From NCBI GenBank assembly GCA_021805865.1, contig JAJZDX010000011.1, forward strand, positions 1,082 to 65,081: a stretch of DNA of 64,000 nt, given 5' to 3'. Shown here piece by piece: positions 1 through 64,000 of this stretch; the first letter of the stretch is position 1; each line of letters begins with the position of its first letter. Under the pieces are notes generated by a model. That model saw only the letters and a program-made list of their open reading frames with translations. It was not told the DNA's origin and searched no databases. The DNA is from Pseudomonadota bacterium. GTDB taxonomy: Bacteria > Pseudomonadota > Gammaproteobacteria > Steroidobacterales > Steroidobacteraceae. A program made the position numbers and the translations under genes.

Positions 1-2
1 AT

Positions 3-722
3 TCGCCGGAATTTCTGCAATCTCTGCAGACGCAGGGAGAAACCTTTGTGGCGGACATCCACTCGGATCGACACATCTATTTGACCGATCCGGCTCCGTA
101 TCTGCCGCCACAGGGCCTCGGTCCACCGCGCGTGCGTCATCACAGCGATGCGCAAGCAGTCGAGGTGCGAAAGTGGGTGAAGAAGCAACCCGCGTCCGCC
201 TGGCGCAGAAAGACCCTCCGGAGCGCCACGATGGGAAAGTTGACTGTCGAAGTGCTGCATCGAAGAGTATGGCAGTGGGGCAAGCGCGTCCCGACGGAGC
301 ACTGTTGACATTTGATTGTTCGCCGATAACTCGAACCTCCAGGCACTGTCAAATACAGCCTGAGCAACGCTCAGGCTCAGACGAGCGTTATAAAATTGAC
401 GCGTATGTTGGCGCAGCGTTTCTGGATTGAGCGAGCGTTTCAGGATGCCAAAAGTCATATTGTGGTGGCGCAGTATCAAGCTTGCTAATGGCAGTTTTGG
501 CATCGCCAAATGGCTCTGGTCATGATGGATATGCTGTTCATGCTCGAGGAGCGACTCGGGCATGACGGCACACACCCGCTGCTGAGCTGTTACGACATCC
601 AGATTTTTCTTGCGACCACATTACCGGAGCGCCGCCTCAGCCAAGAAGATGTGATAAGACAGATGCGCATTCAACACCAACAGCGACAGGTGCTGATAGA
701 TGCCGCCAATCTCGGTACGTAG
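3..722 (+). pseudogene. IS701-family DDE transposase, C-terminal remnant (cut by window start, three in-frame stops)
   Basis: One frame (phase of nt 3) reads FLQSLQTQGETFVADIHSDRHIYL..VEVLHRRVWQWGK..KYSLSNA..RFWIERAFQDAKSHI..AQYQA.*WQFWHRQMALVMMDMLFMLEERL, the conserved C-terminal block I recognise from IS701-like transposases. In-frame TGA 306-308, TAA 327-329, TAA 486-488. Confidence 0.7.
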
Positions 723-866
723 CGTAAGTCATTGAACCACGTGCGTTTCAACGTGACAAAGTGGAACTATTGTCCACCAATTTAATGTTGGGTCATCAAA
801 GTTACGCACAAATACAGCAAGGGGTACCGTAAGAAAACACCACCCGAGTCCACGAATAGGTCGGGC

Positions 867-3107
867 TCATGGCGTATTCCTATGTGCTTTGTGCGCTCGC
901 GCACGATGCGCCGATTGCATTTTCCACGCTTGCTGGACCAAATACGCCTGAATGTCTTGGACGTCAGCGCGTGTCAGTTCGTTGTTAAAGCGGCCCATGC
1001 CCTTTGATTGCAGGGCACCGTGCAGCACGATGGCATAAATGGCCGGGCTCAAGGCAGCTGAGGAACGGCGCAAATCGGGCAACTCTCCCCGACCAAATAC
1101 GTGGCACCGAGAGCAATATCCATTGTAGAGCACCTCACCGTGTACGACCTGCTGTGCGGTTCCCGCACGCGCCGGCAGCGCCGGCAGCGGGCCAGGGCGG
1201 AACGGCGCCGGTTTGGGAGTGCGACCGCCTCCGAGGCGAAACGTGACGATGCGGTCCGCATTGCCGAATCGGTAGGCCGCGCTGGTCTTTGGAAACGGCA
1301 TGGAGATCATTGCGCCACCGTAGCCGGCCATCACCGAGACGTATTGCACCCCTCCGACGCGGTAGGTCATGGGTGCGGCCATGATCGACGTCCCGACGTC
1401 GATGCGCTTGAGGAATTTGCCCGTATCCGCGGCATAAACATTAAGGTAGCCGTCTGCGTCGCCTTGAAACACCAAATTGCCACCAGTCGAGAGAATCCCC
1501 CCATCCCAATAGGTTGCAGTTTGCCGTCGCCAAACGACTTTACCCGTCATCGGCTTGACCGCCTCGATCAAGCCGCGTGCGACGGGAGCGGGACCACCGC
1601 GTGCGAGATCGCGGAGCGGTGGTAATGGACCATAAAGACTCTCCAGTTCCTTCGGCAAGTAGTCCTTGGGGAAGAAGTACGTCGCCTGAAAATCGACCTT
1701 GACGCCTCCCGCCGGGCTATGAACCGTACTGGCGTATACCGTCGGCGAGTCGATGACGGGAATATAGACAACGCCCGTCTTCGGGTCGAACGACATCGGC
1801 TGCCAACTGTGCCCGCCAAGGGCGCCGGGCCAAACGAGCACTGGGTGCTCGGTCCAATCGATTGAGGGTCTTTGTATCGGCTCATGAGTCTTGGGATTCA
1901 GACCCTTGGTCCAATTGACGTACATAAATCGCCTGCCGGAAAGGAGCTGTCCCGTGGAGCGATCGAGTACATACAGGAATCCATCCTTGCTCGCCTGCAT
2001 GATGACCCGGCGCGGATGCCCATCGACCTTCAGTCGCGCCAACACCAAGGGATTGCAGGCATCATAGTCAAACCCTTCCGCCGGCACCTCCTGGTAATAC
2101 CAAGCCATTTTCCCGGTATCCGCATGAACCGCGATAATCGACGCTGCATAGAGCTCATCGCCGTACTTTTTCGGATTCATCGAGCCGTGATAGGGCAAAG
2201 CGTTAGCCGTGCCGAAATACACGAGATGAAGCTTCGGATCGTACGCAAGGCCATCCCACACCCCCGCGCCTCCGCCGATCGCCCAATCATAATCGGACGG
2301 CCAGGTCTTCACGGCCTCCCGCAAGTGCGCTTGATCTTGGGGGCCAAGCTTCGGATTCCGCGGAACGGTGTAAAAGCGCCAGCGGAGCTTTCCTCCCGCG
2401 AGCGAATAGGCTGAGACGGATCCCCGCACTCCCTTGAAATCCGACCCGCCGAAGCCAATGACGACCACGTTGCCCGCAATGATCGGCGCTCCTCCCGCGT
2501 AGTAGTGCGCGCCAGGTACGTGACGCGGAAGAGACTGCACACGCCAGATCACCCGGCCCGTGCGCGCATCGAGGGCGTACAGAAAGCCGTTCAAGCTGAC
2601 CACGTAGACACGGCCCTTCCAGACCGCCACACCCCGGTTCACGACGTCGCAACACGCATATTTCCCGTAACCACCGGGCACATGCGGGTCAAATTTCCAC
2701 AGCAACCTGCCCGTCGCCGCATCGAGTGCATAGACATATCCCCAGGGACCGGAGGTATACATCACGCCGTCAACGACGATCGGTGTAGCCTCGAGCCCTC
2801 TGCGCATACCGAGCTTATACTGCCACGCGAACCCCAGATGCGTGACGTCCGTCGCATTGACTTCATGAAGCGGCGAATAATACGTCTGGCCGAAATCCCG
2901 GCCGGCGGTGAACCACTGACCCGGCTCACGCACCGCGTTCGTGAGTCGCGCAGTGTCAACCCAGCCGGGCGGTGCTGCACGCTTTGCAGGCGACGCAGTG
3001 GCCATTGTACCAACAGCAATCAGATAGAACACGCCGATCGGCGCGACGAAAATCCACCGGTACTTGTAAAAAGAACCCAAGTGATCCCCTTTCCGACAAT
3101 GAAGCAT
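867..3107 (-). CDS. Quinohemoprotein (PQQ + haem c) alcohol dehydrogenase, type II
   Basis: 766-aa ORF. Signal-like N-terminus (WIFVAPIGVFYLIAVGTMATASPA). PQQ propeller hallmarks include the vicinal Cys pair (KYACCDVVNRGVAVW). C-terminal cytochrome c domain has a CSRCH haem motif. Start ambiguous (ATG 3107 chosen; ORF opens at 3167). Confidence 0.85.
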   Translation of the reverse strand: MLHCRKGDHLGSFYKYRWIFVAPIGVFYLIAVGTMATASPAKRAAPPGWVDTARLTNAVREPGQWFTAGRDFGQTYYSPLHEVNATDVTHLGFAWQYKLGMRRGLEATPIVVDGVMYTSGPWGYVYALDAATGRLLWKFDPHVPGGYGKYACCDVVNRGVAVWKGRVYVVSLNGFLYALDARTGRVIWRVQSLPRHVPGAHYYAGGAPIIAGNVVVIGFGGSDFKGVRGSVSAYSLAGGKLRWRFYTVPRNPKLGPQDQAHLREAVKTWPSDYDWAIGGGAGVWDGLAYDPKLHLVYFGTANALPYHGSMNPKKYGDELYAASIIAVHADTGKMAWYYQEVPAEGFDYDACNPLVLARLKVDGHPRRVIMQASKDGFLYVLDRSTGQLLSGRRFMYVNWTKGLNPKTHEPIQRPSIDWTEHPVLVWPGALGGHSWQPMSFDPKTGVVYIPVIDSPTVYASTVHSPAGGVKVDFQATYFFPKDYLPKELESLYGPLPPLRDLARGGPAPVARGLIEAVKPMTGKVVWRRQTATYWDGGILSTGGNLVFQGDADGYLNVYAADTGKFLKRIDVGTSIMAAPMTYRVGGVQYVSVMAGYGGAMISMPFPKTSAAYRFGNADRIVTFRLGGGRTPKPAPFRPGPLPALPARAGTAQQVVHGEVLYNGYCSRCHVFGRGELPDLRRSSAALSPAIYAIVLHGALQSKGMGRFNNELTRADVQDIQAYLVQQAWKMQSAHRARAHKAHRNTP

Positions 3108-3411
3108 CGGAATTAGTAACTTGATCGAAAGTATTTTTTGCATGCTAAGGATGAATGTCAGCGCCAATGACCTGTCGCAGCCTACCGGATCTCCCGCTCG
3201 GCATGATCACCGCACCTTCACCTCATCAGACCGAACACGGCTTGGCTTTCGGAAGAGTCGTCCCAACCGTTCCGATCAAGACTACACACCGGTCATCACG
3301 ACGAAGGGCGATCCAAACCGATGCGAGCGATCGCGGATACGATGGAACCACGCCGTTTTTCCTCCCCTTTACGCTCTCCAGAAACGATCAATTCCGCATG
3401 CCTTGATGAGA

Positions 3412-6081
3412 TCAGAAGTCGCGCCGGAGACTAAAGCCAATAGTCATCGGTTGATTCAACGACACCGCACGAGTATTCGGCAGGTTGGCCGCGTAGGAAT
3501 TCGGCAGAGCCGTTTCCGCGTGCTTGTTGAAGAGATTGTTCACAAACAACGCGATCTGCCAAGCCGCGGTGTTGACACCCACTCGGAAATTGGCCAGCGT
3601 GTATCCCCCCGTGGCATAATAGATGCTCGTCGGCACGAAGTTGTTGTACTGCCTGCTGCTCGTGTTCAGGTCGAAGTGCAGAAAGCCTCCCACGCCGGGA
3701 CGAATGCGCGCGTGATAATCAATGGACAGATTGCCCATCCATTTAGGGACATTCTCCAGTGGATCCCCCGGTGATCCCTGAGCGCCGGTGACCGTAGAGG
3801 TGATCTGGGCCTTAGTGAACGATCCGCTCATCGAGACCAGCAAGTGGCGGTTGACGGCGTACCGCAATTGCAGCTCCGCACCTTTACTGACGGCATTACC
3901 GAAATTCCCAGTGAACTCGAATCCGCAGGTCGGTAGAAGCACGAGCTGCTGGATGTGGCTCCACTTCATGTAGTAGACGGAAGAATCTACGCTCAATCCC
4001 CAGGCGTCCGAGGTCAGCTTCTCGCCGGCCTCATAGTCCCAGAGGGAATCCGGTCCATATGAGGTGGGTGATGCGTTTAAACCAATGGCATGCAGATCCG
4101 CCGCGCAAAGCGCCGGCAAGGGAGTGGAGGCTGCTCCCGGCCTGAAGCCCTTGGCCGCGCTCACGTACACCATGGCTTCGTGTGTCACGTGATAGCTAAG
4201 CTCCACCTTTGGCGTACTTCCCTGCTCCCGAGCAAAATGTTTCTGCGGACTACCGACCGGCCCCCCATTGTATACGCCATTGCCATACGCACTGTAGGCG
4301 TCGTTGTGCCGAAACACACGATCACCCAGAATCAGGTGCAATCCTTGCGTAATCCCTATGTTGAATTGCCCGAACGCCGCCATATCCTCGGTGCGGTCCT
4401 CGGAGACCCAGGAAAAAAACGACGGCAGGGATCCGAACGGAGTCCCGAATGCGGCATTGTATCCCGATGGGAATGGCATCATATAGTACGACGGCGCGTC
4501 GCTGTGTGCGTAGTAGACGCCGAGCAGTCCGCGCACCCGGCCCACAGTCGCCCTCGCCCGCATCTCTTCGGTGAACTGCTTGAGGTGAAAATCATTCCAG
4601 AATGGCGACGGATATACATACGACTGCAGAGGCGAGAAATAGTAGTAGTTCACCTTCGACTCGTCTTCTACGACCTGAAAGAAGTTATCGTAGTAGGACG
4701 TGTCGGAAACAAGATGCACACGCCCGAAATGCGCATGGATCGGCAGTGCGACCAGGGTGAATTGGTTGGTCGACGGTTCATTGGCATCGCGTATCTGTAC
4801 TGGATGATCGAACGACCCCGGCGGCGCGTCGAATGTGAACGGAGCGCCCAGCATGGTTCGCTGATACATCACCCATGGCGTGAGCGTCAGGGACGGCAGC
4901 GGCTTATATTCAAGTGCGACACGTATGGAGGTCGTCGAGTCGGTGTTGACATTTTTGGCCACCGGTCCAATGGGGTTGGCCTCGAGAATGTTTGTTGGAT
5001 CGATCGAACGACGATTTATATAGCCGGAATAATTCTGGTAGACCGCGCTCGCCCTTACGGCAACGGACGAGCTTACCGGAATGTTGATCATTCCGTCGAA
5101 TTCGTTGTTGAGACTGCCGCCGTCGGTATAGGACGGTATCTCCTGCATGGCCGCTTTGAATTTCCCCAAATCCGGCTGGTTTGTGATATACCGGATGGTG
5201 CCTCCCATGGAACTGGCGCCGTACAGGGTGCCCTGCGGACCTTCGAGCACCTCGACGCGGTTGAGATCAAAGAGGACCGGATCAGGATCGAAGCCAAATA
5301 CCCCAATGGTCGGTATGGGAGTGTCGTCTATATAAAACCCGACAGTTGGTTGACTTCCGCCTGCTGACGAAATGCCGCGAAGATTGATGATGTTCTGCCC
5401 CGGAGCGACGCTCATGACTGAGAGCCCGGGAACCAAGCGACCGATGTCAGCGAGCGTCGTTGCTCCCGAATCCTGCAGCTGGGCTGCGGACAGCGCGACG
5501 ATGCTCATGGGAACGTTTTGGATGGATTCCGCCCGTTTTTCCGCTGTGACTATGATCTCCTGGAGGGTGGCCAACTCCTGATTTTCGGAATTCCGCGGTG
5601 CCGGCGTATGGGGGTCGGTGACTTTCGGGGGGGCATCATCCCTCATGGTTGTCCGAAACTTTCGCGGCGAAACTTTGTTCCTTTTTCTGGCGTTTCCGTC
5701 GCCGCGCGTACCGGAAGGCATTGGCATGTCGCCGGCCTTGGTCGACCGAATCGGCCTGATCGTAGCGGCCTCGTCCGAGCTGAACACCGCTTCCAGCCCG
5801 GTATTGCGCAGGAGCTCCTCGAGCGCAACATGTTTCTCAATCACTCCGTTGACAGAATTTCCCCGAACATTGCGCACGATGGCGTACTCATACAGCAGTT
5901 GCATGTGAGCCTGTTGTGCGAAGGCCTTCAGAGCAGACGGCAGGAGCTCAGCCTTAATCGCGAATCGCGCGCTATCTGCGCGCGCAAGCGTCGGCCAGAC
6001 AAGCGCAAGCCCTACGCAGCAGGTCAGCACGCGCACCAGTGTGATGATCGAATGTCCCCGTGGCATGTCGCCACCCCCCAT
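3412..6081 (-). CDS. TonB-dependent transducer (FecA-like receptor with N-terminal STN signalling domain)
   Basis: 889-aa ORF with a signal peptide. STN-like segment FAIKAELLPSALKAFAQQAHMQLLYEY..VALEELLRNTGLEAV. Plug motifs (VTAEKR..IQNVP, LRGISS), a long beta-barrel, and a terminal ..SLRRDF. Alternative start ATG 6066. Confidence 0.85.
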   Translation of the reverse strand: MGGGDMPRGHSIITLVRVLTCCVGLALVWPTLARADSARFAIKAELLPSALKAFAQQAHMQLLYEYAIVRNVRGNSVNGVIEKHVALEELLRNTGLEAVFSSDEAATIRPIRSTKAGDMPMPSGTRGDGNARKRNKVSPRKFRTTMRDDAPPKVTDPHTPAPRNSENQELATLQEIIVTAEKRAESIQNVPMSIVALSAAQLQDSGATTLADIGRLVPGLSVMSVAPGQNIINLRGISSAGGSQPTVGFYIDDTPIPTIGVFGFDPDPVLFDLNRVEVLEGPQGTLYGASSMGGTIRYITNQPDLGKFKAAMQEIPSYTDGGSLNNEFDGMINIPVSSSVAVRASAVYQNYSGYINRRSIDPTNILEANPIGPVAKNVNTDSTTSIRVALEYKPLPSLTLTPWVMYQRTMLGAPFTFDAPPGSFDHPVQIRDANEPSTNQFTLVALPIHAHFGRVHLVSDTSYYDNFFQVVEDESKVNYYYFSPLQSYVYPSPFWNDFHLKQFTEEMRARATVGRVRGLLGVYYAHSDAPSYYMMPFPSGYNAAFGTPFGSLPSFFSWVSEDRTEDMAAFGQFNIGITQGLHLILGDRVFRHNDAYSAYGNGVYNGGPVGSPQKHFAREQGSTPKVELSYHVTHEAMVYVSAAKGFRPGAASTPLPALCAADLHAIGLNASPTSYGPDSLWDYEAGEKLTSDAWGLSVDSSVYYMKWSHIQQLVLLPTCGFEFTGNFGNAVSKGAELQLRYAVNRHLLVSMSGSFTKAQITSTVTGAQGSPGDPLENVPKWMGNLSIDYHARIRPGVGGFLHFDLNTSSRQYNNFVPTSIYYATGGYTLANFRVGVNTAAWQIALFVNNLFNKHAETALPNSYAANLPNTRAVSLNQPMTIGFSLRRDF

Positions 6082-6131
6082 CTTTTGAGTCGGCTGTTTT
6101 ATACGACTCCGGGTAAGCGAAAAACCCCCAA

Positions 6132-7502
6132 GGGCAATGGTACTTACTTAACGGCAAGCGCGAGGAGCACCTGCCGGTAAGGCGTTGAAAGATATGGTGG
6201 AAAACCGGCTGGGATTGGTAGGATGTTGTTACCACACTTCCGGCCCACCAACCCCGAGGTCAGCCTTGAGAGATCGTAGTGCCGCTTTCAATCTCAGCAA
6301 CGTCAATCTCGCATCGGGTGGCAAGCTCAGCGCCTTCGGGCGGTGGACTTCTTCAACGTGCCCACCGGCCCGGAACTTCTGCAGAAAACTGAGGCGCTGC
6401 TGCCGGAGCACCGAAACCGAGAGTATCCTCCGACGGTGACGCTTGCGGTATTCTTGAAGCAAGCCTTGTCGCAGGACCGCTCGTGCCAGAGAGCCGTCGA
6501 TGACTGGATCGCTCAATGCGTGGCCGAAGGACTCAAGCCCCCGAGCTCGCGCACGGGTGGCTACAGCAGAGCGCGCGGGCGGCTGCCGACGGCAATCGTC
6601 ACGGCGCTCACTCACGCGACCGGGGAGTTGCTTTGCGGTCAGTCGCCGGCAGGCTGGCGCTGGAGGGGCTGGGTAGCGAAGCTCGGCGACGGCACCGGGC
6701 TCTCGATGCCGGATACGGCAGAGAACCAAGCTCGCTATCCGCAACCGTCCAGCCAGGCAGAAGGAGTGGGCTTTCCGCTGATGAGGCTGACTCGAGTGAT
6801 CTACCTCTCGACCGGCGCGGTACTGGACGTGGCGATGGGACCCCACGCGGGCAAAGGCAGCAGCGAGCGCCTCGGCGCTCGCGAGCATATCGTGCGCTGG
6901 GAGAAGCCGGAAACCCGGCCAGAATGGATGAGTCAGCAGGAATATCGGGCCTTTCCGCCGCAGCTGATTGTGCGGGAGGTGAAGATGGGCGGTCGCGTGC
7001 AGGTGACCAGCATGCACGATCCGCGCAAGGCACCCAAACGCGAGCCCGTCAAGCTCTACGAGCGCAGATGAAACGTCGAGTTCGACTTTCGCAATATCAA
7101 AACGACGCTGGGCGTGAAGGTATTGAGTTGAAAGACTCCGTCGATGTGCGAGAAGGAACTCTGGGTTTACTTGCTCGCCTACAATCTGACCCGTCTCCTG
7201 ATGGCGCAGGCGGCGCTGCAAACCGATGTGCATCCGCGTCAGATGCGCGTCAAGCATACGGTGCAGCTGTGGACCGAATGGGTGGCTCGGGGCCTAGCCG
7301 GCCTGACCGCCAGCCACAGCGACAATCTCTTCCGTGTGATCGTTCAGCGGAAGGTAGGCCACCGCCCGGATCGAATAGAGTCGCGGGCACGAAAACGACG
7401 CCCAAAATCGTACCAGTGGCTGAAGGTACCTCGCGTGAAAGCGCGGCGGCAGGTGCGTTTGTATGGCTATCTTCCAAACGTTTCACCTTAGTGCCATTGC
7501 CC
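6132..7502 (+). mobile_element. Decayed IS4-family insertion sequence with intact terminal inverted repeats
   Basis: Terminal IRs GGGCAATGGTACT (6132-6144) and AGTGCCATTGCCC (7490-7502), 12/13 complementary. The interior encodes a broken IS4-type transposase. No target-site duplication recognised. Confidence 0.7.
6343..7491 (+). pseudogene. IS4-family transposase pseudogene (frameshift plus missing catalytic core)
   Basis: ORF 6343-7071 (..GDGTGLSMPDTAENQARYPQPSSQAEGVGFPLMRL..LYERR) and ORF 7144-7491 (KELWVYLLAYNLTRLLMAQAA..HPRQMRVKHTVQLW) align in order to E. coli IS4 transposase as I recall it. The linking NVEFDFRNIKTTLG lies in another frame. The region between the first D block and the YREK block is much too short. 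Confidence 0.7.
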
Positions 7503-7521
7503 ATAAGGCGGCGATGTCTGC

Positions 7522-8586
7522 TCAGTGAGCGGTATCGTGGGCGGGCTGAATGATGACCCTGCCAGCCTCACGGTGCACGGTGAGCCCCAATCCCTGATTG
7601 AGCATGAGGAGAAACGTTTCGACACCCCGCGGACTTGCCTCGAAGGTGCCCGCCACGGGCAGCTCCCGAAGGCGCTCTCCGGATATCACCAGATGCAACT
7701 GCGTGTAGCGGCTGAGCTCTTCCGCGACTTCGGACAAGGGCGCGTTCTCAAAGTATAGAATCCGCGCGTGCCACGAGATTGCGTCGGCAAGCTCCGTGCG
7801 ATCGACCTGGCTGATTTTGACGGTCGTTCCAGATACCTCAGCCTGATGCCCAGCAGTCAGCACCGAAATCGCTGTTGCATGAGCCAGTAGTGCGTCGTGG
7901 AACGGAACCTCTTGAAGCAATGTGGCTATCGTTCCCACCTTTACCGTTCCCCGACTCACGGTCACCTGCATGCCCGTAGCACTCAGCTGCACATTGAAGG
8001 CGGTGCCCACGTCGCGTACCCAGGAGTTGCCAGCAACGACCCAGAACGGCCACTGGGCGTTGTGCACCACCTTGAAAAATGCCTCACCGCGCTCCAGATG
8101 CACGATGCGATATCGTGTAGAGAAATTCACCCATGCACGACTGTCGCTGTCTAGTTCCAGCGTTGAGCCGTCGGGAAGCGATACCGTCGCGTGCTCTCCG
8201 ACGGCTGTCACGTATGTTCGTTCCGAGCGCCGACTGAGATAGCTGAATAAGATAAACCCGGCCAGTACACCGACCAGGGCTGCGGCCCACGCTAGACGAT
8301 AACGACGTCTTCGCGTGCGCGCCCGGCCTGCCTCGACGCAGGCAGCCCCCTCGTTCATCGACTGGCCAAATGCCACTGCGCTCACCAGAGGGCGCGCCGC
8401 GGCAAACCGGTCCCAGATTCGGGTGAGCTCCTCGAAGGTCCGTCGATGCAACGGATGAGCACTGCGCCACGCCTCGAACCGTGCCCGCTCCTCGGCCGTA
8501 ACATCGTCTGCGCCGAGACGCGCCATCCACGCTGTAGCCTCATGAAGGACTTGTCGCTTTTCAGGCATGCGACGAATGTCAGCCAT
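7522..8586 (-). CDS. FecR-family anti-sigma factor / transmembrane sensor
   Basis: 354 aa. N-terminal anti-sigma domain (EATAWMARL..FEAWRSAHPLHRRTFEEL), one TM helix (LAWAAALVGVLAGFILFSYL), periplasmic FecR domain. Sits 15 nt downstream of the ECF sigma gene. Confidence 0.85.
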   Translation of the reverse strand: MADIRRMPEKRQVLHEATAWMARLGADDVTAEERARFEAWRSAHPLHRRTFEELTRIWDRFAAARPLVSAVAFGQSMNEGAACVEAGRARTRRRRYRLAWAAALVGVLAGFILFSYLSRRSERTYVTAVGEHATVSLPDGSTLELDSDSRAWVNFSTRYRIVHLERGEAFFKVVHNAQWPFWVVAGNSWVRDVGTAFNVQLSATGMQVTVSRGTVKVGTIATLLQEVPFHDALLAHATAISVLTAGHQAEVSGTTVKISQVDRTELADAISWHARILYFENAPLSEVAEELSRYTQLHLVISGERLRELPVAGTFEASPRGVETFLLMLNQGLGLTVHREAGRVIIQPAHDTAH

Positions 8587-8601
8587 GACCGCTCGCCTCG
8601 C

Positions 8602-9105
8602 TCATTTCGGCTGTTTCTGGAGATATTCGAATATCTCGCGCAGAGCGCGAGCGATGTGATTTTCCACGGTCTTCGGCGCAATCCCCAAGCGCTCGGCAAT
8701 CTCCTTGTACGAATAGTCGTGAAAGATCCTAAGAGAAAAGACTGCACCACACTGGGGCGGAAGCCGCGCGACGGCTTGTTGCAAGAGACGCCGTTCCTCG
8801 TCGGCCATCGCTCGCTCCTCTGGACCGTCAAATGATTCGAATCCTAACGCCTCCAAATCCCCCACTGTTTCTGTTTTTTGCGTCTCCGTTGATCGGCGTG
8901 CACTCGACGCCAAGTTGCGCGCTGTCGTGAAGAGAAAGGCCCGCGGCGTATTCAGTCGCTCCGCGTTCTCATACGTACGCAGATATGCCTCCTGCACAAT
9001 CTCGTCGGCGGCATCGTCGGACGCGATGAGACGACGCACGTAGCCGCGTAACGCGCGCTGGCTACCGGTGTACAGTCGGCCGATCAGATCGTCTCGGGAG
9101 GACAT
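8602..9105 (-). CDS. ECF sigma-70 family sigma factor (FecI-like)
   Basis: Region 2 (DEIVQEAYLRTYEN) and region 4 HTH (SYKEIAERLGIAPKTVENHIARAL). Start taken at MSSRDD (9105); the ORF opens at 9177. Confidence 0.85.
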   Translation of the reverse strand: MSSRDDLIGRLYTGSQRALRGYVRRLIASDDAADEIVQEAYLRTYENAERLNTPRAFLFTTARNLASSARRSTETQKTETVGDLEALGFESFDGPEERAMADEERRLLQQAVARLPPQCGAVFSLRIFHDYSYKEIAERLGIAPKTVENHIARALREIFEYLQKQPK

Positions 9106-9281
9106 GAGGAACAGAATACGACCGACTCTGCCAAGTGGCAATTTAAATACCGACATTGGGGGTTTCCCGGCGCCCAAGCGTCACCGTCGGCCGGGTGTAG
9201 TATTCGGTCAGCGCTCTCAATCGGTTTTTTGGTTTTCAAGTACACCGGTGATTTGAAAGAGAATTCCGCCACACGATAGGC

Positions 9282-9300
9282 CATAATGACACGCATCATG
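9282..9300. promoter_or_regulatory. Candidate Fur box upstream of the ECF sigma gene
   Basis: CATAATGACACGCATCATG matches GATAATGATAATCATTATC at 13/19 positions by my count, about 180 nt upstream of the fecI-like start. Confidence 0.3.
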
Positions 9301-9646
9301 ACGATCGCCGTATCCCGGGCGCAGATCGCCAGAACTGAACCAGCCGCCGGCGAAAGACTCGGCTCGGAGGTAAGAAACTCATGATTGCCGCTCGGAAGTT
9401 GTACGCTATGAAGACGGGCGTTCGACAACGCTTCGTCTTCGTTACCCGCAGCAGCGTCCGGAAACTTTCCGCGCAAGGATGCACGGCCGCCACCACAGGC
9501 GGAGGGGAACCGGTCCGCCCCGTCTTGGTAAGATTTGCCAACATCCTGCTTTCCGGAGCAGGGTGAACGCGGTTCGCGGGAGGTGATCAGGAGAAAACCA
9601 TAAAGGGACGCCGGCAACCGACTCTGAACGCGGAATCGAGGTGATC

Positions 9647-10417
9647 ATGAAAAAGTTGGTATGGTGGTTAGCGGCACTGACCACGCTTTCTTTTGGCGCG
9701 ACAGCCCAGGCCGCAGGGAACAAGGTGCAGTTCAAAGAGACGCACAGCGTGGCGCCGCCCGAGGTGCGGGCCTACGAGGCCGGCATGAAGGCCTTCGATC
9801 AGTGTCTGGTCCGGAACCACTTTCCTTATCGGGTGATAGCCTTGGTGCATGTAACCGGCGAGGAACATAGATATTCCTACGTGACCGACCCTGGGAGCTG
9901 GAGCGATTTCGACCCATTCTTCAAACAGGCGAATCTCTGCGTCTCCGCATGGCGGACCTACGTCGATCCCCATATGCTGAGTTCGAGCAGCCAGTACGAC
10001 ATCTGGATGCCGGGTATGAGTAATCTGGCGAGCGACAAGACACCAGATTCCGGTGGTTTCTACGTCGTAGAGGTTACACTCAAGAGCGGACACCAAGCCT
10101 ACGAGACGTACGTCAAGGACGTCAGGATGATCTACTCCGCCATGGAGAAGAGCAAATGGGGTGGCCACTGGGCCACGATCGAAGTCAACGGTGGCGGGCC
10201 AAACGCACCGAATTTCGTTCTCATGATTCCGTTCAAGAATTTCGAGGATTGGGGGAAGCCCATCAAGCCCCCCTTGTGGGAAATGATGGCGAATGTCTAT
10301 GGCCGGAAGAAAGCGGACGAGCTACGCAACGAACTGAACGAGGTAGTCAAACATACTTCTTCGCACTATGACGCCGTCGATCCCAAGCTGAGCTACACGC
10401 CCCCGAGCCATTATTGA
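9647..10417 (+). CDS. Secreted protein of unknown function (two similar halves, possibly dimeric alpha/beta-barrel-like)
   Basis: GAGG 5 nt before ATG 9647. Sec signal MKKLVWWLAALTTLSFGATAQA/AG. No family recognised. Visibly lower GC than flanking core genes. Confidence 0.7.
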   Translation: MKKLVWWLAALTTLSFGATAQAAGNKVQFKETHSVAPPEVRAYEAGMKAFDQCLVRNHFPYRVIALVHVTGEEHRYSYVTDPGSWSDFDPFFKQANLCVSAWRTYVDPHMLSSSSQYDIWMPGMSNLASDKTPDSGGFYVVEVTLKSGHQAYETYVKDVRMIYSAMEKSKWGGHWATIEVNGGGPNAPNFVLMIPFKNFEDWGKPIKPPLWEMMANVYGRKKADELRNELNEVVKHTSSHYDAVDPKLSYTPPSHY

Positions 10418-10854
10418 GAATTCCGAAAATGGGCGATATTTTTGCTCCGTTTGCTGTCCAACCGAGAGGTATGTTCGGATGCGGGGAATCGATCTACGAC
10501 AAATGACAAATTGTGGGTTTACGCATAAGCTGCGACCAGTGCCACCCTGAAATCAACCGCTTATCGCCGTACCTGCCACCATAAGCTGCTGGACGAAGCC
10601 CCCCCTCCAGCGCCTCCGCCAGAAACTGGGCCCAGAAAGGGCCCACGAGGCTCATATGTGGAATTGGCCAGGAGCGGCGGGAGTCGCTATTCCACGGTCG
10701 GGTCCGCCACCGCAGAGTCAGCGAATCGGTCGCTTTCGAAGCCCAGAGAAGCAAGTCCGCCGCGCCGGCTCACTCCCCGGATGGGGCGCGGCCGGCTCGC
10801 TCAGTTCGGTCCTTCGTTCCGGAATGCAGGTCAAAACTCAGATTTGCAGTGCCA

Positions 10855-10981
10855 GGAATCTTTATGCGGCATCCGGCTGAGAAATCCCTTATTTTTCAAA
10901 GGCAATTCGCTCCAAAACGGAATCTATATGGACCGCCAAGGAATCTTTACGGGGTCGATCGGAACCATTATGCGGTGTCCC
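10855..10981. repeat. Degenerate 21-bp direct repeat array (core GGAAYCWWTAYGSGG): three tandem units plus one outlier
   Basis: Units at 10919-10939 (ggaatctatatggaccgccaa), 10940-10960 (ggaatctttacggggtcgatc), 10961-10981 (ggaaccattatgcggtgtccc). Related copy at 10855-10875 (ggaatctttatgcggcatccg). The array ends 10 nt from the rho stop codon. Confidence 0.6.
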
Positions 10982-10991
10982 ACACAACGTC

Positions 10992-12248
10992 TCAGCGTTT
11001 CATCGCCTCGAAGAACTGGTTGTTGGACTTGGTGTCCTTCAGCTTGTCCAGCAGGAATTCGACCGCGGCGAGCTCGTCCATCGGGTGCAGGAGCTTGCGC
11101 AGGATCCACATCTTGGCGAGTTCGCCCGGGTCGGTGATGAGCTCTTCCTTGCGAGTGCCCGAGCGATTGATGTTCACCGCCGGGAACACCCGCTTCTCGG
11201 CGATGCGCCGGTCGAGGTGGATCTCGCTGTTGCCGGTACCCTTGAACTCCTCGTAGATCACGTCGTCCATCTTCGAGCCGGTATCGATCAGCGCGGTGGC
11301 GAGGATGGTGAGACTGCCGCCCTCCTCGATGTTGCGCGCCGCGCCGAAGAAGCGCTTCGGCCGCTGCAGGGCGTTCGCATCGACGCCGCCGGTGAGCACC
11401 TTGCCCGAAGAGGGCACCACGGTGTTGTATGCGCGCGCCAGGCGCGTGATCGAGTCGAGCAGGATCACCACGTCCTTCTTGTGCTCGACCAGGCGCTTGG
11501 CCTTCTCGATGACCATCTCGGCCACCTGCACGTGGCGGGCCGCGGGCTCATCGAACGTGCTCGAGACCACCTCACCCTTGACGGTGCGCTGCATCTCGGT
11601 GACCTCCTCGGGCCGCTCGTCGATGAGCAGCACGATGAGGTACACCTCCGGATGATTGGCCGTGATGGAGGTGGCGATGTTCTGCAGCAGCATGGTCTTG
11701 CCGGCCTTGGGCGGCGAGACGATGAGTCCGCGCTGGCCCTTGCCGATGGGCGCGACCAGGTCGATGGTGCGGGCGGTGAGGTCCTCGGTGGAGCCGTTGC
11801 CGCGCTCGAGCTTCAAGCGCTTGGTCGGATGCAGCGGCGTCAGGTTCTCGAACAGCACCTTGTTGCGCGAGCTCTCGGGGGAATCGAAGTTGATTTCCCC
11901 GACCTTGAGCAGCGCGAAGTAGCGCTCGCCGTCCTTGGGCGGACGGATCAGCCCCGAGATGGTGTCGCCGGTGCGCAGGTTGAAGCGGCGGATCTGGCTC
12001 GGGCTGATGTAGATATCGTCGGGCCCGGCGAGGTAGGACCCGTCGGCCGAGCGCAGGAAGCCGAAGCCGTCCTGCAGGATCTCGAGGACGCCATCGCCGT
12101 AGATGTTCTCCCCGTTCCTCGCGTGCGCCTTGAGGATGGAGAAGATGATGTCCTGCTTGCGCGAGCGCGCGAGGTTCTCGAGCCCCATGGACTCGGCGAC
12201 CTTCACCAGCTCGTGGATGGGTTTCGCCTTGAGCTCCGTGAGGTTCAT
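10992..12248 (-). CDS. rho: Transcription termination factor Rho (canonical 418-aa core)
   Basis: [25 protein letters not shown].., RNP motifs, Walker [13 protein letters not shown], near-colinear with enterobacterial and pseudomonad Rho. The ORF stays open a further 64 codons upstream to GTG 12440 (see findings). Confidence 0.95.
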
Positions 12249-12436
12249 CGACTTGCGCGACTGCATCAGCTCCGCGGGGCTGATGATCTCGGAGTCATCG
12301 GCGTCGAACACTTCCTCGCGCAGCAGCTCCTCGGGACGCCCGCCCGAGTTACCGTTGGCGCGGTTGCCGTCGCGCTCGCGATTACCGTGGCGCTGGCCTT
12401 TGGGCCGGTTGCGGCCCTGATTGCCGAGGTAGCCTC

Positions 12437-12775
12437 TCACAGATTGCTGTCCAGGAAGGCCGACAGTTGCGACTTGGACACCGCGCCGACCTTCTGGGCC
12501 TCGACGGTGCCGTTCTTGAACAGGATCAGCGTCGGGATGCCGCGAATGCCATATTTCGGCGGAGTTTGTGGATTTTCATCGATATTGATCTTGGCGATCT
12601 TGAGACGGTCCTGATATTCGCCTGCGATCTCGTCCAATATCGGGGCGATCATCTTGCATGGACCGCACCATTCGGCCCAGAAATCGAGCAGCACGGGCTT
12701 GTCGGACTGCAGGATGTCCTGCGCAAAAGTGGCGTCTGTGGTATGCACGATGTGCGGGTTGCTCACGCGGTTCAA
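12437..12775 (-). CDS. trxA: Thioredoxin 1
   Basis: 112 aa with the WAEWCGPCK active site and ..[14 protein letters not shown].. fold motifs. Classical trxA-rho linkage. Confidence 0.95.
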
Positions 12776-13075
12776 CCTCCGTCGAAACAGAGTTTTCTTG
12801 GGTCAGCGAAGGACTTGATGGATGAGGGTGGCAGGTCGAGAACGCCCCTGCCGGAAACACCCGTCAAACGGTTACACTAAACTCGTGAAATTGATGAGTA
12901 TCGAGCTTGATCCAAAAGGATGGTGCCTGCTGGGAAAGCCCCCGGGGCTGGCAGGCGCGGACCGGCTGGTCCGCCCACTGGGGACTTTTTAGCGCTTTTT
13001 CGCGGTTTTTGCAAGGCCCGCGCGGCCTTTCCTTCAACACGAGTATCCTTCAATGCACACGATAAGCCTGGACCG

Positions 13076-14383
13076 ATGAACGAACCACATTTGCACGCTT
13101 CGACATTCGAGAGCCTCGGCCTCACCGCACCCGTCCTGGCGGGGATCCGCGACGCCGGTTTCGCACACTGCACTCCGATCCAGGCACAAACGCTACCGAT
13201 CGCGCTCTCGGGCCGGGACGTGGCCGGCCAAGCGCAGACGGGCACCGGCAAGACGGCCGCATTCCTGGTGGCCCTGTATCACGCGCTGCTCACCCATCCT
13301 GCGCCGGCGGGGCGCGCACCGACCTCGATCCGCGCGCTCATCGTGGCTCCGACCCGCGAGCTGGCGGTGCAGATCCACCACGATGCCGAGGCCCTCGGCC
13401 GCCATACGGGCCTCAGGCATGCCGTCGTATATGGGGGCATCGATTACGAAAAGCAACGGCGCGCCCTCGAGGAAGGCATCGACGTGCTGATCGGCACGCC
13501 GGGCCGCCTGATCGATTATTACAAACAGCACGTGTTCGACATGAAGCACGTGCAGACCCTGGTGCTCGACGAGGCCGACCGGATGTTCGACCTCGGGTTC
13601 ATCGCCGATATCCGCTACCTGCTGCGCCGGCTCCCGCCGCCGCAGCGGCGCCAGTCGATGTTGTTTTCCGCGACGCTCTCGTACCGGGTACTCGAGCTCG
13701 CCTACGAGCACATGAACAACCCGGAGCTGGTGCGCATCGAGCCGGACAAGAAGACCGTCGACCGGGTCCGCCAGATCATGTATTACCCTGCGATGGAGGA
13801 AAAGGTCCCGCTGCTGGTGGGCCTGCTGCGCCAGAGCGAGGCGCGACGCACCATGATTTTCGTCAATACCAAGCGCATGGCCGAGCGGCTCGAGGCGGTG
13901 CTCAGGGCCAACGACTTCCACGCCCAGGCGCTCTCGGGCGATGTGCCCCAGGCGAAGCGGCTGCGCTTCCTGCGCGAGTTCCACAACGGGGACCTGGCGG
14001 TGCTGATCGCCACCGACGTGGCCTCCCGCGGCCTGCACATCCCGGACGTCAGCCACGTGTTCAACTTTGACCTGCCGCAGGATGCGGCGGACTACGTCCA
14101 TCGGATTGGGCGCACGGCGCGCGCCGGAGCCGAGGGAGATGCGATCAGCTTCGCCTGCGAGGAGTTCGCCGTTTCGCTGCCGGACATCGAGCACTACATC
14201 GGGCACAAGATTCCCTCGGCGCCGATCGCTGCGGGAATGCTCGCCACCGGGCTCACGGCACCCGAGGCGGCACACAGGCCCGGCAGGCCCCCGCGCCGCG
14301 GCGGCGGCGGGCGGCGGCCGGACCGCGCGGGACGGCCAGGCTCGGGGCACCGGCCGCGCGGCAAGCCCCACCGGCCGGGCTAA
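13076..14383 (+). CDS. rhlB: ATP-dependent DEAD-box RNA helicase RhlB
   Basis: Q motif (FAHCTPIQ), [12 protein letters not shown] (LVLDEAD), [13 protein letters not shown], and an Arg-rich C-terminal tail. Divergent from trxA as in E. coli. Start at MNEPHL (13076). Confidence 0.9.
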
Positions 14384-14511
14384 GAGCTTCCAGGAAGGCT
14401 CCCTGGACCGCGTACGCCTCCAGGGAGCCGCGCATGGCCTCCTTGCGCCGCCGCGCTCCGGGAAGGATTATGATGGGCTCCCTGGGGTGGGTCCGGCAGC
14501 CGCGATGCGCC

Positions 14512-14742
14512 ATGACGGATACTGAAAGCGAAGACAACGTCGACCGCGAGCTGTTCCGCAACATGGAGAAGTTGCGTCAGCTGCGCATCGAGCACCGCGA
14601 CCTCGACGAGATCATCACCCGTCTGTCGCTGGACATGCACGTCGATGAGCTGCAGCTCAAGCGCCTGAAGAAGCGCAAACTCGCCCTGAAGGATCAGATC
14701 ACCCGCCTGGAAAGCGAGCTCATTCCAGACTTGAACGCGTAG
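14512..14742 (+). CDS. DUF465 (YdcH-like) small coiled-coil protein
   Basis: 76 aa: ..LRQLRIEHRDLDEIITRL..DELQLKRLKKRKLALKDQITRLE.., the pattern typical of DUF465. Confidence 0.7.
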   Translation: MTDTESEDNVDRELFRNMEKLRQLRIEHRDLDEIITRLSLDMHVDELQLKRLKKRKLALKDQITRLESELIPDLNA

Positions 14743-14859
14743 TGGCCGCTGCGCGCCGTTGACGCGGCCGCAGAGCGGGTGGTCGCGCACGCTGAGAATC
14801 AGGATCTGGCACGGTGCGCCAACCGGGATTCGCGTGGATGGCGGGCCCCAAGGCTCGCC

Positions 14860-16278
14860 CTATGCCCGCACCGCCTCCTGCATCTGCACCCAAAGCGCCT
14901 CGACGTGCTCCCGCTCCGTCGTTTCCACGCCGAGCGACACTCTCACCATCCAGCGCCCATCGAGCATCGCCGGCGTGAGGTAGGCCTTGCCGGACTCGTT
15001 GATGCGGCGCACCCAGGCAAGCGTGTGCGTATCGAGCGCATCACCTTCGAGGCCTCTTGGCTCGTGCCGCACGCAGACTGTCTGCAGGTGCGCCGGCGCC
15101 AGGCGCTTCCAACCGCTTGCCTCATCCACCTGCCCGGCGAGCCAGCGGGCGTGGGACAGATCCCGGCGCAGGCGCGCCTGCAGTCCGCTCACTCCCTGCT
15201 CGCGGATCAGGAACCACAGCTTCAGCGCCCGGAAGCGCCGCCCGAGGGGAATTCCCCAGTCGCGCAGATTCTTGACCTCGGCATCGGCGGCCGTGCGCAG
15301 GTAGCTCGGACTGGTGGACATCACTCGAACCAGGTGCCGTGGATCGCGCACGTAGTAGGTCGAGCAGTCGAAGGAAGCGCCGAGCCATTTGTGAGGATTG
15401 ACGACCAGGGAATCGGCCTGCTCGATCCCCTGCCACAGAGGACGGCACTCCGGCAGGATCATGGCCGAGCCGGCCATGGCGGCATCGACGTGCAGCCACA
15501 GTCCGTGATTGCGCGCGATCTGCGCAATATCGGCGACCGGATCGACAGCAGTGGTCGCCGTCGAGCCCACCGTTGCCACGACGGCGCAGGGCAGCAACCC
15601 CCTTTCCCGGTCGGCGACGATCGCCTCGCGCAGCGCCTCGGGCCGCATTCCATATCGTTCGTCGACGGCCACGACGCGCAGGTTGTCCCGCCCGAAGCCG
15701 GCAAGGAGCGCAGCCTTGTCCACCGAGCTGTGGCTCTGGCTCGAGGCGTACACGATGAGCGGCTTCGGAGCGGCCTGCAGGCCGCCTGTCTCGGCGCCGT
15801 AATCCGTGGCGCGCTCCCGGGCGCACAGCAGCGCCACCAGGGTGGAGGTCGAAGCGGTGTCCTGGATGACGCCGCTCCAGGCCCCCGACAGGCCCATCAT
15901 CTGGCGCAGCCAGTCGGTGGTGAGCTCCTCGAGCTCGGTGAGGGCGGGGGCGGCCTGCCAGTTGAGCCCGAGCTGCGCCAGACCGGTGCTGGCGAGATCG
16001 CCGAGCACCGCGGCGAGGGCGCTGTTGGAGGGAAAGTAGGCGAAGAAGCGCGGATCCTGCCAGTGGGTGCAGGCGGGCAGAATGACGCGCGTGAGATCCG
16101 CGAGCGCCTCCTCGAGCGGCTCCGGCTCCGCCGGTGGCACGGAGGGCAGCCGGCTGCGCACCTCGCCTGGCGCCACGCGCGCCATCACGGGATAAGCCCC
16201 GGCCGCCGCGTCACGGCGGTAATCGGCAATCCAATCGATCAGCTGGTGGCCGAGGCGGCGAAAATCGTCGGTGTTCAT
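14860..16278 (-). CDS. Pyridoxal-dependent (group II) aromatic-L-amino-acid/tyrosine decarboxylase family protein
   Basis: 472 aa. N-terminal DDC-type segment (FRRLGHQLIDWIADY), HWQDPRFFAYFPS, and the PLP-lysine motif SLVVNPHKWL. Confidence 0.85.
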   Translation of the reverse strand: MNTDDFRRLGHQLIDWIADYRRDAAAGAYPVMARVAPGEVRSRLPSVPPAEPEPLEEALADLTRVILPACTHWQDPRFFAYFPSNSALAAVLGDLASTGLAQLGLNWQAAPALTELEELTTDWLRQMMGLSGAWSGVIQDTASTSTLVALLCARERATDYGAETGGLQAAPKPLIVYASSQSHSSVDKAALLAGFGRDNLRVVAVDERYGMRPEALREAIVADRERGLLPCAVVATVGSTATTAVDPVADIAQIARNHGLWLHVDAAMAGSAMILPECRPLWQGIEQADSLVVNPHKWLGASFDCSTYYVRDPRHLVRVMSTSPSYLRTAADAEVKNLRDWGIPLGRRFRALKLWFLIREQGVSGLQARLRRDLSHARWLAGQVDEASGWKRLAPAHLQTVCVRHEPRGLEGDALDTHTLAWVRRINESGKAYLTPAMLDGRWMVRVSLGVETTEREHVEALWVQMQEAVRA

Positions 16279-16326
16279 GGCGCATGGGCTCCCGTGAGAT
16301 CGCGATCGGAGCGTGCCCTGGGCGGT

Positions 16327-17775
16327 CTAGGCGGTGCCCCCGACCGTGAGCCCTTCGATCTTCAGCGTAGGCTGGCCGACACCGACCGGGACGCTCTGGC
16401 CTTCCTTGCCGCAGGTCCCGACGCCGTCATCGAGCTTCAGATCGTTGCCGACCATGCTCACCCGGGTGAGCACATCGGGTCCGTTGCCGATCAGCGTCGC
16501 GCCCTTCAGGGGCGCACCGAGCCGGCCGTTCTCGATGGCATAGGCCTCGCTGGCCGAGAACACGAACTTGCCGGAGGTGATATCCACCTGGCCACCGCCG
16601 AAATTCACGGCGTAGATGCCGTGCGCGACCGAGCGGATGATCTCCTGCGGGTCGTAGGGCCCGGGACGCATGTAGGTATTGGTCATGCGCGGCATGGTCA
16701 TGTGCGCGAATGACTGACGGCGGCCGTTGCCGGTGGGCCGCTGACCCATCAGGCGGGCGTTGAGCCGGTCCTGCATGTAGCCGCGCAGAATCCCGTCCTC
16801 GATCAGCGTGGTGCACTGGGTCGCAGTGCCCTCGTCGTCGATGTTGAGCGAGCCTCGCCTCCGGGCGAGCGTCCCGTCATCGACCACGGTGCATCCGGGC
16901 GCGGCCACACGCTCGCCGATGCGGTTGGCGAACGCGGAGGTCCCTTTGCGGTTGAAATCCCCTTCCAGCCCGTGCCCGATCGCCTCGTGCAGCAGGATGC
17001 CGGGCCAGCCCGGCGCCAGCACCACCGTCATCGACCCGGCCGGCGCGGGCGCCGCATCGAGATTCACCAGCGCCTGGCGCGCCGCCTCGCGCGCCAGCGC
17101 CAAAGGCCGGTCCTCGGCGACCAGCTCGGCGAGCGAGAAGCGCCCGCCCGCCCCGCAATAGCCTTGCTCGCGCCGGCCGTTGTGCTCGACCAGCACCGAG
17201 ACATTGAAGCGCACGAGCGGCCGGACATCGGCGGCAAGCTCGCCGTCGCTGTTGGCGATCAGGATGACCTCGTGCACCGCCACCAGGCTCGCGGTGACGT
17301 GCGCGATGCGCGGATCGATCCGGCGCGCCTCGCGGTCCACCCGCTCGAGCCAGGCGACTTTCTCCTGATCCGACAGCGTGAGCAGCGGGTCGGCGGGCAG
17401 ATACAGCTGGTGCCCGGTCCGAGTCTGCCAGGCGTTGACGCTTCGCCCGGATCCCCGCAGGGCGATTGCGCGCGCCGCGCGCGAGGCCTCCGTCAGCGCC
17501 GGCAGGATGATCTCGTCGGAATACGCGAACCCGGTCTTCTCGCCGGCCAGCGCGCGCACGCCGACGCCCTGCTCGATGCTGGCGCTGCCGTCCTTGACGA
17601 TACCGTCCTCCAGCGACCAGGACTCCTGGCGCGTGAGCTGGAAGTAGAGGTCCGCGAAATCCACCGTGTGGGTGAGCACTTCGCCGAAGACGTCCTCCAG
17701 ACGCCCATCGAGGCCACCCGGCCTGAGAATGAGCTCTTGCGCCAGGGTAAGCGGGTCTTGCGCGGAATCGGTCAT
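16327..17775 (-). CDS. tldD: Metalloprotease TldD
   Basis: [11 protein letters not shown] zinc motif and full-length colinearity with TldD. Start at MTDSAQD (17775). Confidence 0.9.
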
Positions 17776-17806
17776 ATCAGGCTTCCTGGGGTTTCCATCA
17801 GGTGAT

Positions 17807-18622
17807 TCAAGTGAGCACTCGGTGCGCGAGCGCCGGGAAACTCTGGCGGTCGCGCGCGAGGCGCTCGAGATCGATCCGGGCCGTGACGCAGCCGCGACCG
17901 CGCGGCAGCCGCGCAAGAATCCGGCCCCAGTGATCGACGATCAGGCTGTCACCGTAGGTTTCCCGGCCATTGGGATGAAAGCCCGACTGCGCGGGGGCGA
18001 GCAGCGCGCACAGGTTCTCGATGGCGCGCGCGCGCATCAAGGCCTCCCAGTGCGCGCGTCCGGTGGGCTCGGTAAAGGCCGAGGCCACCGTGAAGAGCTC
18101 GGCACCGGCGGCACTCAGCTTGCGGAACAACTCGGGAAAGCGCACGTCGTAGCAGACCGCCAGCCCCAATCGTCCCGCCGGTGTGTCGATGACCACGGGC
18201 GCTGCGCCAGGGGCGATGTGGGCGGACTCGCGGTAGCTTTCCTGCGGGCGTCCGGGCACCTGTACATCGAACAGGTGGATCTTGTCGTAACGCGCACGCC
18301 GCTCGCCACGCTCGTCGTAGACGAGGCAAGCTGCCGCCACCCGGCCGTCGGCCGCGCCGCGCAGCGGCACCGTGCCGCCCACGATCCACAGCCCGAGGCG
18401 CCGGGCCGTCGCGGCAAGAAAATCCTGCACCGGCCCGCTGCCATCCGGCTCTGCCACGCCTCTCTTGTCGGCGTCCCGCAGTCCCATGAGCGCGAAGTTC
18501 TCCGGCAGCGCGGCCAACCGGGCTCCCCGCGCGGCGGCCTCTTCGAGCAAAGCGCGCGCATCGGCAAGATTCGCGCCGACGTCCGCCCCGGAGGTCATCT
18601 GAATCGCGGCAACGATGGTCAT
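17807..18622 (-). CDS. Carbon-nitrogen hydrolase family protein (Nit/omega-amidase-like)
   Basis: 271 aa. MTIVAAIQM.., ..LPENF.., [21 protein letters not shown] (catalytic Cys). Usual position between rng and tldD. Confidence 0.85.
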
Positions 18623-18656
18623 CCCGAAAGCCTACTCCGTCCGGCGCACCGATGTC

Positions 18657-20141
18657 TCAGGCGACGACCACATCGAACTGATCCACGCCGTAAAGCGTCT
18701 CGACCTGCAGGCGGATGGGGCGGCCGATCCCGCCTTGAAGCTCCGCGAGTGCTGCCGATCCGGCTTCCAGCAGGCGGTCCACGACGCTCTGGTGGGCGAG
18801 CACCAGCACCTCGCGGCTCGAGGAGCGCTCCTGGCGGAGGATCTCGCGGTAGATCTCGTTGCAGACGGTCTCGGCGGTCTTGACGAAGCCGCGTCCCTCG
18901 CACTCGGGGCACGGCTCGCACAGCAGGTGCGCCAGGCTGTCGCGAGTGCGCTTGCGCGTCATCTCGACCAGGCCGAGCGGAGAGAGAGAGACGATGCGGC
19001 ACTGGGCGCGGTCGGCGGCGACCGAGCGCTCGAGCGCGGCGAGCACCTGGCGGCGGTGCGATTCGGTATGCATGTCGATGAAATCAATGATGATGATGCC
19101 GCCGAGATTGCGCAGCCGCAGCTGCCGTCCGATGGCCTCGGCCGCCTCGAGATTGGTGCGAAAGCTGGTCTCCTCGAGGTTGCGGTGGCCGACATAGCCG
19201 CCGGTGTTGACGTCAATGGTGGTCATGGCCTCTGTCTGATCGATGACCAGGTGGCCGCCGGAGCGAAGCATCACCTTGCGCTCGAGCGCACGGGAGATCT
19301 CGTCCTCGATGCCGTGCAGGTCGAAGATCGGGCGCGTGCCGGTATGCAGCTCGATGCGGGCAGCCGTCTCGGGCATGAATTCGGCGGCGAACGCCGCCAT
19401 GCGCTCGAGCTCGTCTGTCGAGTCGACCACCACGCGGCTGACGCCGCGGGACAGCTCATCGCGCAACAGCCGCAGCGACAGCGGCAGATCCTCGTGCACC
19501 AGGGTGCCGGGCGGCGTCTCGGCCGTACGCCGCTGGACATGCTGCCAGAGCTTCTCCAGATAGGTCATGTCCTGACGCAGGCTGTCCGCGGAGACGCCCT
19601 GGGCGGCGGTGCGCAGGATGTAGCCGCCCGAGCGCCATGCGTGCGCCTGTCCGGCTTCGCGCAGCTCCGTGACCAGGGCTTTCAAGCGCACCCGCTCGGC
19701 CTCGTCCTCGATCTTCGCCGATACGCCGACGCCCACCCCGCGCGGCATGTACACGAGGAAGCGCGCGGGCAAAGTGACGAAGGTCGTAAGGCGCGCCCCC
19801 TTCGAGCCGATCGGATCCTTGATGACCTGCACCAGCAGCTCATCGCCGGGGCTCACCAGGCGGCGCACGTCGGGCTCGGCCAGCGCCTCGGCCGGCAGCT
19901 CCGCCTCTTCGAGCGCGGGACGAACGATGTCGGCGGCATGCAGGAACGCGGTCCGCTCGGCACCGATATCCACAAATGCCGCCTGCATGCCCGGCAGCAC
20001 TCGCGTCACGCGGCCCTTGTACAGGCTGCTGACCCGCCTCAGCCGGCTGCCTCGCTCGATGAAGATTTCCTGGACGATCCCTTCTTCGGTGAGCGCCGCG
20101 CGGGTCTCGCGAGCCCCCACATTGACCAGGATCTCGATCAA
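18657..20141 (-). CDS. rng: Ribonuclease G
   Basis: S1 domain ([21 protein letters not shown]) and RNase E/G catalytic core (IIDFIDM..). TTG start at 20141 is preceded by AAGGAAGG and overlaps the maf stop. Everything further upstream in the 671-aa ORF overlaps maf. Confidence 0.85.
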
Positions 20142-20731
20142 GTCCGCCTTCCTTGCCAGCAGGCGATGCCGGCGGTGCGCAGCAGCTCGGCGGTCTCGGC
20201 GAGCGGCAGGCCCATCACGCCGGAGTAGCTGCCGCTCAATGACTCGACGAATACCGCGCCAAGGCCTTGAATGGCATAGGCGCCCGCCTTGTCCCGCGGC
20301 TCGCCGGTCTCCCAGTACGCCTCCCGCTCGGGCAGGGTGAGGTCGCGGAAGCGCACCGTGCTGGCACTCACACGCAGCGCGACAGTCTGGCCGGTCGCAA
20401 ACGCCACCGCGGTCAGCACCTGGTGCGCGCGGCCCGAGAGCTTGCCGAGCATGCGTAAGGCATCGGCGCGATCCACTGGCTTGCCGTACACGGTGCCATC
20501 CAAGACCACCGCCGTGTCCGCAGCGAGTACGGGCAACCGCTCGCCGCCGTTGCACACGGTCACCGCTTTTTCGAGCGCCACGCGCTCCACATAGTCGTCC
20601 GGGGATTCCCCAGGCAGCAGGCTCTCGTCCACCCGCGCGGCCATGACCTTGTGCGGCACGCCGATCTGCCACAGCAGATCGCGCCGCCGTGGCGACTGAG
20701 AGGCAAGACAGAGGACGGGCGCAGCGGTCAT
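20138..20731 (-). CDS. maf: Maf-like nucleoside triphosphate pyrophosphatase
   Basis: 197 aa. [12 protein letters not shown].., ..DTAVVLDG.., GAYAIQG motifs. Confidence 0.9.
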
Positions 20732-20732
20732 C

Positions 20733-21203
20733 TCAGTCCCGATGATACGGATGATGGCTGAGGATGCTAAGAGCCCGATAGAGCTGCTCGGCGAGCACCA
20801 CCCTCACCAGGGCGTGCGGCAAGGTCAGCCGGGAGAGCGAGAGGGTGAGGTCGGCCCGGGAGAGCACCTCCGGAGCGAAGCCATCCGGGCCGCCGATCAG
20901 GAACGCCAGATCGCGTCCGGCCTGCATCCGGCGGCTCAGCCAGTCCGACAGGGCCCGCGTGGTCAGCTCCCCGCCTCGCTCATCGAGCGCCACGACGAAC
21001 TCCTGCTCGCGCACCCGGGAAAGGATTTTGCGGGCTTCTGCCGCCATGGCTTTGGCAGGGCTCTTGCCAGGGGAGCGCGGACCGGGCTCGATCTCGATCA
21101 GCTCGAGTCTGAGCTGCTGGCCGAGGCGCCGGCTGTACTCCTCGTAGGCCTGACGTACCCACGGAGGCGGGCGGGTGCCGACGGCGATCAGCCGCAGCCG
21201 CAT
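20733..21203 (-). CDS. rlmH: 23S rRNA (pseudouridine1915-N3)-methyltransferase RlmH
   Basis: [22 protein letters not shown].., C-terminal SPOUT knot ([22 protein letters not shown]). 156 aa from ATG 21203. Confidence 0.9.
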
Positions 21204-21213
21204 CGTCTTGTGG

Positions 21214-21645
21214 TTACGGCACGTGCCCGGCGTGGGCGCTCGCCTCGGGTGCAGCCTGTGCGCCGCCGGCATCCCACAGGCGCTCGAGGGCATAGAACTC
21301 CCGTACGCGGGGCAGCATCACATGCACCACGATGTCCTGCAGGTCGACCAGCACCCACTCCCCCTCCCGCTCGCCCTCGGTACCGAGCGGCCTCATGCCG
21401 TTCGCCTTGGCCTGCTCGATGACCCGATCGGCGATCGAGCGCACGTGGCGGTCGGAGGTGCCGGAGGCAATCACCAGGGTGTCCGCGACGTCGGTCAGGC
21501 TACGGACGTCGAGCACCTTGACATGGACGGCCTTCATGTCCGCAAGAGCGGCAAGGACGGCCTGCAGCAGGCGGGAGGTCCGCTCGGCTCCCCGAGCGGA
21601 TGCGGCTTTCTTTTTGCCCCGGCGGGCAGCGGGTTGGGTGCTCAT
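21214..21645 (-). CDS. rsfS: Ribosome silencing factor RsfS (iojap-like)
   Basis: ..DMKAVHVKVLDVR..TDVADTLVIASGTSDRHVRSIAD..GEWVLVDLQDIVVHVM... ATGA overlap with the nadD stop. Confidence 0.9.
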   Translation of the reverse strand: MSTQPAARRGKKKAASARGAERTSRLLQAVLAALADMKAVHVKVLDVRSLTDVADTLVIASGTSDRHVRSIADRVIEQAKANGMRPLGTEGEREGEWVLVDLQDIVVHVMLPRVREFYALERLWDAGGAQAAPEASAHAGHVP

Positions 21646-22286
21646 TGGGCGGGAGAATAGCACCGGGTCTCGAGCAGCATCTGCCGCACCTCATCGGGAA
21701 CGAGGTAGCGCGGGTCGCGGCCCGAGACGATGAGCTGGCGCAGCTCGGTGGAGGAGATCTCGAGCTGGGTGACGGCGTGCACGTAGATGCACCCGGCGGT
21801 CTTCTCGTGCAGATCGCGGATGGCACCGGTCCCGTGGTCGACCATGACCTCGCCCAGAGGGCCCATGGTGGGCGCCTTCCAGCCGGGGCGGTGGGCGACC
21901 ACGATGTGGGCCAAGCCCAGCAGCTCGCGCCAGCGGTGCCAGTGGGGCAAGCCGAGGAAGGCATCCATACCGAGCAGCAGACACAGTGACCGGTCGGGGT
22001 ATTCCGCGCGCAGCTCCGCCAGGGTATCGACGGAATAGGCCACGCCGGTGCGGCGCATCTCGCGGTCATCCACGGTGAAGCCAGGCTGGCCGCTCACCGC
22101 GGCCCGCACCATCCGCAGCCGCAGCTCCGGGCTCGCGAGCGGCTGCTCGCGGTGCGGCGGGTTCCCGGTGGGCAGGAAACGCACTTCCGCCAGGCGCAGC
22201 ATCTGCCACAGCTCGAACGCGGTGCGCAGATGGCCGTAGTGGATGGGATCGAATGTACCGCCGAAGAGACCGATGGGTTGTCGCAT
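21642..22286 (-). CDS. nadD: Nicotinate-nucleotide adenylyltransferase
   Basis: MRQPIGLFGGTFDPIHYGHL.. (HxGH motif) and ISSTELR near the C-terminus. 214 aa from ATG 22286. Confidence 0.9.
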   Translation of the reverse strand: MRQPIGLFGGTFDPIHYGHLRTAFELWQMLRLAEVRFLPTGNPPHREQPLASPELRLRMVRAAVSGQPGFTVDDREMRRTGVAYSVDTLAELRAEYPDRSLCLLLGMDAFLGLPHWHRWRELLGLAHIVVAHRPGWKAPTMGPLGEVMVDHGTGAIRDLHEKTAGCIYVHAVTQLEISSTELRQLIVSGRDPRYLVPDEVRQMLLETRCYSPAQ

Positions 22287-22333
22287 GGAATCCTTGAGGG
22301 CACGTCCGTGCCCCCCCCGGGCACGGCTCGGCG

Positions 22334-23344
22334 CTATTTGATCATGGATCGGGGCGCCGGAACTGCGGGCCGTGCGCACAGATCCGCCGCAAGCAGCGCC
22401 ATCTCGTCCCAGGGGTCCCCGCGGAGCCGTCCCTTGATCATGCGGTCGGCACGGGCCGCGCGCAGCGAGAGGGCGGAAAAGGACAGCCGCGGAGCGCGCC
22501 GTACGGCCTTCTCCAGCGCCGCGCTTTGACGCTGCCAGACCCGGATCTGACCGGCCGGCTGACCCCTGGCGCCCCACAGGTCACGCAGCGCCTTGTTCAA
22601 CCCCCACAGCGCCAGGGTCGGCTCGATGCCCTCGGCGCGCAGCCCGGAGAGAACCCGCAGGACCCGCTCCGGCTCGCCTTCGAGGGCCGCCTCGAGCAGC
22701 CGAAAGACATCAAAACGGGCGCTGTCGGCGACGGCGGCAAGCACCGCATCCGCGCCGATCCTGCCGGCGGGCGCGAGAAGACGCAGTTTTTCGATCTCCT
22801 GGTGGGCGGCGAGGAGGTTGCCTTCGGTTCGCTCGGCGAGCAGCGCGAGCGCCTCGCCGGTGAGCTCGAGCCCGGCCCGGCGGCAGCGCTCCCGCAGCCA
22901 GGCGACGAGCCTGCCGGCCTCCACCGGCCACACGGGCACCCAGGCCCCGTGTGCCTCGACCGCCTTCACCCACTTCGCCGCCTGCATCTCGCGATCGAGA
23001 CGGGGGGTGAGGATGAGCAGCACGGTGTCCGGATCGCCTCGCTCGATCAGCGATACCAGGATCGCGGCACCGGCCGCGCCGGGCCGCCCGCTCGGCAGGC
23101 GCACCTCGAGGAGCTTGCGTGAGCCGAACAGCGAGAGATTTGCGGCCGAGGCGCGCACGTCGTCCCAGCCTGCTCCCCGCTCGAGGAAATGCACCTCGCG
23201 CTCGGTGAAGCCCGCCGCTCGCGCACCGGCGCGTACGGCGTCGGCCGCCTCGCCGGTAAGCAGCGGCTCGTCGCCCGAGATGAGGTACGCCGGCAGAAGC
23301 TTCTTGCCGAGATGGGGAGCGAGCGAATCGAGGGTCAGCTTCAA
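22334..23344 (-). CDS. holA: DNA polymerase III subunit delta
   Basis: 336 aa. N-terminal ..LPAYLISGDEPLL.. and the conserved holA-nadD-rsfS-rlmH context. Confidence 0.85.
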   Translation of the reverse strand: MKLTLDSLAPHLGKKLLPAYLISGDEPLLTGEAADAVRAGARAAGFTEREVHFLERGAGWDDVRASAANLSLFGSRKLLEVRLPSGRPGAAGAAILVSLIERGDPDTVLLILTPRLDREMQAAKWVKAVEAHGAWVPVWPVEAGRLVAWLRERCRRAGLELTGEALALLAERTEGNLLAAHQEIEKLRLLAPAGRIGADAVLAAVADSARFDVFRLLEAALEGEPERVLRVLSGLRAEGIEPTLALWGLNKALRDLWGARGQPAGQIRVWQRQSAALEKAVRRAPRLSFSALSLRAARADRMIKGRLRGDPWDEMALLAADLCARPAVPAPRSMIK

Positions 23345-23419
23345 GGCGATGCCGGGGCGCTTGAGGAAGCGCGTATTATCAACATTTTGGCGTCGATCGA
23401 TAGGCTTACCTCCCCCGTG

Positions 23420-24394
23420 ATGCGCTCGAAGTCCTCAGGCCCCCTGCGCCGGCTGTATCCGCCGATCAAGCCCTACCACTCGGGATTCCTGCGGGTCTCG
23501 GAGCGGCACGAGATCTACTTCGAGGAGTGCGGCAACCGCCAAGGCAAGCCCGCCGTGTTCCTGCACGGCGGCCCGGGCGGCGGCCTCGACCCGAAGATGC
23601 GCCGGTTTTTCGACCCCGCGCGCTACCGCATCGTGCTCCTCGACCAGCGCGGCTGCGGCAAGAGCCGCCCGCGCGCGGAGCTGACCGGGAACACGACCTG
23701 GGATCTGGTGTCGGATATCGAGCGGCTGCGCGAGCACCTGGCCATCGAGCGCTGGCTGGTGTTCGGCGGCTCGTGGGGCTCGACTCTGGCGCTCGCCTAC
23801 GCCGAGACCCACCCCGGGCGGGTGACCGAACTGGTGCTGCGCGGCATCTTCCTGCTGCGCCGATGGGAACTCGAGTGGTTCTATCAGAACCCCGGGGGGG
23901 CGGGCGCGCTTTATCCGGACTTGTGGGAACGCTACATCGAACCCATCCCCGAGGCCGAGCGTGACGACATGATTCGCGCTTACTACGCGCGCCTGACGAG
24001 CAAGGACGGCGCGGTACGCAAGCGCGCCGCGAAGGCATGGTCGATGTGGGAAGGAGCCACCAGCTATCTGCGCACGGCGGCCGATTACGTCGCGAAGTTC
24101 CAGAAGGACAGGTACTCGGAGGCCTTCGCGCGTATCGAATGCCATTACTTCGTCAATGGCGGCTTCTTCCGCAGTGACGGGGCACTGCTGGAGGACGTGC
24201 ACCGCATCCGCCATATCCCGTCGGTCATCGTCCAAGGGCGGTACGATGTCGTGTGCCCGATGAAGAGCGCATGGGACCTGCACCGGGCCTGGCCCGAGGC
24301 GGACCTGCGCATCGTCCCGGATGCGGGACACTCGGCATTCGAGAAGGGCAACCTGCACGAGCTGGTGACGGCGACCGACCGGTTCGCCTCCTGA
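23420..24394 (+). CDS. pip: Prolyl aminopeptidase (proline iminopeptidase)
   Basis: LYPPIKPYHSGFLRVSERHEIYFEECGN..GKPAVFLHGGPGGG, nucleophile elbow GGSWGSTL, C-terminal DAGHSAFE. Confidence 0.9.
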   Translation: MRSKSSGPLRRLYPPIKPYHSGFLRVSERHEIYFEECGNRQGKPAVFLHGGPGGGLDPKMRRFFDPARYRIVLLDQRGCGKSRPRAELTGNTTWDLVSDIERLREHLAIERWLVFGGSWGSTLALAYAETHPGRVTELVLRGIFLLRRWELEWFYQNPGGAGALYPDLWERYIEPIPEAERDDMIRAYYARLTSKDGAVRKRAAKAWSMWEGATSYLRTAADYVAKFQKDRYSEAFARIECHYFVNGGFFRSDGALLEDVHRIRHIPSVIVQGRYDVVCPMKSAWDLHRAWPEADLRIVPDAGHSAFEKGNLHELVTATDRFAS

Positions 24395-24422
24395 GCCACG
24401 CCCGCGCAAGCCCGGCGCGGCT

Positions 24423-24785
24423 TCAGATGACGCGGCCCATCCGGAACAGGATCATGCCCTTCGCCACCCGGTAGACGAACCAGAGCCACACCGGGGCGAA
24501 GATGAGCGCGCCGAACCCGAACGGCGCACAAAAACCGGCCAGGATCGACCACACGAGAAACACGAAAGCCGTCCGCAGGCGCCACTGCCGGTGGCTCTGC
24601 AGAAACGGATCGGACCAGGCCTGGCGCTCCCTGCGCGTGTCGCCATACACCTGATACCAGATCGTGAAGACGAACAGCACCGCACCGAGCGCGAGCGCCG
24701 CGTACGCGCCCCTGGAGGAGCGGCGCGCGTCCCCCCCCCTGTCCGCGCACGCAAGCCCGTCCGGCGCCACCGCGGCGTGCGTCAC
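24423..24785 (-). CDS. Small polytopic membrane protein of unknown function, apparently coupled to petC
   Basis: Hydrophobic segments AYAALALGAVLFVFTIWYQVY and AFVFLVWSILAGFCAPFGFGALIFAPVWLWFVY. GTG 24785 overlaps the petC TGA (GTGA). No family recognised. Confidence 0.5.
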   Translation of the reverse strand: MTHAAVAPDGLACADRGGDARRSSRGAYAALALGAVLFVFTIWYQVYGDTRRERQAWSDPFLQSHRQWRLRTAFVFLVWSILAGFCAPFGFGALIFAPVWLWFVYRVAKGMILFRMGRVI

Positions 24786-25594
24786 CTGCCGACTCTCCAC
24801 CAGCGCTCTTCACTGGTGTCGACCCGCCGCCAATAGAGCTTGTAGAGGAGGTAGGTCAGGATCGACAGCACCACGAACAGCCCGATGATCCAGGGTCCGA
24901 GGCGCGCCCGCTCCTGTTGGTGCGGATGCGCCACCGCGTAGAGGAACTCCACGATGTCCCGCGCCGTTCGGTCGAACTGCGCCGGCGTCATGCTGCCTTT
25001 CGTCAGCGGCTCGACGCCGATTGCGACCTTCGCCGGGCTGCCATAGCGCAGCCCTTCGACCATCCGCGGCTTCTGCAGGCCCTGCAGCGGCGCGAACACA
25101 TCGGGCATCGCCACATTGTTAAAGACGACGTTGTTGACGCCGTTCGGACGCGATGGATCCACGTAAAACGACGTGAGATAGGTGAACAGCCACGCCGGCG
25201 AGTGCCGCCGGGCGATATCCGTCAAGTCCGGCGGAGGTATCTTCGCGAACGCATCGATGATCGCCGGCGGCATGCTCGTCGTAATGGTGTCGTGATAATG
25301 ATGGCCGTTCGTTCCGATGACCTGCTTGAACGCGCTTTCGCTCAGGCCGAGCATCCGGGGCAGCGAGCTGTAGCGCGCTCCCTGCAGCGAGTGGCAGGCC
25401 ACGCACATGTGCAGGACGTACAGGGCGCCATTGCGCAATGCCGCCTTGTCCTGCAGATTGACCGTTATCGGCTTGAGCGGCGGCTGCGTCGAGGCCACCG
25501 AGGCCCGCGCCGCCCCGCACGTGAAGACCGCGAGCGACGCGGCCAGCGCAGCCAAGGCCCCAGGGCGCCCGAACGGTGATTTTTTCGTCGTCAT
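24782..25594 (-). CDS. petC: Cytochrome c1 of the bc1 complex
   Basis: Signal peptide, CVACHSL haem motif, PPDLTDIA.., C-terminal TM anchor (LGPWIIGLFVVLSILTYLLYKLYW). 270 aa from ATG 25594. Confidence 0.85.
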   Translation of the reverse strand: MTTKKSPFGRPGALAALAASLAVFTCGAARASVASTQPPLKPITVNLQDKAALRNGALYVLHMCVACHSLQGARYSSLPRMLGLSESAFKQVIGTNGHHYHDTITTSMPPAIIDAFAKIPPPDLTDIARRHSPAWLFTYLTSFYVDPSRPNGVNNVVFNNVAMPDVFAPLQGLQKPRMVEGLRYGSPAKVAIGVEPLTKGSMTPAQFDRTARDIVEFLYAVAHPHQQERARLGPWIIGLFVVLSILTYLLYKLYWRRVDTSEERWWRVGR

Positions 25595-25677
25595 CGCTTG
25601 ATCCCGCCGAATTGGTTTCGTGCAATCTTTGCCGATGCTGAGCACTGCCATGCGTAACTCCCGTTCCGAGGCCGCGC

Positions 25678-27111
25678 TCAGTGGAAAACACCGCCGGCGG
25701 TGAGCCGTTCCGGCAGCTTCTGCGCATCGCGCGCCAGTCCCGGGAAGACGATCGCGAGCCCGAAGATGAGCAGCAGGTACAGCGCCGGAATCCAGTCCGT
25801 GAGCAGCATCAGGCCCCAGCCGTGTGCATGGATGGAGTACATCCACACATCGATCAGCCACACCAGCGCCTCGGCGACCACCAGCCAGATCACCTTGGCG
25901 CGCGTCGAGCGCTGCCGGTTGAAGAACGGCAGCACCAGGAACGTCGCATAGAACACCTCGGCGACGTGCAGGCCGTACACCATGTTGTGCTCCGTCGCGA
26001 AGCCGTGCGCGATGAAGCCAAGCCAGAGGAAGGACAGCGCCATCATCAGGATGTTGGCCTTGCACAGCACGGAGCGGTAGCGGATCGAGCGCACGGGATT
26101 GCGGTCGAGCAGCGGCAGGCATGCGAACAGCGCGAACGTGCCGGCGAACGCCATGATGCCGTACGCCTTGTTCGGCACGCCGCGCAGGATCGCGTAGAAC
26201 GGCAGGAAGAACCACAGCGGATGGATGTCCGCCGGGGTGTGCAGAATGTTCGCCGGTGTGTAATTGAGCTTATCCAGCAGGAAGCCCCAGCCGCTCGGGT
26301 TGTAGAACACGAACCAGAAGAAGACCACGAAGAATACGCTGACCCCGAACAGGTCCTTGACCGTGTAATAGGGGTGGAAGGGAATGCCGTCGCGCGGCCA
26401 GCCCGACTCGTTGACGCTGTCGTGGATCTCGACGCCGTCCGGATTGTTCGACCCGACATGATGCAGGGCGATCAGGTGCACCAGCACGAGCGCGAGCAGC
26501 AGCAGCGGCATCAGGAACACGTGAAAGACGAAGAAGCGGTTGAGCGTCGGCAGATCCACCACGAACGAGCCGCGCAGCCAGGTGGCGATCGGCTTGCCGA
26601 TGACCGGCACGGCGGTCACGAAATTGGTCACGACCGCCGATCCCCAGTAGGACATCTGCCCCCAGGGCAGCAGATAGCCGAGGAACGCCTCGGCCGCGAG
26701 GGCAAGGTAGATGAAGATGCCGATCAGCCACAGCAGCTCGCGCGGCTTCTTGAACGATCCGTAGAGGATGCCGCGGTACATGTGCAGGTAGACCAGCAGG
26801 AAGAACGCCGAGGCCCCGACGATGTGCATGTCGCGGATCAGCCATCCCCAGTGCGAGTCCCTCTGGATGCCGCGCAGCACCGACCAATACGCCAGATGCG
26901 GATTCGGCTGATAGTGGATGGCGAGAAACAGCCCGGTGGCGAGCTGCATGACCAGCACCAGCATCGCGAGCGAGCCGAAGAAGTACCAGAGGTTGAAATT
27001 CTTCGGCGCCGGATACCGGGTGAGCTGGCTGCGCCACAGGGAGGAAATCGGCAGCCTGTCATCGAACCAGCCGAACACCCGATGCGCCATCGGTCGCTTG
27101 TTGCTATTCAT
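25678..27111 (-). CDS. petB: Cytochrome b of the bc1 complex (long form, 477 aa)
   Basis: NFNLWYFFGSLAMLVLVMQLATGLFLAIHY, His ligands (..RDMHIVGASAFF..YLHMYRG.., FFVFHVFLMP..VHLIALH), and PEWY-region equivalent ..PWGQMSYWG... Confidence 0.9.
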   Translation of the reverse strand: MNSNKRPMAHRVFGWFDDRLPISSLWRSQLTRYPAPKNFNLWYFFGSLAMLVLVMQLATGLFLAIHYQPNPHLAYWSVLRGIQRDSHWGWLIRDMHIVGASAFFLLVYLHMYRGILYGSFKKPRELLWLIGIFIYLALAAEAFLGYLLPWGQMSYWGSAVVTNFVTAVPVIGKPIATWLRGSFVVDLPTLNRFFVFHVFLMPLLLLALVLVHLIALHHVGSNNPDGVEIHDSVNESGWPRDGIPFHPYYTVKDLFGVSVFFVVFFWFVFYNPSGWGFLLDKLNYTPANILHTPADIHPLWFFLPFYAILRGVPNKAYGIMAFAGTFALFACLPLLDRNPVRSIRYRSVLCKANILMMALSFLWLGFIAHGFATEHNMVYGLHVAEVFYATFLVLPFFNRQRSTRAKVIWLVVAEALVWLIDVWMYSIHAHGWGLMLLTDWIPALYLLLIFGLAIVFPGLARDAQKLPERLTAGGVFH

Positions 27112-27198
27112 GGTGTCTCAGACCTTCCAGTACATAAATGGCGCCGGACCCCGCAAGGGAGAAAGACTGGGGGGCGCCCGCATTGCGTGGCGGCACGA

Positions 27199-28002
27199 TC
27201 AGTGCGCAGCTGCGCCGGCGCCCGCGGCGCCGGTCGCTGAGGAGGTCGGCGTTCCGGCCGCCTTCCGGCCGGCCGTGCCGGCCGGGGCGAGCGTCCTTGC
27301 GTACGCGGGGAAATCCTTCGGGCCGATTCCCAGCACGGTGGCCGGATCGAGCTGGCGCACATAGGCGGCGATCGCCGCCTCCTGCGCGGCGTTCATCGCC
27401 CGTGCGATCGAGTGCATGACGTGGCCCGGGCTGTTGTGCCGGACGCCGCTCGCGAACTGCTCGAGCTGGGTCAGCACGTAGGCCGCATGCTGCCCGGCCA
27501 GTACCGGTATCGCCATGGGGCCGTTGCCCTCGCCGCCCAATCCGTGACAGGCCGCGCACGAGGGAATGTCCTTCCCGGCCACTCCCCGATCGTAGATGGT
27601 CCTGCCGAGCTCGATCTGCTGCGAGGCCGCCGCAGCGGGCGAGGCGAGGTGCGCCGACATGGGGCTCAGGCGCGAAAAATAGGCGGCGATGTCCTTCAGG
27701 TTGGCATGGTCCTTCGACGGCGGGATCGTCATGGCCATGGTGCTCATGATGGCGTTCTTCCTGGCCCCGCTGCGGAAATTCTCCAGCTGCTTGAGAATGT
27801 AGTTGTAATGCTGCCCCGCGAGATTCGGGTACGCCGGGCTCACCGAGATGCCGTTGCTGCCGTGGCAGGCGGCGCAGACGGCGACCAGGGTTGCGCCCTG
27901 TGCGGCGGCGCCCGCGGGAGGCAGACCGTGATAGTCGGCCTTGGCGTACGCCGCGGGCGCGGTCAGAACGGCGACGAGAAGCGCTGCCCAAACGGATTTC
28001 AT
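27199..28002 (-). CDS. Dihaem cytochrome c4-type protein encoded between petA and petB
   Basis: AAGGAA Shine-Dalgarno before ATG 28002. Signal MKSVWAALLVAVLTAPAAYA. Two CxxCH motifs (CAACHG at both), each followed by the c4-type ..PNLAGQH / ..PVLAGQH.. segment. Low-complexity Ala/Gly/Thr tail. Confidence 0.85.
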   Translation of the reverse strand: MKSVWAALLVAVLTAPAAYAKADYHGLPPAGAAAQGATLVAVCAACHGSNGISVSPAYPNLAGQHYNYILKQLENFRSGARKNAIMSTMAMTIPPSKDHANLKDIAAYFSRLSPMSAHLASPAAAASQQIELGRTIYDRGVAGKDIPSCAACHGLGGEGNGPMAIPVLAGQHAAYVLTQLEQFASGVRHNSPGHVMHSIARAMNAAQEAAIAAYVRQLDPATVLGIGPKDFPAYARTLAPAGTAGRKAAGTPTSSATGAAGAGAAAH

Positions 28003-28061
28003 TGCGGTTATTTCCTTCTTATGGCCGATTCGATGCGCGGACCCACTTGCCATCGGGGCGC

Positions 28062-28745
28062 TCACCAGATATCGGGCGACCAGTCTTTTTCGAGGCCGGA
28101 CACATTGACCTCACCGATGCGAGCCACGGTATCGCTCTTCCAGTAATACGGCGGTATCGGAATGTTGAGCGGCGCCGGAGATCCCTCCACGACGCGCGCG
28201 GAGAAGTCATACATCGACCCGTGGCAGGGGCAATGAAACCCGCCCGGCCACCACGGGGTCACGGTGTGCGGCGCCGGCCGGTACGCGGGAATGCACTGCA
28301 TGTGCGTGCACAGCGCCACGGCGATGAAGTATTCGGGACGCAGGGCCCGATAGTTCCCGTTGATGAATTGCGGCGCGGGCTGTTGGTTTTGCTTGCTGTG
28401 CGGGTCCTTCAGGCGATTGAGGAGCGAGGGCTCCGACAGCGTCTTCAGCATCCAGGGCTCGCGCTTGAGGATCCAGATCGGCTTCTTCTTCCATTCGGCG
28501 AGAATCAGCTGGCCCGGCTCCATGCGGCTCACGTCGACCTCGATGGGTGCGCCGAGGGCCTCGACCGCCTTGCCGGGATTCATGTTGTCTATCAAGGCGG
28601 CGGCGAACAGCCCCACGGCCCCGGCACCGAGCACCCCGGCGGTGCCGATCAGGAAGTTCCTGCGCGCCTGGTCCGTTTTCTGCGCGGGTCGGATCGAGTC
28701 CATGACCGGTTCTTTTTCTACCTGCTTCGTTTCATCATTGCTCAT
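28062..28745 (-). CDS. petA: Rieske iron-sulfur subunit of the bc1 complex
   Basis: Tat-like RRNFLIGTAGVLGAGAV. Cluster boxes CTHMQC (28293-28310) and CPCHGS. 227 aa. Confidence 0.9.
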   Translation of the reverse strand: MSNDETKQVEKEPVMDSIRPAQKTDQARRNFLIGTAGVLGAGAVGLFAAALIDNMNPGKAVEALGAPIEVDVSRMEPGQLILAEWKKKPIWILKREPWMLKTLSEPSLLNRLKDPHSKQNQQPAPQFINGNYRALRPEYFIAVALCTHMQCIPAYRPAPHTVTPWWPGGFHCPCHGSMYDFSARVVEGSPAPLNIPIPPYYWKSDTVARIGEVNVSGLEKDWSPDIW

Positions 28746-29048
28746 TGCCTACGCCTTTCTACCACTCGTCTGCTGCGCTGCGTCGGACCCGCACGGACCG
28801 GCATCGGGCCGACCTCGGCCGGCCGATTCTCAGGTGCTGCCAGGGATGATCGAGCATCCGCCGGAAAGGTTCCCGATCCGGTCGGCGGCAGGCGGACAGC
28901 GATCCGCCGCGCCATCCGCGGACGCGGTGCTCCATTCAAGGGACAACGAATCGAAAACCCGCGGTCAAGACCGCCATCCAAAAGCCATGCCGCCCGGCGA
29001 GGCCGCGCAGATGACATCCGCCCGTCAGAGAGTCTGCGCGGACGCATT

Positions 29049-29064
29049 TCATGCGCGCGCATGA
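29049..29064. promoter_or_regulatory. Perfect 16-bp palindrome in the petA / SDR divergent intergenic region (candidate operator)
   Basis: TCATGCGCGCGCATGA is its own reverse complement. About 300 nt upstream of petA and about 215 nt upstream of the SDR gene. Confidence 0.3.
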
Positions 29065-29280
29065 TATCCGGCAAGTCGGCGAACATTTGCAGAATATCTG
29101 TTTCGGTTTTCCACAATCCTGAGAATTATCATCCCGGCTGCACGCGCTTCCCACTCGCGCGCACAGACGTCTCGTTATGGGTGCAACGCTGTCATCCTCG
29201 CGGCACATCCCGCGGATCATGCCAGCGTCGCTCGCCTCTTTGGCGTATAAATTGCGCCATTTTAGGAGCTGTGGACTTCG

Positions 29281-30105
29281 ATGCAACCCCTACCGTCCCC
29301 CCCCCCGGACTACCGCACGCTGCTCGACTATCGGGCGCCCGAGGATCTTCTCGCCGGCCGGGTCATCCTGGTCACCGGCGCCGCCCAAGGCATCGGTCGC
29401 GCCGTGGCCTTGCGCTACGCGCGCCACGGCGCCACGCTGGTGCTGCTCGACTGGGATCGGAAGGGGCTCGAGAGCCTGAACGACGAGATCCTTGCGCAGG
29501 GCCGCGGCGAGGCGCTGCTGTGCCCGGCGGACCTGTCCGGCATCACCATCGTGGGCCTGCGCGAGATCGCCGATCACATCGGCCAGCGCCTCGGCCGCCT
29601 GGACGGCCTGCTCAATAATGCGGCCTGGATCGGGGCGCTCGCGCCCTTCGAGCACTACCCGCCGGCGACCTGGACCAAGGTCATGAACATCAACATGGCG
29701 GCGCCGTTCTTCCTCACGCAATGGTGCATGCCGCTGCTGCACAAAGCGGATGATCCGGTGGTGGGATTTTCCCTTCAGGAGGCCAGCCGGGCCTATTGGG
29801 GCGGGTTCGCTCTGGCCAAGGCGGCACAGGAGGCGCTGATCGGTGTGCTGGCGGACGAGTACCACGCCCGGAGTGCGCATCCGGTGCGGCTCTTCGGCAT
29901 CGATACCGGACCGGTCATGACCCCGGGACGGCGCCTGCATTACCCGGGCGAGACGGTCGACGCGCATCCGCAGCCCGAGCACGTCACCGGACCCTACCTG
30001 TACGCCATGGGGCCTGAGGCGCGCGGGCACAGCCCGCTGCTGCTGCGCGTGCCCCCCGGAAAGGGCGCTCAAGCCCCCGCTCATTCCGGGGACCCCGGCG
30101 CGTAG
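29281..30105 (+). CDS. Short-chain dehydrogenase/reductase (YciK-like)
   Basis: VILVTGAAQGIGRAVA (TGxxxGxG), NNAA motif (LLNNAAWIG), catalytic region ..YWGGFALAKAA... Confidence 0.8.
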   Translation: MQPLPSPPPDYRTLLDYRAPEDLLAGRVILVTGAAQGIGRAVALRYARHGATLVLLDWDRKGLESLNDEILAQGRGEALLCPADLSGITIVGLREIADHIGQRLGRLDGLLNNAAWIGALAPFEHYPPATWTKVMNINMAAPFFLTQWCMPLLHKADDPVVGFSLQEASRAYWGGFALAKAAQEALIGVLADEYHARSAHPVRLFGIDTGPVMTPGRRLHYPGETVDAHPQPEHVTGPYLYAMGPEARGHSPLLLRVPPGKGAQAPAHSGDPGA

Positions 30106-30167
30106 ACACCTCGCCCTCCCCGGCGGGTGCAGCGGCCGTCACACCCATCCGGCTTTGCGGTACGATA

Positions 30168-30191
30168 CGCTATATTTGCAGGAATATAGCG
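30168..30191. promoter_or_regulatory. ModE-type Mo-box upstream of the ModA-like gene
   Basis: CGCTATAT-ttgcagga-ATATAGCG: perfect 8-bp inverted arms, 8-nt spacer, ending 16 nt before the TTG start at 30207. Same geometry as the E. coli modA operator as I recall it. Confidence 0.65.
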
Positions 30192-30206
30192 AAACGGGAG
30201 CATGCC

Positions 30207-31076
30207 TTGTCCGCCGCCCGCTCCATGACCGTCACGATGCTGGGTGCCATCGTGCTGCTGTCCGCCCAAGCCGCCCGCGCCCGGGCTGACGTCAATGTGC
30301 TTTACGCCGGCTCCCTGGTCAATCTGATGGAGCGCCACCTCGGCCCGGCCTTCGATCGTGCGAGCGGCGAGCACTTCCGCGGCTATGCGGGCGGCTCGAA
30401 GCTGCTCGCCAACGAGATCCGCGGACACCTGCGGCGGGCTGACGTGTTCGTGAGCGCCGCGCCGTCGGTCAATCGGATGCTCATGGGGCGGCGCCACGGC
30501 AACTGGATCCGCTGCTATATCACCTTCGCACGATCATCGCTGGTGATCGGCTACGATCCTTCGAGCCGTTTCGCCGCGGCGTTCAGGACCCGCCCGTGGT
30601 ACCGGGTGTTGGAGATGCCCGGCATCCGCCTGGGACGCACGGACCCCAGGCTCGATCCCAAGGGCGCTCTGACGATTCGACTGATGCGCCGGGCGCAGAG
30701 GTATTATCACCTTCCGGGACTGGCGAATCGGGTGCTCGGCTCGCCCGAGAACCCCGCCCAGGTGCTGCCGGAGGAAGCGCTGGTCGGACGTCTGCAGTCA
30801 GGACAGCTCGACGCCGGTATTTTCTATTCGACCGAGACCTCGGAGGCGCACATCCCGGCGATCCGCCTGCCGACGGCCATCACGCCGAAGGCGCTCTATA
30901 CCATCGCCATCGTGCGCAACGCACCGGATCCGCGCGCCGCCGAGGCGTTCATGAGCTTCCTGCTCGGTCCCCGGGGCCGGCGCCTGATGAAGGAGAACGG
31001 CCTCACGCTGCAACGCCCCGTGATCGCGGGCAATACGCGCTCGCTGCCGGCGAAGATTCGGGCGCTGTTAAAATAA
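30207..31076 (+). CDS. modA: Periplasmic molybdate/tungstate-type binding protein (ModA/WtpA-like)
   Basis: GGGAG 6 nt before TTG 30207. Signal ..MLGAIVLLSAQAARA. VLYAGSLVNLME....YAGGSKLLANEI....ADVFVSAAPSVN resembles the ModA/WtpA class. Mo-box immediately upstream. Confidence 0.65.
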   Translation: MSAARSMTVTMLGAIVLLSAQAARARADVNVLYAGSLVNLMERHLGPAFDRASGEHFRGYAGGSKLLANEIRGHLRRADVFVSAAPSVNRMLMGRRHGNWIRCYITFARSSLVIGYDPSSRFAAAFRTRPWYRVLEMPGIRLGRTDPRLDPKGALTIRLMRRAQRYYHLPGLANRVLGSPENPAQVLPEEALVGRLQSGQLDAGIFYSTETSEAHIPAIRLPTAITPKALYTIAIVRNAPDPRAAEAFMSFLLGPRGRRLMKENGLTLQRPVIAGNTRSLPAKIRALLK

Positions 31077-31080
31077 CTTC

Positions 31081-32901
31081 ATGAATCGCAAAGTGGCCTC
31101 GCCCCTGCCTTGGCTCGCGGGGCTGCTCGCGGTGTATCTCATCGCGCCGCTCGTGGCCGGTGTGCAGCAGGCCGCCTCGGCCCGCTGGAGCGCGGTCGAC
31201 TACCCGGCCCTCGTGCACGCCTGCGAGGTCTCCCTTGCCAGCGCCACGACCGCTACCGCCCTGGTGGCGCTCCTTGGCATTCCGCTCGGGTATCTCCTGG
31301 CGCGCTTGCGAGGGCGGGCCATGGCGCTGCTCGGTTTTCTGGTGCAGCTTCCGCTTGCCCTGCCGCCGCTTGCAAGCGGCGTGCTGCTCCTGTTCCTGCT
31401 CGGCTACGACTCCCCGTTGGGCCGGCTCACGGACGGCGCGCTGACCGACTCGTTCGCGGGCATCGTTCTGGCCGAGGCCTTCGTGTCGGCTCCGTTCGTG
31501 ATCATCGCGGCGCGCTCGGCGTTCGCCGCCATGGATCCTGCGATGGAGGATGTGGCGGCAACCCTCGGCCGCACGCCGTTCGAGGTGTTCTGGCGGGTGA
31601 GCCTGCCGGTGGCGCGGCCGTCGCTCCTGGCGGGACTGCTGCTCGCCTGGCTGCGCGCCTTCGGCGAGTTCGGCGCCACCGTCATGGTCGCCTACCACCC
31701 CTACTCGCTGCCCGTCTATACCTACGTCGCCTTCGGCGCGCAGGGGCTGCCGGCCATGCTGCCCGTGTTGTTGCCGGCGCTGGTACTGGCGCTCGCGGTC
31801 ATGGCGCTGAGCGGCACCGTGGGCACGCGCGGCGCCAGAGGCGCGACGCCGGTGCGCCCGCAGGCCTCGTTTGCGGCGAGCCGACCTGCGCCTCGCAGGA
31901 TCGGGGCTTCGCAGGCGCTGCAACTGGCCATCGATGTCGAGAAGCATCTGGACGGCTTTCATCTTGCGCTCGCGTGGCAACCCCGTTCGCGCCGGCTCGC
32001 GATTCTCGGCTCTTCCGGCTCGGGCAAGTCATTGACCCTGAAGCTGATCGCCGGGCTCGCGCGCCCCGACCGGGCCACGATCAGGATCGGCGGACGGGAT
32101 CTGTCGCATCACGAGCCGGCCGCACGGGCAGTGGCCTACGTGCCGCAAAGCTATGGCCTGTTTCCGCACCTGGATCTGGCCGCCCAGCTACGTTTCCCGG
32201 TGGGCGCCGATCGCGCGGCGGCGGCCCATTGGATTGAGCGGCTCGGCCTCCTCGGCCTGGAGCACCGCCGGCCGGGCGAGCTTTCCCTCGGACAGCAGCA
32301 GCGCGTCGCGCTCGCACGGGCGCTCGTCAGGCCGGCGGATCTGCTGCTGCTCGATGAGCCCTTCTCAGCGCTCGATACGCCGCGGCGTGTGGCGCTTCGC
32401 CGGGAGCTCCTCGCCCTGCAGGGGGAATTCGCTGGCATCACCCTGCTGGTCACCCACGACCCGCAGGAGGCGGCTCTGCTGGCCGATGAGATCCTCATTC
32501 TCGAGAGCGGCCGGCCGCTGCAGACGGGCCTCACCCAGGACCTCTTCCGCCGGCCTGTCAACGAGCTTGCCGCGCGGCTGCTCGGCGCCGACAACGCGGC
32601 CGAAGGCCGCGCGGAGGGCAATCGCATCGATGTGGGCAACGGCGCCCGCGTCGCCGTGTCCGGTCCGCTGCTTGGAGCCGGCCGCGTCGGCTGGAGCATT
32701 CCGCCGGATCGGACGTGGATCAGTCCGGCCGGAGCCCACGAAGGGGTCGTGGAGGCTGTCCATGGCGGACCGGAGCCCCAGCTGCTGCTGCGTTTCGGCG
32801 CCACACGCATCCGAGTGACCGGCGGAGGGAGTCTCGCACCCGGCCAGGTCTGCCGCTTCGACATCGATTCCGAGCGGATCCAGGTCTGGCCGCTCGGCTG
32901 A
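31081..32901 (+). CDS. Fused ABC permease-ATPase (ModB-ModC-like) with C-terminal TOBE-like domain
   Basis: N-terminal ~270 aa polytopic permease with EAA-type loop (EDVAATLGRTPFEVFWRVSLPVARPSL). Then Walker A GSSGSGKS, signature LSLGQQQRVALARAL, Walker B LLLLDEPFSALD, and a ~110-aa tail. Confidence 0.8.
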   Translation: MNRKVASPLPWLAGLLAVYLIAPLVAGVQQAASARWSAVDYPALVHACEVSLASATTATALVALLGIPLGYLLARLRGRAMALLGFLVQLPLALPPLASGVLLLFLLGYDSPLGRLTDGALTDSFAGIVLAEAFVSAPFVIIAARSAFAAMDPAMEDVAATLGRTPFEVFWRVSLPVARPSLLAGLLLAWLRAFGEFGATVMVAYHPYSLPVYTYVAFGAQGLPAMLPVLLPALVLALAVMALSGTVGTRGARGATPVRPQASFAASRPAPRRIGASQALQLAIDVEKHLDGFHLALAWQPRSRRLAILGSSGSGKSLTLKLIAGLARPDRATIRIGGRDLSHHEPAARAVAYVPQSYGLFPHLDLAAQLRFPVGADRAAAAHWIERLGLLGLEHRRPGELSLGQQQRVALARALVRPADLLLLDEPFSALDTPRRVALRRELLALQGEFAGITLLVTHDPQEAALLADEILILESGRPLQTGLTQDLFRRPVNELAARLLGADNAAEGRAEGNRIDVGNGARVAVSGPLLGAGRVGWSIPPDRTWISPAGAHEGVVEAVHGGPEPQLLLRFGATRIRVTGGGSLAPGQVCRFDIDSERIQVWPLG

Positions 32902-32954
32902 GCGGCCCTCTTTGCGCTCTGAGCCTGCGCCGGTTGCGGATCCGCGCCGCACTT

Positions 32955-32978
32955 CGTTATATTCATCCCAATATCACG
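32955..32978. promoter_or_regulatory. Second ModE-type Mo-box, upstream of the TonB-dependent receptor
   Basis: CGTTATAT-tcatccca-ATATCACG: same 8+8+8 geometry, 7/8 arm complementarity, ending 17 nt before ATG 32996. Confidence 0.6.
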
Positions 32979-32995
32979 AATAATCGAGGTCTCGC

Positions 32996-35563
32996 ATGCC
33001 GCGCCCGCGCCCCCGAAGAATGGCCCGCGCCTTTGCAATCGCAACGGGCGTGGCGCTGGCATTGCCGGGCTGCGCCGTCGCACGCGCGCAATCCGGCACC
33101 GACGGGCCCTCCGCCAGGACGCAAGGCATACCGCACTCGCCGTCCAGCGCGCTTCACGAGGTGGTCGTGCTCGGCAGCCGCGAGCCCGGCATCACGGCGG
33201 CCGATAGTGCGGCTCCCGTGCAGATAATCGGCGCACACGCGCTCGAGACGGCCGCGGGCAACCCGAGCCTCATGTCGGCGCTCGCGCAGACCGTCCCTTC
33301 GTTCACGCTGCAGACGTTCGGCAACGACATGGCCGGCCAGACCCTGCAGGCGAAACTGCGGGGTCTTTCGTGCAACGACACGCTGGTGCTCGTGAACGGC
33401 AAACGGCGGCACACGACCGCCAACATCGAGGTCGACAGCGGACCGTTCCAGGGCTGTGCCGGCGCCGACCTCGACTTCATTCCGGTGGCCGCCATCAGGC
33501 GCATCGAGGTGCTGACTGACGCAGCGGCCGCCCAGTACGGCAGCGGCGCCATCGCCGGCGTCATCGACATCATCCTCAAGAACGACCCCTCCGGGGGGAG
33601 CCTCTCCGGAACCTACGGGGGATACCTGGACGGCGGCGGCGTCACCGGCGAGGTGTCCGTGCACGCCGGATTCGAGCCCATCGAGCACGGCTACTTCGAC
33701 CTGACGGGCGAGTCGCACCACCACGGCAGCAGCAATCGCAGCGCGATCGATGAGCGGGTCGTCAATCCCGCCAATCTCGCGACGTATCCCGACTCGAACA
33801 TGACGCAGGCCCCGGGATACCCTTACCTCGGCGCCGAGGAAGGCGACGGAAATTACGACCTGAAGACCTTCGCGCTCAACGCCGGCTTCCCGCTCCGCCG
33901 GATCGACTTCTATGTCTTCGGCACCTATGGGGTCAAGGATGCGCAGTCGTTCCAGAAGTATCGCCTGCCCGACAAGGTCGCCTACACGGACCCGAGCACC
34001 GGCGTGACCACCTATCCCTTCCCCTTCGGCTTCGTGCCGCTTGAGGCGAGCCGCGAGACCGATTACTCCGGGACCGCGGGACTGAAGGGCCTGCTCGATC
34101 ACTGGCTGTGGGATCTCAGCAGCACCTATGGACGGGATCACTTCAATGCCTACACGCTCGACTCCGCGAACTCGGGAATCTACGACAGCACCGGCCATCC
34201 GACGCCGAGCAACTACTACGACGGCTACCTGCAAACGACCCAGTGGACCTCCAACCTCGACGTGAACCGGAACTTCGACATCGGCCTCCCGGGGCCGCTG
34301 AATGTCGCATACGGCCTGGAATACCGCCGTGACAGCTACGGCATCGGAGCCGGCATTCCGATCTCGTACCTCGACGGCGGCGCGCAAGCCTATCCCGGCT
34401 TCACACCGACCGACGCCGGCACGCACCATCGGGACGTCGAGGCCGTCTATGTCGATCTCGCCGCACAGCCCTTGGAAGCGCTGCGGGTCGATCTCGCCGG
34501 ACGCTTCGATCACTTCAGCGACTTCGGCAGCACGATGGTCGGTGAGCTCACCGCGCGATACGAGCTCACGCCGCGGCTTGCGGTGCGTGGCACGGTGAGC
34601 AGCGGCTTTCGGGCCCCGACGCTCGCCGAAGAGTACTACTCCTCGACCAACGTCACGCCAACGAGCGCATTCGTGCAGCTGCCCCCGAACTCTCCCGGCG
34701 GGCGGCTCATCGGCCTGGGCAACGGGCTCAAGCCCGAGCATTCGGTCAATTTCAGCATCGGCCTGGTGTGGCATCCCCTGCCAAAGGTCATCGGCACGCT
34801 CGATCTTTATCAGATCAACATCACCAATCGCATCGTCGCGACGGGTGACCTCTATGGAACGCTGAACGGGGTGGCGCAGCCGGCGGCCGCGGCCATCAAT
34901 GCGGCGATCGCGGCCAACGGCAATCAGCTCGATCCCTCGGTGCTCGCGACCGGCACGACCGGTGTGACCCTGTTCGCCAACGGCATCGATACGAGCACGC
35001 AGGGCGCGGACCTCGTGTTCGACATTCCTCAGTCGTACCCCTTTGGACGCATCGACTGGTCGATCGGCGGCACCTTCAATCGAACCCTCGTGACGAAGGT
35101 GCCGGCCGGGCCCGCATCGCTCGCCGGGCAAACGCTCTATGACGCAACGGCCATTTCGGATCTCACCGCGGCGAGCCCCCGGTACGTACTCGATCTCGGC
35201 GGCTCATGGACGCACGGTAAGCTCCGGGTGCATCTCGAGGAGCAGGTCTACGGGCAGAGTTCGGAGTGGGAGAACGACGACGGCGACAATCCCTCGAACG
35301 TTCCCGAATACTTCCAGACCACGATCGGCGTCACGCCGATCACCGACCTCGAGGTGGCGTATCGGTTCCTCGAGCACTTCACCTTGAGCGCCGGGGCGAT
35401 AAACCTGTTCAATCGGTATCCGAACCGCTACAACGCGACCCTGCTCGCCCACTACGACAACTTCAAATACGGCGACACGCTCGGCGTGTTCCAGTACCCG
35501 ATGTTCTCGCCCTTCGGCATCGACGGGGGGTACTACTACGTGAGGGGCACGATCCGGTTCTGA
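32996..35563 (+). CDS. TonB-dependent outer-membrane receptor (no STN domain)
   Basis: 855 aa. Signal peptide, plug (..LVLVNGKRR.., IEVLTDAAAAQYGSGAIAGVIDIILK), 22-strand-sized barrel, terminal ..YYYVRGTIRF. Confidence 0.85.
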   Translation: MPRPRPRRMARAFAIATGVALALPGCAVARAQSGTDGPSARTQGIPHSPSSALHEVVVLGSREPGITAADSAAPVQIIGAHALETAAGNPSLMSALAQTVPSFTLQTFGNDMAGQTLQAKLRGLSCNDTLVLVNGKRRHTTANIEVDSGPFQGCAGADLDFIPVAAIRRIEVLTDAAAAQYGSGAIAGVIDIILKNDPSGGSLSGTYGGYLDGGGVTGEVSVHAGFEPIEHGYFDLTGESHHHGSSNRSAIDERVVNPANLATYPDSNMTQAPGYPYLGAEEGDGNYDLKTFALNAGFPLRRIDFYVFGTYGVKDAQSFQKYRLPDKVAYTDPSTGVTTYPFPFGFVPLEASRETDYSGTAGLKGLLDHWLWDLSSTYGRDHFNAYTLDSANSGIYDSTGHPTPSNYYDGYLQTTQWTSNLDVNRNFDIGLPGPLNVAYGLEYRRDSYGIGAGIPISYLDGGAQAYPGFTPTDAGTHHRDVEAVYVDLAAQPLEALRVDLAGRFDHFSDFGSTMVGELTARYELTPRLAVRGTVSSGFRAPTLAEEYYSSTNVTPTSAFVQLPPNSPGGRLIGLGNGLKPEHSVNFSIGLVWHPLPKVIGTLDLYQINITNRIVATGDLYGTLNGVAQPAAAAINAAIAANGNQLDPSVLATGTTGVTLFANGIDTSTQGADLVFDIPQSYPFGRIDWSIGGTFNRTLVTKVPAGPASLAGQTLYDATAISDLTAASPRYVLDLGGSWTHGKLRVHLEEQVYGQSSEWENDDGDNPSNVPEYFQTTIGVTPITDLEVAYRFLEHFTLSAGAINLFNRYPNRYNATLLAHYDNFKYGDTLGVFQYPMFSPFGIDGGYYYVRGTIRF

Positions 35564-35593
35564 GCGCGGACTGCCGGCAACCGCCGGGGTCGC

Positions 35594-36429
35594 TCACCTC
35601 CCGATTCGCTCCATCGCCAGCCAGGGCCTGCCCCGGTAGCTCTCCGCCACGAGCCACGCTGCGACGGTCATCGTCCAGGAGTCCCCGAGCTCGCCCCACT
35701 GGCCGGCGCTGATGTGCCCGGTCAGCGCAAAGGGCGCCCACACCAGCAGCGTGAAGAGCCCCATCTGCACGGCTGCAAGCGTAGCGGCCAGGCGCGCCAG
35801 CACTCCGCTGAGCACGGCTGCGGCCGCAGCGAGGTACGCGGCACCAAAGAAAGACGCCCAGAACACGTGCGCCGGCAGCCAACCCGGCACCAGCAGCGCG
35901 GTGTAGCCCAGATAGGCGAAATGGGACAGGCCGAAGGCAATCAGGGCGAGGGCATAGAGCAGCCTGGCCAGGCGCACGCCGCCCTCACCCGCCGCAAACT
36001 CGAGCCACCGGATGTCCCAGCCGGTCGTGAGCCACGTATACAGCACCCAGGCCCCCGCGACCAATACCACGGTCTCCCCGGCGCTTTCATAGTTCACCTC
36101 CACCATCGGCGAGGCGATGATGTAGGGCACCTTGATCAGCAGCAGCCACAGGAGCAGATAGGCGAGCAGCGCAGCGGAAGCGACGGCGCGGCGCCCCTCA
36201 AGAGCAGACCCACGCCACAGACGAGGGAGAGGCAGGCACAGACATAGGCGAGCACATCGCGTGCAGGCAAGCCCTGCGGAACGCCTTCCCAGATCCCGGC
36301 GAAGCGACCCGTAACCAGACCTGAAAGGCCAAGGACGATCAACGTCACCGCAAGGAGCGCATGGCCCGCACTTGCGATACGGGTCCCGCCTCCGGCGACT
36401 GCAGCGGCATGCTTGCTTGCCGAGCTCAT
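35594..36429 (-). pseudogene. DoxX-like polytopic membrane protein, apparent frameshift
   Basis: N-terminal part in ORF 36136-36429 (..HALLAVTLIVLGLSGLVTGRFAGIWEGVPQGLPARDVLAYVCACLSLVCGVGLLLRG). The remainder is in the frame of ORF 35594-36439 (VASAALLAYLLLWLLLIKVPYIIAS...WGELGDSW..AESYRG). The frames switch around 36150-36200, next to a G4 run. Confidence 0.55.
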
Positions 36430-36528
36430 GGAGCCTCACTTCGCGCTGTCACGGTCACGGTCACGTACGAGTCCCCCCCCCACGCCCGGCCTGCCCGCCG
36501 CATTCCCCCTGACGCCGGCCATCGCCGC

Positions 36529-37281
36529 TCACGAAGCCCAGCGGACGTCCGGCAGGCCCTGCACGAGCAGCATGACCGCGATGAGGAGTATCCCAAGGTT
36601 GACGAGCCGGGAGAACGAGCGGGCGTCGATGCGGCCGTTCATCGCTCTGCCCAGCAACGTAGCCACGAGCACTCCGGGCAACGACATCAGATAATAGCGC
36701 GTCACGTCCGCCCTCCACAGCCCCGCCAGCCAGTAGCCCGCCATGGATATCATGCTGGCCGGGAGAAAGTAGCCCTGCAGGGTTGCGCGAAAGCGCTGAG
36801 GCGACCACCCGCGAAGCGTGCCATACATCACGAGCAGCGGCCCATTCATCCCGAAGGCGCCCCCGAGCATGCCCGCGCACAGACCGAACGGCCAGGCCAG
36901 CCGGTCGTCCGTGAGCACCGCCCGCTTGCGAGACAACAGGAGGTATGCCGAGAAGCCCGCCAGGAGCAGGCCGAGGCACGCCTTCGCGACTCCCGGTTGC
37001 ACCCGTGTCAGAAGAAGCAGCCCCAGGGGCGTACCGATCAGCGTGGAGGCCACCAGCCAGCCCGCGCTGCGCACATGCACCTGGCGCCAGTCCTGGATCA
37101 AAACGACGGCGGCCACGGTGATGGAGACCAACACCACGATGGGGACGGCCGCTGGTATCGGAAGGAGGAGCGCAAGGAGGGGCACGGCGATCAATGCCTC
37201 GCCAAAGCCAAGGCTCGAGCGCACCAGCGTCGCGAAAAACAGCACCGCCGGCACCTCGATCACAGTATCGCCTGCACTCAT
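36529..37281 (-). CDS. TSUP (TauE/SafE, DUF81) family anion exporter
   Basis: 250 aa, ~8 TM, duplicated 4-TM pattern with ..LGFGEALIAVPLL.. and ..GGAFGMNGPLLV.. motifs. Confidence 0.8.
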   Translation of the reverse strand: MSAGDTVIEVPAVLFFATLVRSSLGFGEALIAVPLLALLLPIPAAVPIVVLVSITVAAVVLIQDWRQVHVRSAGWLVASTLIGTPLGLLLLTRVQPGVAKACLGLLLAGFSAYLLLSRKRAVLTDDRLAWPFGLCAGMLGGAFGMNGPLLVMYGTLRGWSPQRFRATLQGYFLPASMISMAGYWLAGLWRADVTRYYLMSLPGVLVATLLGRAMNGRIDARSFSRLVNLGILLIAVMLLVQGLPDVRWAS

Positions 37282-37589
37282 CGCGCCCCGACTCCCCGAC
37301 TGAGCTCAACCCGATCGCGGCACCCGAGCCGGACGGAGGACTCCTCGATGGCGGCCTCCAGCGACCACCCAAGGGCGCCGCAGGCGGCGCATTCCTGCCC
37401 CACGATGACGCGGCCGCAATCAGGGCCGCCCGCTCGACTCGCCCGCCACGGGCGCAAGCGGACCCTCACCGTGTGGAGGGCGGAGCCTGGCGCCCAGTCA
37501 CCCCGGAGCTCGCGCCCCTTCCTCATCTGAACCGGACACTCCTCGGCTGCGCCGACCTCACCGAAGGCAAAGGCCGAGGAATCGGCCAC
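37278..37589 (-). CDS. Hypothetical small Cys-containing protein (weakly supported)
   Basis: GTG-initiated 103-codon frame whose stop overlaps the TSUP start (ATGA). About 80% of codons end in G/C by my count. No family recognised and the composition is Arg/Gly-rich. Confidence 0.25.
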   Translation of the reverse strand: MADSSAFAFGEVGAAEECPVQMRKGRELRGDWAPGSALHTVRVRLRPWRASRAGGPDCGRVIVGQECAACGALGWSLEAAIEESSVRLGCRDRVELSRGVGAR

Positions 37590-37640
37590 GACGGTCGCAC
37601 ACGCTGCATTTGCAGGGTGCGCAACGTCAAAGGCGGGAAT

Positions 37641-38363
37641 TCAGGTCTCCGGCGGATCCATCCGGCACACGCACAGCGACGTCCCGCGGATGTGGCTCAG
37701 GGATCTGAAGCGCCGATCGCTCCGATAGAACTCGTTCAGGGCGCGGGCGACGCCGGGAAAAACCGTGCCGTAATCGTGCCAGAGGACGGTTCCGCCCGGC
37801 CGGACCAGCTTGAGCGCAATCTCGGAATCATTGCGGACATACTCATATTCGTGGCACGCATCCACGAAAACCAGATCACACTGGCCGAACCACGGGGAGA
37901 AATCGTACGTCGCCGAGTCGCCATACAGTTGGACCACGTTCTTCATGTCCCTGCTCTTGGCGCCGGAGGTCTCTTTCATGATGTACTGAATGTCATATTT
38001 CCCGAGCGGCAGTTTCGCCGCGCCGATGTCCTGTGCGGGCAGATCAATCGTCACGATCTTTGCGCTCGAGCCGAGGTTCAGCGCAAGGTTGGCGGCCGAC
38101 CATCCATCAAATGTCCCGATTTCAAACACCGTGGCGGCGTTGAGTGCTTTCGCCAGGCTGAGTATGATCGCCTGCTCCAACAGACTCGTATTGCCGTTCA
38201 CCCGATCCAGATCGATCAAGGCGATCTGCACGGGATACTCGAGGATCGCGGACGCCGGGATATCGGGCACGAGCATTTCAGGCGGCGCCGCTCTGCGGCC
38301 AAATGGATTAGCCAGCCTTCTGCGACCGCCCTTGCCCGTAAAAGGGAACTTGATTGCATCCAT
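37641..38363 (-). CDS. Class I SAM-dependent (O-)methyltransferase, Methyltransf_24-like
   Basis: VFEIGTFDGWSA (motif I), ..VTIDL.., DLVFVDACHEYEYV..LVRPGGTVLWHDY. Lower GC than neighbours by eye. Confidence 0.75.
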   Translation of the reverse strand: MDAIKFPFTGKGGRRRLANPFGRRAAPPEMLVPDIPASAILEYPVQIALIDLDRVNGNTSLLEQAIILSLAKALNAATVFEIGTFDGWSAANLALNLGSSAKIVTIDLPAQDIGAAKLPLGKYDIQYIMKETSGAKSRDMKNVVQLYGDSATYDFSPWFGQCDLVFVDACHEYEYVRNDSEIALKLVRPGGTVLWHDYGTVFPGVARALNEFYRSDRRFRSLSHIRGTSLCVCRMDPPET

Positions 38364-38602
38364 AGCCGCCGACTCTCATGGGAAAAATTCAACGAGTATA
38401 GTCATACGTCCCGAAAATGCACACTTGCTCATCGAGGCCGATGTCCGGAACCGGCGTAACGGGGTGTCGCTGCCGCGCGGGCGCCGTGACGGCCGGCCCG
38501 CACGCGACCCGGCAGAATCGTGAGCCCGGCGAGTCGCGGCCCTCGCTCGGGGGCGCCGGCGTGAGGACGACTCGGCCATCGGGCAGCAAGGGCGCACACC
38601 GC

Positions 38603-39526
38603 TCAGGCGAGCGGCTTGCGCGCGGTGAGGTAGGCCATGCGGTCGGTACTCACCGCTTTCGGATCCTCGATGACCGGCCGCATGCTGCGCTCGAAGAAAT
38701 CCCGTTCCGCCGCCGAGAACTGCTCGGCCATGATGCGGCTCAACGGCGGAGCGAGCGGGTGCGGGGAACTGTGAACGAACGTGTCCCAGGAGCGCGTCAT
38801 CGAGGGGCCCATGTCGATGTGCAGCTCCAGATGCAGATCCGTCAGGCCTGCGTTTTGGGCGAAGCGAATGAGATCGCGCTCGGAATAGTTGGCGATTGGG
38901 CAGGCGCGGATCCTTTCCTCCGTGTCGGGAAACTGCGCGGCCTGCCATCGGTGCAGCAGCACCATGAGCGGGCTCACCCCCTCCCGGGGCTTGGAATCGA
39001 TCACGGTTTTCATGGCTTGCACGGCGATCGCCTCATCCTGGAACACCGGCTCGGCGAGTGAAACGCGCCCACCGGGCTTCAATATCCGCTGGAATTCGCG
39101 CAGCGCTGCGGTCTTGTCGGCGACGTACGCCAGGACGGAGCGCGTCGCGACGACGTCCACCGATGCATCGGCTATGCCCTCGAGGTGGTCGGCCGGACAG
39201 CGCAGGAACGAGCACTGGCCGAGGACGCCACGCTCGACTGCCTGGGCCCGAGCGTGCTGCAGCATCGGCTCGGACACGTCCGTGAGCCATGCGCGCAGCG
39301 TCGGGCCAACGCGCTCCATCGCCCGAAACGCGACGAGCCCCTCGCCCGCACCGACGTCGACGAGCGTCTGGCCAGGGGCGAGCTGCGCGCCATCGAGGAG
39401 CCGCTCGATGTAGCGGTCGACAGCGATGCGTACGGCCTGCTGCAGCCGAGCGTCACCCCCATGCCGCTGGCGCAGAAGCCACTGCGACCACACATCCTCC
39501 GTCGGATCTTGCTCATCACGCGCCAT
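38603..39526 (-). CDS. Class I SAM-dependent methyltransferase (type 11-like) with C-terminal extension
   Basis: LVDVGAGEGLVA (motif I), ..SVDVVATRSVLAYV.., LKPGGRVSLAEP. Confidence 0.8.
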   Translation of the reverse strand: MARDEQDPTEDVWSQWLLRQRHGGDARLQQAVRIAVDRYIERLLDGAQLAPGQTLVDVGAGEGLVAFRAMERVGPTLRAWLTDVSEPMLQHARAQAVERGVLGQCSFLRCPADHLEGIADASVDVVATRSVLAYVADKTAALREFQRILKPGGRVSLAEPVFQDEAIAVQAMKTVIDSKPREGVSPLMVLLHRWQAAQFPDTEERIRACPIANYSERDLIRFAQNAGLTDLHLELHIDMGPSMTRSWDTFVHSSPHPLAPPLSRIMAEQFSAAERDFFERSMRPVIEDPKAVSTDRMAYLTARKPLA

Positions 39527-39754
39527 GCGCCCCCCGGGAACCGTGCCTGCAACCGGCTCATCTTACGCGAGGGCTCGCGCGGCGCGCATTCCGGCCGGGG
39601 CATCGTGACAGGCGGTCCATTCGATTGCGCCGTCTCTTCCGCCCGCCGTCGATCGCACCGCTCCCGAGGCCATGAATCCCTTCGCCGGCGAGGCTTCGCA
39701 TGGCCGGCGCATCCGCCATTTGCTACAGTCTCACCGGTCCCGACACGCCCGTTT

Positions 39755-40942
39755 ATGAAAGACATCCGGATCCAGTCAGGAATAGGTACCCGGCTTTCCC
39801 AGCTGGGAAGAATGACCGAAGCGCATTATGGCTTCGTCAACACTCCCATCTATCGAGGCTCGACGGTGCTGTTCAAGACCCTCGACGACCTCGAGCACAT
39901 GCGGGCGCGCTACGTCTACGGCACCGCGGGCACGCCGACCATCGAGAGCCTGGAGAGCGCCTGGACGGCGATCACCGGGGCGGCCGGCACCGTCCTGTGC
40001 CCTTCGGGCCTCGGCGCTGTCGCCATCGCCTTGATGGCGACCCTCAAGCACGGCGATCACCTGCTCATGCCGGACAGCGTCTACCTCCCATCGCGATCGC
40101 TGTGCGCCAATCTGCTCGAGAGGTTCGGGGTCGAAACGACCTTCTACGATCCTCTTCTCGGGGCGCGTCTCGAATCGCTCGTGCGCTCGAACACATCGAC
40201 CATCTTCCTGGAGTCTCCCGGCTCTCAGACCTTCGAAGTGCAGGATGTGCCGGGAATTACGGAATTTGCGATCAAGCGGGGCATCAAGACCATCATCGAT
40301 AATACCTGGGCCACACCGCTTTTCTTTTCCGCCCACGAGCACGGATGCGATCTGTCGGTGGAGGCCGGGACGAAGTACCTGAGCGGGCATTCCGACCTGC
40401 TGCTCGGTCTCGTGAGCGCGAATGCGGCAACGTGGCCCGCGCTGAAGAAGACCGCTCAAAGCATGGCGATGCTGCCGGGGGCCGAGGACTGCTACCTCGC
40501 GCTGAGGGGAATGCGCTCCCTGCACATCAGGCTCAAGGAAGCCCAGAGCAGGGGCCTCGAGATGGCGCACTGGCTGCAGTCACAGCCGGAAGTCCTGACC
40601 ATACTGCATCCGGCGTTCGCATCCTGCCCGGGCCATGAGCTCTGGAGGCGCGATTTCAAGGGCTCGACGGGCCTCTTCTCCATCATCCTTCGCCCCGGCT
40701 TCACCCGGCAGGCCCTCGCCTACATGCTTGATCATCTCTCGATATTCGGGATGGGCTACTCCTGGGGAGGCTTCGAGAGTCTCATCATCCCGTTCGACTG
40801 CAGCGCCTACCGGACGGCGACCCGATGGAATCCGGAGGGCTTCTGCCTGCGGCTGCAGATCGGACTCGAGGACATCGATGACTTGAGGGCGGACCTGCGC
40901 GCGGGCTTGGACAGGTTGTCCGCGCCCACCCGGGCCGCGTAG
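39755..40942 (+). CDS. metC: Cystathionine beta-lyase
   Basis: 395 aa, colinear with E. coli MetC as recalled: ..AGTKYLSGHSDLL (PLP Lys), HPAFASCPGHELWRRDFKGSTGLFS, MGYSWGGFESLI, RLQIGLEDIDDLRADL. Confidence 0.9.
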   Translation: MKDIRIQSGIGTRLSQLGRMTEAHYGFVNTPIYRGSTVLFKTLDDLEHMRARYVYGTAGTPTIESLESAWTAITGAAGTVLCPSGLGAVAIALMATLKHGDHLLMPDSVYLPSRSLCANLLERFGVETTFYDPLLGARLESLVRSNTSTIFLESPGSQTFEVQDVPGITEFAIKRGIKTIIDNTWATPLFFSAHEHGCDLSVEAGTKYLSGHSDLLLGLVSANAATWPALKKTAQSMAMLPGAEDCYLALRGMRSLHIRLKEAQSRGLEMAHWLQSQPEVLTILHPAFASCPGHELWRRDFKGSTGLFSIILRPGFTRQALAYMLDHLSIFGMGYSWGGFESLIIPFDCSAYRTATRWNPEGFCLRLQIGLEDIDDLRADLRAGLDRLSAPTRAA

Positions 40943-41067
40943 CGCCGATCGGCCGGACAGCTTGATCACGGATCCGGATGCGAGCCCTGCTCCAAGGAGC
41001 CGGGGCCGCAGACCGGGCATTGCCCACGGCCTTTGCGATTGATCAAGAGCGACGGGAGAATGCAGGT

Positions 41068-43215
41068 ATGAGATCACTCTCCGCTAGCGCGCTGCCCGGT
41101 ATCGCGGCTGTCGTTCTGGCCGCCGGCATGAGCGCTCAGGCTCGGGTGGCCGTTGCTTCCGAGGCCCGGGGACCTCTTGCGGCGCGCATCGTGCAGATCA
41201 TGCATCGGCTGCGCGATGTGCAGCGCTTCGGTGCCGTGTCGGTCGCGCCGGACGGACGCACCGTCGCATGGACGGTGACCCGCAAGGGCGCGGGTCACGG
41301 CGGGCACGCGGACCGTAAGCCGAGGAGCGGCAACCCGGGCGAGATTCTTCAGCTCGCCGATATCGATGGCACGCGGGTGCGCACCGTCGTGATCCCGGAC
41401 TCGGTGAGGTCATGCCATGACAGCAGCCTCGCGTGGTCGCCCGACAGCCGCGTCCTGGCGTTCCTCTCCAACTGCAACCACGGCAAAGCAGACCGCGAGC
41501 AGCTCGATGTCTATGAAGTCGACGCCAAAGCGACGCGGGCGCGGCGGATCACGCGCCTGCACGGCTTCGTTCACGAGCTCACCTGGTCGCCGAACGGCTC
41601 GATGTTGGGATTTCTCTACGTCAAGGGGGATCTGCATCCCATCGCCGCCGTATCCGCGACCCGGGCACAGGTCGGTGTGATCGGCCGCGCCGGGGTCGAG
41701 CACCAGCGCCTTGCGGTGGTGGCGGCGGCCGGAGGACGGATCGGCCGGGTCACCCCGCATTCCATATTCGTGTATGAGTACGACTGGTCGCCGGCGGGCG
41801 CCAGGGTCGCCTATGTCGGGGCGCCGCCGCCGGGACGCGACAACTGGTGGGTGGCCAAACTCTACACGCAGACCCTCGGCGGTCCGGCGCACGTCCTGCT
41901 CGATCCTTCGACGATCGCAGGCCCGCTGCACGGCTTGCAGATCGCCTTGCCGCGCTGGTCCCCCGACGGTTCGCGCATTGCCTTGATCGGCGGGTTGATG
42001 AGCGACCAAGGAGCGACCGGGGGGGATATCTACATCGTATCCCCCGAAGGCGGCGCGCCGGTGAACATCACGCCCGCAATCGGCATCACGCCCTCATGGC
42101 TGACCTGGACCGGTGATCACGCCCTGCTCGTCTCCTCGTTCGCGGGCGGCTCGACGCGGCTGTCTCTCCTTACGCTCCACGGACGCTCGCCGGCCACCCA
42201 GCGCCGGCTGTTTACCGTCGCCTCCAGCGTAGGCGACGGCACCTTTGCCTCGGCCGTCTCTGCTTCCGCCGGACACAACGTGCTTGCCTTTCTCGATAGC
42301 ACGTTCGCTCGTCCACCGGAGATCGTTTCCGTCCGCCTCAGGACCAACGCCGCGGGTCTGCCTGTCGGCGTTCTAGGGCCTCCTCAGGCGATCACACGCG
42401 TCAACGCGGGCGTGAAGCCGATGTGGGGGAAGGCCGTTTCGGTTCACTGGCACAACGGAGGCTTCAACGTACAGGGCTGGCTGCTGCTTCCTCCGGCCTA
42501 CGATGCGCACGAGCACTATCCGCTGATCGTCTACGTGCACGGCGGCCCGAGCTGGGCCACACGCCCGAGCTGGCCGTGGGACGGGTACGGCCCGGCCCCG
42601 TTCGCGGCGATGGGCTACTTCGTGTTCATGCCGAACCCGCGCGGAAGCTTCGGAGAGGGTGAGCGGTTCGCGAAAGCCATACGCCGCAACATGGGCTACG
42701 GCGACCTTCGCGACATCCTGGCCGGCATTGATCATGTCGAGGCGAAGTATCCGATCGACAACAATCGCCTGGGCATCACCGGCTGGAGCTACGGCGGATT
42801 CATGTCGATGTTTGCACCGACGCAGACCCACCGGTTCAAGGCCGCGGTCGCCGCCGCCGGCCTTTCCGACTGGGAAAGCTATTATGGCGAGAATTCCATC
42901 GACAAGTGGATGATCCCCTTCTTCGGCGCATCCGTGTACCAGGACCCGAGGGTCTACGCCAAGAGCTCGGCCATCAATTTCATCCGCAACGACAAGACCC
43001 CCACCCTGGTCGTGGTGGGACAGGACGACGGGGAATGCCCCGCGCCGCAGTCTTTCGAGTTCTGGCATGCGCTGCGTGCCATGCACGTTCCGACCGAGCT
43101 GGTCGTATACGCGGGAGAGGGCCACGGGTTCCACAAGACAAAGGACCTGCGGAACGTGCTCGAGCGGGCGCTGCGCTGGTTCGCGAGGTATCTGGGCGGG
43201 AAGTCCTCGGCCTGA
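41068..43215 (+). CDS. S9-family serine peptidase (beta-propeller + prolyl oligopeptidase-type catalytic domain)
   Basis: Signal peptide, WSPDG/WSPNG propeller repeats, nucleophile elbow GWSYGGFMS, later ..VVGQDDGECP.. and ..GEGHGF.. (Asp/His). Confidence 0.85.
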   Translation: MRSLSASALPGIAAVVLAAGMSAQARVAVASEARGPLAARIVQIMHRLRDVQRFGAVSVAPDGRTVAWTVTRKGAGHGGHADRKPRSGNPGEILQLADIDGTRVRTVVIPDSVRSCHDSSLAWSPDSRVLAFLSNCNHGKADREQLDVYEVDAKATRARRITRLHGFVHELTWSPNGSMLGFLYVKGDLHPIAAVSATRAQVGVIGRAGVEHQRLAVVAAAGGRIGRVTPHSIFVYEYDWSPAGARVAYVGAPPPGRDNWWVAKLYTQTLGGPAHVLLDPSTIAGPLHGLQIALPRWSPDGSRIALIGGLMSDQGATGGDIYIVSPEGGAPVNITPAIGITPSWLTWTGDHALLVSSFAGGSTRLSLLTLHGRSPATQRRLFTVASSVGDGTFASAVSASAGHNVLAFLDSTFARPPEIVSVRLRTNAAGLPVGVLGPPQAITRVNAGVKPMWGKAVSVHWHNGGFNVQGWLLLPPAYDAHEHYPLIVYVHGGPSWATRPSWPWDGYGPAPFAAMGYFVFMPNPRGSFGEGERFAKAIRRNMGYGDLRDILAGIDHVEAKYPIDNNRLGITGWSYGGFMSMFAPTQTHRFKAAVAAAGLSDWESYYGENSIDKWMIPFFGASVYQDPRVYAKSSAINFIRNDKTPTLVVVGQDDGECPAPQSFEFWHALRAMHVPTELVVYAGEGHGFHKTKDLRNVLERALRWFARYLGGKSSA

Positions 43216-43316
43216 TTCGGCTGGCGGACGCTCCGGCCCCGGGGAGCCTCGCACCGGCTCGAGCTGTCGTGGCGAGCCTCCGCGCCTCGCCGGCCGCCGT
43301 GTCCCGCGGCCGCGGC

Positions 43317-43853
43317 TCACTTCATCCGCGAGGGCAGTTTGATCGTCTTTCCCGCCACCATGAAATGCCCCCGCCCCCGATGATGCAGAGTCCGGAGAGG
43401 TCCATCGTAGGGTTTATGCCAGGCTTTGAGAACCTCAAGAACAAAGAGATTGTAGCGCCTCTTGAGGCTTGCGTCGCTCACCCGGCATTCGAGGTCGGCG
43501 TGACACTCGGCGATGAGAGGCGCCCGGACCACGGATGCGGGCAGGGGCGTGAGATGGAACTTCTCGAACTTGTCCACACTGCGGCCGGAGGTGTTTCCGC
43601 AGCCGACGACGGCCTTGGAGAGCTCTGCCGTTGGAATGCTGATGACGCACTCGCGCGTCTTCTCCAGGACGCCGAAGGTGTGGTTGGCACTGCTCACGAT
43701 ACACCCGATGATCGGCGGCTCAAATTCCATCATCGTGTGCCATGATTGGGTCATGACATCAAGCCGTCCCTCGTACGCGGTGCTGAGCAGCACCACGGGG
43801 CCGGGCTCGAGCAGTCGATAGACCTCGCGGAGCGCAAGGGATCTTTTGCTCAC
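43317..43853 (-). CDS. Flavin reductase-like (FMN-binding split barrel) protein
   Basis: GTG start. ..LLEPGPVVLLSTAYEGRLDVMTQSWHTMMEFEPP..IGCIVS.. is typical of the flavin reductase domain. 178 aa. Confidence 0.75.
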   Translation of the reverse strand: MSKRSLALREVYRLLEPGPVVLLSTAYEGRLDVMTQSWHTMMEFEPPIIGCIVSSANHTFGVLEKTRECVISIPTAELSKAVVGCGNTSGRSVDKFEKFHLTPLPASVVRAPLIAECHADLECRVSDASLKRRYNLFVLEVLKAWHKPYDGPLRTLHHRGRGHFMVAGKTIKLPSRMK

Positions 43854-43894
43854 CGGCGCCGCTCGCGGCGCAGCGCGCGAACGTGGGGCGCGAG

Positions 43895-44458
43895 TCACGG
43901 ACCGATCCAACGAACCTGAGGCTCCTTCCTGGGGACCGGTGCAGGAGAGGCTTTCGGCCGGCCGACGATGAGCGGCGCAACGGGCAGGCACGTTGCCGGC
44001 AGCTCGAGCGCCCTTTTTCCTTCGGCCGTGGCGAGCCAGCCTTGCGAGAGCCCGATCCAGCACGTCCCGAGCTCCGCGGCGCACGCCGCCAGCATCAGGT
44101 TCGCCGCCGCCAGTGCGCAGTTCTCCGCGGCCCAGCGGCTTTCGGTCACGCTTGCGATGACGATCAGGGCGGGAGCGTGATGGAAGATGTCGGAGTCCGG
44201 ATCGTCCCTCATCCCGTGAAGGCGGTGCAGCGCAGGGGCGTCCGGTGAGGTCCTGAGAAAATGTGCCTTGGCCTCCCGAGAGATCAGCGCAAGACGGCTC
44301 CGATCCTGCACCACGCTGAAGAGCCACGGTTGCTCGTTGACGGCACTCGGCGCCTGAATGGCCGCCTCGATCAGCTTCTGCAGCACCGGCCTCGCGATGC
44401 TTTCCTCCGTGTACTCGCGAACCGCGCGTCGGGAATAGATGGCTTGTTCGAGATCCAT
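43895..44458 (-). CDS. Nitroreductase family protein
   Basis: MDLEQAIYSRRAVREYTEE..LIEAAIQAPSAVNEQPW.., 187 aa, 41 nt upstream of the flavin reductase gene. Confidence 0.8.
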   Translation of the reverse strand: MDLEQAIYSRRAVREYTEESIARPVLQKLIEAAIQAPSAVNEQPWLFSVVQDRSRLALISREAKAHFLRTSPDAPALHRLHGMRDDPDSDIFHHAPALIVIASVTESRWAAENCALAAANLMLAACAAELGTCWIGLSQGWLATAEGKRALELPATCLPVAPLIVGRPKASPAPVPRKEPQVRWIGP

Positions 44459-44790
44459 GGTGCACCTCACAGATGACGGCAAGGCTCTTCGAGGGACGAC
44501 GGTGTGCCGGCGGCCTTCGCCCGGGAGAGAGCAGGCCGATACTCCCAGCGTCCATTGGGCGTGCGAATCCGCAGAAGTCCCTAGTCGTCGGCCGCAGCCG
44601 CCGGCCAACGTACCTCGACTGCCCGGGCGCCTGCCGCTATCGCAGAGTGAATTGCCCGATCGATCCGGCGGCATCCCCGAGCGGATGTCGGCGGGGAAGG
44701 CGCCGGCGGCCGGTGACGCGGCCGCACAGACGTACGCCGCCGCGTCCCAAGTCGCGCCGGCATCTCTGCAAGCTCCGCGGGACTGGTAAA

Positions 44791-45633
44791 ATGGTTGCTT
44801 CCTCCAATCAAGACCCTTCATTGGGGCAGGCTCAAATGCCGAGCTGGACGACCGGGACGTGCGACGCGGGGGAGGCGAGCATCCACTACCTGAGAACCGG
44901 AGGAGCCAAACCGCCATTGGTACTGCTTCATGGATTGACGGGCAACGGGGCCTGCTGGACACCCGTTGCCCGCTCACTGGAGCCGGACTTTGACGTGGTG
45001 ATGCCCGATGCCCGCGGCCATGGCAGATCGAGTACGCCGCTCCATGGCTATCGATACGACGACCATGCAAGCGATGTGACGGGACTCATCCGGGGGCTCG
45101 AGCTGGACGCCCCGACTCTTCTCGGGCATTCGATGGGGGGCATGACCGCGGCCATGCTGGCCAGTCGAAGCGGCGGGCTCATCCGCCGGGCGATTCTGGC
45201 TGATCCCACATTCCTGAGCCCGCAGCGTCAGCGCGAGGTTTGCGATGGCGCCGCCGAGCGACATGGAAGACTTCTGCGCCGAAGCAGGGACGATCTGCTC
45301 GCCGAATTACGTGTCCGCCATCCTCTTCGGACAACTGAGATTCTCGAGCTCTTGGTTGAGGCGAGATTGCAGACCCGGATGGATGCGTTTGACGTCTTGA
45401 CGCCGCCAAGCCCGGGATTTCGCCAGTTGGTGAGTACAATTGAAGTTCCCACTCTCGTCATCCTCGGAGATTCGTCTGTCCTGTCGATGGAAATGGCAGG
45501 AGAGCTGCAGAGTCTTAACCCACGCGTGCGGATCGAGCAGATTCGGAACGCCGGTCACGGGCTTGCATATGACCAACCTGAACGCTTCGCGGCGGCGGTG
45601 AGGTCGTTCATCATGCCCGAGGCCACCGCTTAG
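44791..45633 (+). CDS. Alpha/beta-fold hydrolase
   Basis: PLVLLHGLTGNG, PDARGHGRS, nucleophile elbow GHSMGG, C-terminal ..NAGHGLAYDQPERF... Start could also be ATG 44836. Confidence 0.8.
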   Translation: MVASSNQDPSLGQAQMPSWTTGTCDAGEASIHYLRTGGAKPPLVLLHGLTGNGACWTPVARSLEPDFDVVMPDARGHGRSSTPLHGYRYDDHASDVTGLIRGLELDAPTLLGHSMGGMTAAMLASRSGGLIRRAILADPTFLSPQRQREVCDGAAERHGRLLRRSRDDLLAELRVRHPLRTTEILELLVEARLQTRMDAFDVLTPPSPGFRQLVSTIEVPTLVILGDSSVLSMEMAGELQSLNPRVRIEQIRNAGHGLAYDQPERFAAAVRSFIMPEATA

Positions 45634-46061
45634 GCGCGCCATTCGGTGCACGTTGATTCCGGTGGGCATGAGGCTCGAGCGGCAGCCTCGGGAGAGCCGC
45701 CACGGATGCCCAATGATCGGTTGTCGCCGACCGCGAAAAGCCCACCCGGATCGCGCCATCGGGTCATACATCGAAACAGTCATCATGGACCGGGACCGCC
45801 CTCGAGGCATCCGATCTGTCCCAGGCCGGAATCCGCGCACGGACTCCGGGGCGTTGCGCGGCAAGCCGGGGCAGCCGCCTGAACCCGCCGCACCGGGCGG
45901 GACCGAGGAGATCCCCGTGGCAATCGGATCGGCCCCGTCGCGGTCCTTGCCGCGCTTTGCCCCCCGATGCCGCGCGGGATATACGGCGGTCGAGTCCGGC
46001 AGGTACTCTTGGGGGCGTACCGTCCCGCCGAGCGGACGCTGAGCCGGTCACCCTCTCCTCG

Positions 46062-46074
46062 CCCCCCCCCCCCC
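46062..46074. repeat. C13 homopolymer tract in a ~850-bp apparently non-coding gap
   Basis: 13 consecutive C residues. An 11-bp direct repeat CACCCTCTCCT occurs just before it (46049-46059) and 100 bp downstream (46149-46159). Confidence 0.8.
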
Positions 46075-46484
46075 TAAGAGCACGGAGCCCGGGCTCGCGC
46101 CGCAGTCTTTGCGATGTTCCGCTGGTACCGGGAACCGGCCCTGCGCGGCACCCTCTCCTGCGAACCCCCTCTGGCCAGACGATACTTTGTGGTGTAAAGT
46201 CCATGGGCCTGAGGATCTGGATAGAACTGCGGCGTAACCGCTTTGAACGGGGGATTGAGAGGCGGCCTCTTGCCACCTTTGGCCGGCGGATGCTTCTAAA
46301 CGATGCGGAACGTCTACCGGACTCTGGCCCCGGGGCGGCTTTTCGTGCGACAGTAATGCGCCCCCCGGCGCCTGACGTACCGGCTGCGTAGAGTCCATTG
46401 CACGTGCCTCGGAGCTGACCCTAGACCGAGAGATCAACCAATCGGGCGGACCTCGCACCTCCCGGAAAATTGGGCCAATTGCGT

Positions 46485-47438
46485 ATGCGTCAAGCCGATC
46501 AAGCCGCCGCGGACACCTTCATTGCACGCTGGAGGCGCCTGCTTGCCCCTGGCCACTGGGCCGTGTGGATCACTCTCGGCATGCTCCGCCTGCTCGTGCT
46601 GCTGCCCTTCCCGGTGCAACTCGCCTGGGGGCGGGCACTCGGAGCGATACTACGACACCTGCCGGTGCGTTATGTGCGCATCGCACAAACCAACATCGAC
46701 ATGTGTCTGGCGGAGCTGCCGCCCACCGAGCGCAAGCGGCTTCTCGATCGGCACTTCAAGAGCCTCGGCATTTCGACCCTGGAGATCGCGCTGGCATGGT
46801 GGGGCGAGGGAGTGCGCATCCTGAGACTGGCTCGCATCGAGGGATGCGAGCACGTGGAGGCGGCGCTTGCGCGCGGGCGCGGGGCGATATTGCTGACGGC
46901 GCACTTCACTCCGCTCGAGATCGGCGGACGAATCCTCTCGGAGAGATTTCCCATCAACATCCTGTACCGGCCCGCCAAGAACGAGGTGCTGGCCTTTCTT
47001 CAGAAGCGGCGGCGCAGCCGCAACGGCGGGCGCGCCATACGGTGCGACGACATTCACCAGATGATTACGGCCTTGAAGAACAATGAATGCGTGTGGTTCG
47101 CGCCGGATCAGTGCTACCGCAAGAAGGGCGCGGAGATGGTGCCGCTGTTTGGAGTCCCCGCCGCAACCAATACCGCCACCTCACGCATTGCGCGCATGAC
47201 CGGTGCGGCGGTACTCCCCTACTTCGTCGAGCGCCTACCCGGCAGCCGCGGCTATCGGCTGGAGATCCTGCCGCCTCTGGAAGACTTCCCAGGCGACTCA
47301 CCCGCCGCCGATGCCGCACGGTTTCACCGGTTGATCGAAGCTCAGGTGCGGGCGGTCCCGGAGCAATACCTGTGGATACACCGGCGCTTCAAGGGGCTGG
47401 GCCCGGATTATCCGGATTACTACCGACGCGCGCGGTAA
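46485..47438 (+). CDS. lpxL: Lipid A biosynthesis lauroyl/myristoyl acyltransferase (LpxL/HtrB family)
   Basis: ..LLAPGHWAVW.., catalytic HX4D-region equivalent (LLTAHFTPLEIG), ..WFAPDQ.., ..PEQYLWIHRRFK... An in-frame TTG lies at 46470. Confidence 0.8.
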   Translation: MRQADQAAADTFIARWRRLLAPGHWAVWITLGMLRLLVLLPFPVQLAWGRALGAILRHLPVRYVRIAQTNIDMCLAELPPTERKRLLDRHFKSLGISTLEIALAWWGEGVRILRLARIEGCEHVEAALARGRGAILLTAHFTPLEIGGRILSERFPINILYRPAKNEVLAFLQKRRRSRNGGRAIRCDDIHQMITALKNNECVWFAPDQCYRKKGAEMVPLFGVPAATNTATSRIARMTGAAVLPYFVERLPGSRGYRLEILPPLEDFPGDSPAADAARFHRLIEAQVRAVPEQYLWIHRRFKGLGPDYPDYYRRAR

Positions 47439-47536
47439 CCACCGAAGAACGCTGCCGCGCACGTACCGCCCCCCTCTGCGGCGCGCACCATGGCCGCTGA
47501 CGATCGTCACCCGGCAATGACGGAAGACTGACGGCC

Positions 47537-48097
47537 ATGAAGCTGCTGTTGGTCTATGGCACCACCGAAGGCCAGACGCATAAGGTCGCCCGATTCGTGG
47601 CGGGCCATCTGGCGCACCGCGGACATCAGACGCGGATCGTGAGCGCTATCGAGGCGACGGCCGCGGCGAACCCACGCGAATTTGACGCTGTGGTCATCGC
47701 GGCCTCGGTCCACACCGGACGCTATCAGTCCGCCATCATTCATTTCGTAAGGAAGCACCTGGCCGCCATCAACGCACGGCCCAACGCATTTCTTTCCATT
47801 TCACTCTCCGCTGCCAGCAACGATGAAAATGACGCCCGGGGACTCGACCGCTGCGTCGCCGATTTCACGCAACGGACCGGATGGATTCCCCAGCATACCC
47901 ACCATGTCGCAGGTGCCTTCCGCTATCGCTCGTACGGCTTGCTGAAGCGATGGGCGATGAGATACATCGCCCGTCGCAAGGGAGTTTCCACGGATACGAG
48001 CCGGGACCATGAGCTGACAGACTGGCCGGAATTGGCGCGCTTTGCCGATTTGCTCGCGGGTGAGGCCGAACGCGCGCCTCGCAATCGGCCGGGTTGA
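47537..48097 (+). CDS. hemG: Flavodoxin-like protein, HemG-type protoporphyrinogen IX dehydrogenase family
   Basis: MKLLLVYGTTEGQTHKVA.., ..VVIAASVHTGRYQSAIIHFVRKH.., GAFRYRSY..., ..TDWPELARFA: colinear with E. coli HemG as I recall it. Confidence 0.6.
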   Translation: MKLLLVYGTTEGQTHKVARFVAGHLAHRGHQTRIVSAIEATAAANPREFDAVVIAASVHTGRYQSAIIHFVRKHLAAINARPNAFLSISLSAASNDENDARGLDRCVADFTQRTGWIPQHTHHVAGAFRYRSYGLLKRWAMRYIARRKGVSTDTSRDHELTDWPELARFADLLAGEAERAPRNRPG

Positions 48098-48191
48098 TGC
48101 ACGGCCGGCTGCGTCCGCTGAGGCGGATGCGCGTGGAAGCGCCGGATGGATTTTGGGAGATGAGGCGCAGCTGCGCTCCCGCGCAGCTCGC

Positions 48192-48617
48192 CTACTCCGG
48201 CAGCAGCTCCCCGGAGCCGCCCATCTCCTTCGGAAAGTCCTTCATCTTCGGCAGGCCGTCCTTGATGCTCAGCACCTTCTCACCGTAGGAAACGTGTACG
48301 GAGGGCTTGAACTCGAGGGTGGGCAGCACCGCCGCGTAGACGTCGATCAATTTCATCGGCGGATGATCGGTGAAGATGTGACCGCCGCAGACCTTGCACC
48401 ACTTGCGCAGGCTGTTCGCAGTCTTGTGGTACGTCCCGATATGGTCCACTCCCTTCAGAATCTTCAGCGCATCCGGTTTCCACAGCGAGAAGGCGTTCAC
48501 CGGCCCCGCCGACCAGTGCCTGCAGGATTCGCAGTGACAATAGCCCATTGCCGCCGGCTCGCCGCTTACCGAGAACTCGACCGCGCCGCAGAAGCATCTG
48601 CCTTTGTGCTCACTCAT
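48192..48617 (-). CDS. GFA (glutathione-dependent formaldehyde-activating / CENP-V) family protein
   Basis: CFCGAV...CHCESC...C..CG Zn-binding Cys pattern; 141 aa. Confidence 0.8.
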   Translation of the reverse strand: MSEHKGRCFCGAVEFSVSGEPAAMGYCHCESCRHWSAGPVNAFSLWKPDALKILKGVDHIGTYHKTANSLRKWCKVCGGHIFTDHPPMKLIDVYAAVLPTLEFKPSVHVSYGEKVLSIKDGLPKMKDFPKEMGGSGELLPE

Positions 48618-48988
48618 GGGGTACCCCCGAAATTGCTCATGGCCACATCATGGGCCAAGCGCACGCATCCGGCAATTGCGCCGGGGCGCTGCAGTGCGCG
48701 CTGTGCCAGATTCGAGCACGGATGTCCGATGCGCACCTGCGGAGGCAAGTCATCAACCAGAGTGGGCACGCCCCGCCGATGACGGAAGTTTCGCGCGGTA
48801 GCCGCCACCGCCGGAGAATCCGCTGCGGGAGCGCCGGTCACGGGGCCGGACCCCAGGCGCTCGCCGCGCGACTCGAGCCCCTGCGCCGCCTCAACGGCGA
48901 TCCTGCCGGCGAGAGTGCCTTGCTAGAGAGCTCGCCAATGAGCTGGACGCGGCGGGCGCGAACGGACATGGATCTGAATCATCCTTCA

Positions 48989-49117
48989 TCACTTGTTTCT
49001 ATCGAGCTTGATCGGGGAATCCTTATCCTGCATGTGACCCTCGATCACGGCGAAGGCGAGCGATCCAATGCTTGCCAGCCCGAGAACCAGACCAAAGAGA
49101 ACCTGCATAAAGAACAT
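48989..49117 (-). CDS. Small (42 aa) single-pass membrane protein absent from the supplied ORF track
   Basis: GGAGGAATC precedes the ATG. Product MFFMQVLFGLVLGLASIGSLAFAVIEGHMQDKDSPIKLDRNK has one TM helix and a charged tail. 29/42 codons end in G/C although the local DNA is AT-rich for this genome. Confidence 0.45.
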   Translation of the reverse strand: MFFMQVLFGLVLGLASIGSLAFAVIEGHMQDKDSPIKLDRNK

Positions 49118-49571
49118 GATTCCTCCAGCGATTATTTGCTCCTTGTTGAGACCATGAATACCACAAAGCCCGTGAATGCAACCTTAACATGACCTCCACC
49201 GCGCACTTCATGCGGGAATGCAGGTCGAAATCCGCTCCGCCGCCACCGCCTGCGGCTGACCGGCCGGCTCTGGACGGCCGACGCGCCTCCCTCGTACATC
49301 TGCTCCATGACCTCGAATTCGGCCGGCGGGCGAAGCTCGCACCAAGCCATGCTGCCGCACGGCGCCCTTGGGAGGGTATTCGCGTGGCTGATGGACCGGG
49401 TGAGCCCCCCGGGCTTATCGCCGCTGCGGCGGATGCCCTCCGAGCGTGAGCACGGTCGAATTGCCACAGGCTCCGGGCTCAAGACGGTGTGAATGTGCCC
49501 GAGCGGACGCTCCGTGCTCGCCGCTCAATGGGCGGGGAGAGCCGCGCCTCAAGAAGGGCGCCGCGAAGCAC

Positions 49572-50759
49572 TCAAGGAACGGGCTCGCGGGCGGGGCGCG
49601 TGTTGCCGAAGCGGCGTGATAACGCCATGATGGTGGCCGACAGGATCACCACCAGGCGCACCGTGCCATTGAGGTACGGCGGCAGGTGCATCCTGCGCGC
49701 GGCTTCGATGTAAAGAAGCACTGTGACGAGGCCTCGCGGGGCGATCCAGGTGAGAGTCGCGGCCAGCCGCCGGTCGATGAGCAGTAGCAGAGCGCGGCGC
49801 GACCCATAGATCACGGCCAGGACCGCCGCAGCGGCCAGCCAGGAGCGTGCGACAGTGAAGTCGGACAGGTTGGTCGAATAGCCGAGCAGAAAGAAGAAAA
49901 ATACGCGGACCGCGAAGGTCAGCTCCTGAACCAGCACCCGGAACTCCCCGACCGTGGCCGCGGAGATCTTCGCTGAGATCCGGCGCAGCGTCGGTATCTG
50001 ATCGAGCGCCGACTTGTTGTTGAGCATCAGTCCGAACAGCAGAACCATGATCAGAGGCGAGAGGTGCAGCAGCTCCCCCGCGGCATAGAGCGCGAACAGC
50101 CCGGCGAGCAGCGGGATGTAGCGCACGTGCGCGTCGGCGCGCGTCGTCACCAGAACCAGCGTCACGGAGCAGGCGACTGCGAGCACCAGGGAGAGCAGGC
50201 CCCCTCCGGCCAATTCCGTCAGAACTCCGCTCAGGGTGGCATCCGAATTGACGAGCGCAAAAAACATCAGTACGCCGACGATATCGGATACGGAGCTCTC
50301 ATAGACGACGAAGTCCCGCGCGCCGCTGTCCAGAAAGTGGCTGCCCGGGATCGCGATTGCGCTGCTGATGACCGCGAATGGGGTTGCGAGGATCATTCCC
50401 TGGAAGAAACTCATGTGCAGCGCATGGGCCGCGATCAGGGCGAATACCGACGCGCACAGAACGAACGCCGCGACCGCCAGAACCGACGCCGCTGTCGCCA
50501 GCCTGATCCGTTCGCGCCTCAGCTCGATGTCGAGTCCGCCTTCGAGCACGATCAGCACGAGACCGATGGATCCGGCGGTCGGCACCATGGCCTTCAGTTC
50601 CACGGCCACCGCCCCCATCGAACGCAGGAGCGGCTGGGCGAGCAACCCGAGGACGATCATCACGATCACCGACGGCACTCCGGAGCGCCGATCCCAGCGC
50701 TCCACCGCGAATGCCGCAAGCAGGAAGATCGAGGCGATCAGGATCCCAATGTCAGTCAT
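49572..50759 (-). CDS. Cation:proton antiporter (Na+/H+ exchanger family)
   Basis: 395 aa from MTDIGILIASIFLL.., ~11 TM, ..LIVLEGGLDIEL.., ..SSVSDIVGVL.. typical of CPA transporters. The upstream part of the 719-aa ORF is Arg/Ala-rich non-protein-like sequence. Confidence 0.75.
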   Translation of the reverse strand: MTDIGILIASIFLLAAFAVERWDRRSGVPSVIVMIVLGLLAQPLLRSMGAVAVELKAMVPTAGSIGLVLIVLEGGLDIELRRERIRLATAASVLAVAAFVLCASVFALIAAHALHMSFFQGMILATPFAVISSAIAIPGSHFLDSGARDFVVYESSVSDIVGVLMFFALVNSDATLSGVLTELAGGGLLSLVLAVACSVTLVLVTTRADAHVRYIPLLAGLFALYAAGELLHLSPLIMVLLFGLMLNNKSALDQIPTLRRISAKISAATVGEFRVLVQELTFAVRVFFFFLLGYSTNLSDFTVARSWLAAAAVLAVIYGSRRALLLLIDRRLAATLTWIAPRGLVTVLLYIEAARRMHLPPYLNGTVRLVVILSATIMALSRRFGNTRPAREPVP

Positions 50760-51119
50760 CCGAAACTCCAGTAGCTGGCGCCGGCGGCGCTCAACCCACA
50801 ACGAACCCAAATTCGGTGTGGCGACGACCGCAGCGCCAAGACGGCCCATTCGCCTCGAACGAAACCATCCTCTTCCCGCCCGCAGCTCCCAGACCGCCAA
50901 TATACACGCTGCGCTCCGCGAGGGCCGACGGTCCTGGTGGCGGCGTCCGCTGCCGGCGGCCCGGCCGGCGCCGGCCGGGTTTGCCCGGACAGAGCCCGTC
51001 GAATGCGGACATGAAGCGGGCACTCTGAAGCCGTTGAGCCCTGCGATCGACAGGCCCCGAGCGGGCCTCGAATCTGCGCCGTGTCGGCAGGTATCATGGA
51101 GGCAACGCGGGCAGGCACG

Positions 51120-51905
51120 ATGAGCGGGATACGCGCTTACTATCGCACACGGGCCCTTGAATACGACCGCGTCTACGCGAAGCCCGAGTGGCAGGACGAG
51201 CTTCGTGAGATGGAACGTTGGCTGCCGGCGCAACTGCGCGGCCGCAGGGTTCCGGAGGTGGCGTGCGCAGCCGGCGGCTGGACTCAATTCGTCGCTGCGG
51301 TGGCGCGCGGTGTCGTGGCGACCGATGCGGTACCGGCGCCGCTCGAGATCGCGCAACGCCGCATTTACCGGCGTGACGTGGCTTTCCTTCTCGGGGACGC
51401 GTATCACCTGCCATCCGACATCGGCGTCTTTGACGCCACGTTTGCCGGATTCTGGCTCTCTCCCGTGCCGCGCTCCCGCCAACGGGAGTTCCTCCTGCAA
51501 CTCGGCGAGCGCGTGCAGCCCGGCTCTCCGGTCATCCTGTTTGACAACCTGTACGTCGAAGGCAGCAGCACAGCGATCGCCGAATCGGACGCCGAGGGGA
51601 ACACCTATCAGCTTCGGGCGCCCGGCAATGGCGCCGTGCATCGCGTGTTGAGGAACTTTCCGACGGATCTGGAGCTTCTGACGCTTGCCGGCAGCATCCG
51701 CGAGGACGCGCAATTCACACGGTGGCGGCACTATTGGGGGTTGGCATACGTCACCCCGATCGGCCGCAGGCGCGGCGAGCTCGTGAATGACCGGTTACGC
51801 CTTGGTCTGCTCGCCGGGGCGGCCGTGGAATCCGGGTCGCGAGTCGGGATGGCCGCCGGGGCGCTCATATCTTTTGGGTATGTGAGGGGCTGGCGGAGAT
51901 TTTGA
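51120..51905 (+). CDS. Class I SAM-dependent methyltransferase
   Basis: ..YYRTRALEYDRVY.., VPEVACAAGGWT (motif I-like), ..FDATFAGFWLSPVP.., ..QPGSPVILFDN... Exact start and C-terminal extent uncertain. Confidence 0.6.
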   Translation: MSGIRAYYRTRALEYDRVYAKPEWQDELREMERWLPAQLRGRRVPEVACAAGGWTQFVAAVARGVVATDAVPAPLEIAQRRIYRRDVAFLLGDAYHLPSDIGVFDATFAGFWLSPVPRSRQREFLLQLGERVQPGSPVILFDNLYVEGSSTAIAESDAEGNTYQLRAPGNGAVHRVLRNFPTDLELLTLAGSIREDAQFTRWRHYWGLAYVTPIGRRRGELVNDRLRLGLLAGAAVESGSRVGMAAGALISFGYVRGWRRF

Positions 51906-52262
51906 GGATCCGGCCGGAGCTGCCTGTTTCTGCAGCCAAAACGCGCGCCGCCGGCGCTCACGGGCATGGGCAAGTCGCCCGACGTGTCGAAAAATGGGCG
52001 CTTCCCCGGGGTTGACGCATCGGGCCATGCCTTACATCATGTATCTCAGGATGTTGGTGCCGAAGTAGTTTTCGAGTTGCACCGTTCAGCGGTGGCCGTC
52101 CCGACCGAATCCGCCACGGCGAGCAAAGAGGGTGCGACCGCCGGGGTCGGCCGGCTTCCTCATCCATGCCCTGTCTGCTGGCGCAGACACCGGAGCGACG
52201 GGTTCCGTACGGAAACACCCACCGCTTCCCGCATTCCGCCGACCTCCCGGGGAGGAAAGATC

Positions 52263-52667
52263 ATGCCTAGAAGCACAATCCGAACGCTCCATCGCTTTGG
52301 CGCCATCGCGTTCGCGCTCGCGCTCGCGCTCCCGGCTGGAATGGCCCTGGCACAGCAATCCGCCGCGGACCCGCCGGCCGCCCGGGCGATGCAGTTTTCC
52401 GATCAGCAGCTGCAATCCTTTGCCAAAGCGGCGCTGCAGGTCCGACGGATCGCGCAGCGCGCCGAGGCGTCCCTGCAGGGGACGAAAACGGCCAGTGCGA
52501 GGCAGGCGGTGGTGGCGAGCGCCGAGAAGGAGCAGGTCCGAGCCGTCAAGGCAAGCGGGCTGACGCTCGATCAGTACAACGCGATTTCCATGGCGGCCCG
52601 GCAGAATCCGAACATGCGAATGAAGATCGGCCAATACGTCAGGCAGGACCTCGGCAGGCAAAAATAG
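52263..52667 (+). CDS. DUF4168 domain secreted protein
   Basis: GGAGG before ATG 52263. Signal ..FGAIAFALALALPAGMALAQ. FSDQQLQSFAKAALQVRRI...SGLTLDQYNAISMAARQNPNM matches the DUF4168 repeat pattern. Confidence 0.65.
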   Translation: MPRSTIRTLHRFGAIAFALALALPAGMALAQQSAADPPAARAMQFSDQQLQSFAKAALQVRRIAQRAEASLQGTKTASARQAVVASAEKEQVRAVKASGLTLDQYNAISMAARQNPNMRMKIGQYVRQDLGRQK

Positions 52668-52727
52668 GCTCACCGGGTCGGCTCGGGGCTGGCGGCCCGC
52701 ACGGTTGCCCGGACCGGATGTGCCCGC

Positions 52728-53846
52728 TCAGTCGAGCGGCCAGTGAATCGTGCCCGTCGGACTGCCATGCGGAGTCGCGCCGTCGAGCGGTTGTCTCACG
52801 GTACCGATTCGCCACCAGGGCTCCACCCGATCGGGCGTGTGCGCGGGCTCGGCGGGCTCGCCGAGACGCGGCATGAGCAGCCGCGCCCGGCTCTTCGAGC
52901 TCAGCTCGAGCAGGCGCTCCGGCGGCTGGTCCCAGGCGTGCAGCGCCAGACTGAAGGTTCCCCAATGCACCGGGAGAAAGACGCCGTCGCCGAGAAGCGC
53001 GGCGGCCTGGAGCGCATTGTCCAGCCCGAGATGCATGTCGCCCCAGGCGCGGTCCCAGCCGCCCATCTCGAGCATCACCAGTTCGAACGGCCCGAGCCGC
53101 GTGCGGATGCTCTCGTATTCTGTCGTCAGCCCGGTGTCGCCGCTGAAAAAGACGCCATGGCGCTCTGACCTCAAAACGAAGGATGACCAGAGCGTCGCAT
53201 TGCGCGTCTTCAGTGTGCGTCCGGAGAAATGCTGTGACGGCGCGGCGGTCACCCTGACCCCGGCATTGCACAGTTCATGCGACTCCCACCAGTCGAGCTC
53301 GGTGATGCGCTGCGGTCGCACGCCCCAAGCCTCCAGGTGGGCGCCGACCCCGAGCGACGTCACGAACGGAACGTCGCTCTTGGCCAGCGCGCGAATGGTC
53401 GGATAGTCGAGATGATCGTAGTGGTCATGCGAGATGATCACCAGGTCGAGCGACGGCATCGCGCCGAGGTCGATCGGTATCGGCTGGAAGCGCTTCGGAC
53501 CGATGAGCCCGAACGGGGAGGCGCGCGCCCCCCACACCGGATCGGTCAGCACACGCACGCCGTCGATCTCGATGAGCACGGTCGAATGGCCGAGCCACGT
53601 GATCCGCAGCCCGCTTGCGGGCTTGCGGCGCCACGCCTCGAGGGGACTCACCGAGGGCAGCGGCCGTGCCGGCGTGCGGCGATCGTCCGGAAACAGAAAA
53701 TCCCTCACCGTGGGCATCCTCGCATTGGGATCGCGCAAACCGGGGAGGATCGGGTGCACGTTTCGGAAGCTCTCGCCCGCCCACTGCGATGAGGCTTTCA
53801 TGCGCTCCAGACGGGCGCTTTGCGCCCTCGAGCCGAGTGATTTCAT
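52728..53846 (-). CDS. MBL-fold metallo-hydrolase (NAPE-PLD-like)
   Basis: ..ITWLGHSTVLIEIDGVRVLTDPVW.., ISHDHYDHLD metal motif, ..FLPVHWGTF... Confidence 0.8.
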   Translation of the reverse strand: MKSLGSRAQSARLERMKASSQWAGESFRNVHPILPGLRDPNARMPTVRDFLFPDDRRTPARPLPSVSPLEAWRRKPASGLRITWLGHSTVLIEIDGVRVLTDPVWGARASPFGLIGPKRFQPIPIDLGAMPSLDLVIISHDHYDHLDYPTIRALAKSDVPFVTSLGVGAHLEAWGVRPQRITELDWWESHELCNAGVRVTAAPSQHFSGRTLKTRNATLWSSFVLRSERHGVFFSGDTGLTTEYESIRTRLGPFELVMLEMGGWDRAWGDMHLGLDNALQAAALLGDGVFLPVHWGTFSLALHAWDQPPERLLELSSKSRARLLMPRLGEPAEPAHTPDRVEPWWRIGTVRQPLDGATPHGSPTGTIHWPLD

Positions 53847-53963
53847 GGATGAGTCCCTGGCAGGCGGCGCTCCAGTGTACCGCGGCAGCGCCTCCCCTGA
53901 CCGAGGAGGGCGAGCAGCCGGTGGACGGTGCCGGCACCGAACGGATCCTAGGCGATCCGCATT

Positions 53964-54583
53964 CTAATGATCGCCGCCCGGCTTCAGCGACCGTACGCGG
54001 GCGCGCGTCGCGCGTTCGACGTCACCGGCCATGTTTCGCGCGATATTTCTCCACATCGCATTGCTGTCCGCGCCATCGGCCCGCATGGAAATGACATGCA
54101 ACACCCTGCCGGTGCGCACGTCATCCACCTGGACATCGAGGAAGGTGATCAGATTGCTCAGGGTTCGCACCTGGCCGATCAGGACGACATCCGCGCCCGC
54201 CCGCTTCGCCATCAAGATCAAGCTGGCGCGGCACTCTGTCGGATGGCGATAGTCCGCCTGTCACTTTGCGAAGCGCGGCCGCCACATTCGTGCTGCCCAG
54301 AGAGCGAAACGAAGAACCCCGGCGCAGGTCCTCGGCCAGCTGGCCGGCGAGCCCAGCGGCGCAGGGGCACGACCGTCACGGGCCTGCGATCCAGAGAGTA
54401 GTCGTACAGGTCGAACGGAAGTACGAGCAGCCTCTGTCTGGGCGCGGCGGCGACCTCGTTGGCCGACATGCCCCGGGCTCCGCTCAGCCCGGCCAGCGCC
54501 AGGAGCGCCATCACGAGACATGCCGCGGATCCGTTTTTTGTCCCGACCAACCGAAAGATTCGGGCTTTCCGGGTCTCGTTCAC
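53964..54583 (-). pseudogene. Secreted/lipoprotein family gene (DUF2380/DUF3280-like by recollection) broken by at least two frameshifts
   Basis: Signal and start (..ACLVMALLALAGLSGA..RLLVLPFDLYDYSLD) in ORF 54218-54583. The middle (..LAGQLAEDLRRGSSFRSLGSTNVAAALRKV..) reads in a second frame. The C-terminal part (ECRASLILMAKRAGADVVLIGQVRTLSNLITFLDVQVDDVRTGRV) is in the frame of ORF 53964-54221. Confidence 0.5.
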
Positions 54584-54996
54584 GCGACCTCCGCCGCCGG
54601 CACGCGTCGCAAACCAACTCTATACCGGAGTCAGTCCGCCTGAGCGCACGAGCGGCAGGCCGCTCGAGGAATCCCGGGCACTTCATCGGTGCGGTGGCTC
54701 CGGCCCGCTCGGATGCCTCAGGAAAGACCGTCACCCGGACTTTAGGATCCGTACGCTAATAACAGCATCAGTTCTGCTGCATGAAACGCTGGAAGCGGTC
54801 CTGCGTGCCCGCATGACATGGTACTGTTATTTATTTGCACCGCCTTAGTCCAGTGAGCACCCGAGCTCAAATCGGTCGTCCGGCCGCTGCCTGCGCAGGG
54901 ACCGATCCTCGTGAGGGCTCACCGCGGTCCAGCCGCTCATCTGGCGCCGCCGGGTGCGCGCGAGGCGCGGCCACGCAGGGGCGGAAGCCTGCGGCG

Positions 54997-55668
54997 TCAG
55001 CTCCGCCCGGCGGCTTCCAACCGCCGCTGCAGGGCCTCGCCGGCGGCGAGGATGTGCTCGCGCAGCAAAGCGACCGCGGCATCGATGTCGGCGGACTGCA
55101 GTCGCTCGAGGATGGCCTGGTGCTCGGCATCCGAGCGGGGCGCCCAGTTGAGATCCTTCCACGCCGCCAGCAGATAACGGGCGCTCGCCTGATGGAGGTC
55201 ATCGATGGCCAGGAGCAATCGCGGCATCCGACAGGGCGCGAGCAGGACGCGATGGAACCGGCGGTTGGCCTCCTCCCACACGATGAGCTCCTCACCGGCC
55301 TCGTCCGCGGCGATGGCCTGTCGCGCCTCCTGTAGATCGGCATCCGTCAGCGCGGCGGCGGCCTGGCGCAAGGCCAGAGCCTCGAGCGCGGCCCGCATCT
55401 CGGTGACCTCGCGGACCGCGGCAGGATCGATCGGCGCGACCCTCACGCCCCGGCGCGGCTCGCTCACCAGCAGCCCACGTGCTTCCAGCCTGCGGAACGC
55501 TTCGCGGACGGGCACGTGGCTGACGCTGAATTCGGCCGCGACCCGGTCCTGTCCGACCTTCCGGCCCGGCGGCAGCTCTCCCAGAACGATTCTGCGGGCG
55601 AGGACGTCCGCGATGTGCTCGGCGACGGATGAGCCCAGCCCAGGCGGTTGCAGTGACTTGGCTTTCAT
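54997..55668 (-). CDS. GntR-family (FadR/FCD subfamily) transcriptional regulator
   Basis: wHTH ..LPPGRKVGQDRVAAEFSVSHVPVREAFRRLEARGLL.. followed by a helical FCD-type domain; 223 aa. Confidence 0.85.
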   Translation of the reverse strand: MKAKSLQPPGLGSSVAEHIADVLARRIVLGELPPGRKVGQDRVAAEFSVSHVPVREAFRRLEARGLLVSEPRRGVRVAPIDPAAVREVTEMRAALEALALRQAAAALTDADLQEARQAIAADEAGEELIVWEEANRRFHRVLLAPCRMPRLLLAIDDLHQASARYLLAAWKDLNWAPRSDAEHQAILERLQSADIDAAVALLREHILAAGEALQRRLEAAGRS

Positions 55669-55672
55669 TATT

Positions 55673-55689
55673 TTATAGATTATCTATAA
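55673..55689. promoter_or_regulatory. 17-bp perfect inverted repeat between the gntR-type gene and the divergent aminotransferase (candidate operator)
   Basis: TTATAGAT-t-ATCTATAA, 5 nt from the regulator start codon and 26 nt from the aminotransferase GTG start. Confidence 0.45.
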
Positions 55690-55714
55690 TTTATCGTGGC
55701 TTTGGGAGACGGTC

Positions 55715-56881
55715 GTGCCTAGGCCCCGCCCCGCTCGACTGCAGCATATCGCCGGCATCGGTGTCGACCGCATGGGTGCGACCGCCGACGCCTGCGGCCA
55801 GGACTTGCTCAGGCTGGAGAACCTCGATGTCGACCTCCCGCCGGATGAGATGGCGGTTGCCCGAACGCGCGAGGCCGCCGCCCTCGATGCCGACAACAGC
55901 TACCTGCCCTTCGTCGGACAGGTCCCCTTGCGGGAGGCGGTGGCCCGGCACGTCTCCAGGGCCTCCGGCGTGGACTATTCCGGCGCGCGCAACTGTGTCA
56001 TCTCGGCGGGCGGACTGGCGGGCATTCTCAATGTGCTGCTTGCCACCATCGAGGTTGGAGATGAGGTGATCGTCACCGACCCGACCTACGCCGGACTGAT
56101 CAACCGTGTGCGACTCGCGGGCGGGACGCCGAGGTTCGTGCCTTTTCGATTCACGCCAGGCGGGCAATGGCGGCTCGATCGCGAGGCGCTCGAAGGCGCT
56201 GTGGGAACGAAGACCCGGGCAATGCTGCTGATGTCCCCAGCCATGCCCTGCGGGGGCATGCTCGAGGAGGCGGACTGGTCCGCGGTCGCCTCGCTGTGTC
56301 GCAAGCATGATCTGCTGCTGATCCTCGATGCCGCCATGGAGCGGCTGGTGTTCGATGGGCGGCGCCTCATCCACCCGGCGGGCCTGCCAGGCATGGCAGA
56401 GCGCACCATCACGGTCGGCTCCTCGGCCAAGGAGCTGCGCATGATCGGCTGGCGGGTCGGTTGGATCGTGGCCCCCGAAGCGCTCATGCCGGACCTGGTC
56501 GCGGTGTCACTGGCCAATGTCGTGGTTCCCGTAGGGATCGCCCAGGAGGCCGTGGCGGTGGCGCTCGAGCGCTCCCGGGAAACGATGGCATCCTATGTGG
56601 CGGAGTTGCAGGCGAGACGCGATGTGATGATGAAGGAGCTGGCGGGACTGCCGTTCGGCGCTCCAGCGGGCGGTTGGTCGATGCTGCTGCGGGTCTGTGA
56701 TTACGGCATCGACGGGGCGACCCTGGCGCAGCGCCTGCTCCAACAGCGCGTGTGCGCCACCGCGATGGACGGCTGGGGTGAGACTCACGGCCCGCAGTAC
56801 ATCCGGTTCGTATTCTCCAACGAGCCGGTGGCGAGGCTCGAGGGTCTGGGCAAGCGCGTGCGCGCGGCGCTCGGCGTATAG
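55715..56881 (+). CDS. Pyridoxal phosphate-dependent aminotransferase (class I/II)
   Basis: GGGAG 6 nt before GTG 55715. ..DPTYAGL.., ..ILDAAMERL.., PLP-Lys region VGSSAKELRMIGWRVGW. Confidence 0.8.
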   Translation: MPRPRPARLQHIAGIGVDRMGATADACGQDLLRLENLDVDLPPDEMAVARTREAAALDADNSYLPFVGQVPLREAVARHVSRASGVDYSGARNCVISAGGLAGILNVLLATIEVGDEVIVTDPTYAGLINRVRLAGGTPRFVPFRFTPGGQWRLDREALEGAVGTKTRAMLLMSPAMPCGGMLEEADWSAVASLCRKHDLLLILDAAMERLVFDGRRLIHPAGLPGMAERTITVGSSAKELRMIGWRVGWIVAPEALMPDLVAVSLANVVVPVGIAQEAVAVALERSRETMASYVAELQARRDVMMKELAGLPFGAPAGGWSMLLRVCDYGIDGATLAQRLLQQRVCATAMDGWGETHGPQYIRFVFSNEPVARLEGLGKRVRAALGV

Positions 56882-56915
56882 TCGCCATCTCACCGCACGT
56901 ACAGGAGGCCGTACC

Positions 56916-57533
56916 ATGAGCAAGGTTGCCGTCATAGGGATATCCGGCCGGGTCGGCTCGCGCATCGCCGCGGAGCTGCTGCGCCGAGGTCACAGCGTCA
57001 CCGGCATTGCCCGCAACGTGTCCACCGTGCCCGCCCGGCCCGGGCTCTCCGTGCAGGCCGCCGATGCCAGCCGGCCCGGCGCGCTAGCGCCCATGCTGAG
57101 GGGGCATGATGCGGTCATCAGCGCAATGCGCTTCGCCGGCGGGATCACCGCACCGGCGCTGATTTCCGCTGTCAAGCACGCCGACGTCAAACGCGTGCTG
57201 GTCGTCGGTGGCGCGGGGAGCCTGCTGATCGCACCGGGCGTCGCTCTCATCGACAGCCCGGATTTCCCGGCGGCCTACAAGGCGGAAGCCTCGGCCGGGC
57301 GATTCTTTCTCGATGCGCTGCGCACCGAGACGGACCTCGACTGGACCTTCCTCTCGCCCTCGGCGGTGCTCGAGCCCGGGGAGCGCACGGGCAAGTTCCG
57401 CATGGGCGGCGATGATCTGCTGGTCGATGTGCAGGGCAGGAGTCACATCTCCATGGAAGACTACGCCATCGCGCTGGTCGATGAGCTGGAGACGCCCAGG
57501 CACGGCCGGCGCCGGTTCACGGTCGGGTATTGA
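56916..57533 (+). CDS. NAD(P)H-binding (NmrA/atypical SDR-like) protein
   Basis: AGGAGG before ATG 56916. MSKVAVIGISGRVGSRIAAELLRRGHSVTGIAR Rossmann motif; 205 aa. Confidence 0.75.
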   Translation: MSKVAVIGISGRVGSRIAAELLRRGHSVTGIARNVSTVPARPGLSVQAADASRPGALAPMLRGHDAVISAMRFAGGITAPALISAVKHADVKRVLVVGGAGSLLIAPGVALIDSPDFPAAYKAEASAGRFFLDALRTETDLDWTFLSPSAVLEPGERTGKFRMGGDDLLVDVQGRSHISMEDYAIALVDELETPRHGRRRFTVGY

Positions 57534-57623
57534 GTCTGCCCCTGCGGGCGCGGGGGTCTGCGCAAACCCTGCGCAATCCAGGGACACCCGGGCCGCCGCT
57601 GCGCACGGCGGGCGGATCGCACA

Positions 57624-58796
57624 TCAGCTGGACAGGCCGATCTCCGCCAGGATTTCGCTCGTATGCTCCCCGAGACGGGGTGCGGGACGCGCCACATCGA
57701 GCTGTGCGCCGGAGAAACAAATGGGGGTGCGAATGGCCGGCGTCGTTCCGCCGGCGGCCCACGGCGCCTGCAGCTGCACAAACATCCCGCGGTGAAGCAC
57801 CTGCGGATCGGAAAAGACCTCCGCCACAGTGTTGATCGGGCCGGCGGGAATACCCCTCTCCTCCAGGGCTCGCAGCACCTCCTCGCCGGTGAGCCGGGCG
57901 AGCCGGTCGGACAACATCGGGATGAGCTCTCCCCGGTGCTCGACCCGGGCGGCGTTTGTGGCGAATCTGGCATCAGCGGCCAGCGCTGGGTGGCCGAGAT
58001 ACTCGCACAGCCGGGCGAACTGGGCGTCGTTACCGACAGTGATGATCACGCGGCCGTCGCTCACCGGGAACTCCTGGTACGGCACGATGTTCGGATGTGC
58101 GTTGCCGAGGCGCCGAGGCGCCTGGCCGGAGACGAGAAAACTCAGGCCCTGATTGGCCAGCACGCCGACCATGGAATCGAGCAATGACAGGTCGATGTGC
58201 TGACCGACCCCCGTCCGTGCGCGCTGCGTGAGAGCCGCCAGTACCGCGACGGCGCCGTAAGTTCCGGTGAAGATATCGGCAAACGCCACGCCCACCTTTT
58301 GGGGCTCGCCGTCCGGCTCTCCGGTGAGGTCCATGATCCCGCTCATGCCCTGGATGATGAAGTCGTACCCTGCACGATGCGCATAGGGGCCCGTCTGGCC
58401 GAATCCGGTCACGGAGCAATAGATGAGGCGTGGATTGAGCCCGGCCAGGGCGGAATAATCGAGACCGAACTTTGCCAGTCCTCCGACTTTGAAGTTCTCG
58501 ATCAGCACATCGGAGCGCTCCGCAAGCCGCCGCACGATCCGACAGCCCTCTTCCGTCGCAAAATCAGCGACGATCGAGCGCTTGCCGCGATTGCAGGCGT
58601 GGAAATAAGCGGCGTCGAGCTCCTCTGAGCCCCGCCCGCGAACGAACGGCGGCCCCCATCTGCGCGTGTCGTCGCCGTCGGGCGATTCAACCTTCACCAC
58701 GTCCGCGCCGAGGTCGGCCAGGATCTGTCCGATCCAGGGCCCGGCCAGAATGCGTGCCAGCTCGACCACGCGCACACCGGTCAGGGGAGCGTTCAT
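57624..58796 (-). CDS. Family III CoA-transferase (CaiB/BaiF type)
   Basis: PLTGVRVVELARILAGPWIGQILADLGADVVKVE, ..RGKRSI.., ..GYDFIIQGMSGIMDLTGEPDG... Confidence 0.85.
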   Translation of the reverse strand: MNAPLTGVRVVELARILAGPWIGQILADLGADVVKVESPDGDDTRRWGPPFVRGRGSEELDAAYFHACNRGKRSIVADFATEEGCRIVRRLAERSDVLIENFKVGGLAKFGLDYSALAGLNPRLIYCSVTGFGQTGPYAHRAGYDFIIQGMSGIMDLTGEPDGEPQKVGVAFADIFTGTYGAVAVLAALTQRARTGVGQHIDLSLLDSMVGVLANQGLSFLVSGQAPRRLGNAHPNIVPYQEFPVSDGRVIITVGNDAQFARLCEYLGHPALAADARFATNAARVEHRGELIPMLSDRLARLTGEEVLRALEERGIPAGPINTVAEVFSDPQVLHRGMFVQLQAPWAAGGTTPAIRTPICFSGAQLDVARPAPRLGEHTSEILAEIGLSS

Positions 58797-58861
58797 GAAA
58801 GCACCGGCTCCCATGTGGGCGGTACATCAATCAGCATTCGCCGCTTCGCGCACCCGAATCG

Positions 58862-59608
58862 TCAGATGTATTGACCGGCATCGACGCGCAGCACCTCTCC
58901 GGTGATCGAGCGCGCCCCGTCGGAGAGCAGAAACAGGACGGCGACCGCGATATCTTCCGGTCGCGCGAGCTCGGGCAATGCCGCCTCGCGGCGCGCCTGT
59001 TCGAGAACTTCCGGGGGTACGCGCTGCGCCATCTCCGTGAGCACCATCCCCGGCGCGATTGCATTGACGGTCACACCCTTCCTGCCGAATTCCCTGGCGG
59101 CAGTCTTCGTCAACCCGATCAGTCCGGCCTTCGACGCCGAATAGTTACCTTGACCGAATTTTCCACGCAGGCCATTGATCGAGGTGATATTGACGATACG
59201 GCCGTAACCTCGAGCCGCCATGCGCGGAGCAACCGCGCGAATCAAATTGAACACGCCCGTCAAGTTGACCGAGAGCACCGCGGACCAATCCTCGTCGGAC
59301 ATCTTCCCGAGGGTACGATCGCGGGTGATCCCGGCGTTGTTGACCAGCAGCGTTGGCACCGCCGGAAGGCTAGAAACCGCCTTTTCCACCGCTGCCGATT
59401 GAGAAACATCGACCGTCAGATAACCGTACGGGAAATCCCCCGGCTCGCCGACATCGAAGCCGTACACTAGCGCGCCGGTAGCGGCAAGGGCATCGGCGAT
59501 GCTTCTCCCTATACCTCTAGCCGCGCCCGTAACGACCGCAGTCTGGCCATGAAAATCATACCGAAACATGGAGTTGCCCTCGGACACCGCAGCCCCGTCA
59601 ATCGTCAC
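58862..59608 (-). CDS. Short-chain dehydrogenase (FabG-like 3-oxoacyl reductase family)
   Basis: TAVVTGAARGIG, NNAG, catalytic YSASKAG. GTG 59608 overlaps the Rrf2 stop (GTGA); alternative ATG at 59569. Confidence 0.85.
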   Translation of the reverse strand: MTIDGAAVSEGNSMFRYDFHGQTAVVTGAARGIGRSIADALAATGALVYGFDVGEPGDFPYGYLTVDVSQSAAVEKAVSSLPAVPTLLVNNAGITRDRTLGKMSDEDWSAVLSVNLTGVFNLIRAVAPRMAARGYGRIVNITSINGLRGKFGQGNYSASKAGLIGLTKTAAREFGRKGVTVNAIAPGMVLTEMAQRVPPEVLEQARREAALPELARPEDIAVAVLFLLSDGARSITGEVLRVDAGQYI

Positions 59609-60039
59609 GCCACCGTGGACTTAGAGCGTTCGCGCGCCGCGAGATCCCGCAGCGTAGCGATCGTGATCGATCCGAGCGTGGCCCGGATAGAATCGTCGAT
59701 CTCCCGCAGCACGATGTCGAAGGCGGCTTCCTCCGCCGTGCGCCCATCCCTTACGTTCACTTGCAGCCCCAGCGATGCACGCGGCTCGAAAAATTCGATG
59801 ATATCGAGCAGAGTCGTGCGCCGCGCATTGCCGCAGAACTGAAAGCCCCCGCCCGCACCCCGCACCGAGCGCACAAGCCCGGCTCGGCCGAGCACATTCA
59901 TGACCTTGGCCAGATGATTCGTGGAGATTCCGTATTTCGCGGCGATGTCAGCGACGGTCAGCTGCCGATTCGGTTCGGCAACGAGTTCCAGGACCGAATA
60001 GATCGCGAGCTGGCTTGCGATCTGCAACTTCATTGTCAA
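59605..60039 (-). CDS. Rrf2-family transcriptional regulator
   Basis: MKLQIASQLAIYSVLELV....TVADIAAKYGISTNHLAKVMNVLGRAGLVRSVRGAGGGF. No three-Cys cluster-binding motif was noticed. Confidence 0.85.
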   Translation of the reverse strand: MTMKLQIASQLAIYSVLELVAEPNRQLTVADIAAKYGISTNHLAKVMNVLGRAGLVRSVRGAGGGFQFCGNARRTTLLDIIEFFEPRASLGLQVNVRDGRTAEEAAFDIVLREIDDSIRATLGSITIATLRDLAARERSKSTVA

Positions 60040-60578
60040 GTAAGGTCCTTTTCCAGTTCGATGTAGGGTCCAGCCATCATGCCTTCGCCGCGAAAGAACG
60101 ACATCGTCAGCAAGTTATCGCGGGCGACCATGGTGCGCATCTTGTCTATTCCCGCCTTGCGAAACTCCCCGATAACCGCGGCCAACAGGGTTTCACCGAC
60201 TCCCTGCTCCCGCGCCTCAGGCTCCACCGACAGCGCGTACACCCACCCGCACGGTGCCGAGCCGAATTCCCAGGCACGAATCTCACCCAGGATGAAGCCG
60301 AGCACCCGATCCGGCTCCCCGACACGGACTGCGACCAGAAAGATCGCTCCGGCCGAGGCATCCGCCGCACGCCTCTGGCGCCGGCGCAATTCTCGCCAGT
60401 GCTCGGGTTTTGGCAGGTCAGTTATCTTGGCATCGAGCGCAATGACCGCTTCAACATCAGCACGCCCTGCCGATCGTACGGCTATTTCCGCCCTTGCAGG
60501 CCCTTCTGTCCGATCCAGCTGCGCTTCCGTGACCGATGGCCGGGCGCCTCGTGGCATCCCGATGGGATTTCGCTTCAT
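60036..60578 (-). CDS. GNAT-family N-acetyltransferase
   Basis: ..IAVRSAGRADVEAVIALD.., acetyl-CoA loop ..VEPEAREQGVGETLLAAV.., ATGA overlap with the Rrf2 start. Start uncertain (ATG 60578 or 60557; the ORF opens at 60728). Confidence 0.75.
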   Translation of the reverse strand: MKRNPIGMPRGARPSVTEAQLDRTEGPARAEIAVRSAGRADVEAVIALDAKITDLPKPEHWRELRRRQRRAADASAGAIFLVAVRVGEPDRVLGFILGEIRAWEFGSAPCGWVYALSVEPEAREQGVGETLLAAVIGEFRKAGIDKMRTMVARDNLLTMSFFRGEGMMAGPYIELEKDLT

Positions 60579-60813
60579 CCGACGCTTCACTACGCCTCCA
60601 CGCTGTGACCCAAATTCCACCCGAGATCCGCGGGCGGCGAACAGCTGTTCAATTATTCTGGTACGATAATACCTGAGCCGTTGGACCGAGTACAATCTGT
60701 CCGGCTCGCCCCTGCGGGCACTGGACATTCGTCACGCACCACCGATCGCGTCGATCGATTTGTGAACCTTGGCGAACCGGATTCCATCGACAGTTGGTGG
60801 ACCGTAAACAAGT

Positions 60814-60829
60814 ATTATAGTACCATAAT
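60814..60829. promoter_or_regulatory. Imperfect 16-bp inverted repeat in the AT-rich GNAT/Rrf2 - hemerythrin intergenic region
   Basis: ATTATAGTACCATAAT (14/16 self-complementary, centred on GTAC). Its minus-strand reading contains a perfect TATAAT. Related GTAC(N)ATAAT words lie near 60661 and 60692. Confidence 0.35.
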
Positions 60830-61008
60830 GCCTTGTCGAGCTGCGGGATTACAAATCCACGGGGCACGCGGCGCCGGCATGAGGTGCATCACATGTTCGG
60901 CCACGGGTCGATTTCGGGCAGACATCACCTGCGACTCCACCGCAACGGCCACCTGTCCGGTGATGTCGCCGCTCTATTGACAGCCGCCGCAGGAAACGGG
61001 GCGGCGCA

Positions 61009-61500
61009 ATGAGCAGCCGTGTCGCCAAAACCCTGCACGAGGAACATCTGACGACCCTCGCGTTCATCGACCGCCTGGTCGAGATGATTGCCACGGCCGG
61101 CGCACGCAGCCCCGCCACGCGGGACCCCGCACTCGCTCACTCGCTGCATGAGGCGGCCGGGCTCGGTGAGGAGCTCGGCCGACATTTCGATTTCGAGGAA
61201 AAGTCGCTGTTCGAACGCCTCGCGAACGAGGGGGAGGAGGAGATCGTCGCGCAACTCCTGGCCGAGCACGCCGCGATCCAGCCGAGCGCTGCAAAACTCT
61301 CGGCGGTCGCCGCCGACGCGCTGGAAAGCGGTTTTACCGGCACGTCCTGGATCGAGTACCGGACTGTCGCCGCCGAGTTGTGCTCACTGTTGCGTACGCA
61401 CATCGAGATCGAGGAGCGAATGTTGCTGCCGCTTCTCGAGGAATCGCTCGATGCCGATGCCGACGCGCAGCTTTATGCCGAGTATGCCGGGAACCTTTGA
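61009..61500 (+). CDS. Hemerythrin (HHE cation-binding) domain protein
   Basis: 163 aa, four-helix pattern with ..LHEEH.., ..HFDFEE.., ..LLAEH.., ..HIEIEERMLLP... Confidence 0.75.
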   Translation: MSSRVAKTLHEEHLTTLAFIDRLVEMIATAGARSPATRDPALAHSLHEAAGLGEELGRHFDFEEKSLFERLANEGEEEIVAQLLAEHAAIQPSAAKLSAVAADALESGFTGTSWIEYRTVAAELCSLLRTHIEIEERMLLPLLEESLDADADAQLYAEYAGNL

Positions 61501-62331
61501 GGTGCGACAATGACCGAGACTCCGCCCGACCCGGCATCCGCGTCCGCGCATTGAGCGCGGCCGACCTCGACCGACGGCTCGCGATCGATTTCGCCGACCC
61601 CGGACGACCGCGCCGGCGTTTTCTCTAGAAGCGCCTGCAAATGCACGCCGCGACCCGCACCGAATCACTGCAGTTCGGTGTCGAGATCGACGGGCGCCTC
61701 GGCGGCGTGGTGCTCGCCCGAGTGCAACGTGGGAAGTACGGGCGCGCGGACTCGAGCGCAGTCATCGACGTCCTCGACGTCGCTCCCAAGAGTCGCGGTC
61801 GGGGTCGTGGAAAAGCACTGATGGACGCTCCGACGAGCGAAGCCCACACCCGGGGGCCTGACCCTCCTGCACTCGCAGGCGAACCGGACGATGGACGTGC
61901 TGCGCGGTTGTTCGCACGGCCGGGCTTCGAGCTCTCGAGTTGCCTCGTCACAGAACAGTCAGTGACATTGCCATTCGAGGAGAGCCCGGAGGAGATTTGA
62001 ATCCCGAAGCGCACTGTGATGCCGAAACACACAAGCACCAGGGTTCCACAACACATCGGCAAGCCCGCCGAGATCGACTACAAACGTCCGCCATCCCCGT
62101 ACTGCTCTCCGCCGGCCCGAGACCGCGTACCGATACGCACGATTCGCGACGAAGACCTGGCGGCGCGGCGCAATCGAAGTTGACTGGAAAGATCACGACC
62201 GGCTCGCGTTGTTTGGCCGTTGCGGCTTCGCGCCATCACGGATCCTCACGGTCCACCGGATTCTCGATGGGCACAGCGCCGGATCGGCTGAAGCTGCCCG
62301 CTATAGCGCCGAGCAGCTTACCGGACAATAG
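61497..62331 (+). pseudogene. Decayed tandem-GNAT acetyltransferase (in-frame TAG, frameshift, internal deletion)
   Basis: Frame from TTG 61497 (overlapping the hemerythrin stop) reads ..IRVRALSAADLDRRLAIDFAD..RRFL*KRLQ..SLQFGVEIDGRLGGVVLARV..VIDVLDVAPKSRGRGRGKALMD..ARLFARPGFELS with TAG at 61626-61628. A second-domain remnant survives as VPIRTIRDEDLAA and, in another frame, VDWKDHDRLALFGRCGFAPSRIL. Confidence 0.55.
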
Positions 62332-62332
62332 C

Positions 62333-62578
62333 TCAACCGTGCAATTGCCCATACTTCGCTAGAAGCTCGTCGCCTGATTCGACGAAGTCCGGGTTCTGAA
62401 CGATACAGTCGGCGGGACAGGCTAGCCGGCACTGCGGCTCTTCCTCGGCGCCGACGCACTCGGTGCACTTCATCGGGTCGATCGCGTAGATCGGCTGGCC
62501 AGCGCTGATCGCCTTGTTCGGGCAGACGGGCTCGCATGCGTCACAGGCCGTGCAACCCTCGATGATCATCAATGCCAT
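62333..62578 (-). CDS. fdx: 2x[4Fe-4S] ferredoxin (YfhL / Thauera Fdx type)
   Basis: 81 aa: MALMIIEGCTACDACEPVCPNKAI...KCTECVG....PQCRLACPADCI; immediately downstream of bcrD. Confidence 0.85.
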   Translation of the reverse strand: MALMIIEGCTACDACEPVCPNKAISAGQPIYAIDPMKCTECVGAEEEPQCRLACPADCIVQNPDFVESGDELLAKYGQLHG

Positions 62579-62603
62579 TTCTGCAAATCCTCCGTTCAAG
62601 TAT

Positions 62604-63452
62604 TCACGCGGCGCGCGCGATCTCACCGCGCTCGACGAGTCGATCGAACCGATAGGCGCCCCAGAGGGCGGCCCCGAGCGCACCCGCATAAGGGGCGTCC
62701 GCGTGACTGCGGATCGTTGCCGTCATGCCCTTCATGCCGCTCGCCTCCTCATTGAGCGCGTCGACCAGACCGGCATCCAACGCCAGACCGCCCGTAGCCA
62801 GCACGACCCCGCTGTTTGCATTGATCGACTTGAGTAGCTTGACGAGCCGACTGGCCATGGACAGGTGAATGCCCTTGATGATGTTCTGCGGCGAGATCCC
62901 CCGTGACACCATGTTGATTACGTCAGTCTCCGCAAGCACCGCGCAGATCGAGGACACGATCTCCGGATTATCGGCCTGCTTCGAGAGACTGCCGATCTCA
63001 TCCTGCGCAATGCCCAGATAGCGCGCGATGTTCTCGAGGAACTGCCCCGATCCGGACGCGCACTGACTCGTCATCTTGTACTTCAAGACCTTGCCGCGCT
63101 CGTCCATCAATATCGCCCGGCCGTGCAAAGCGCCTACATCGATCACTGCGCGTGCCTGCGGGTCGAGATAGACTGCCCCGCGCGCATGGGTCGTCATCGA
63201 ATAGAAATGGCCGGTGTGAAAGGTGACGCTCTCCCCCTCGCCGGTGGTTGCAACGTAATTGACCTCTTTCTCCGGGATCCCGGCATCCTCCAGTACCTGA
63301 CCGAAACAGGTACGCGCAAGCTCGATCGGGTCCCGCTGCCTGATTCGCAGCAACGACCGAGCCAGCCATTCCGTGTTTCCGTCTTGCACCCGCATCAGCA
63401 CCGCTTTCACGGCCCCCGTGCCGACATCGATGCCCGCTGTGATCGTACTCAT
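62604..63452 (-). CDS. bcrD: Benzoyl-CoA reductase (class I, ATP-dependent) subunit D
   Basis: 282 aa, BcrAD_BadFG ATPase fold. [15 protein letters not shown], ..[26 protein letters not shown].., [33 protein letters not shown], ..[19 protein letters not shown].. are near-identical in pattern to Thauera BcrD as I recall it. Confidence 0.8.
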
Positions 63453-64000
63453 GCCACGCCCTCCGGTCTCGCACCACCTTCATATGCCCGGCGGGCGAAT
63501 TCCGCTGCGCCGAGCGCTCCCGTATAGATCGAATCCGGGTTGATGTTGATGGCTACGTCGCCATAGTTATCCTTGACAACCTTGCACAATTCACGGACTG
63601 CGGCCTGATTTTTTGCGACACCCCCCGTGAACGTAAACTCGTTGGTGACGCCACCGGAGCGCGAGATTATCGAGATGGCCCGCAGGATGATCGCGCGATG
63701 CAGCCCGGCCACGATGTCCTCGCGCTTCTCGCCGAGCGAGAGCCGGTCACGCAGCTCCGCGCCGGCGAATACTGTGCAGGTCGAATTGATTCGCGCCGGC
63801 CGCTCTGATTTCATGGCCATCGGTCCGAGCTCGTGAAGCCCCATATTCATTTCATCGGCGATGTATCCGAGATAGCGACCGCACCCGGCCGCGCAGCGAT
63901 CGTTCATCTGAAAGCTGGTGACGATTCCGCGATCGTCCACCTGGATTCCCTTCGTATCCTGGCCACCGATATCAAGCACCGTTCGCGTGCGTGGATACAT
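63449..64000 (-). CDS. bcrA: Benzoyl-CoA reductase subunit A, C-terminal part (5' end beyond the window)
   Basis: ..[53 protein letters not shown].., ATGA overlap with the bcrD start. The ORF runs off the window edge. Confidence 0.75.

Follow-up and report, generated by a model that had tools for sequence, protein, structure and literature searches.

How scarce molybdate or tungstate crosses the outer membrane is essentially uncharacterised, and the availability of Mo in soils is considered low. For Mo and W, the reviews and surveys consulted describe the ABC systems ModABC, WtpABC and TupABC (PMC6147048) and a single T6SS-ModA/IcmP route in Pseudomonas (PMC8602904). The window analysed here, a stretch of DNA of 64 kb, raises the question of whether a TonB-dependent receptor may take part in this step. 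A receptor gene in the window follows the genes of a predicted Mo/W importer, and both units are preceded by a palindrome resembling the operators (Mo-boxes) of ModE. A sequence-only reading had proposed on these grounds that the receptor belongs to a molybdate or tungstate regulon.

The first gene of the importer (30207..31076, + strand) encodes a periplasmic binding protein of 289 aa when translated from the TTG at 30207, although translation may in reality begin at a conserved ATG at 30225. The protein has the SBP_bac_11 fold (Pfam, E 2e-31) and is related to solved Mo/W-binding proteins, the nearest PDB chains being PH0151, MA_0280 and AF_0094 (E 1e-15 to 1e-18). The PDB title of AF_0094 is "Molybdate/tungstate binding protein", and a DPxxDPxG-type stretch of the window protein aligns with PH0151. 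Its best NCBIfam matches, WtpA (92 bits, cut-off 355) and ModA (22.8 bits, cut-off 62.5), are both below their cut-offs. It had been called ModA-like, but in the NCBIfam and PDB comparisons it resembles the WtpA/archaeal-ModA class more than it does bacterial ModA.

The second gene (31081..32901, + strand) encodes a 606-aa fusion of an ABC permease (residues ~13–245) and an ATPase (~283–500; Pfam BPD_transp_1 and ABC_tran) with a C-terminal tail of ~100 aa, predicted to be the inner-membrane part of the Mo/W importer. It matches the WtpB/WtpC, Mo_ABC_porter and ModB/ModC families of NCBIfam, every one below its cut-off (WtpC 170 bits against 440, WtpB 151 against 340, ModB 138 against 183, ModC 137 against 285), and the closest structure to the ATPase is Archaeoglobus fulgidus ModC (2onk_A, E 5e-43). 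The fusion, which had been regarded as unusual, is in fact the architecture of a common family, being kept in 120 of the 120 top homologue clusters. The tail had been described as TOBE-like. Pfam did not bear this out, as residues 483–606 gave no TOBE match even at E<=1, and the tail alone had no PDB match; a hint of such a domain comes from the alignments of the ATPase to CysA (1z47) and FbpC (3fvq), which extend ~55–70 residues past most ATPase matches into the regulatory domains of these proteins. PF08402 is present in one homologue. None of the window proteins reached the curated NCBIfam equivalog cut-offs for WtpA/B/C or ModA/B/C, and these family scores set the ABC system apart as a subfamily of its own within the Mo/W class, equivalog of neither WtpABC nor ModABC.

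The receptor gene (32996..35563, + strand) encodes a protein of 855 aa with the Pfam domains Plug (residues 69–189) and TonB_dep_Rec_b-barrel (335–804). Together with a signal-peptide-like N-terminus and a putative TonB box (HEVVVLGS), both recognised by eye, these identify it as a TonB-dependent receptor. The Pfam domains also agree with the earlier calls for all three genes. No curated NCBIfam subfamily cut-off was reached by the receptor, and the solved structures of PirA, FepA, CirA and BtuB align with the plug alone (receptor residues 54–212). Assignment as a catecholate siderophore receptor of the FepA/PirA type was rejected, as the best FepA-family score, 89 bits, fell far short of the cut-off of 583 and the PDB matches were limited to the plug. 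Nothing in the receptor sequence indicates a substrate; no more than three invariant residues are specific to the clade, and the AlphaFold model is poor (pLDDT 57). Neither chelator biosynthesis genes nor a gene for a chelate-type periplasmic binding protein were found near the receptor.

Both palindromes were read directly from the window, at the coordinates reported earlier; neither is assigned to a strand. Mo-box 1 (30168..30191) is a perfect inverted repeat, CGCTATAT-N8-ATATAGCG, with the full sequence CGCTATATTTGCAGGAATATAGCG and two perfect 8-nt arms, and is predicted to be a ModE-family operator of the binding-protein/transporter operon. A gap of 15 nt, which contains a Shine-Dalgarno sequence GGGAG at 30196–30200, separates it from the TTG at 30207; if the in-frame ATG at 30225, which is kept in the related locus L122, is used instead, the gap is 33 nt. 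Mo-box 2 (32955..32978), CGTTATAT-N8-ATATCACG with the full sequence CGTTATATTCATCCCAATATCACG, is a perfect palindrome but for one mismatch. This predicted operator of the receptor gene is separated by 17 nt, including a Shine-Dalgarno sequence GAGG, from the ATG at 32996. A weak terminator-like hairpin (32935..32951, + strand) lies between the transporter gene and Mo-box 2, and is not significant by itself, since shuffled versions of the region would be expected to contain 2.5 such sites and the region has one. No Rfam element, the Moco riboswitch included, was found upstream.

Sites were scored by their matches to CGNTATAT-N8-ATATANCG, which has 14 specified bases. Mo-box 1 scores 14/14 and Mo-box 2 13/14, and they are the sole matches in the 64 kb when up to three mismatches are allowed. 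The palindromes might still lack a dedicated regulator, being either AT-rich promoter sequence that arose by chance or a promoter element of a generic kind: the TATAT/ATATA of the arms resembles -10 hexamers, and a simple scan detected no separate sigma-70 consensus promoter. The numbers speak against this, as first-order Markov simulations of the window give ~0.003 sites scoring at least 13 per 64 kb whereas two are observed, far in excess of chance.

Related Mo-boxes of ModE, MopA and MopB exist in Proteobacteria, and we compared the window sites with those of Escherichia coli K-12. The modA operator read from NC_000913, CGTTATATTGTCGCCTACATAACG, is exactly the one that the sequence-only reading had given; its end is 19 nt from the modA ATG. 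Both this operator and that of moaA (CGCTATATACATGATTACATAGCG, same source) score 13/14 on the consensus used for the window. The window sites contain the inverted repeat CGnTATAT-N8-AnATAnCG, with its TATAT-N7-TAYAT core, and Mo-box 1 lies just 5' of a WtpA-class binding-protein gene, as do its counterparts in the related loci L001 and L122. In arms, spacing and distance to the start codon, the window boxes thus correspond by sequence comparison to genuine E. coli ModE operators.

Conservation was followed in orthologous receptor loci (61–88% identity) from Steroidobacteraceae-like MAGs, and the fetched loci that were scanned for the box amounted to 1.83 Mb. Of the 21 orthologous loci for which upstream DNA was available, 19 have the box 5' of the receptor, irrespective of which genes adjoin it. 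The two orthologues without it (L104 and L105) form a sister branch, the box-bearing receptors are monophyletic, and the box is absent in all receptor homologues below 60% identity. Receptor and transporter are neighbours only in the window and in the loci most closely related to it, L001–L003. In L001 the counterparts of both boxes are conserved with different spacers, the arms of the second being identical to those of Mo-box 2, and in L122 a box, again with a different spacer, precedes a binding-protein/transporter operon that has no adjacent receptor. Conversely, the box is kept in L004, where the receptor lies directly upstream of the phosphate transporter genes pstSCAB, and in other orthologous loci where the receptor stands beside unrelated genes; the association of box and receptor is therefore independent of synteny. 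The gap between box and receptor start is 17–22 nt in the window and L001, and ~75–180 nt, measured to predicted starts, in several orthologues.

Scores over the 1.83 Mb are bimodal, with 24 matches at 13 or above, none at 12 and 11 at a score of 11, which is the background level. All sites scoring at least 13 precede a receptor orthologue, a binding-protein gene or modE, except for one intergenic site in L129. The 22 distinct boxes share their arms, their CG flanks and a spacing of exactly 8 nt, while the spacers are free to vary. This pattern effectively refutes an origin by chance or as a generic promoter element, which we consider extremely improbable.

As stated in the earlier reading, no modE gene lies in the window: a profile search found neither ModE nor a ModE N-domain gene, and the best tblastn match had E ~0.7. 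Among the relatives, a ModE-type regulator gene adjoins the receptor in 10 loci. In L006 a single box precedes co-operonic modE and receptor genes, in that order, and the regulator is a full ModE, with HTH_1 and two TOBE domains by Pfam, 98.9 bits to TIGR00637 (cut-off 98.5) and 131.8 bits to the Mop family TIGR00638 (cut-off 55) in two stretches. In the other nine (L007, L086, L088, L091, L099, L106, L110, L111 and L112) a shorter regulator gene lies directly 3' of the receptor. These regulators score 80–89 bits to TIGR00637, below the cut-off, yet this is their best family (E ~1e-24). None of the nine has a Mop domain, and from their domain content they are ModE N-domain-like proteins, not full ModE. 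Since they lack the molybdate-binding Mop domain and fall below the ModE_repress cut-off, their ligand is uncertain. In L124 a transporter 66% identical to that of the window is divergent from co-operonic genes for a ModE N-domain protein and a Mop protein. The intergenic box of L129 lies 1.9 kb from a ModE N-domain gene.

The preponderance of N-domain-only regulators allows a different account, in which the box is bound by an N-domain-only paralogue that never sensed molybdate, or no longer does, and responds to some other signal. The receptor would import other cargo, perhaps a chelate of iron or vanadium or a different oxyanion (phosphate, for instance), and would share its regulation with the WtpA-class system only in part or by coincidence. 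The position of the L004 receptor directly 5' of pstSCAB fits this account, as do the catecholate-siderophore receptors that are the best matches to the plug. That likeness, however, is confined to a universally conserved domain, with 89 bits against the 583 needed, and no Fur box was found upstream. Furthermore, the same box precedes both a WtpA-class Mo/W transporter and the full di-Mop ModE of L006, and it corresponds to experimentally known ModE operators of E. coli. In L124, a member of the same N-domain family shares an operon with a Mop protein, and the Mo/W transporter is divergent from this operon. On balance we regard control by such a paralogue as unlikely.

A further alternative accepts ModE but reverses the sign of control. 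E. coli ModE is a dual regulator that also activates moaA, dmsA and napF, and the moaA site, an activating one, shares the box, so control could run in either direction. ModE might activate the receptor gene when Mo is plentiful, with the receptor serving Mo-dependent metabolism and not Mo scavenging, for example by importing a substrate or cofactor precursor. The long gaps seen in several orthologues would be compatible with an upstream activator. Against this, the window and L001, where the box stands next to the Shine-Dalgarno sequence with a gap of 17–22 nt to the start, share their layout with the repressed modA of E. coli, the uptake transporter of the same locus has an identical box, and the L006 receptor is co-operonic with modE behind one box. 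We consider activation improbable.

Taken as a whole, the locus is best explained by ModE-family control of an ABC importer and a receptor for Mo/W uptake, a reading that we find reasonably likely. Its regulatory part, that the boxes are of ModE type and the receptor belongs to a Mo/W regulon, is a well-supported prediction; to this extent the original proposal held up, strengthened by the conserved boxes, the match to the E. coli operators and the ten linked regulators. Both palindromes would be operators of a ModE-family regulator encoded outside the window. This regulator would be a full ModE, or else a short N-domain protein that acts together with a separate Mop protein, and it would bind each box when the cell has enough molybdate or tungstate. 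The boxes lie directly 5' of the ribosome-binding sites and so probably over promoter and transcript start, an overlap that is assumed from position because no sigma-70 consensus was found. Binding would switch off both the operon of the WtpA-class binding protein and fused permease-ATPase and the receptor gene; when Mo/W is scarce, both units would be derepressed. Powered by TonB, the receptor would then admit a Mo/W species, as free oxyanion or chelate, through the outer membrane to the periplasm, where the ABC system would pick up the oxyanion and import it into the cell. We infer repression rather than activation, as well as the response of both units to Mo/W and the nature of the cargo.

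Because the site stays with the receptor in about 20 relatives, some bacteria probably scavenge Mo/W via an energised outer-membrane step. The further claim that the receptor clade is a dedicated ModE-controlled TonB-dependent molybdate/tungstate transporter, which would be the first case of a metal oxyanion taken up through the outer membrane by an energised system, is made tentatively, and we hold it to be somewhat doubtful. Receptors of the clade are annotated as "iron complex outermembrane receptor protein", and they are probably not iron receptors, a rule of use to annotators. The conserved operator on a single receptor clade and the adjacent modE genes point to a definite candidate gene and to a regulon that can be tested. 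If confirmed, this would also bear on how far a shortage of Mo limits nitrate reduction and other soil processes that depend on molybdoenzymes.

A close known parallel is the repression of modABC by ModE-molybdate in E. coli, which shares with the window the inverted repeat CGyTATAT-N8-AyATArCG and, at Mo-box 1, its position just 5' of the gene that opens the transport operon. L006, too, encodes a full ModE, made up of an HTH domain and two Mop domains. Unlike the E. coli system, the predicted regulon takes in a TonB-dependent outer-membrane receptor, the transporter is of the WtpA class with permease and ATPase fused, and most regulators linked to the receptor clade are N-domain-only proteins. 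A precedent for the latter is Campylobacter jejuni, in which a ModE-like regulator without a metal-binding domain reportedly controls the mod and tup transporters (Taveirne et al. 2009); that regulon is not known to include an outer-membrane receptor and belongs to a different phylogenetic group.

In Azotobacter vinelandii, catecholate metallophores complex Mo and V, the basis of the "molybdophore" idea. The cargo of the window receptor may likewise be a Mo-chelate, with the free oxyanion as the alternative, but chelator genes are absent from the vicinity of this receptor and the adjacent binding protein is of an oxyanion-binding class. In Pseudomonas, a T6SS-ModA/IcmP route published in 2021 provides an outer-membrane partner for molybdate acquisition. 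As summarised in two later papers, IcmP is an outer-membrane protein of metalloproteinase type and not a TonB-dependent receptor, has secreted ModA as its partner and is under the control of Anr instead of a Mo-box (PMC8602904, PMC11734730). OprC appears in a table of the former paper (PMC8602904). The literature searched yielded no other outer-membrane partner for molybdate than IcmP, and no published ModE-controlled TonB-dependent receptor.

Metalloregulators control TonB-dependent receptors for several free trace metals, as in Zur-ZnuD for zinc, NikR-FrpB4 for nickel and OprC/NosA for copper. The window receptor is not closely related to these, its plug alone aligning with solved receptors. 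The shared logic is that a metal-sensing repressor governs an ABC importer together with an energised receptor to scavenge a scarce element. The cargo of the known systems is cationic, whereas here it would be the oxyanion MoO4 2- or WO4 2-, or a chelate. If our reading is correct, diderm soil bacteria would scavenge Mo/W with the help of an outer-membrane step like those that ZnuD and FrpB4 provide for zinc and nickel, and the rule that a metal sensor controls a TonB-dependent receptor and an ABC importer would reach beyond cations to an oxyanion-forming element.

Direct reading of the sequence revealed two predicted ModE operators (Mo-boxes) in the window, exactly where an earlier, sequence-only reading had placed them. 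Box 1, CGCTATAT-TTGCAGGA-ATATAGCG (30168-30191), is followed by a Shine-Dalgarno sequence, GGGAG, and a TTG at 30207, though the binding-protein gene may instead begin at a conserved ATG at 30225. Box 2, CGTTATAT-TCATCCCA-ATATCACG (32955-32978), precedes the Shine-Dalgarno sequence GAGG and the ATG at 32996 of a TonB-dependent receptor gene. Each box is thus located immediately 5' of a Shine-Dalgarno sequence and start codon. When scored against the consensus CGNTATAT-N8-ATATANCG, which has 14 specified bases, box 1 scores 14 and box 2 scores 13, and first-order Markov simulations of the window gave a chance expectation of 0.003 sites scoring at least 13 per 64 kb. A degenerate search allowing up to 3 mismatches found no further copies of the palindrome in the 64-kb window, the G+C content of which is 57-70%. 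The best Fur box match upstream of either gene (9-10 of 19 positions) was at chance level, no Rfam element, including the Moco riboswitch, matched in the window, and a scan of 30000-36600 found no sigma-70 consensus promoter. The first 12 kb have a G+C content of 57-61% and the last 6 kb one of 61-63%, against 64-70% in the DNA between them; the low-G+C ends (1-13000 and 58000-64000, compared with 14000-58000) could be compositionally distinct, possibly acquired, segments.

The likeness to the modA operator of E. coli, proposed in the earlier reading, holds against the K-12 DNA itself. The modA operator, CGTTATATTGTCGCCTACATAACG, is separated from the ATG of modA by 19 nt, and a second operator, CGCTATATACATGATTACATAGCG, is found upstream of moaA. 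Both score 13/14 against the same consensus, and the boxes in the window therefore fit the shared palindrome equally well or better. The spacing is equal in all four, and the distance to the start codon is also about equal to that at modA.

The gene downstream of box 1 encodes a 289 aa binding protein of the SBP_bac_11 family. Among curated families it matches WtpA best and ModA next, with no score reaching the cut-off, and the nearest solved structures are PH0151, MA_0280 and AF_0094 of the archaeal WtpA/ModA class, the last of which is named "Molybdate/tungstate binding protein". Family scores and nearest structures thus place the protein, formerly described as ModA-like, in the WtpA class and not with the classical ModA. 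It is accompanied by a 606 aa fusion of ABC permease and ATPase resembling WtpB/WtpC, ModB/ModC and Mo_ABC_porter; the solved structure nearest to the ATPase part is A. fulgidus ModC (2onk_A). This fusion had been regarded as unusual, but it is ordinary, both domains being present in 120/120 of the best homologue clusters (587-653 aa). A TOBE-like tail had also been suggested; taken alone, the tail found no support in Pfam or the PDB.

The receptor encoded after box 2 (32996-35563) is 855 aa long with Plug and barrel domains. It reached the cut-off of no curated receptor subfamily, and it aligned with solved receptors over the plug only. An AlphaFold2 model built from a 16-sequence alignment (pLDDT 57, pTM 0.62) was of insufficient quality for a useful fold search. 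N110, E145 and L829 alone are constant across the box-bearing receptors yet differ from the outgroups, and they give no clue to the substrate. A second TonB-dependent receptor of 889 aa is encoded at 3412-6081 (-). The gene directly downstream of it (867-3167, -) specifies a PQQ-dependent dehydrogenase that ends in a cytochrome c domain. Co-ordinated uptake for the quinohaemoprotein may lie behind this pairing; neither a Mo-box nor a Fur box was found upstream of this receptor.

To judge by the names of homologues, the organism belongs to the Steroidobacteraceae (Gammaproteobacteria). Receptor homologues were collected from 80 species-representative genome contigs, 36 metagenome contigs and contigs located via exact proteins. 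Of the 21 distinct loci that hold an orthologue (61-88% identity) together with the DNA upstream of it, 19 carry a box scoring at least 13 before the receptor, at distances to the start of 4-180 nt, which are approximate as several start codons could only be estimated. The arms are kept in the 22 distinct sites while the 8-nt spacers vary (consensus CG[CT][TA]ATAT-nC....Gn-ATATA[GA]CG), as would be expected if a protein bound the palindrome. The score distribution over 1.83 Mb (loci through L121) is bimodal: 24 matches score 13 or 14, no match scores 12, and a score of 11, the chance level, is reached by 11 matches. Neighbour-joining places the box-bearing receptors in a monophyletic group, to which the receptors of the two box-less loci (L104 and L105) are the sister branch. 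The box is absent at every receptor homologue of 57% identity or less.

The receptor adjoins the binding-protein and transporter genes in no loci but the window and those most closely related to it (L001-L003); elsewhere it stands alone, and synteny of receptor and transporter as a general rule was rejected. The box is retained where the receptor is not beside the transporter, as in the related locus L004, and in L122, which has no receptor, a perfect box precedes the binding-protein/transporter operon. The shared motif is therefore not merely the result of duplicating a single intergenic region. Within the transporter family, operator strength or mode of regulation varies: L123, with a transporter of 69% identity, has no box at all, and L124 has a degenerate one (CGCCGTATTAGGATGACTATAACG, 6980-7003, 11/14) between divergent ModE-N/Mop genes and binding-protein/transporter genes.

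In L004 (10001-17291) the genes after the box-bearing receptor orthologue are pstS, pstC (of which just the C-terminal half was called), pstA and a tandem pair of pstB. The possibility that this neighbour is a TupABC tungstate system was rejected, as it is a true pstSCAB system (PstS 415 bits, cut-off 339). The location of this putative molybdenum or tungsten receptor beside a phosphate transporter may be coincidence or a hint of shared oxyanion handling.

Other differences in gene order were observed around these genes. A cytochrome bc-type cluster lies between the hydrolase and SDR/binding-protein genes in the window (24423-28745, -) and in L001 (1285-5610), and in L122 and L123 the binding-protein gene directly follows the hydrolase. 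In the window the cluster comprises genes for a Rieske protein (28062-28745, -), a dihaem cytochrome c (27199-28065, -) and cytochrome b (25678-27111, -), the position of the additional cytochrome c gene between the other two being a departure from the usual petABC order. Between the receptor and a Cys/Met PLP enzyme, genes for a 281 aa no-family protein, TauE/SafE, a 103 aa no-family protein and a methyltransferase are found (35594-38363, -); all four are missing from the otherwise syntenic L001, pointing to an insertion or deletion difference. The Cys_Met_Meta_PP ORF itself (39185-40942, +) is 585 aa long with its domain starting at residue 205, against a called length of 400 aa for the orthologue in L001. 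Its long extra N-terminus is probably an artefact of mechanical ORF-start choice.

The absence of a modE gene from the 64-kb window, as first read, was borne out by tblastn and a clean profile of ModE-N, the short ModE N-domain protein. Profile matches at 35207-35593 (-) and 47087-47497 (+) were artefacts of wrong-frame ORFs inside the profile and disappeared with the clean one. Searching with E. coli ModE (tblastn) identified a homologue immediately upstream of the receptor in L006, where a box (9133-9156) is followed by a gene for a 270 aa protein (9182-9994) and the receptor gene (10031-12574). This protein has an HTH_1 and two TOBE domains and scores above the cut-offs of the curated models for ModE_repress and Mop. 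In L007, L086, L088, L091, L099, L106, L110, L111 and L112 a ModE-N gene is located immediately downstream of the receptor. The encoded proteins, 139-171 aa where called, match ModE_repress best (E about 1e-24, below the curated cut-off); no Mop domain was found in them, and they lack the sensing domain. In L124 ModE-N is encoded beside a 68 aa Mop protein, divergently from a 66%-identical binding-protein/transporter operon. JGI names the ModE-N proteins "molybdate transport system regulatory protein".

Homologues of ModE-N were also sampled reciprocally, on four long contigs (L126-L129). Three Steroidobacteraceae-like contigs (L126-L128) share the gene order HEM4-domain protein (PF02602), lipid-A acyltransferase, ModE-N at 6022-7492, with neither receptor nor box near the ModE-N gene. 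The regulator family is therefore not linked to the receptor as a rule, although such linkage is frequent in the loci retrieved through the receptor. By eye, a 322 aa ORF in the window (46470-47438) reads like the lipid-A acyltransferase; no ModE-N gene follows it. In L129 the ModE-N context is unlike that of the other three, and a 13/14 box (TGATATATTCTTACAAATATAGCG, 9375-9398) lies 1.9 kb from the ModE-N gene, between a 99 aa no-family ORF (-) and a DUF302 gene (+). This site possibly marks a further member of the regulon.

Based on comparative evidence, from which all functions of receptor, boxes and transporter are here inferred, we propose that a ModE-family regulator with bound molybdenum or tungsten would occupy both boxes and repress the ABC operon and the receptor gene, and that scarcity of these metals would derepress both. 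Repression is suggested by the modA-like geometry of the boxes, and a molybdenum or tungsten cargo for the receptor by its putative co-regulation with the transporter. The receptor would carry the metal species over the outer membrane in a TonB-dependent manner, and the WtpA-class system would take the oxyanion into the cell. As the periplasmic partner is of an oxyanion-binding class, either the free oxyanion would enter or a chelate would be unloaded in the periplasm.

A genomic survey of prokaryotic molybdenum and tungsten uptake lists only ModABC, WtpABC and TupABC (PMC6147048), and the sole outer-membrane partner we found described is IcmP with the T6SS-secreted ModA of P. aeruginosa (PMC8602904, PMC11734730). 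A ModE-controlled TonB-dependent receptor was not found in the full-text literature searched, a body from which most subscription journals are absent. The control logic of the box-receptor arrangement has parallels in Zur/ZnuD and NikR/FrpB4.
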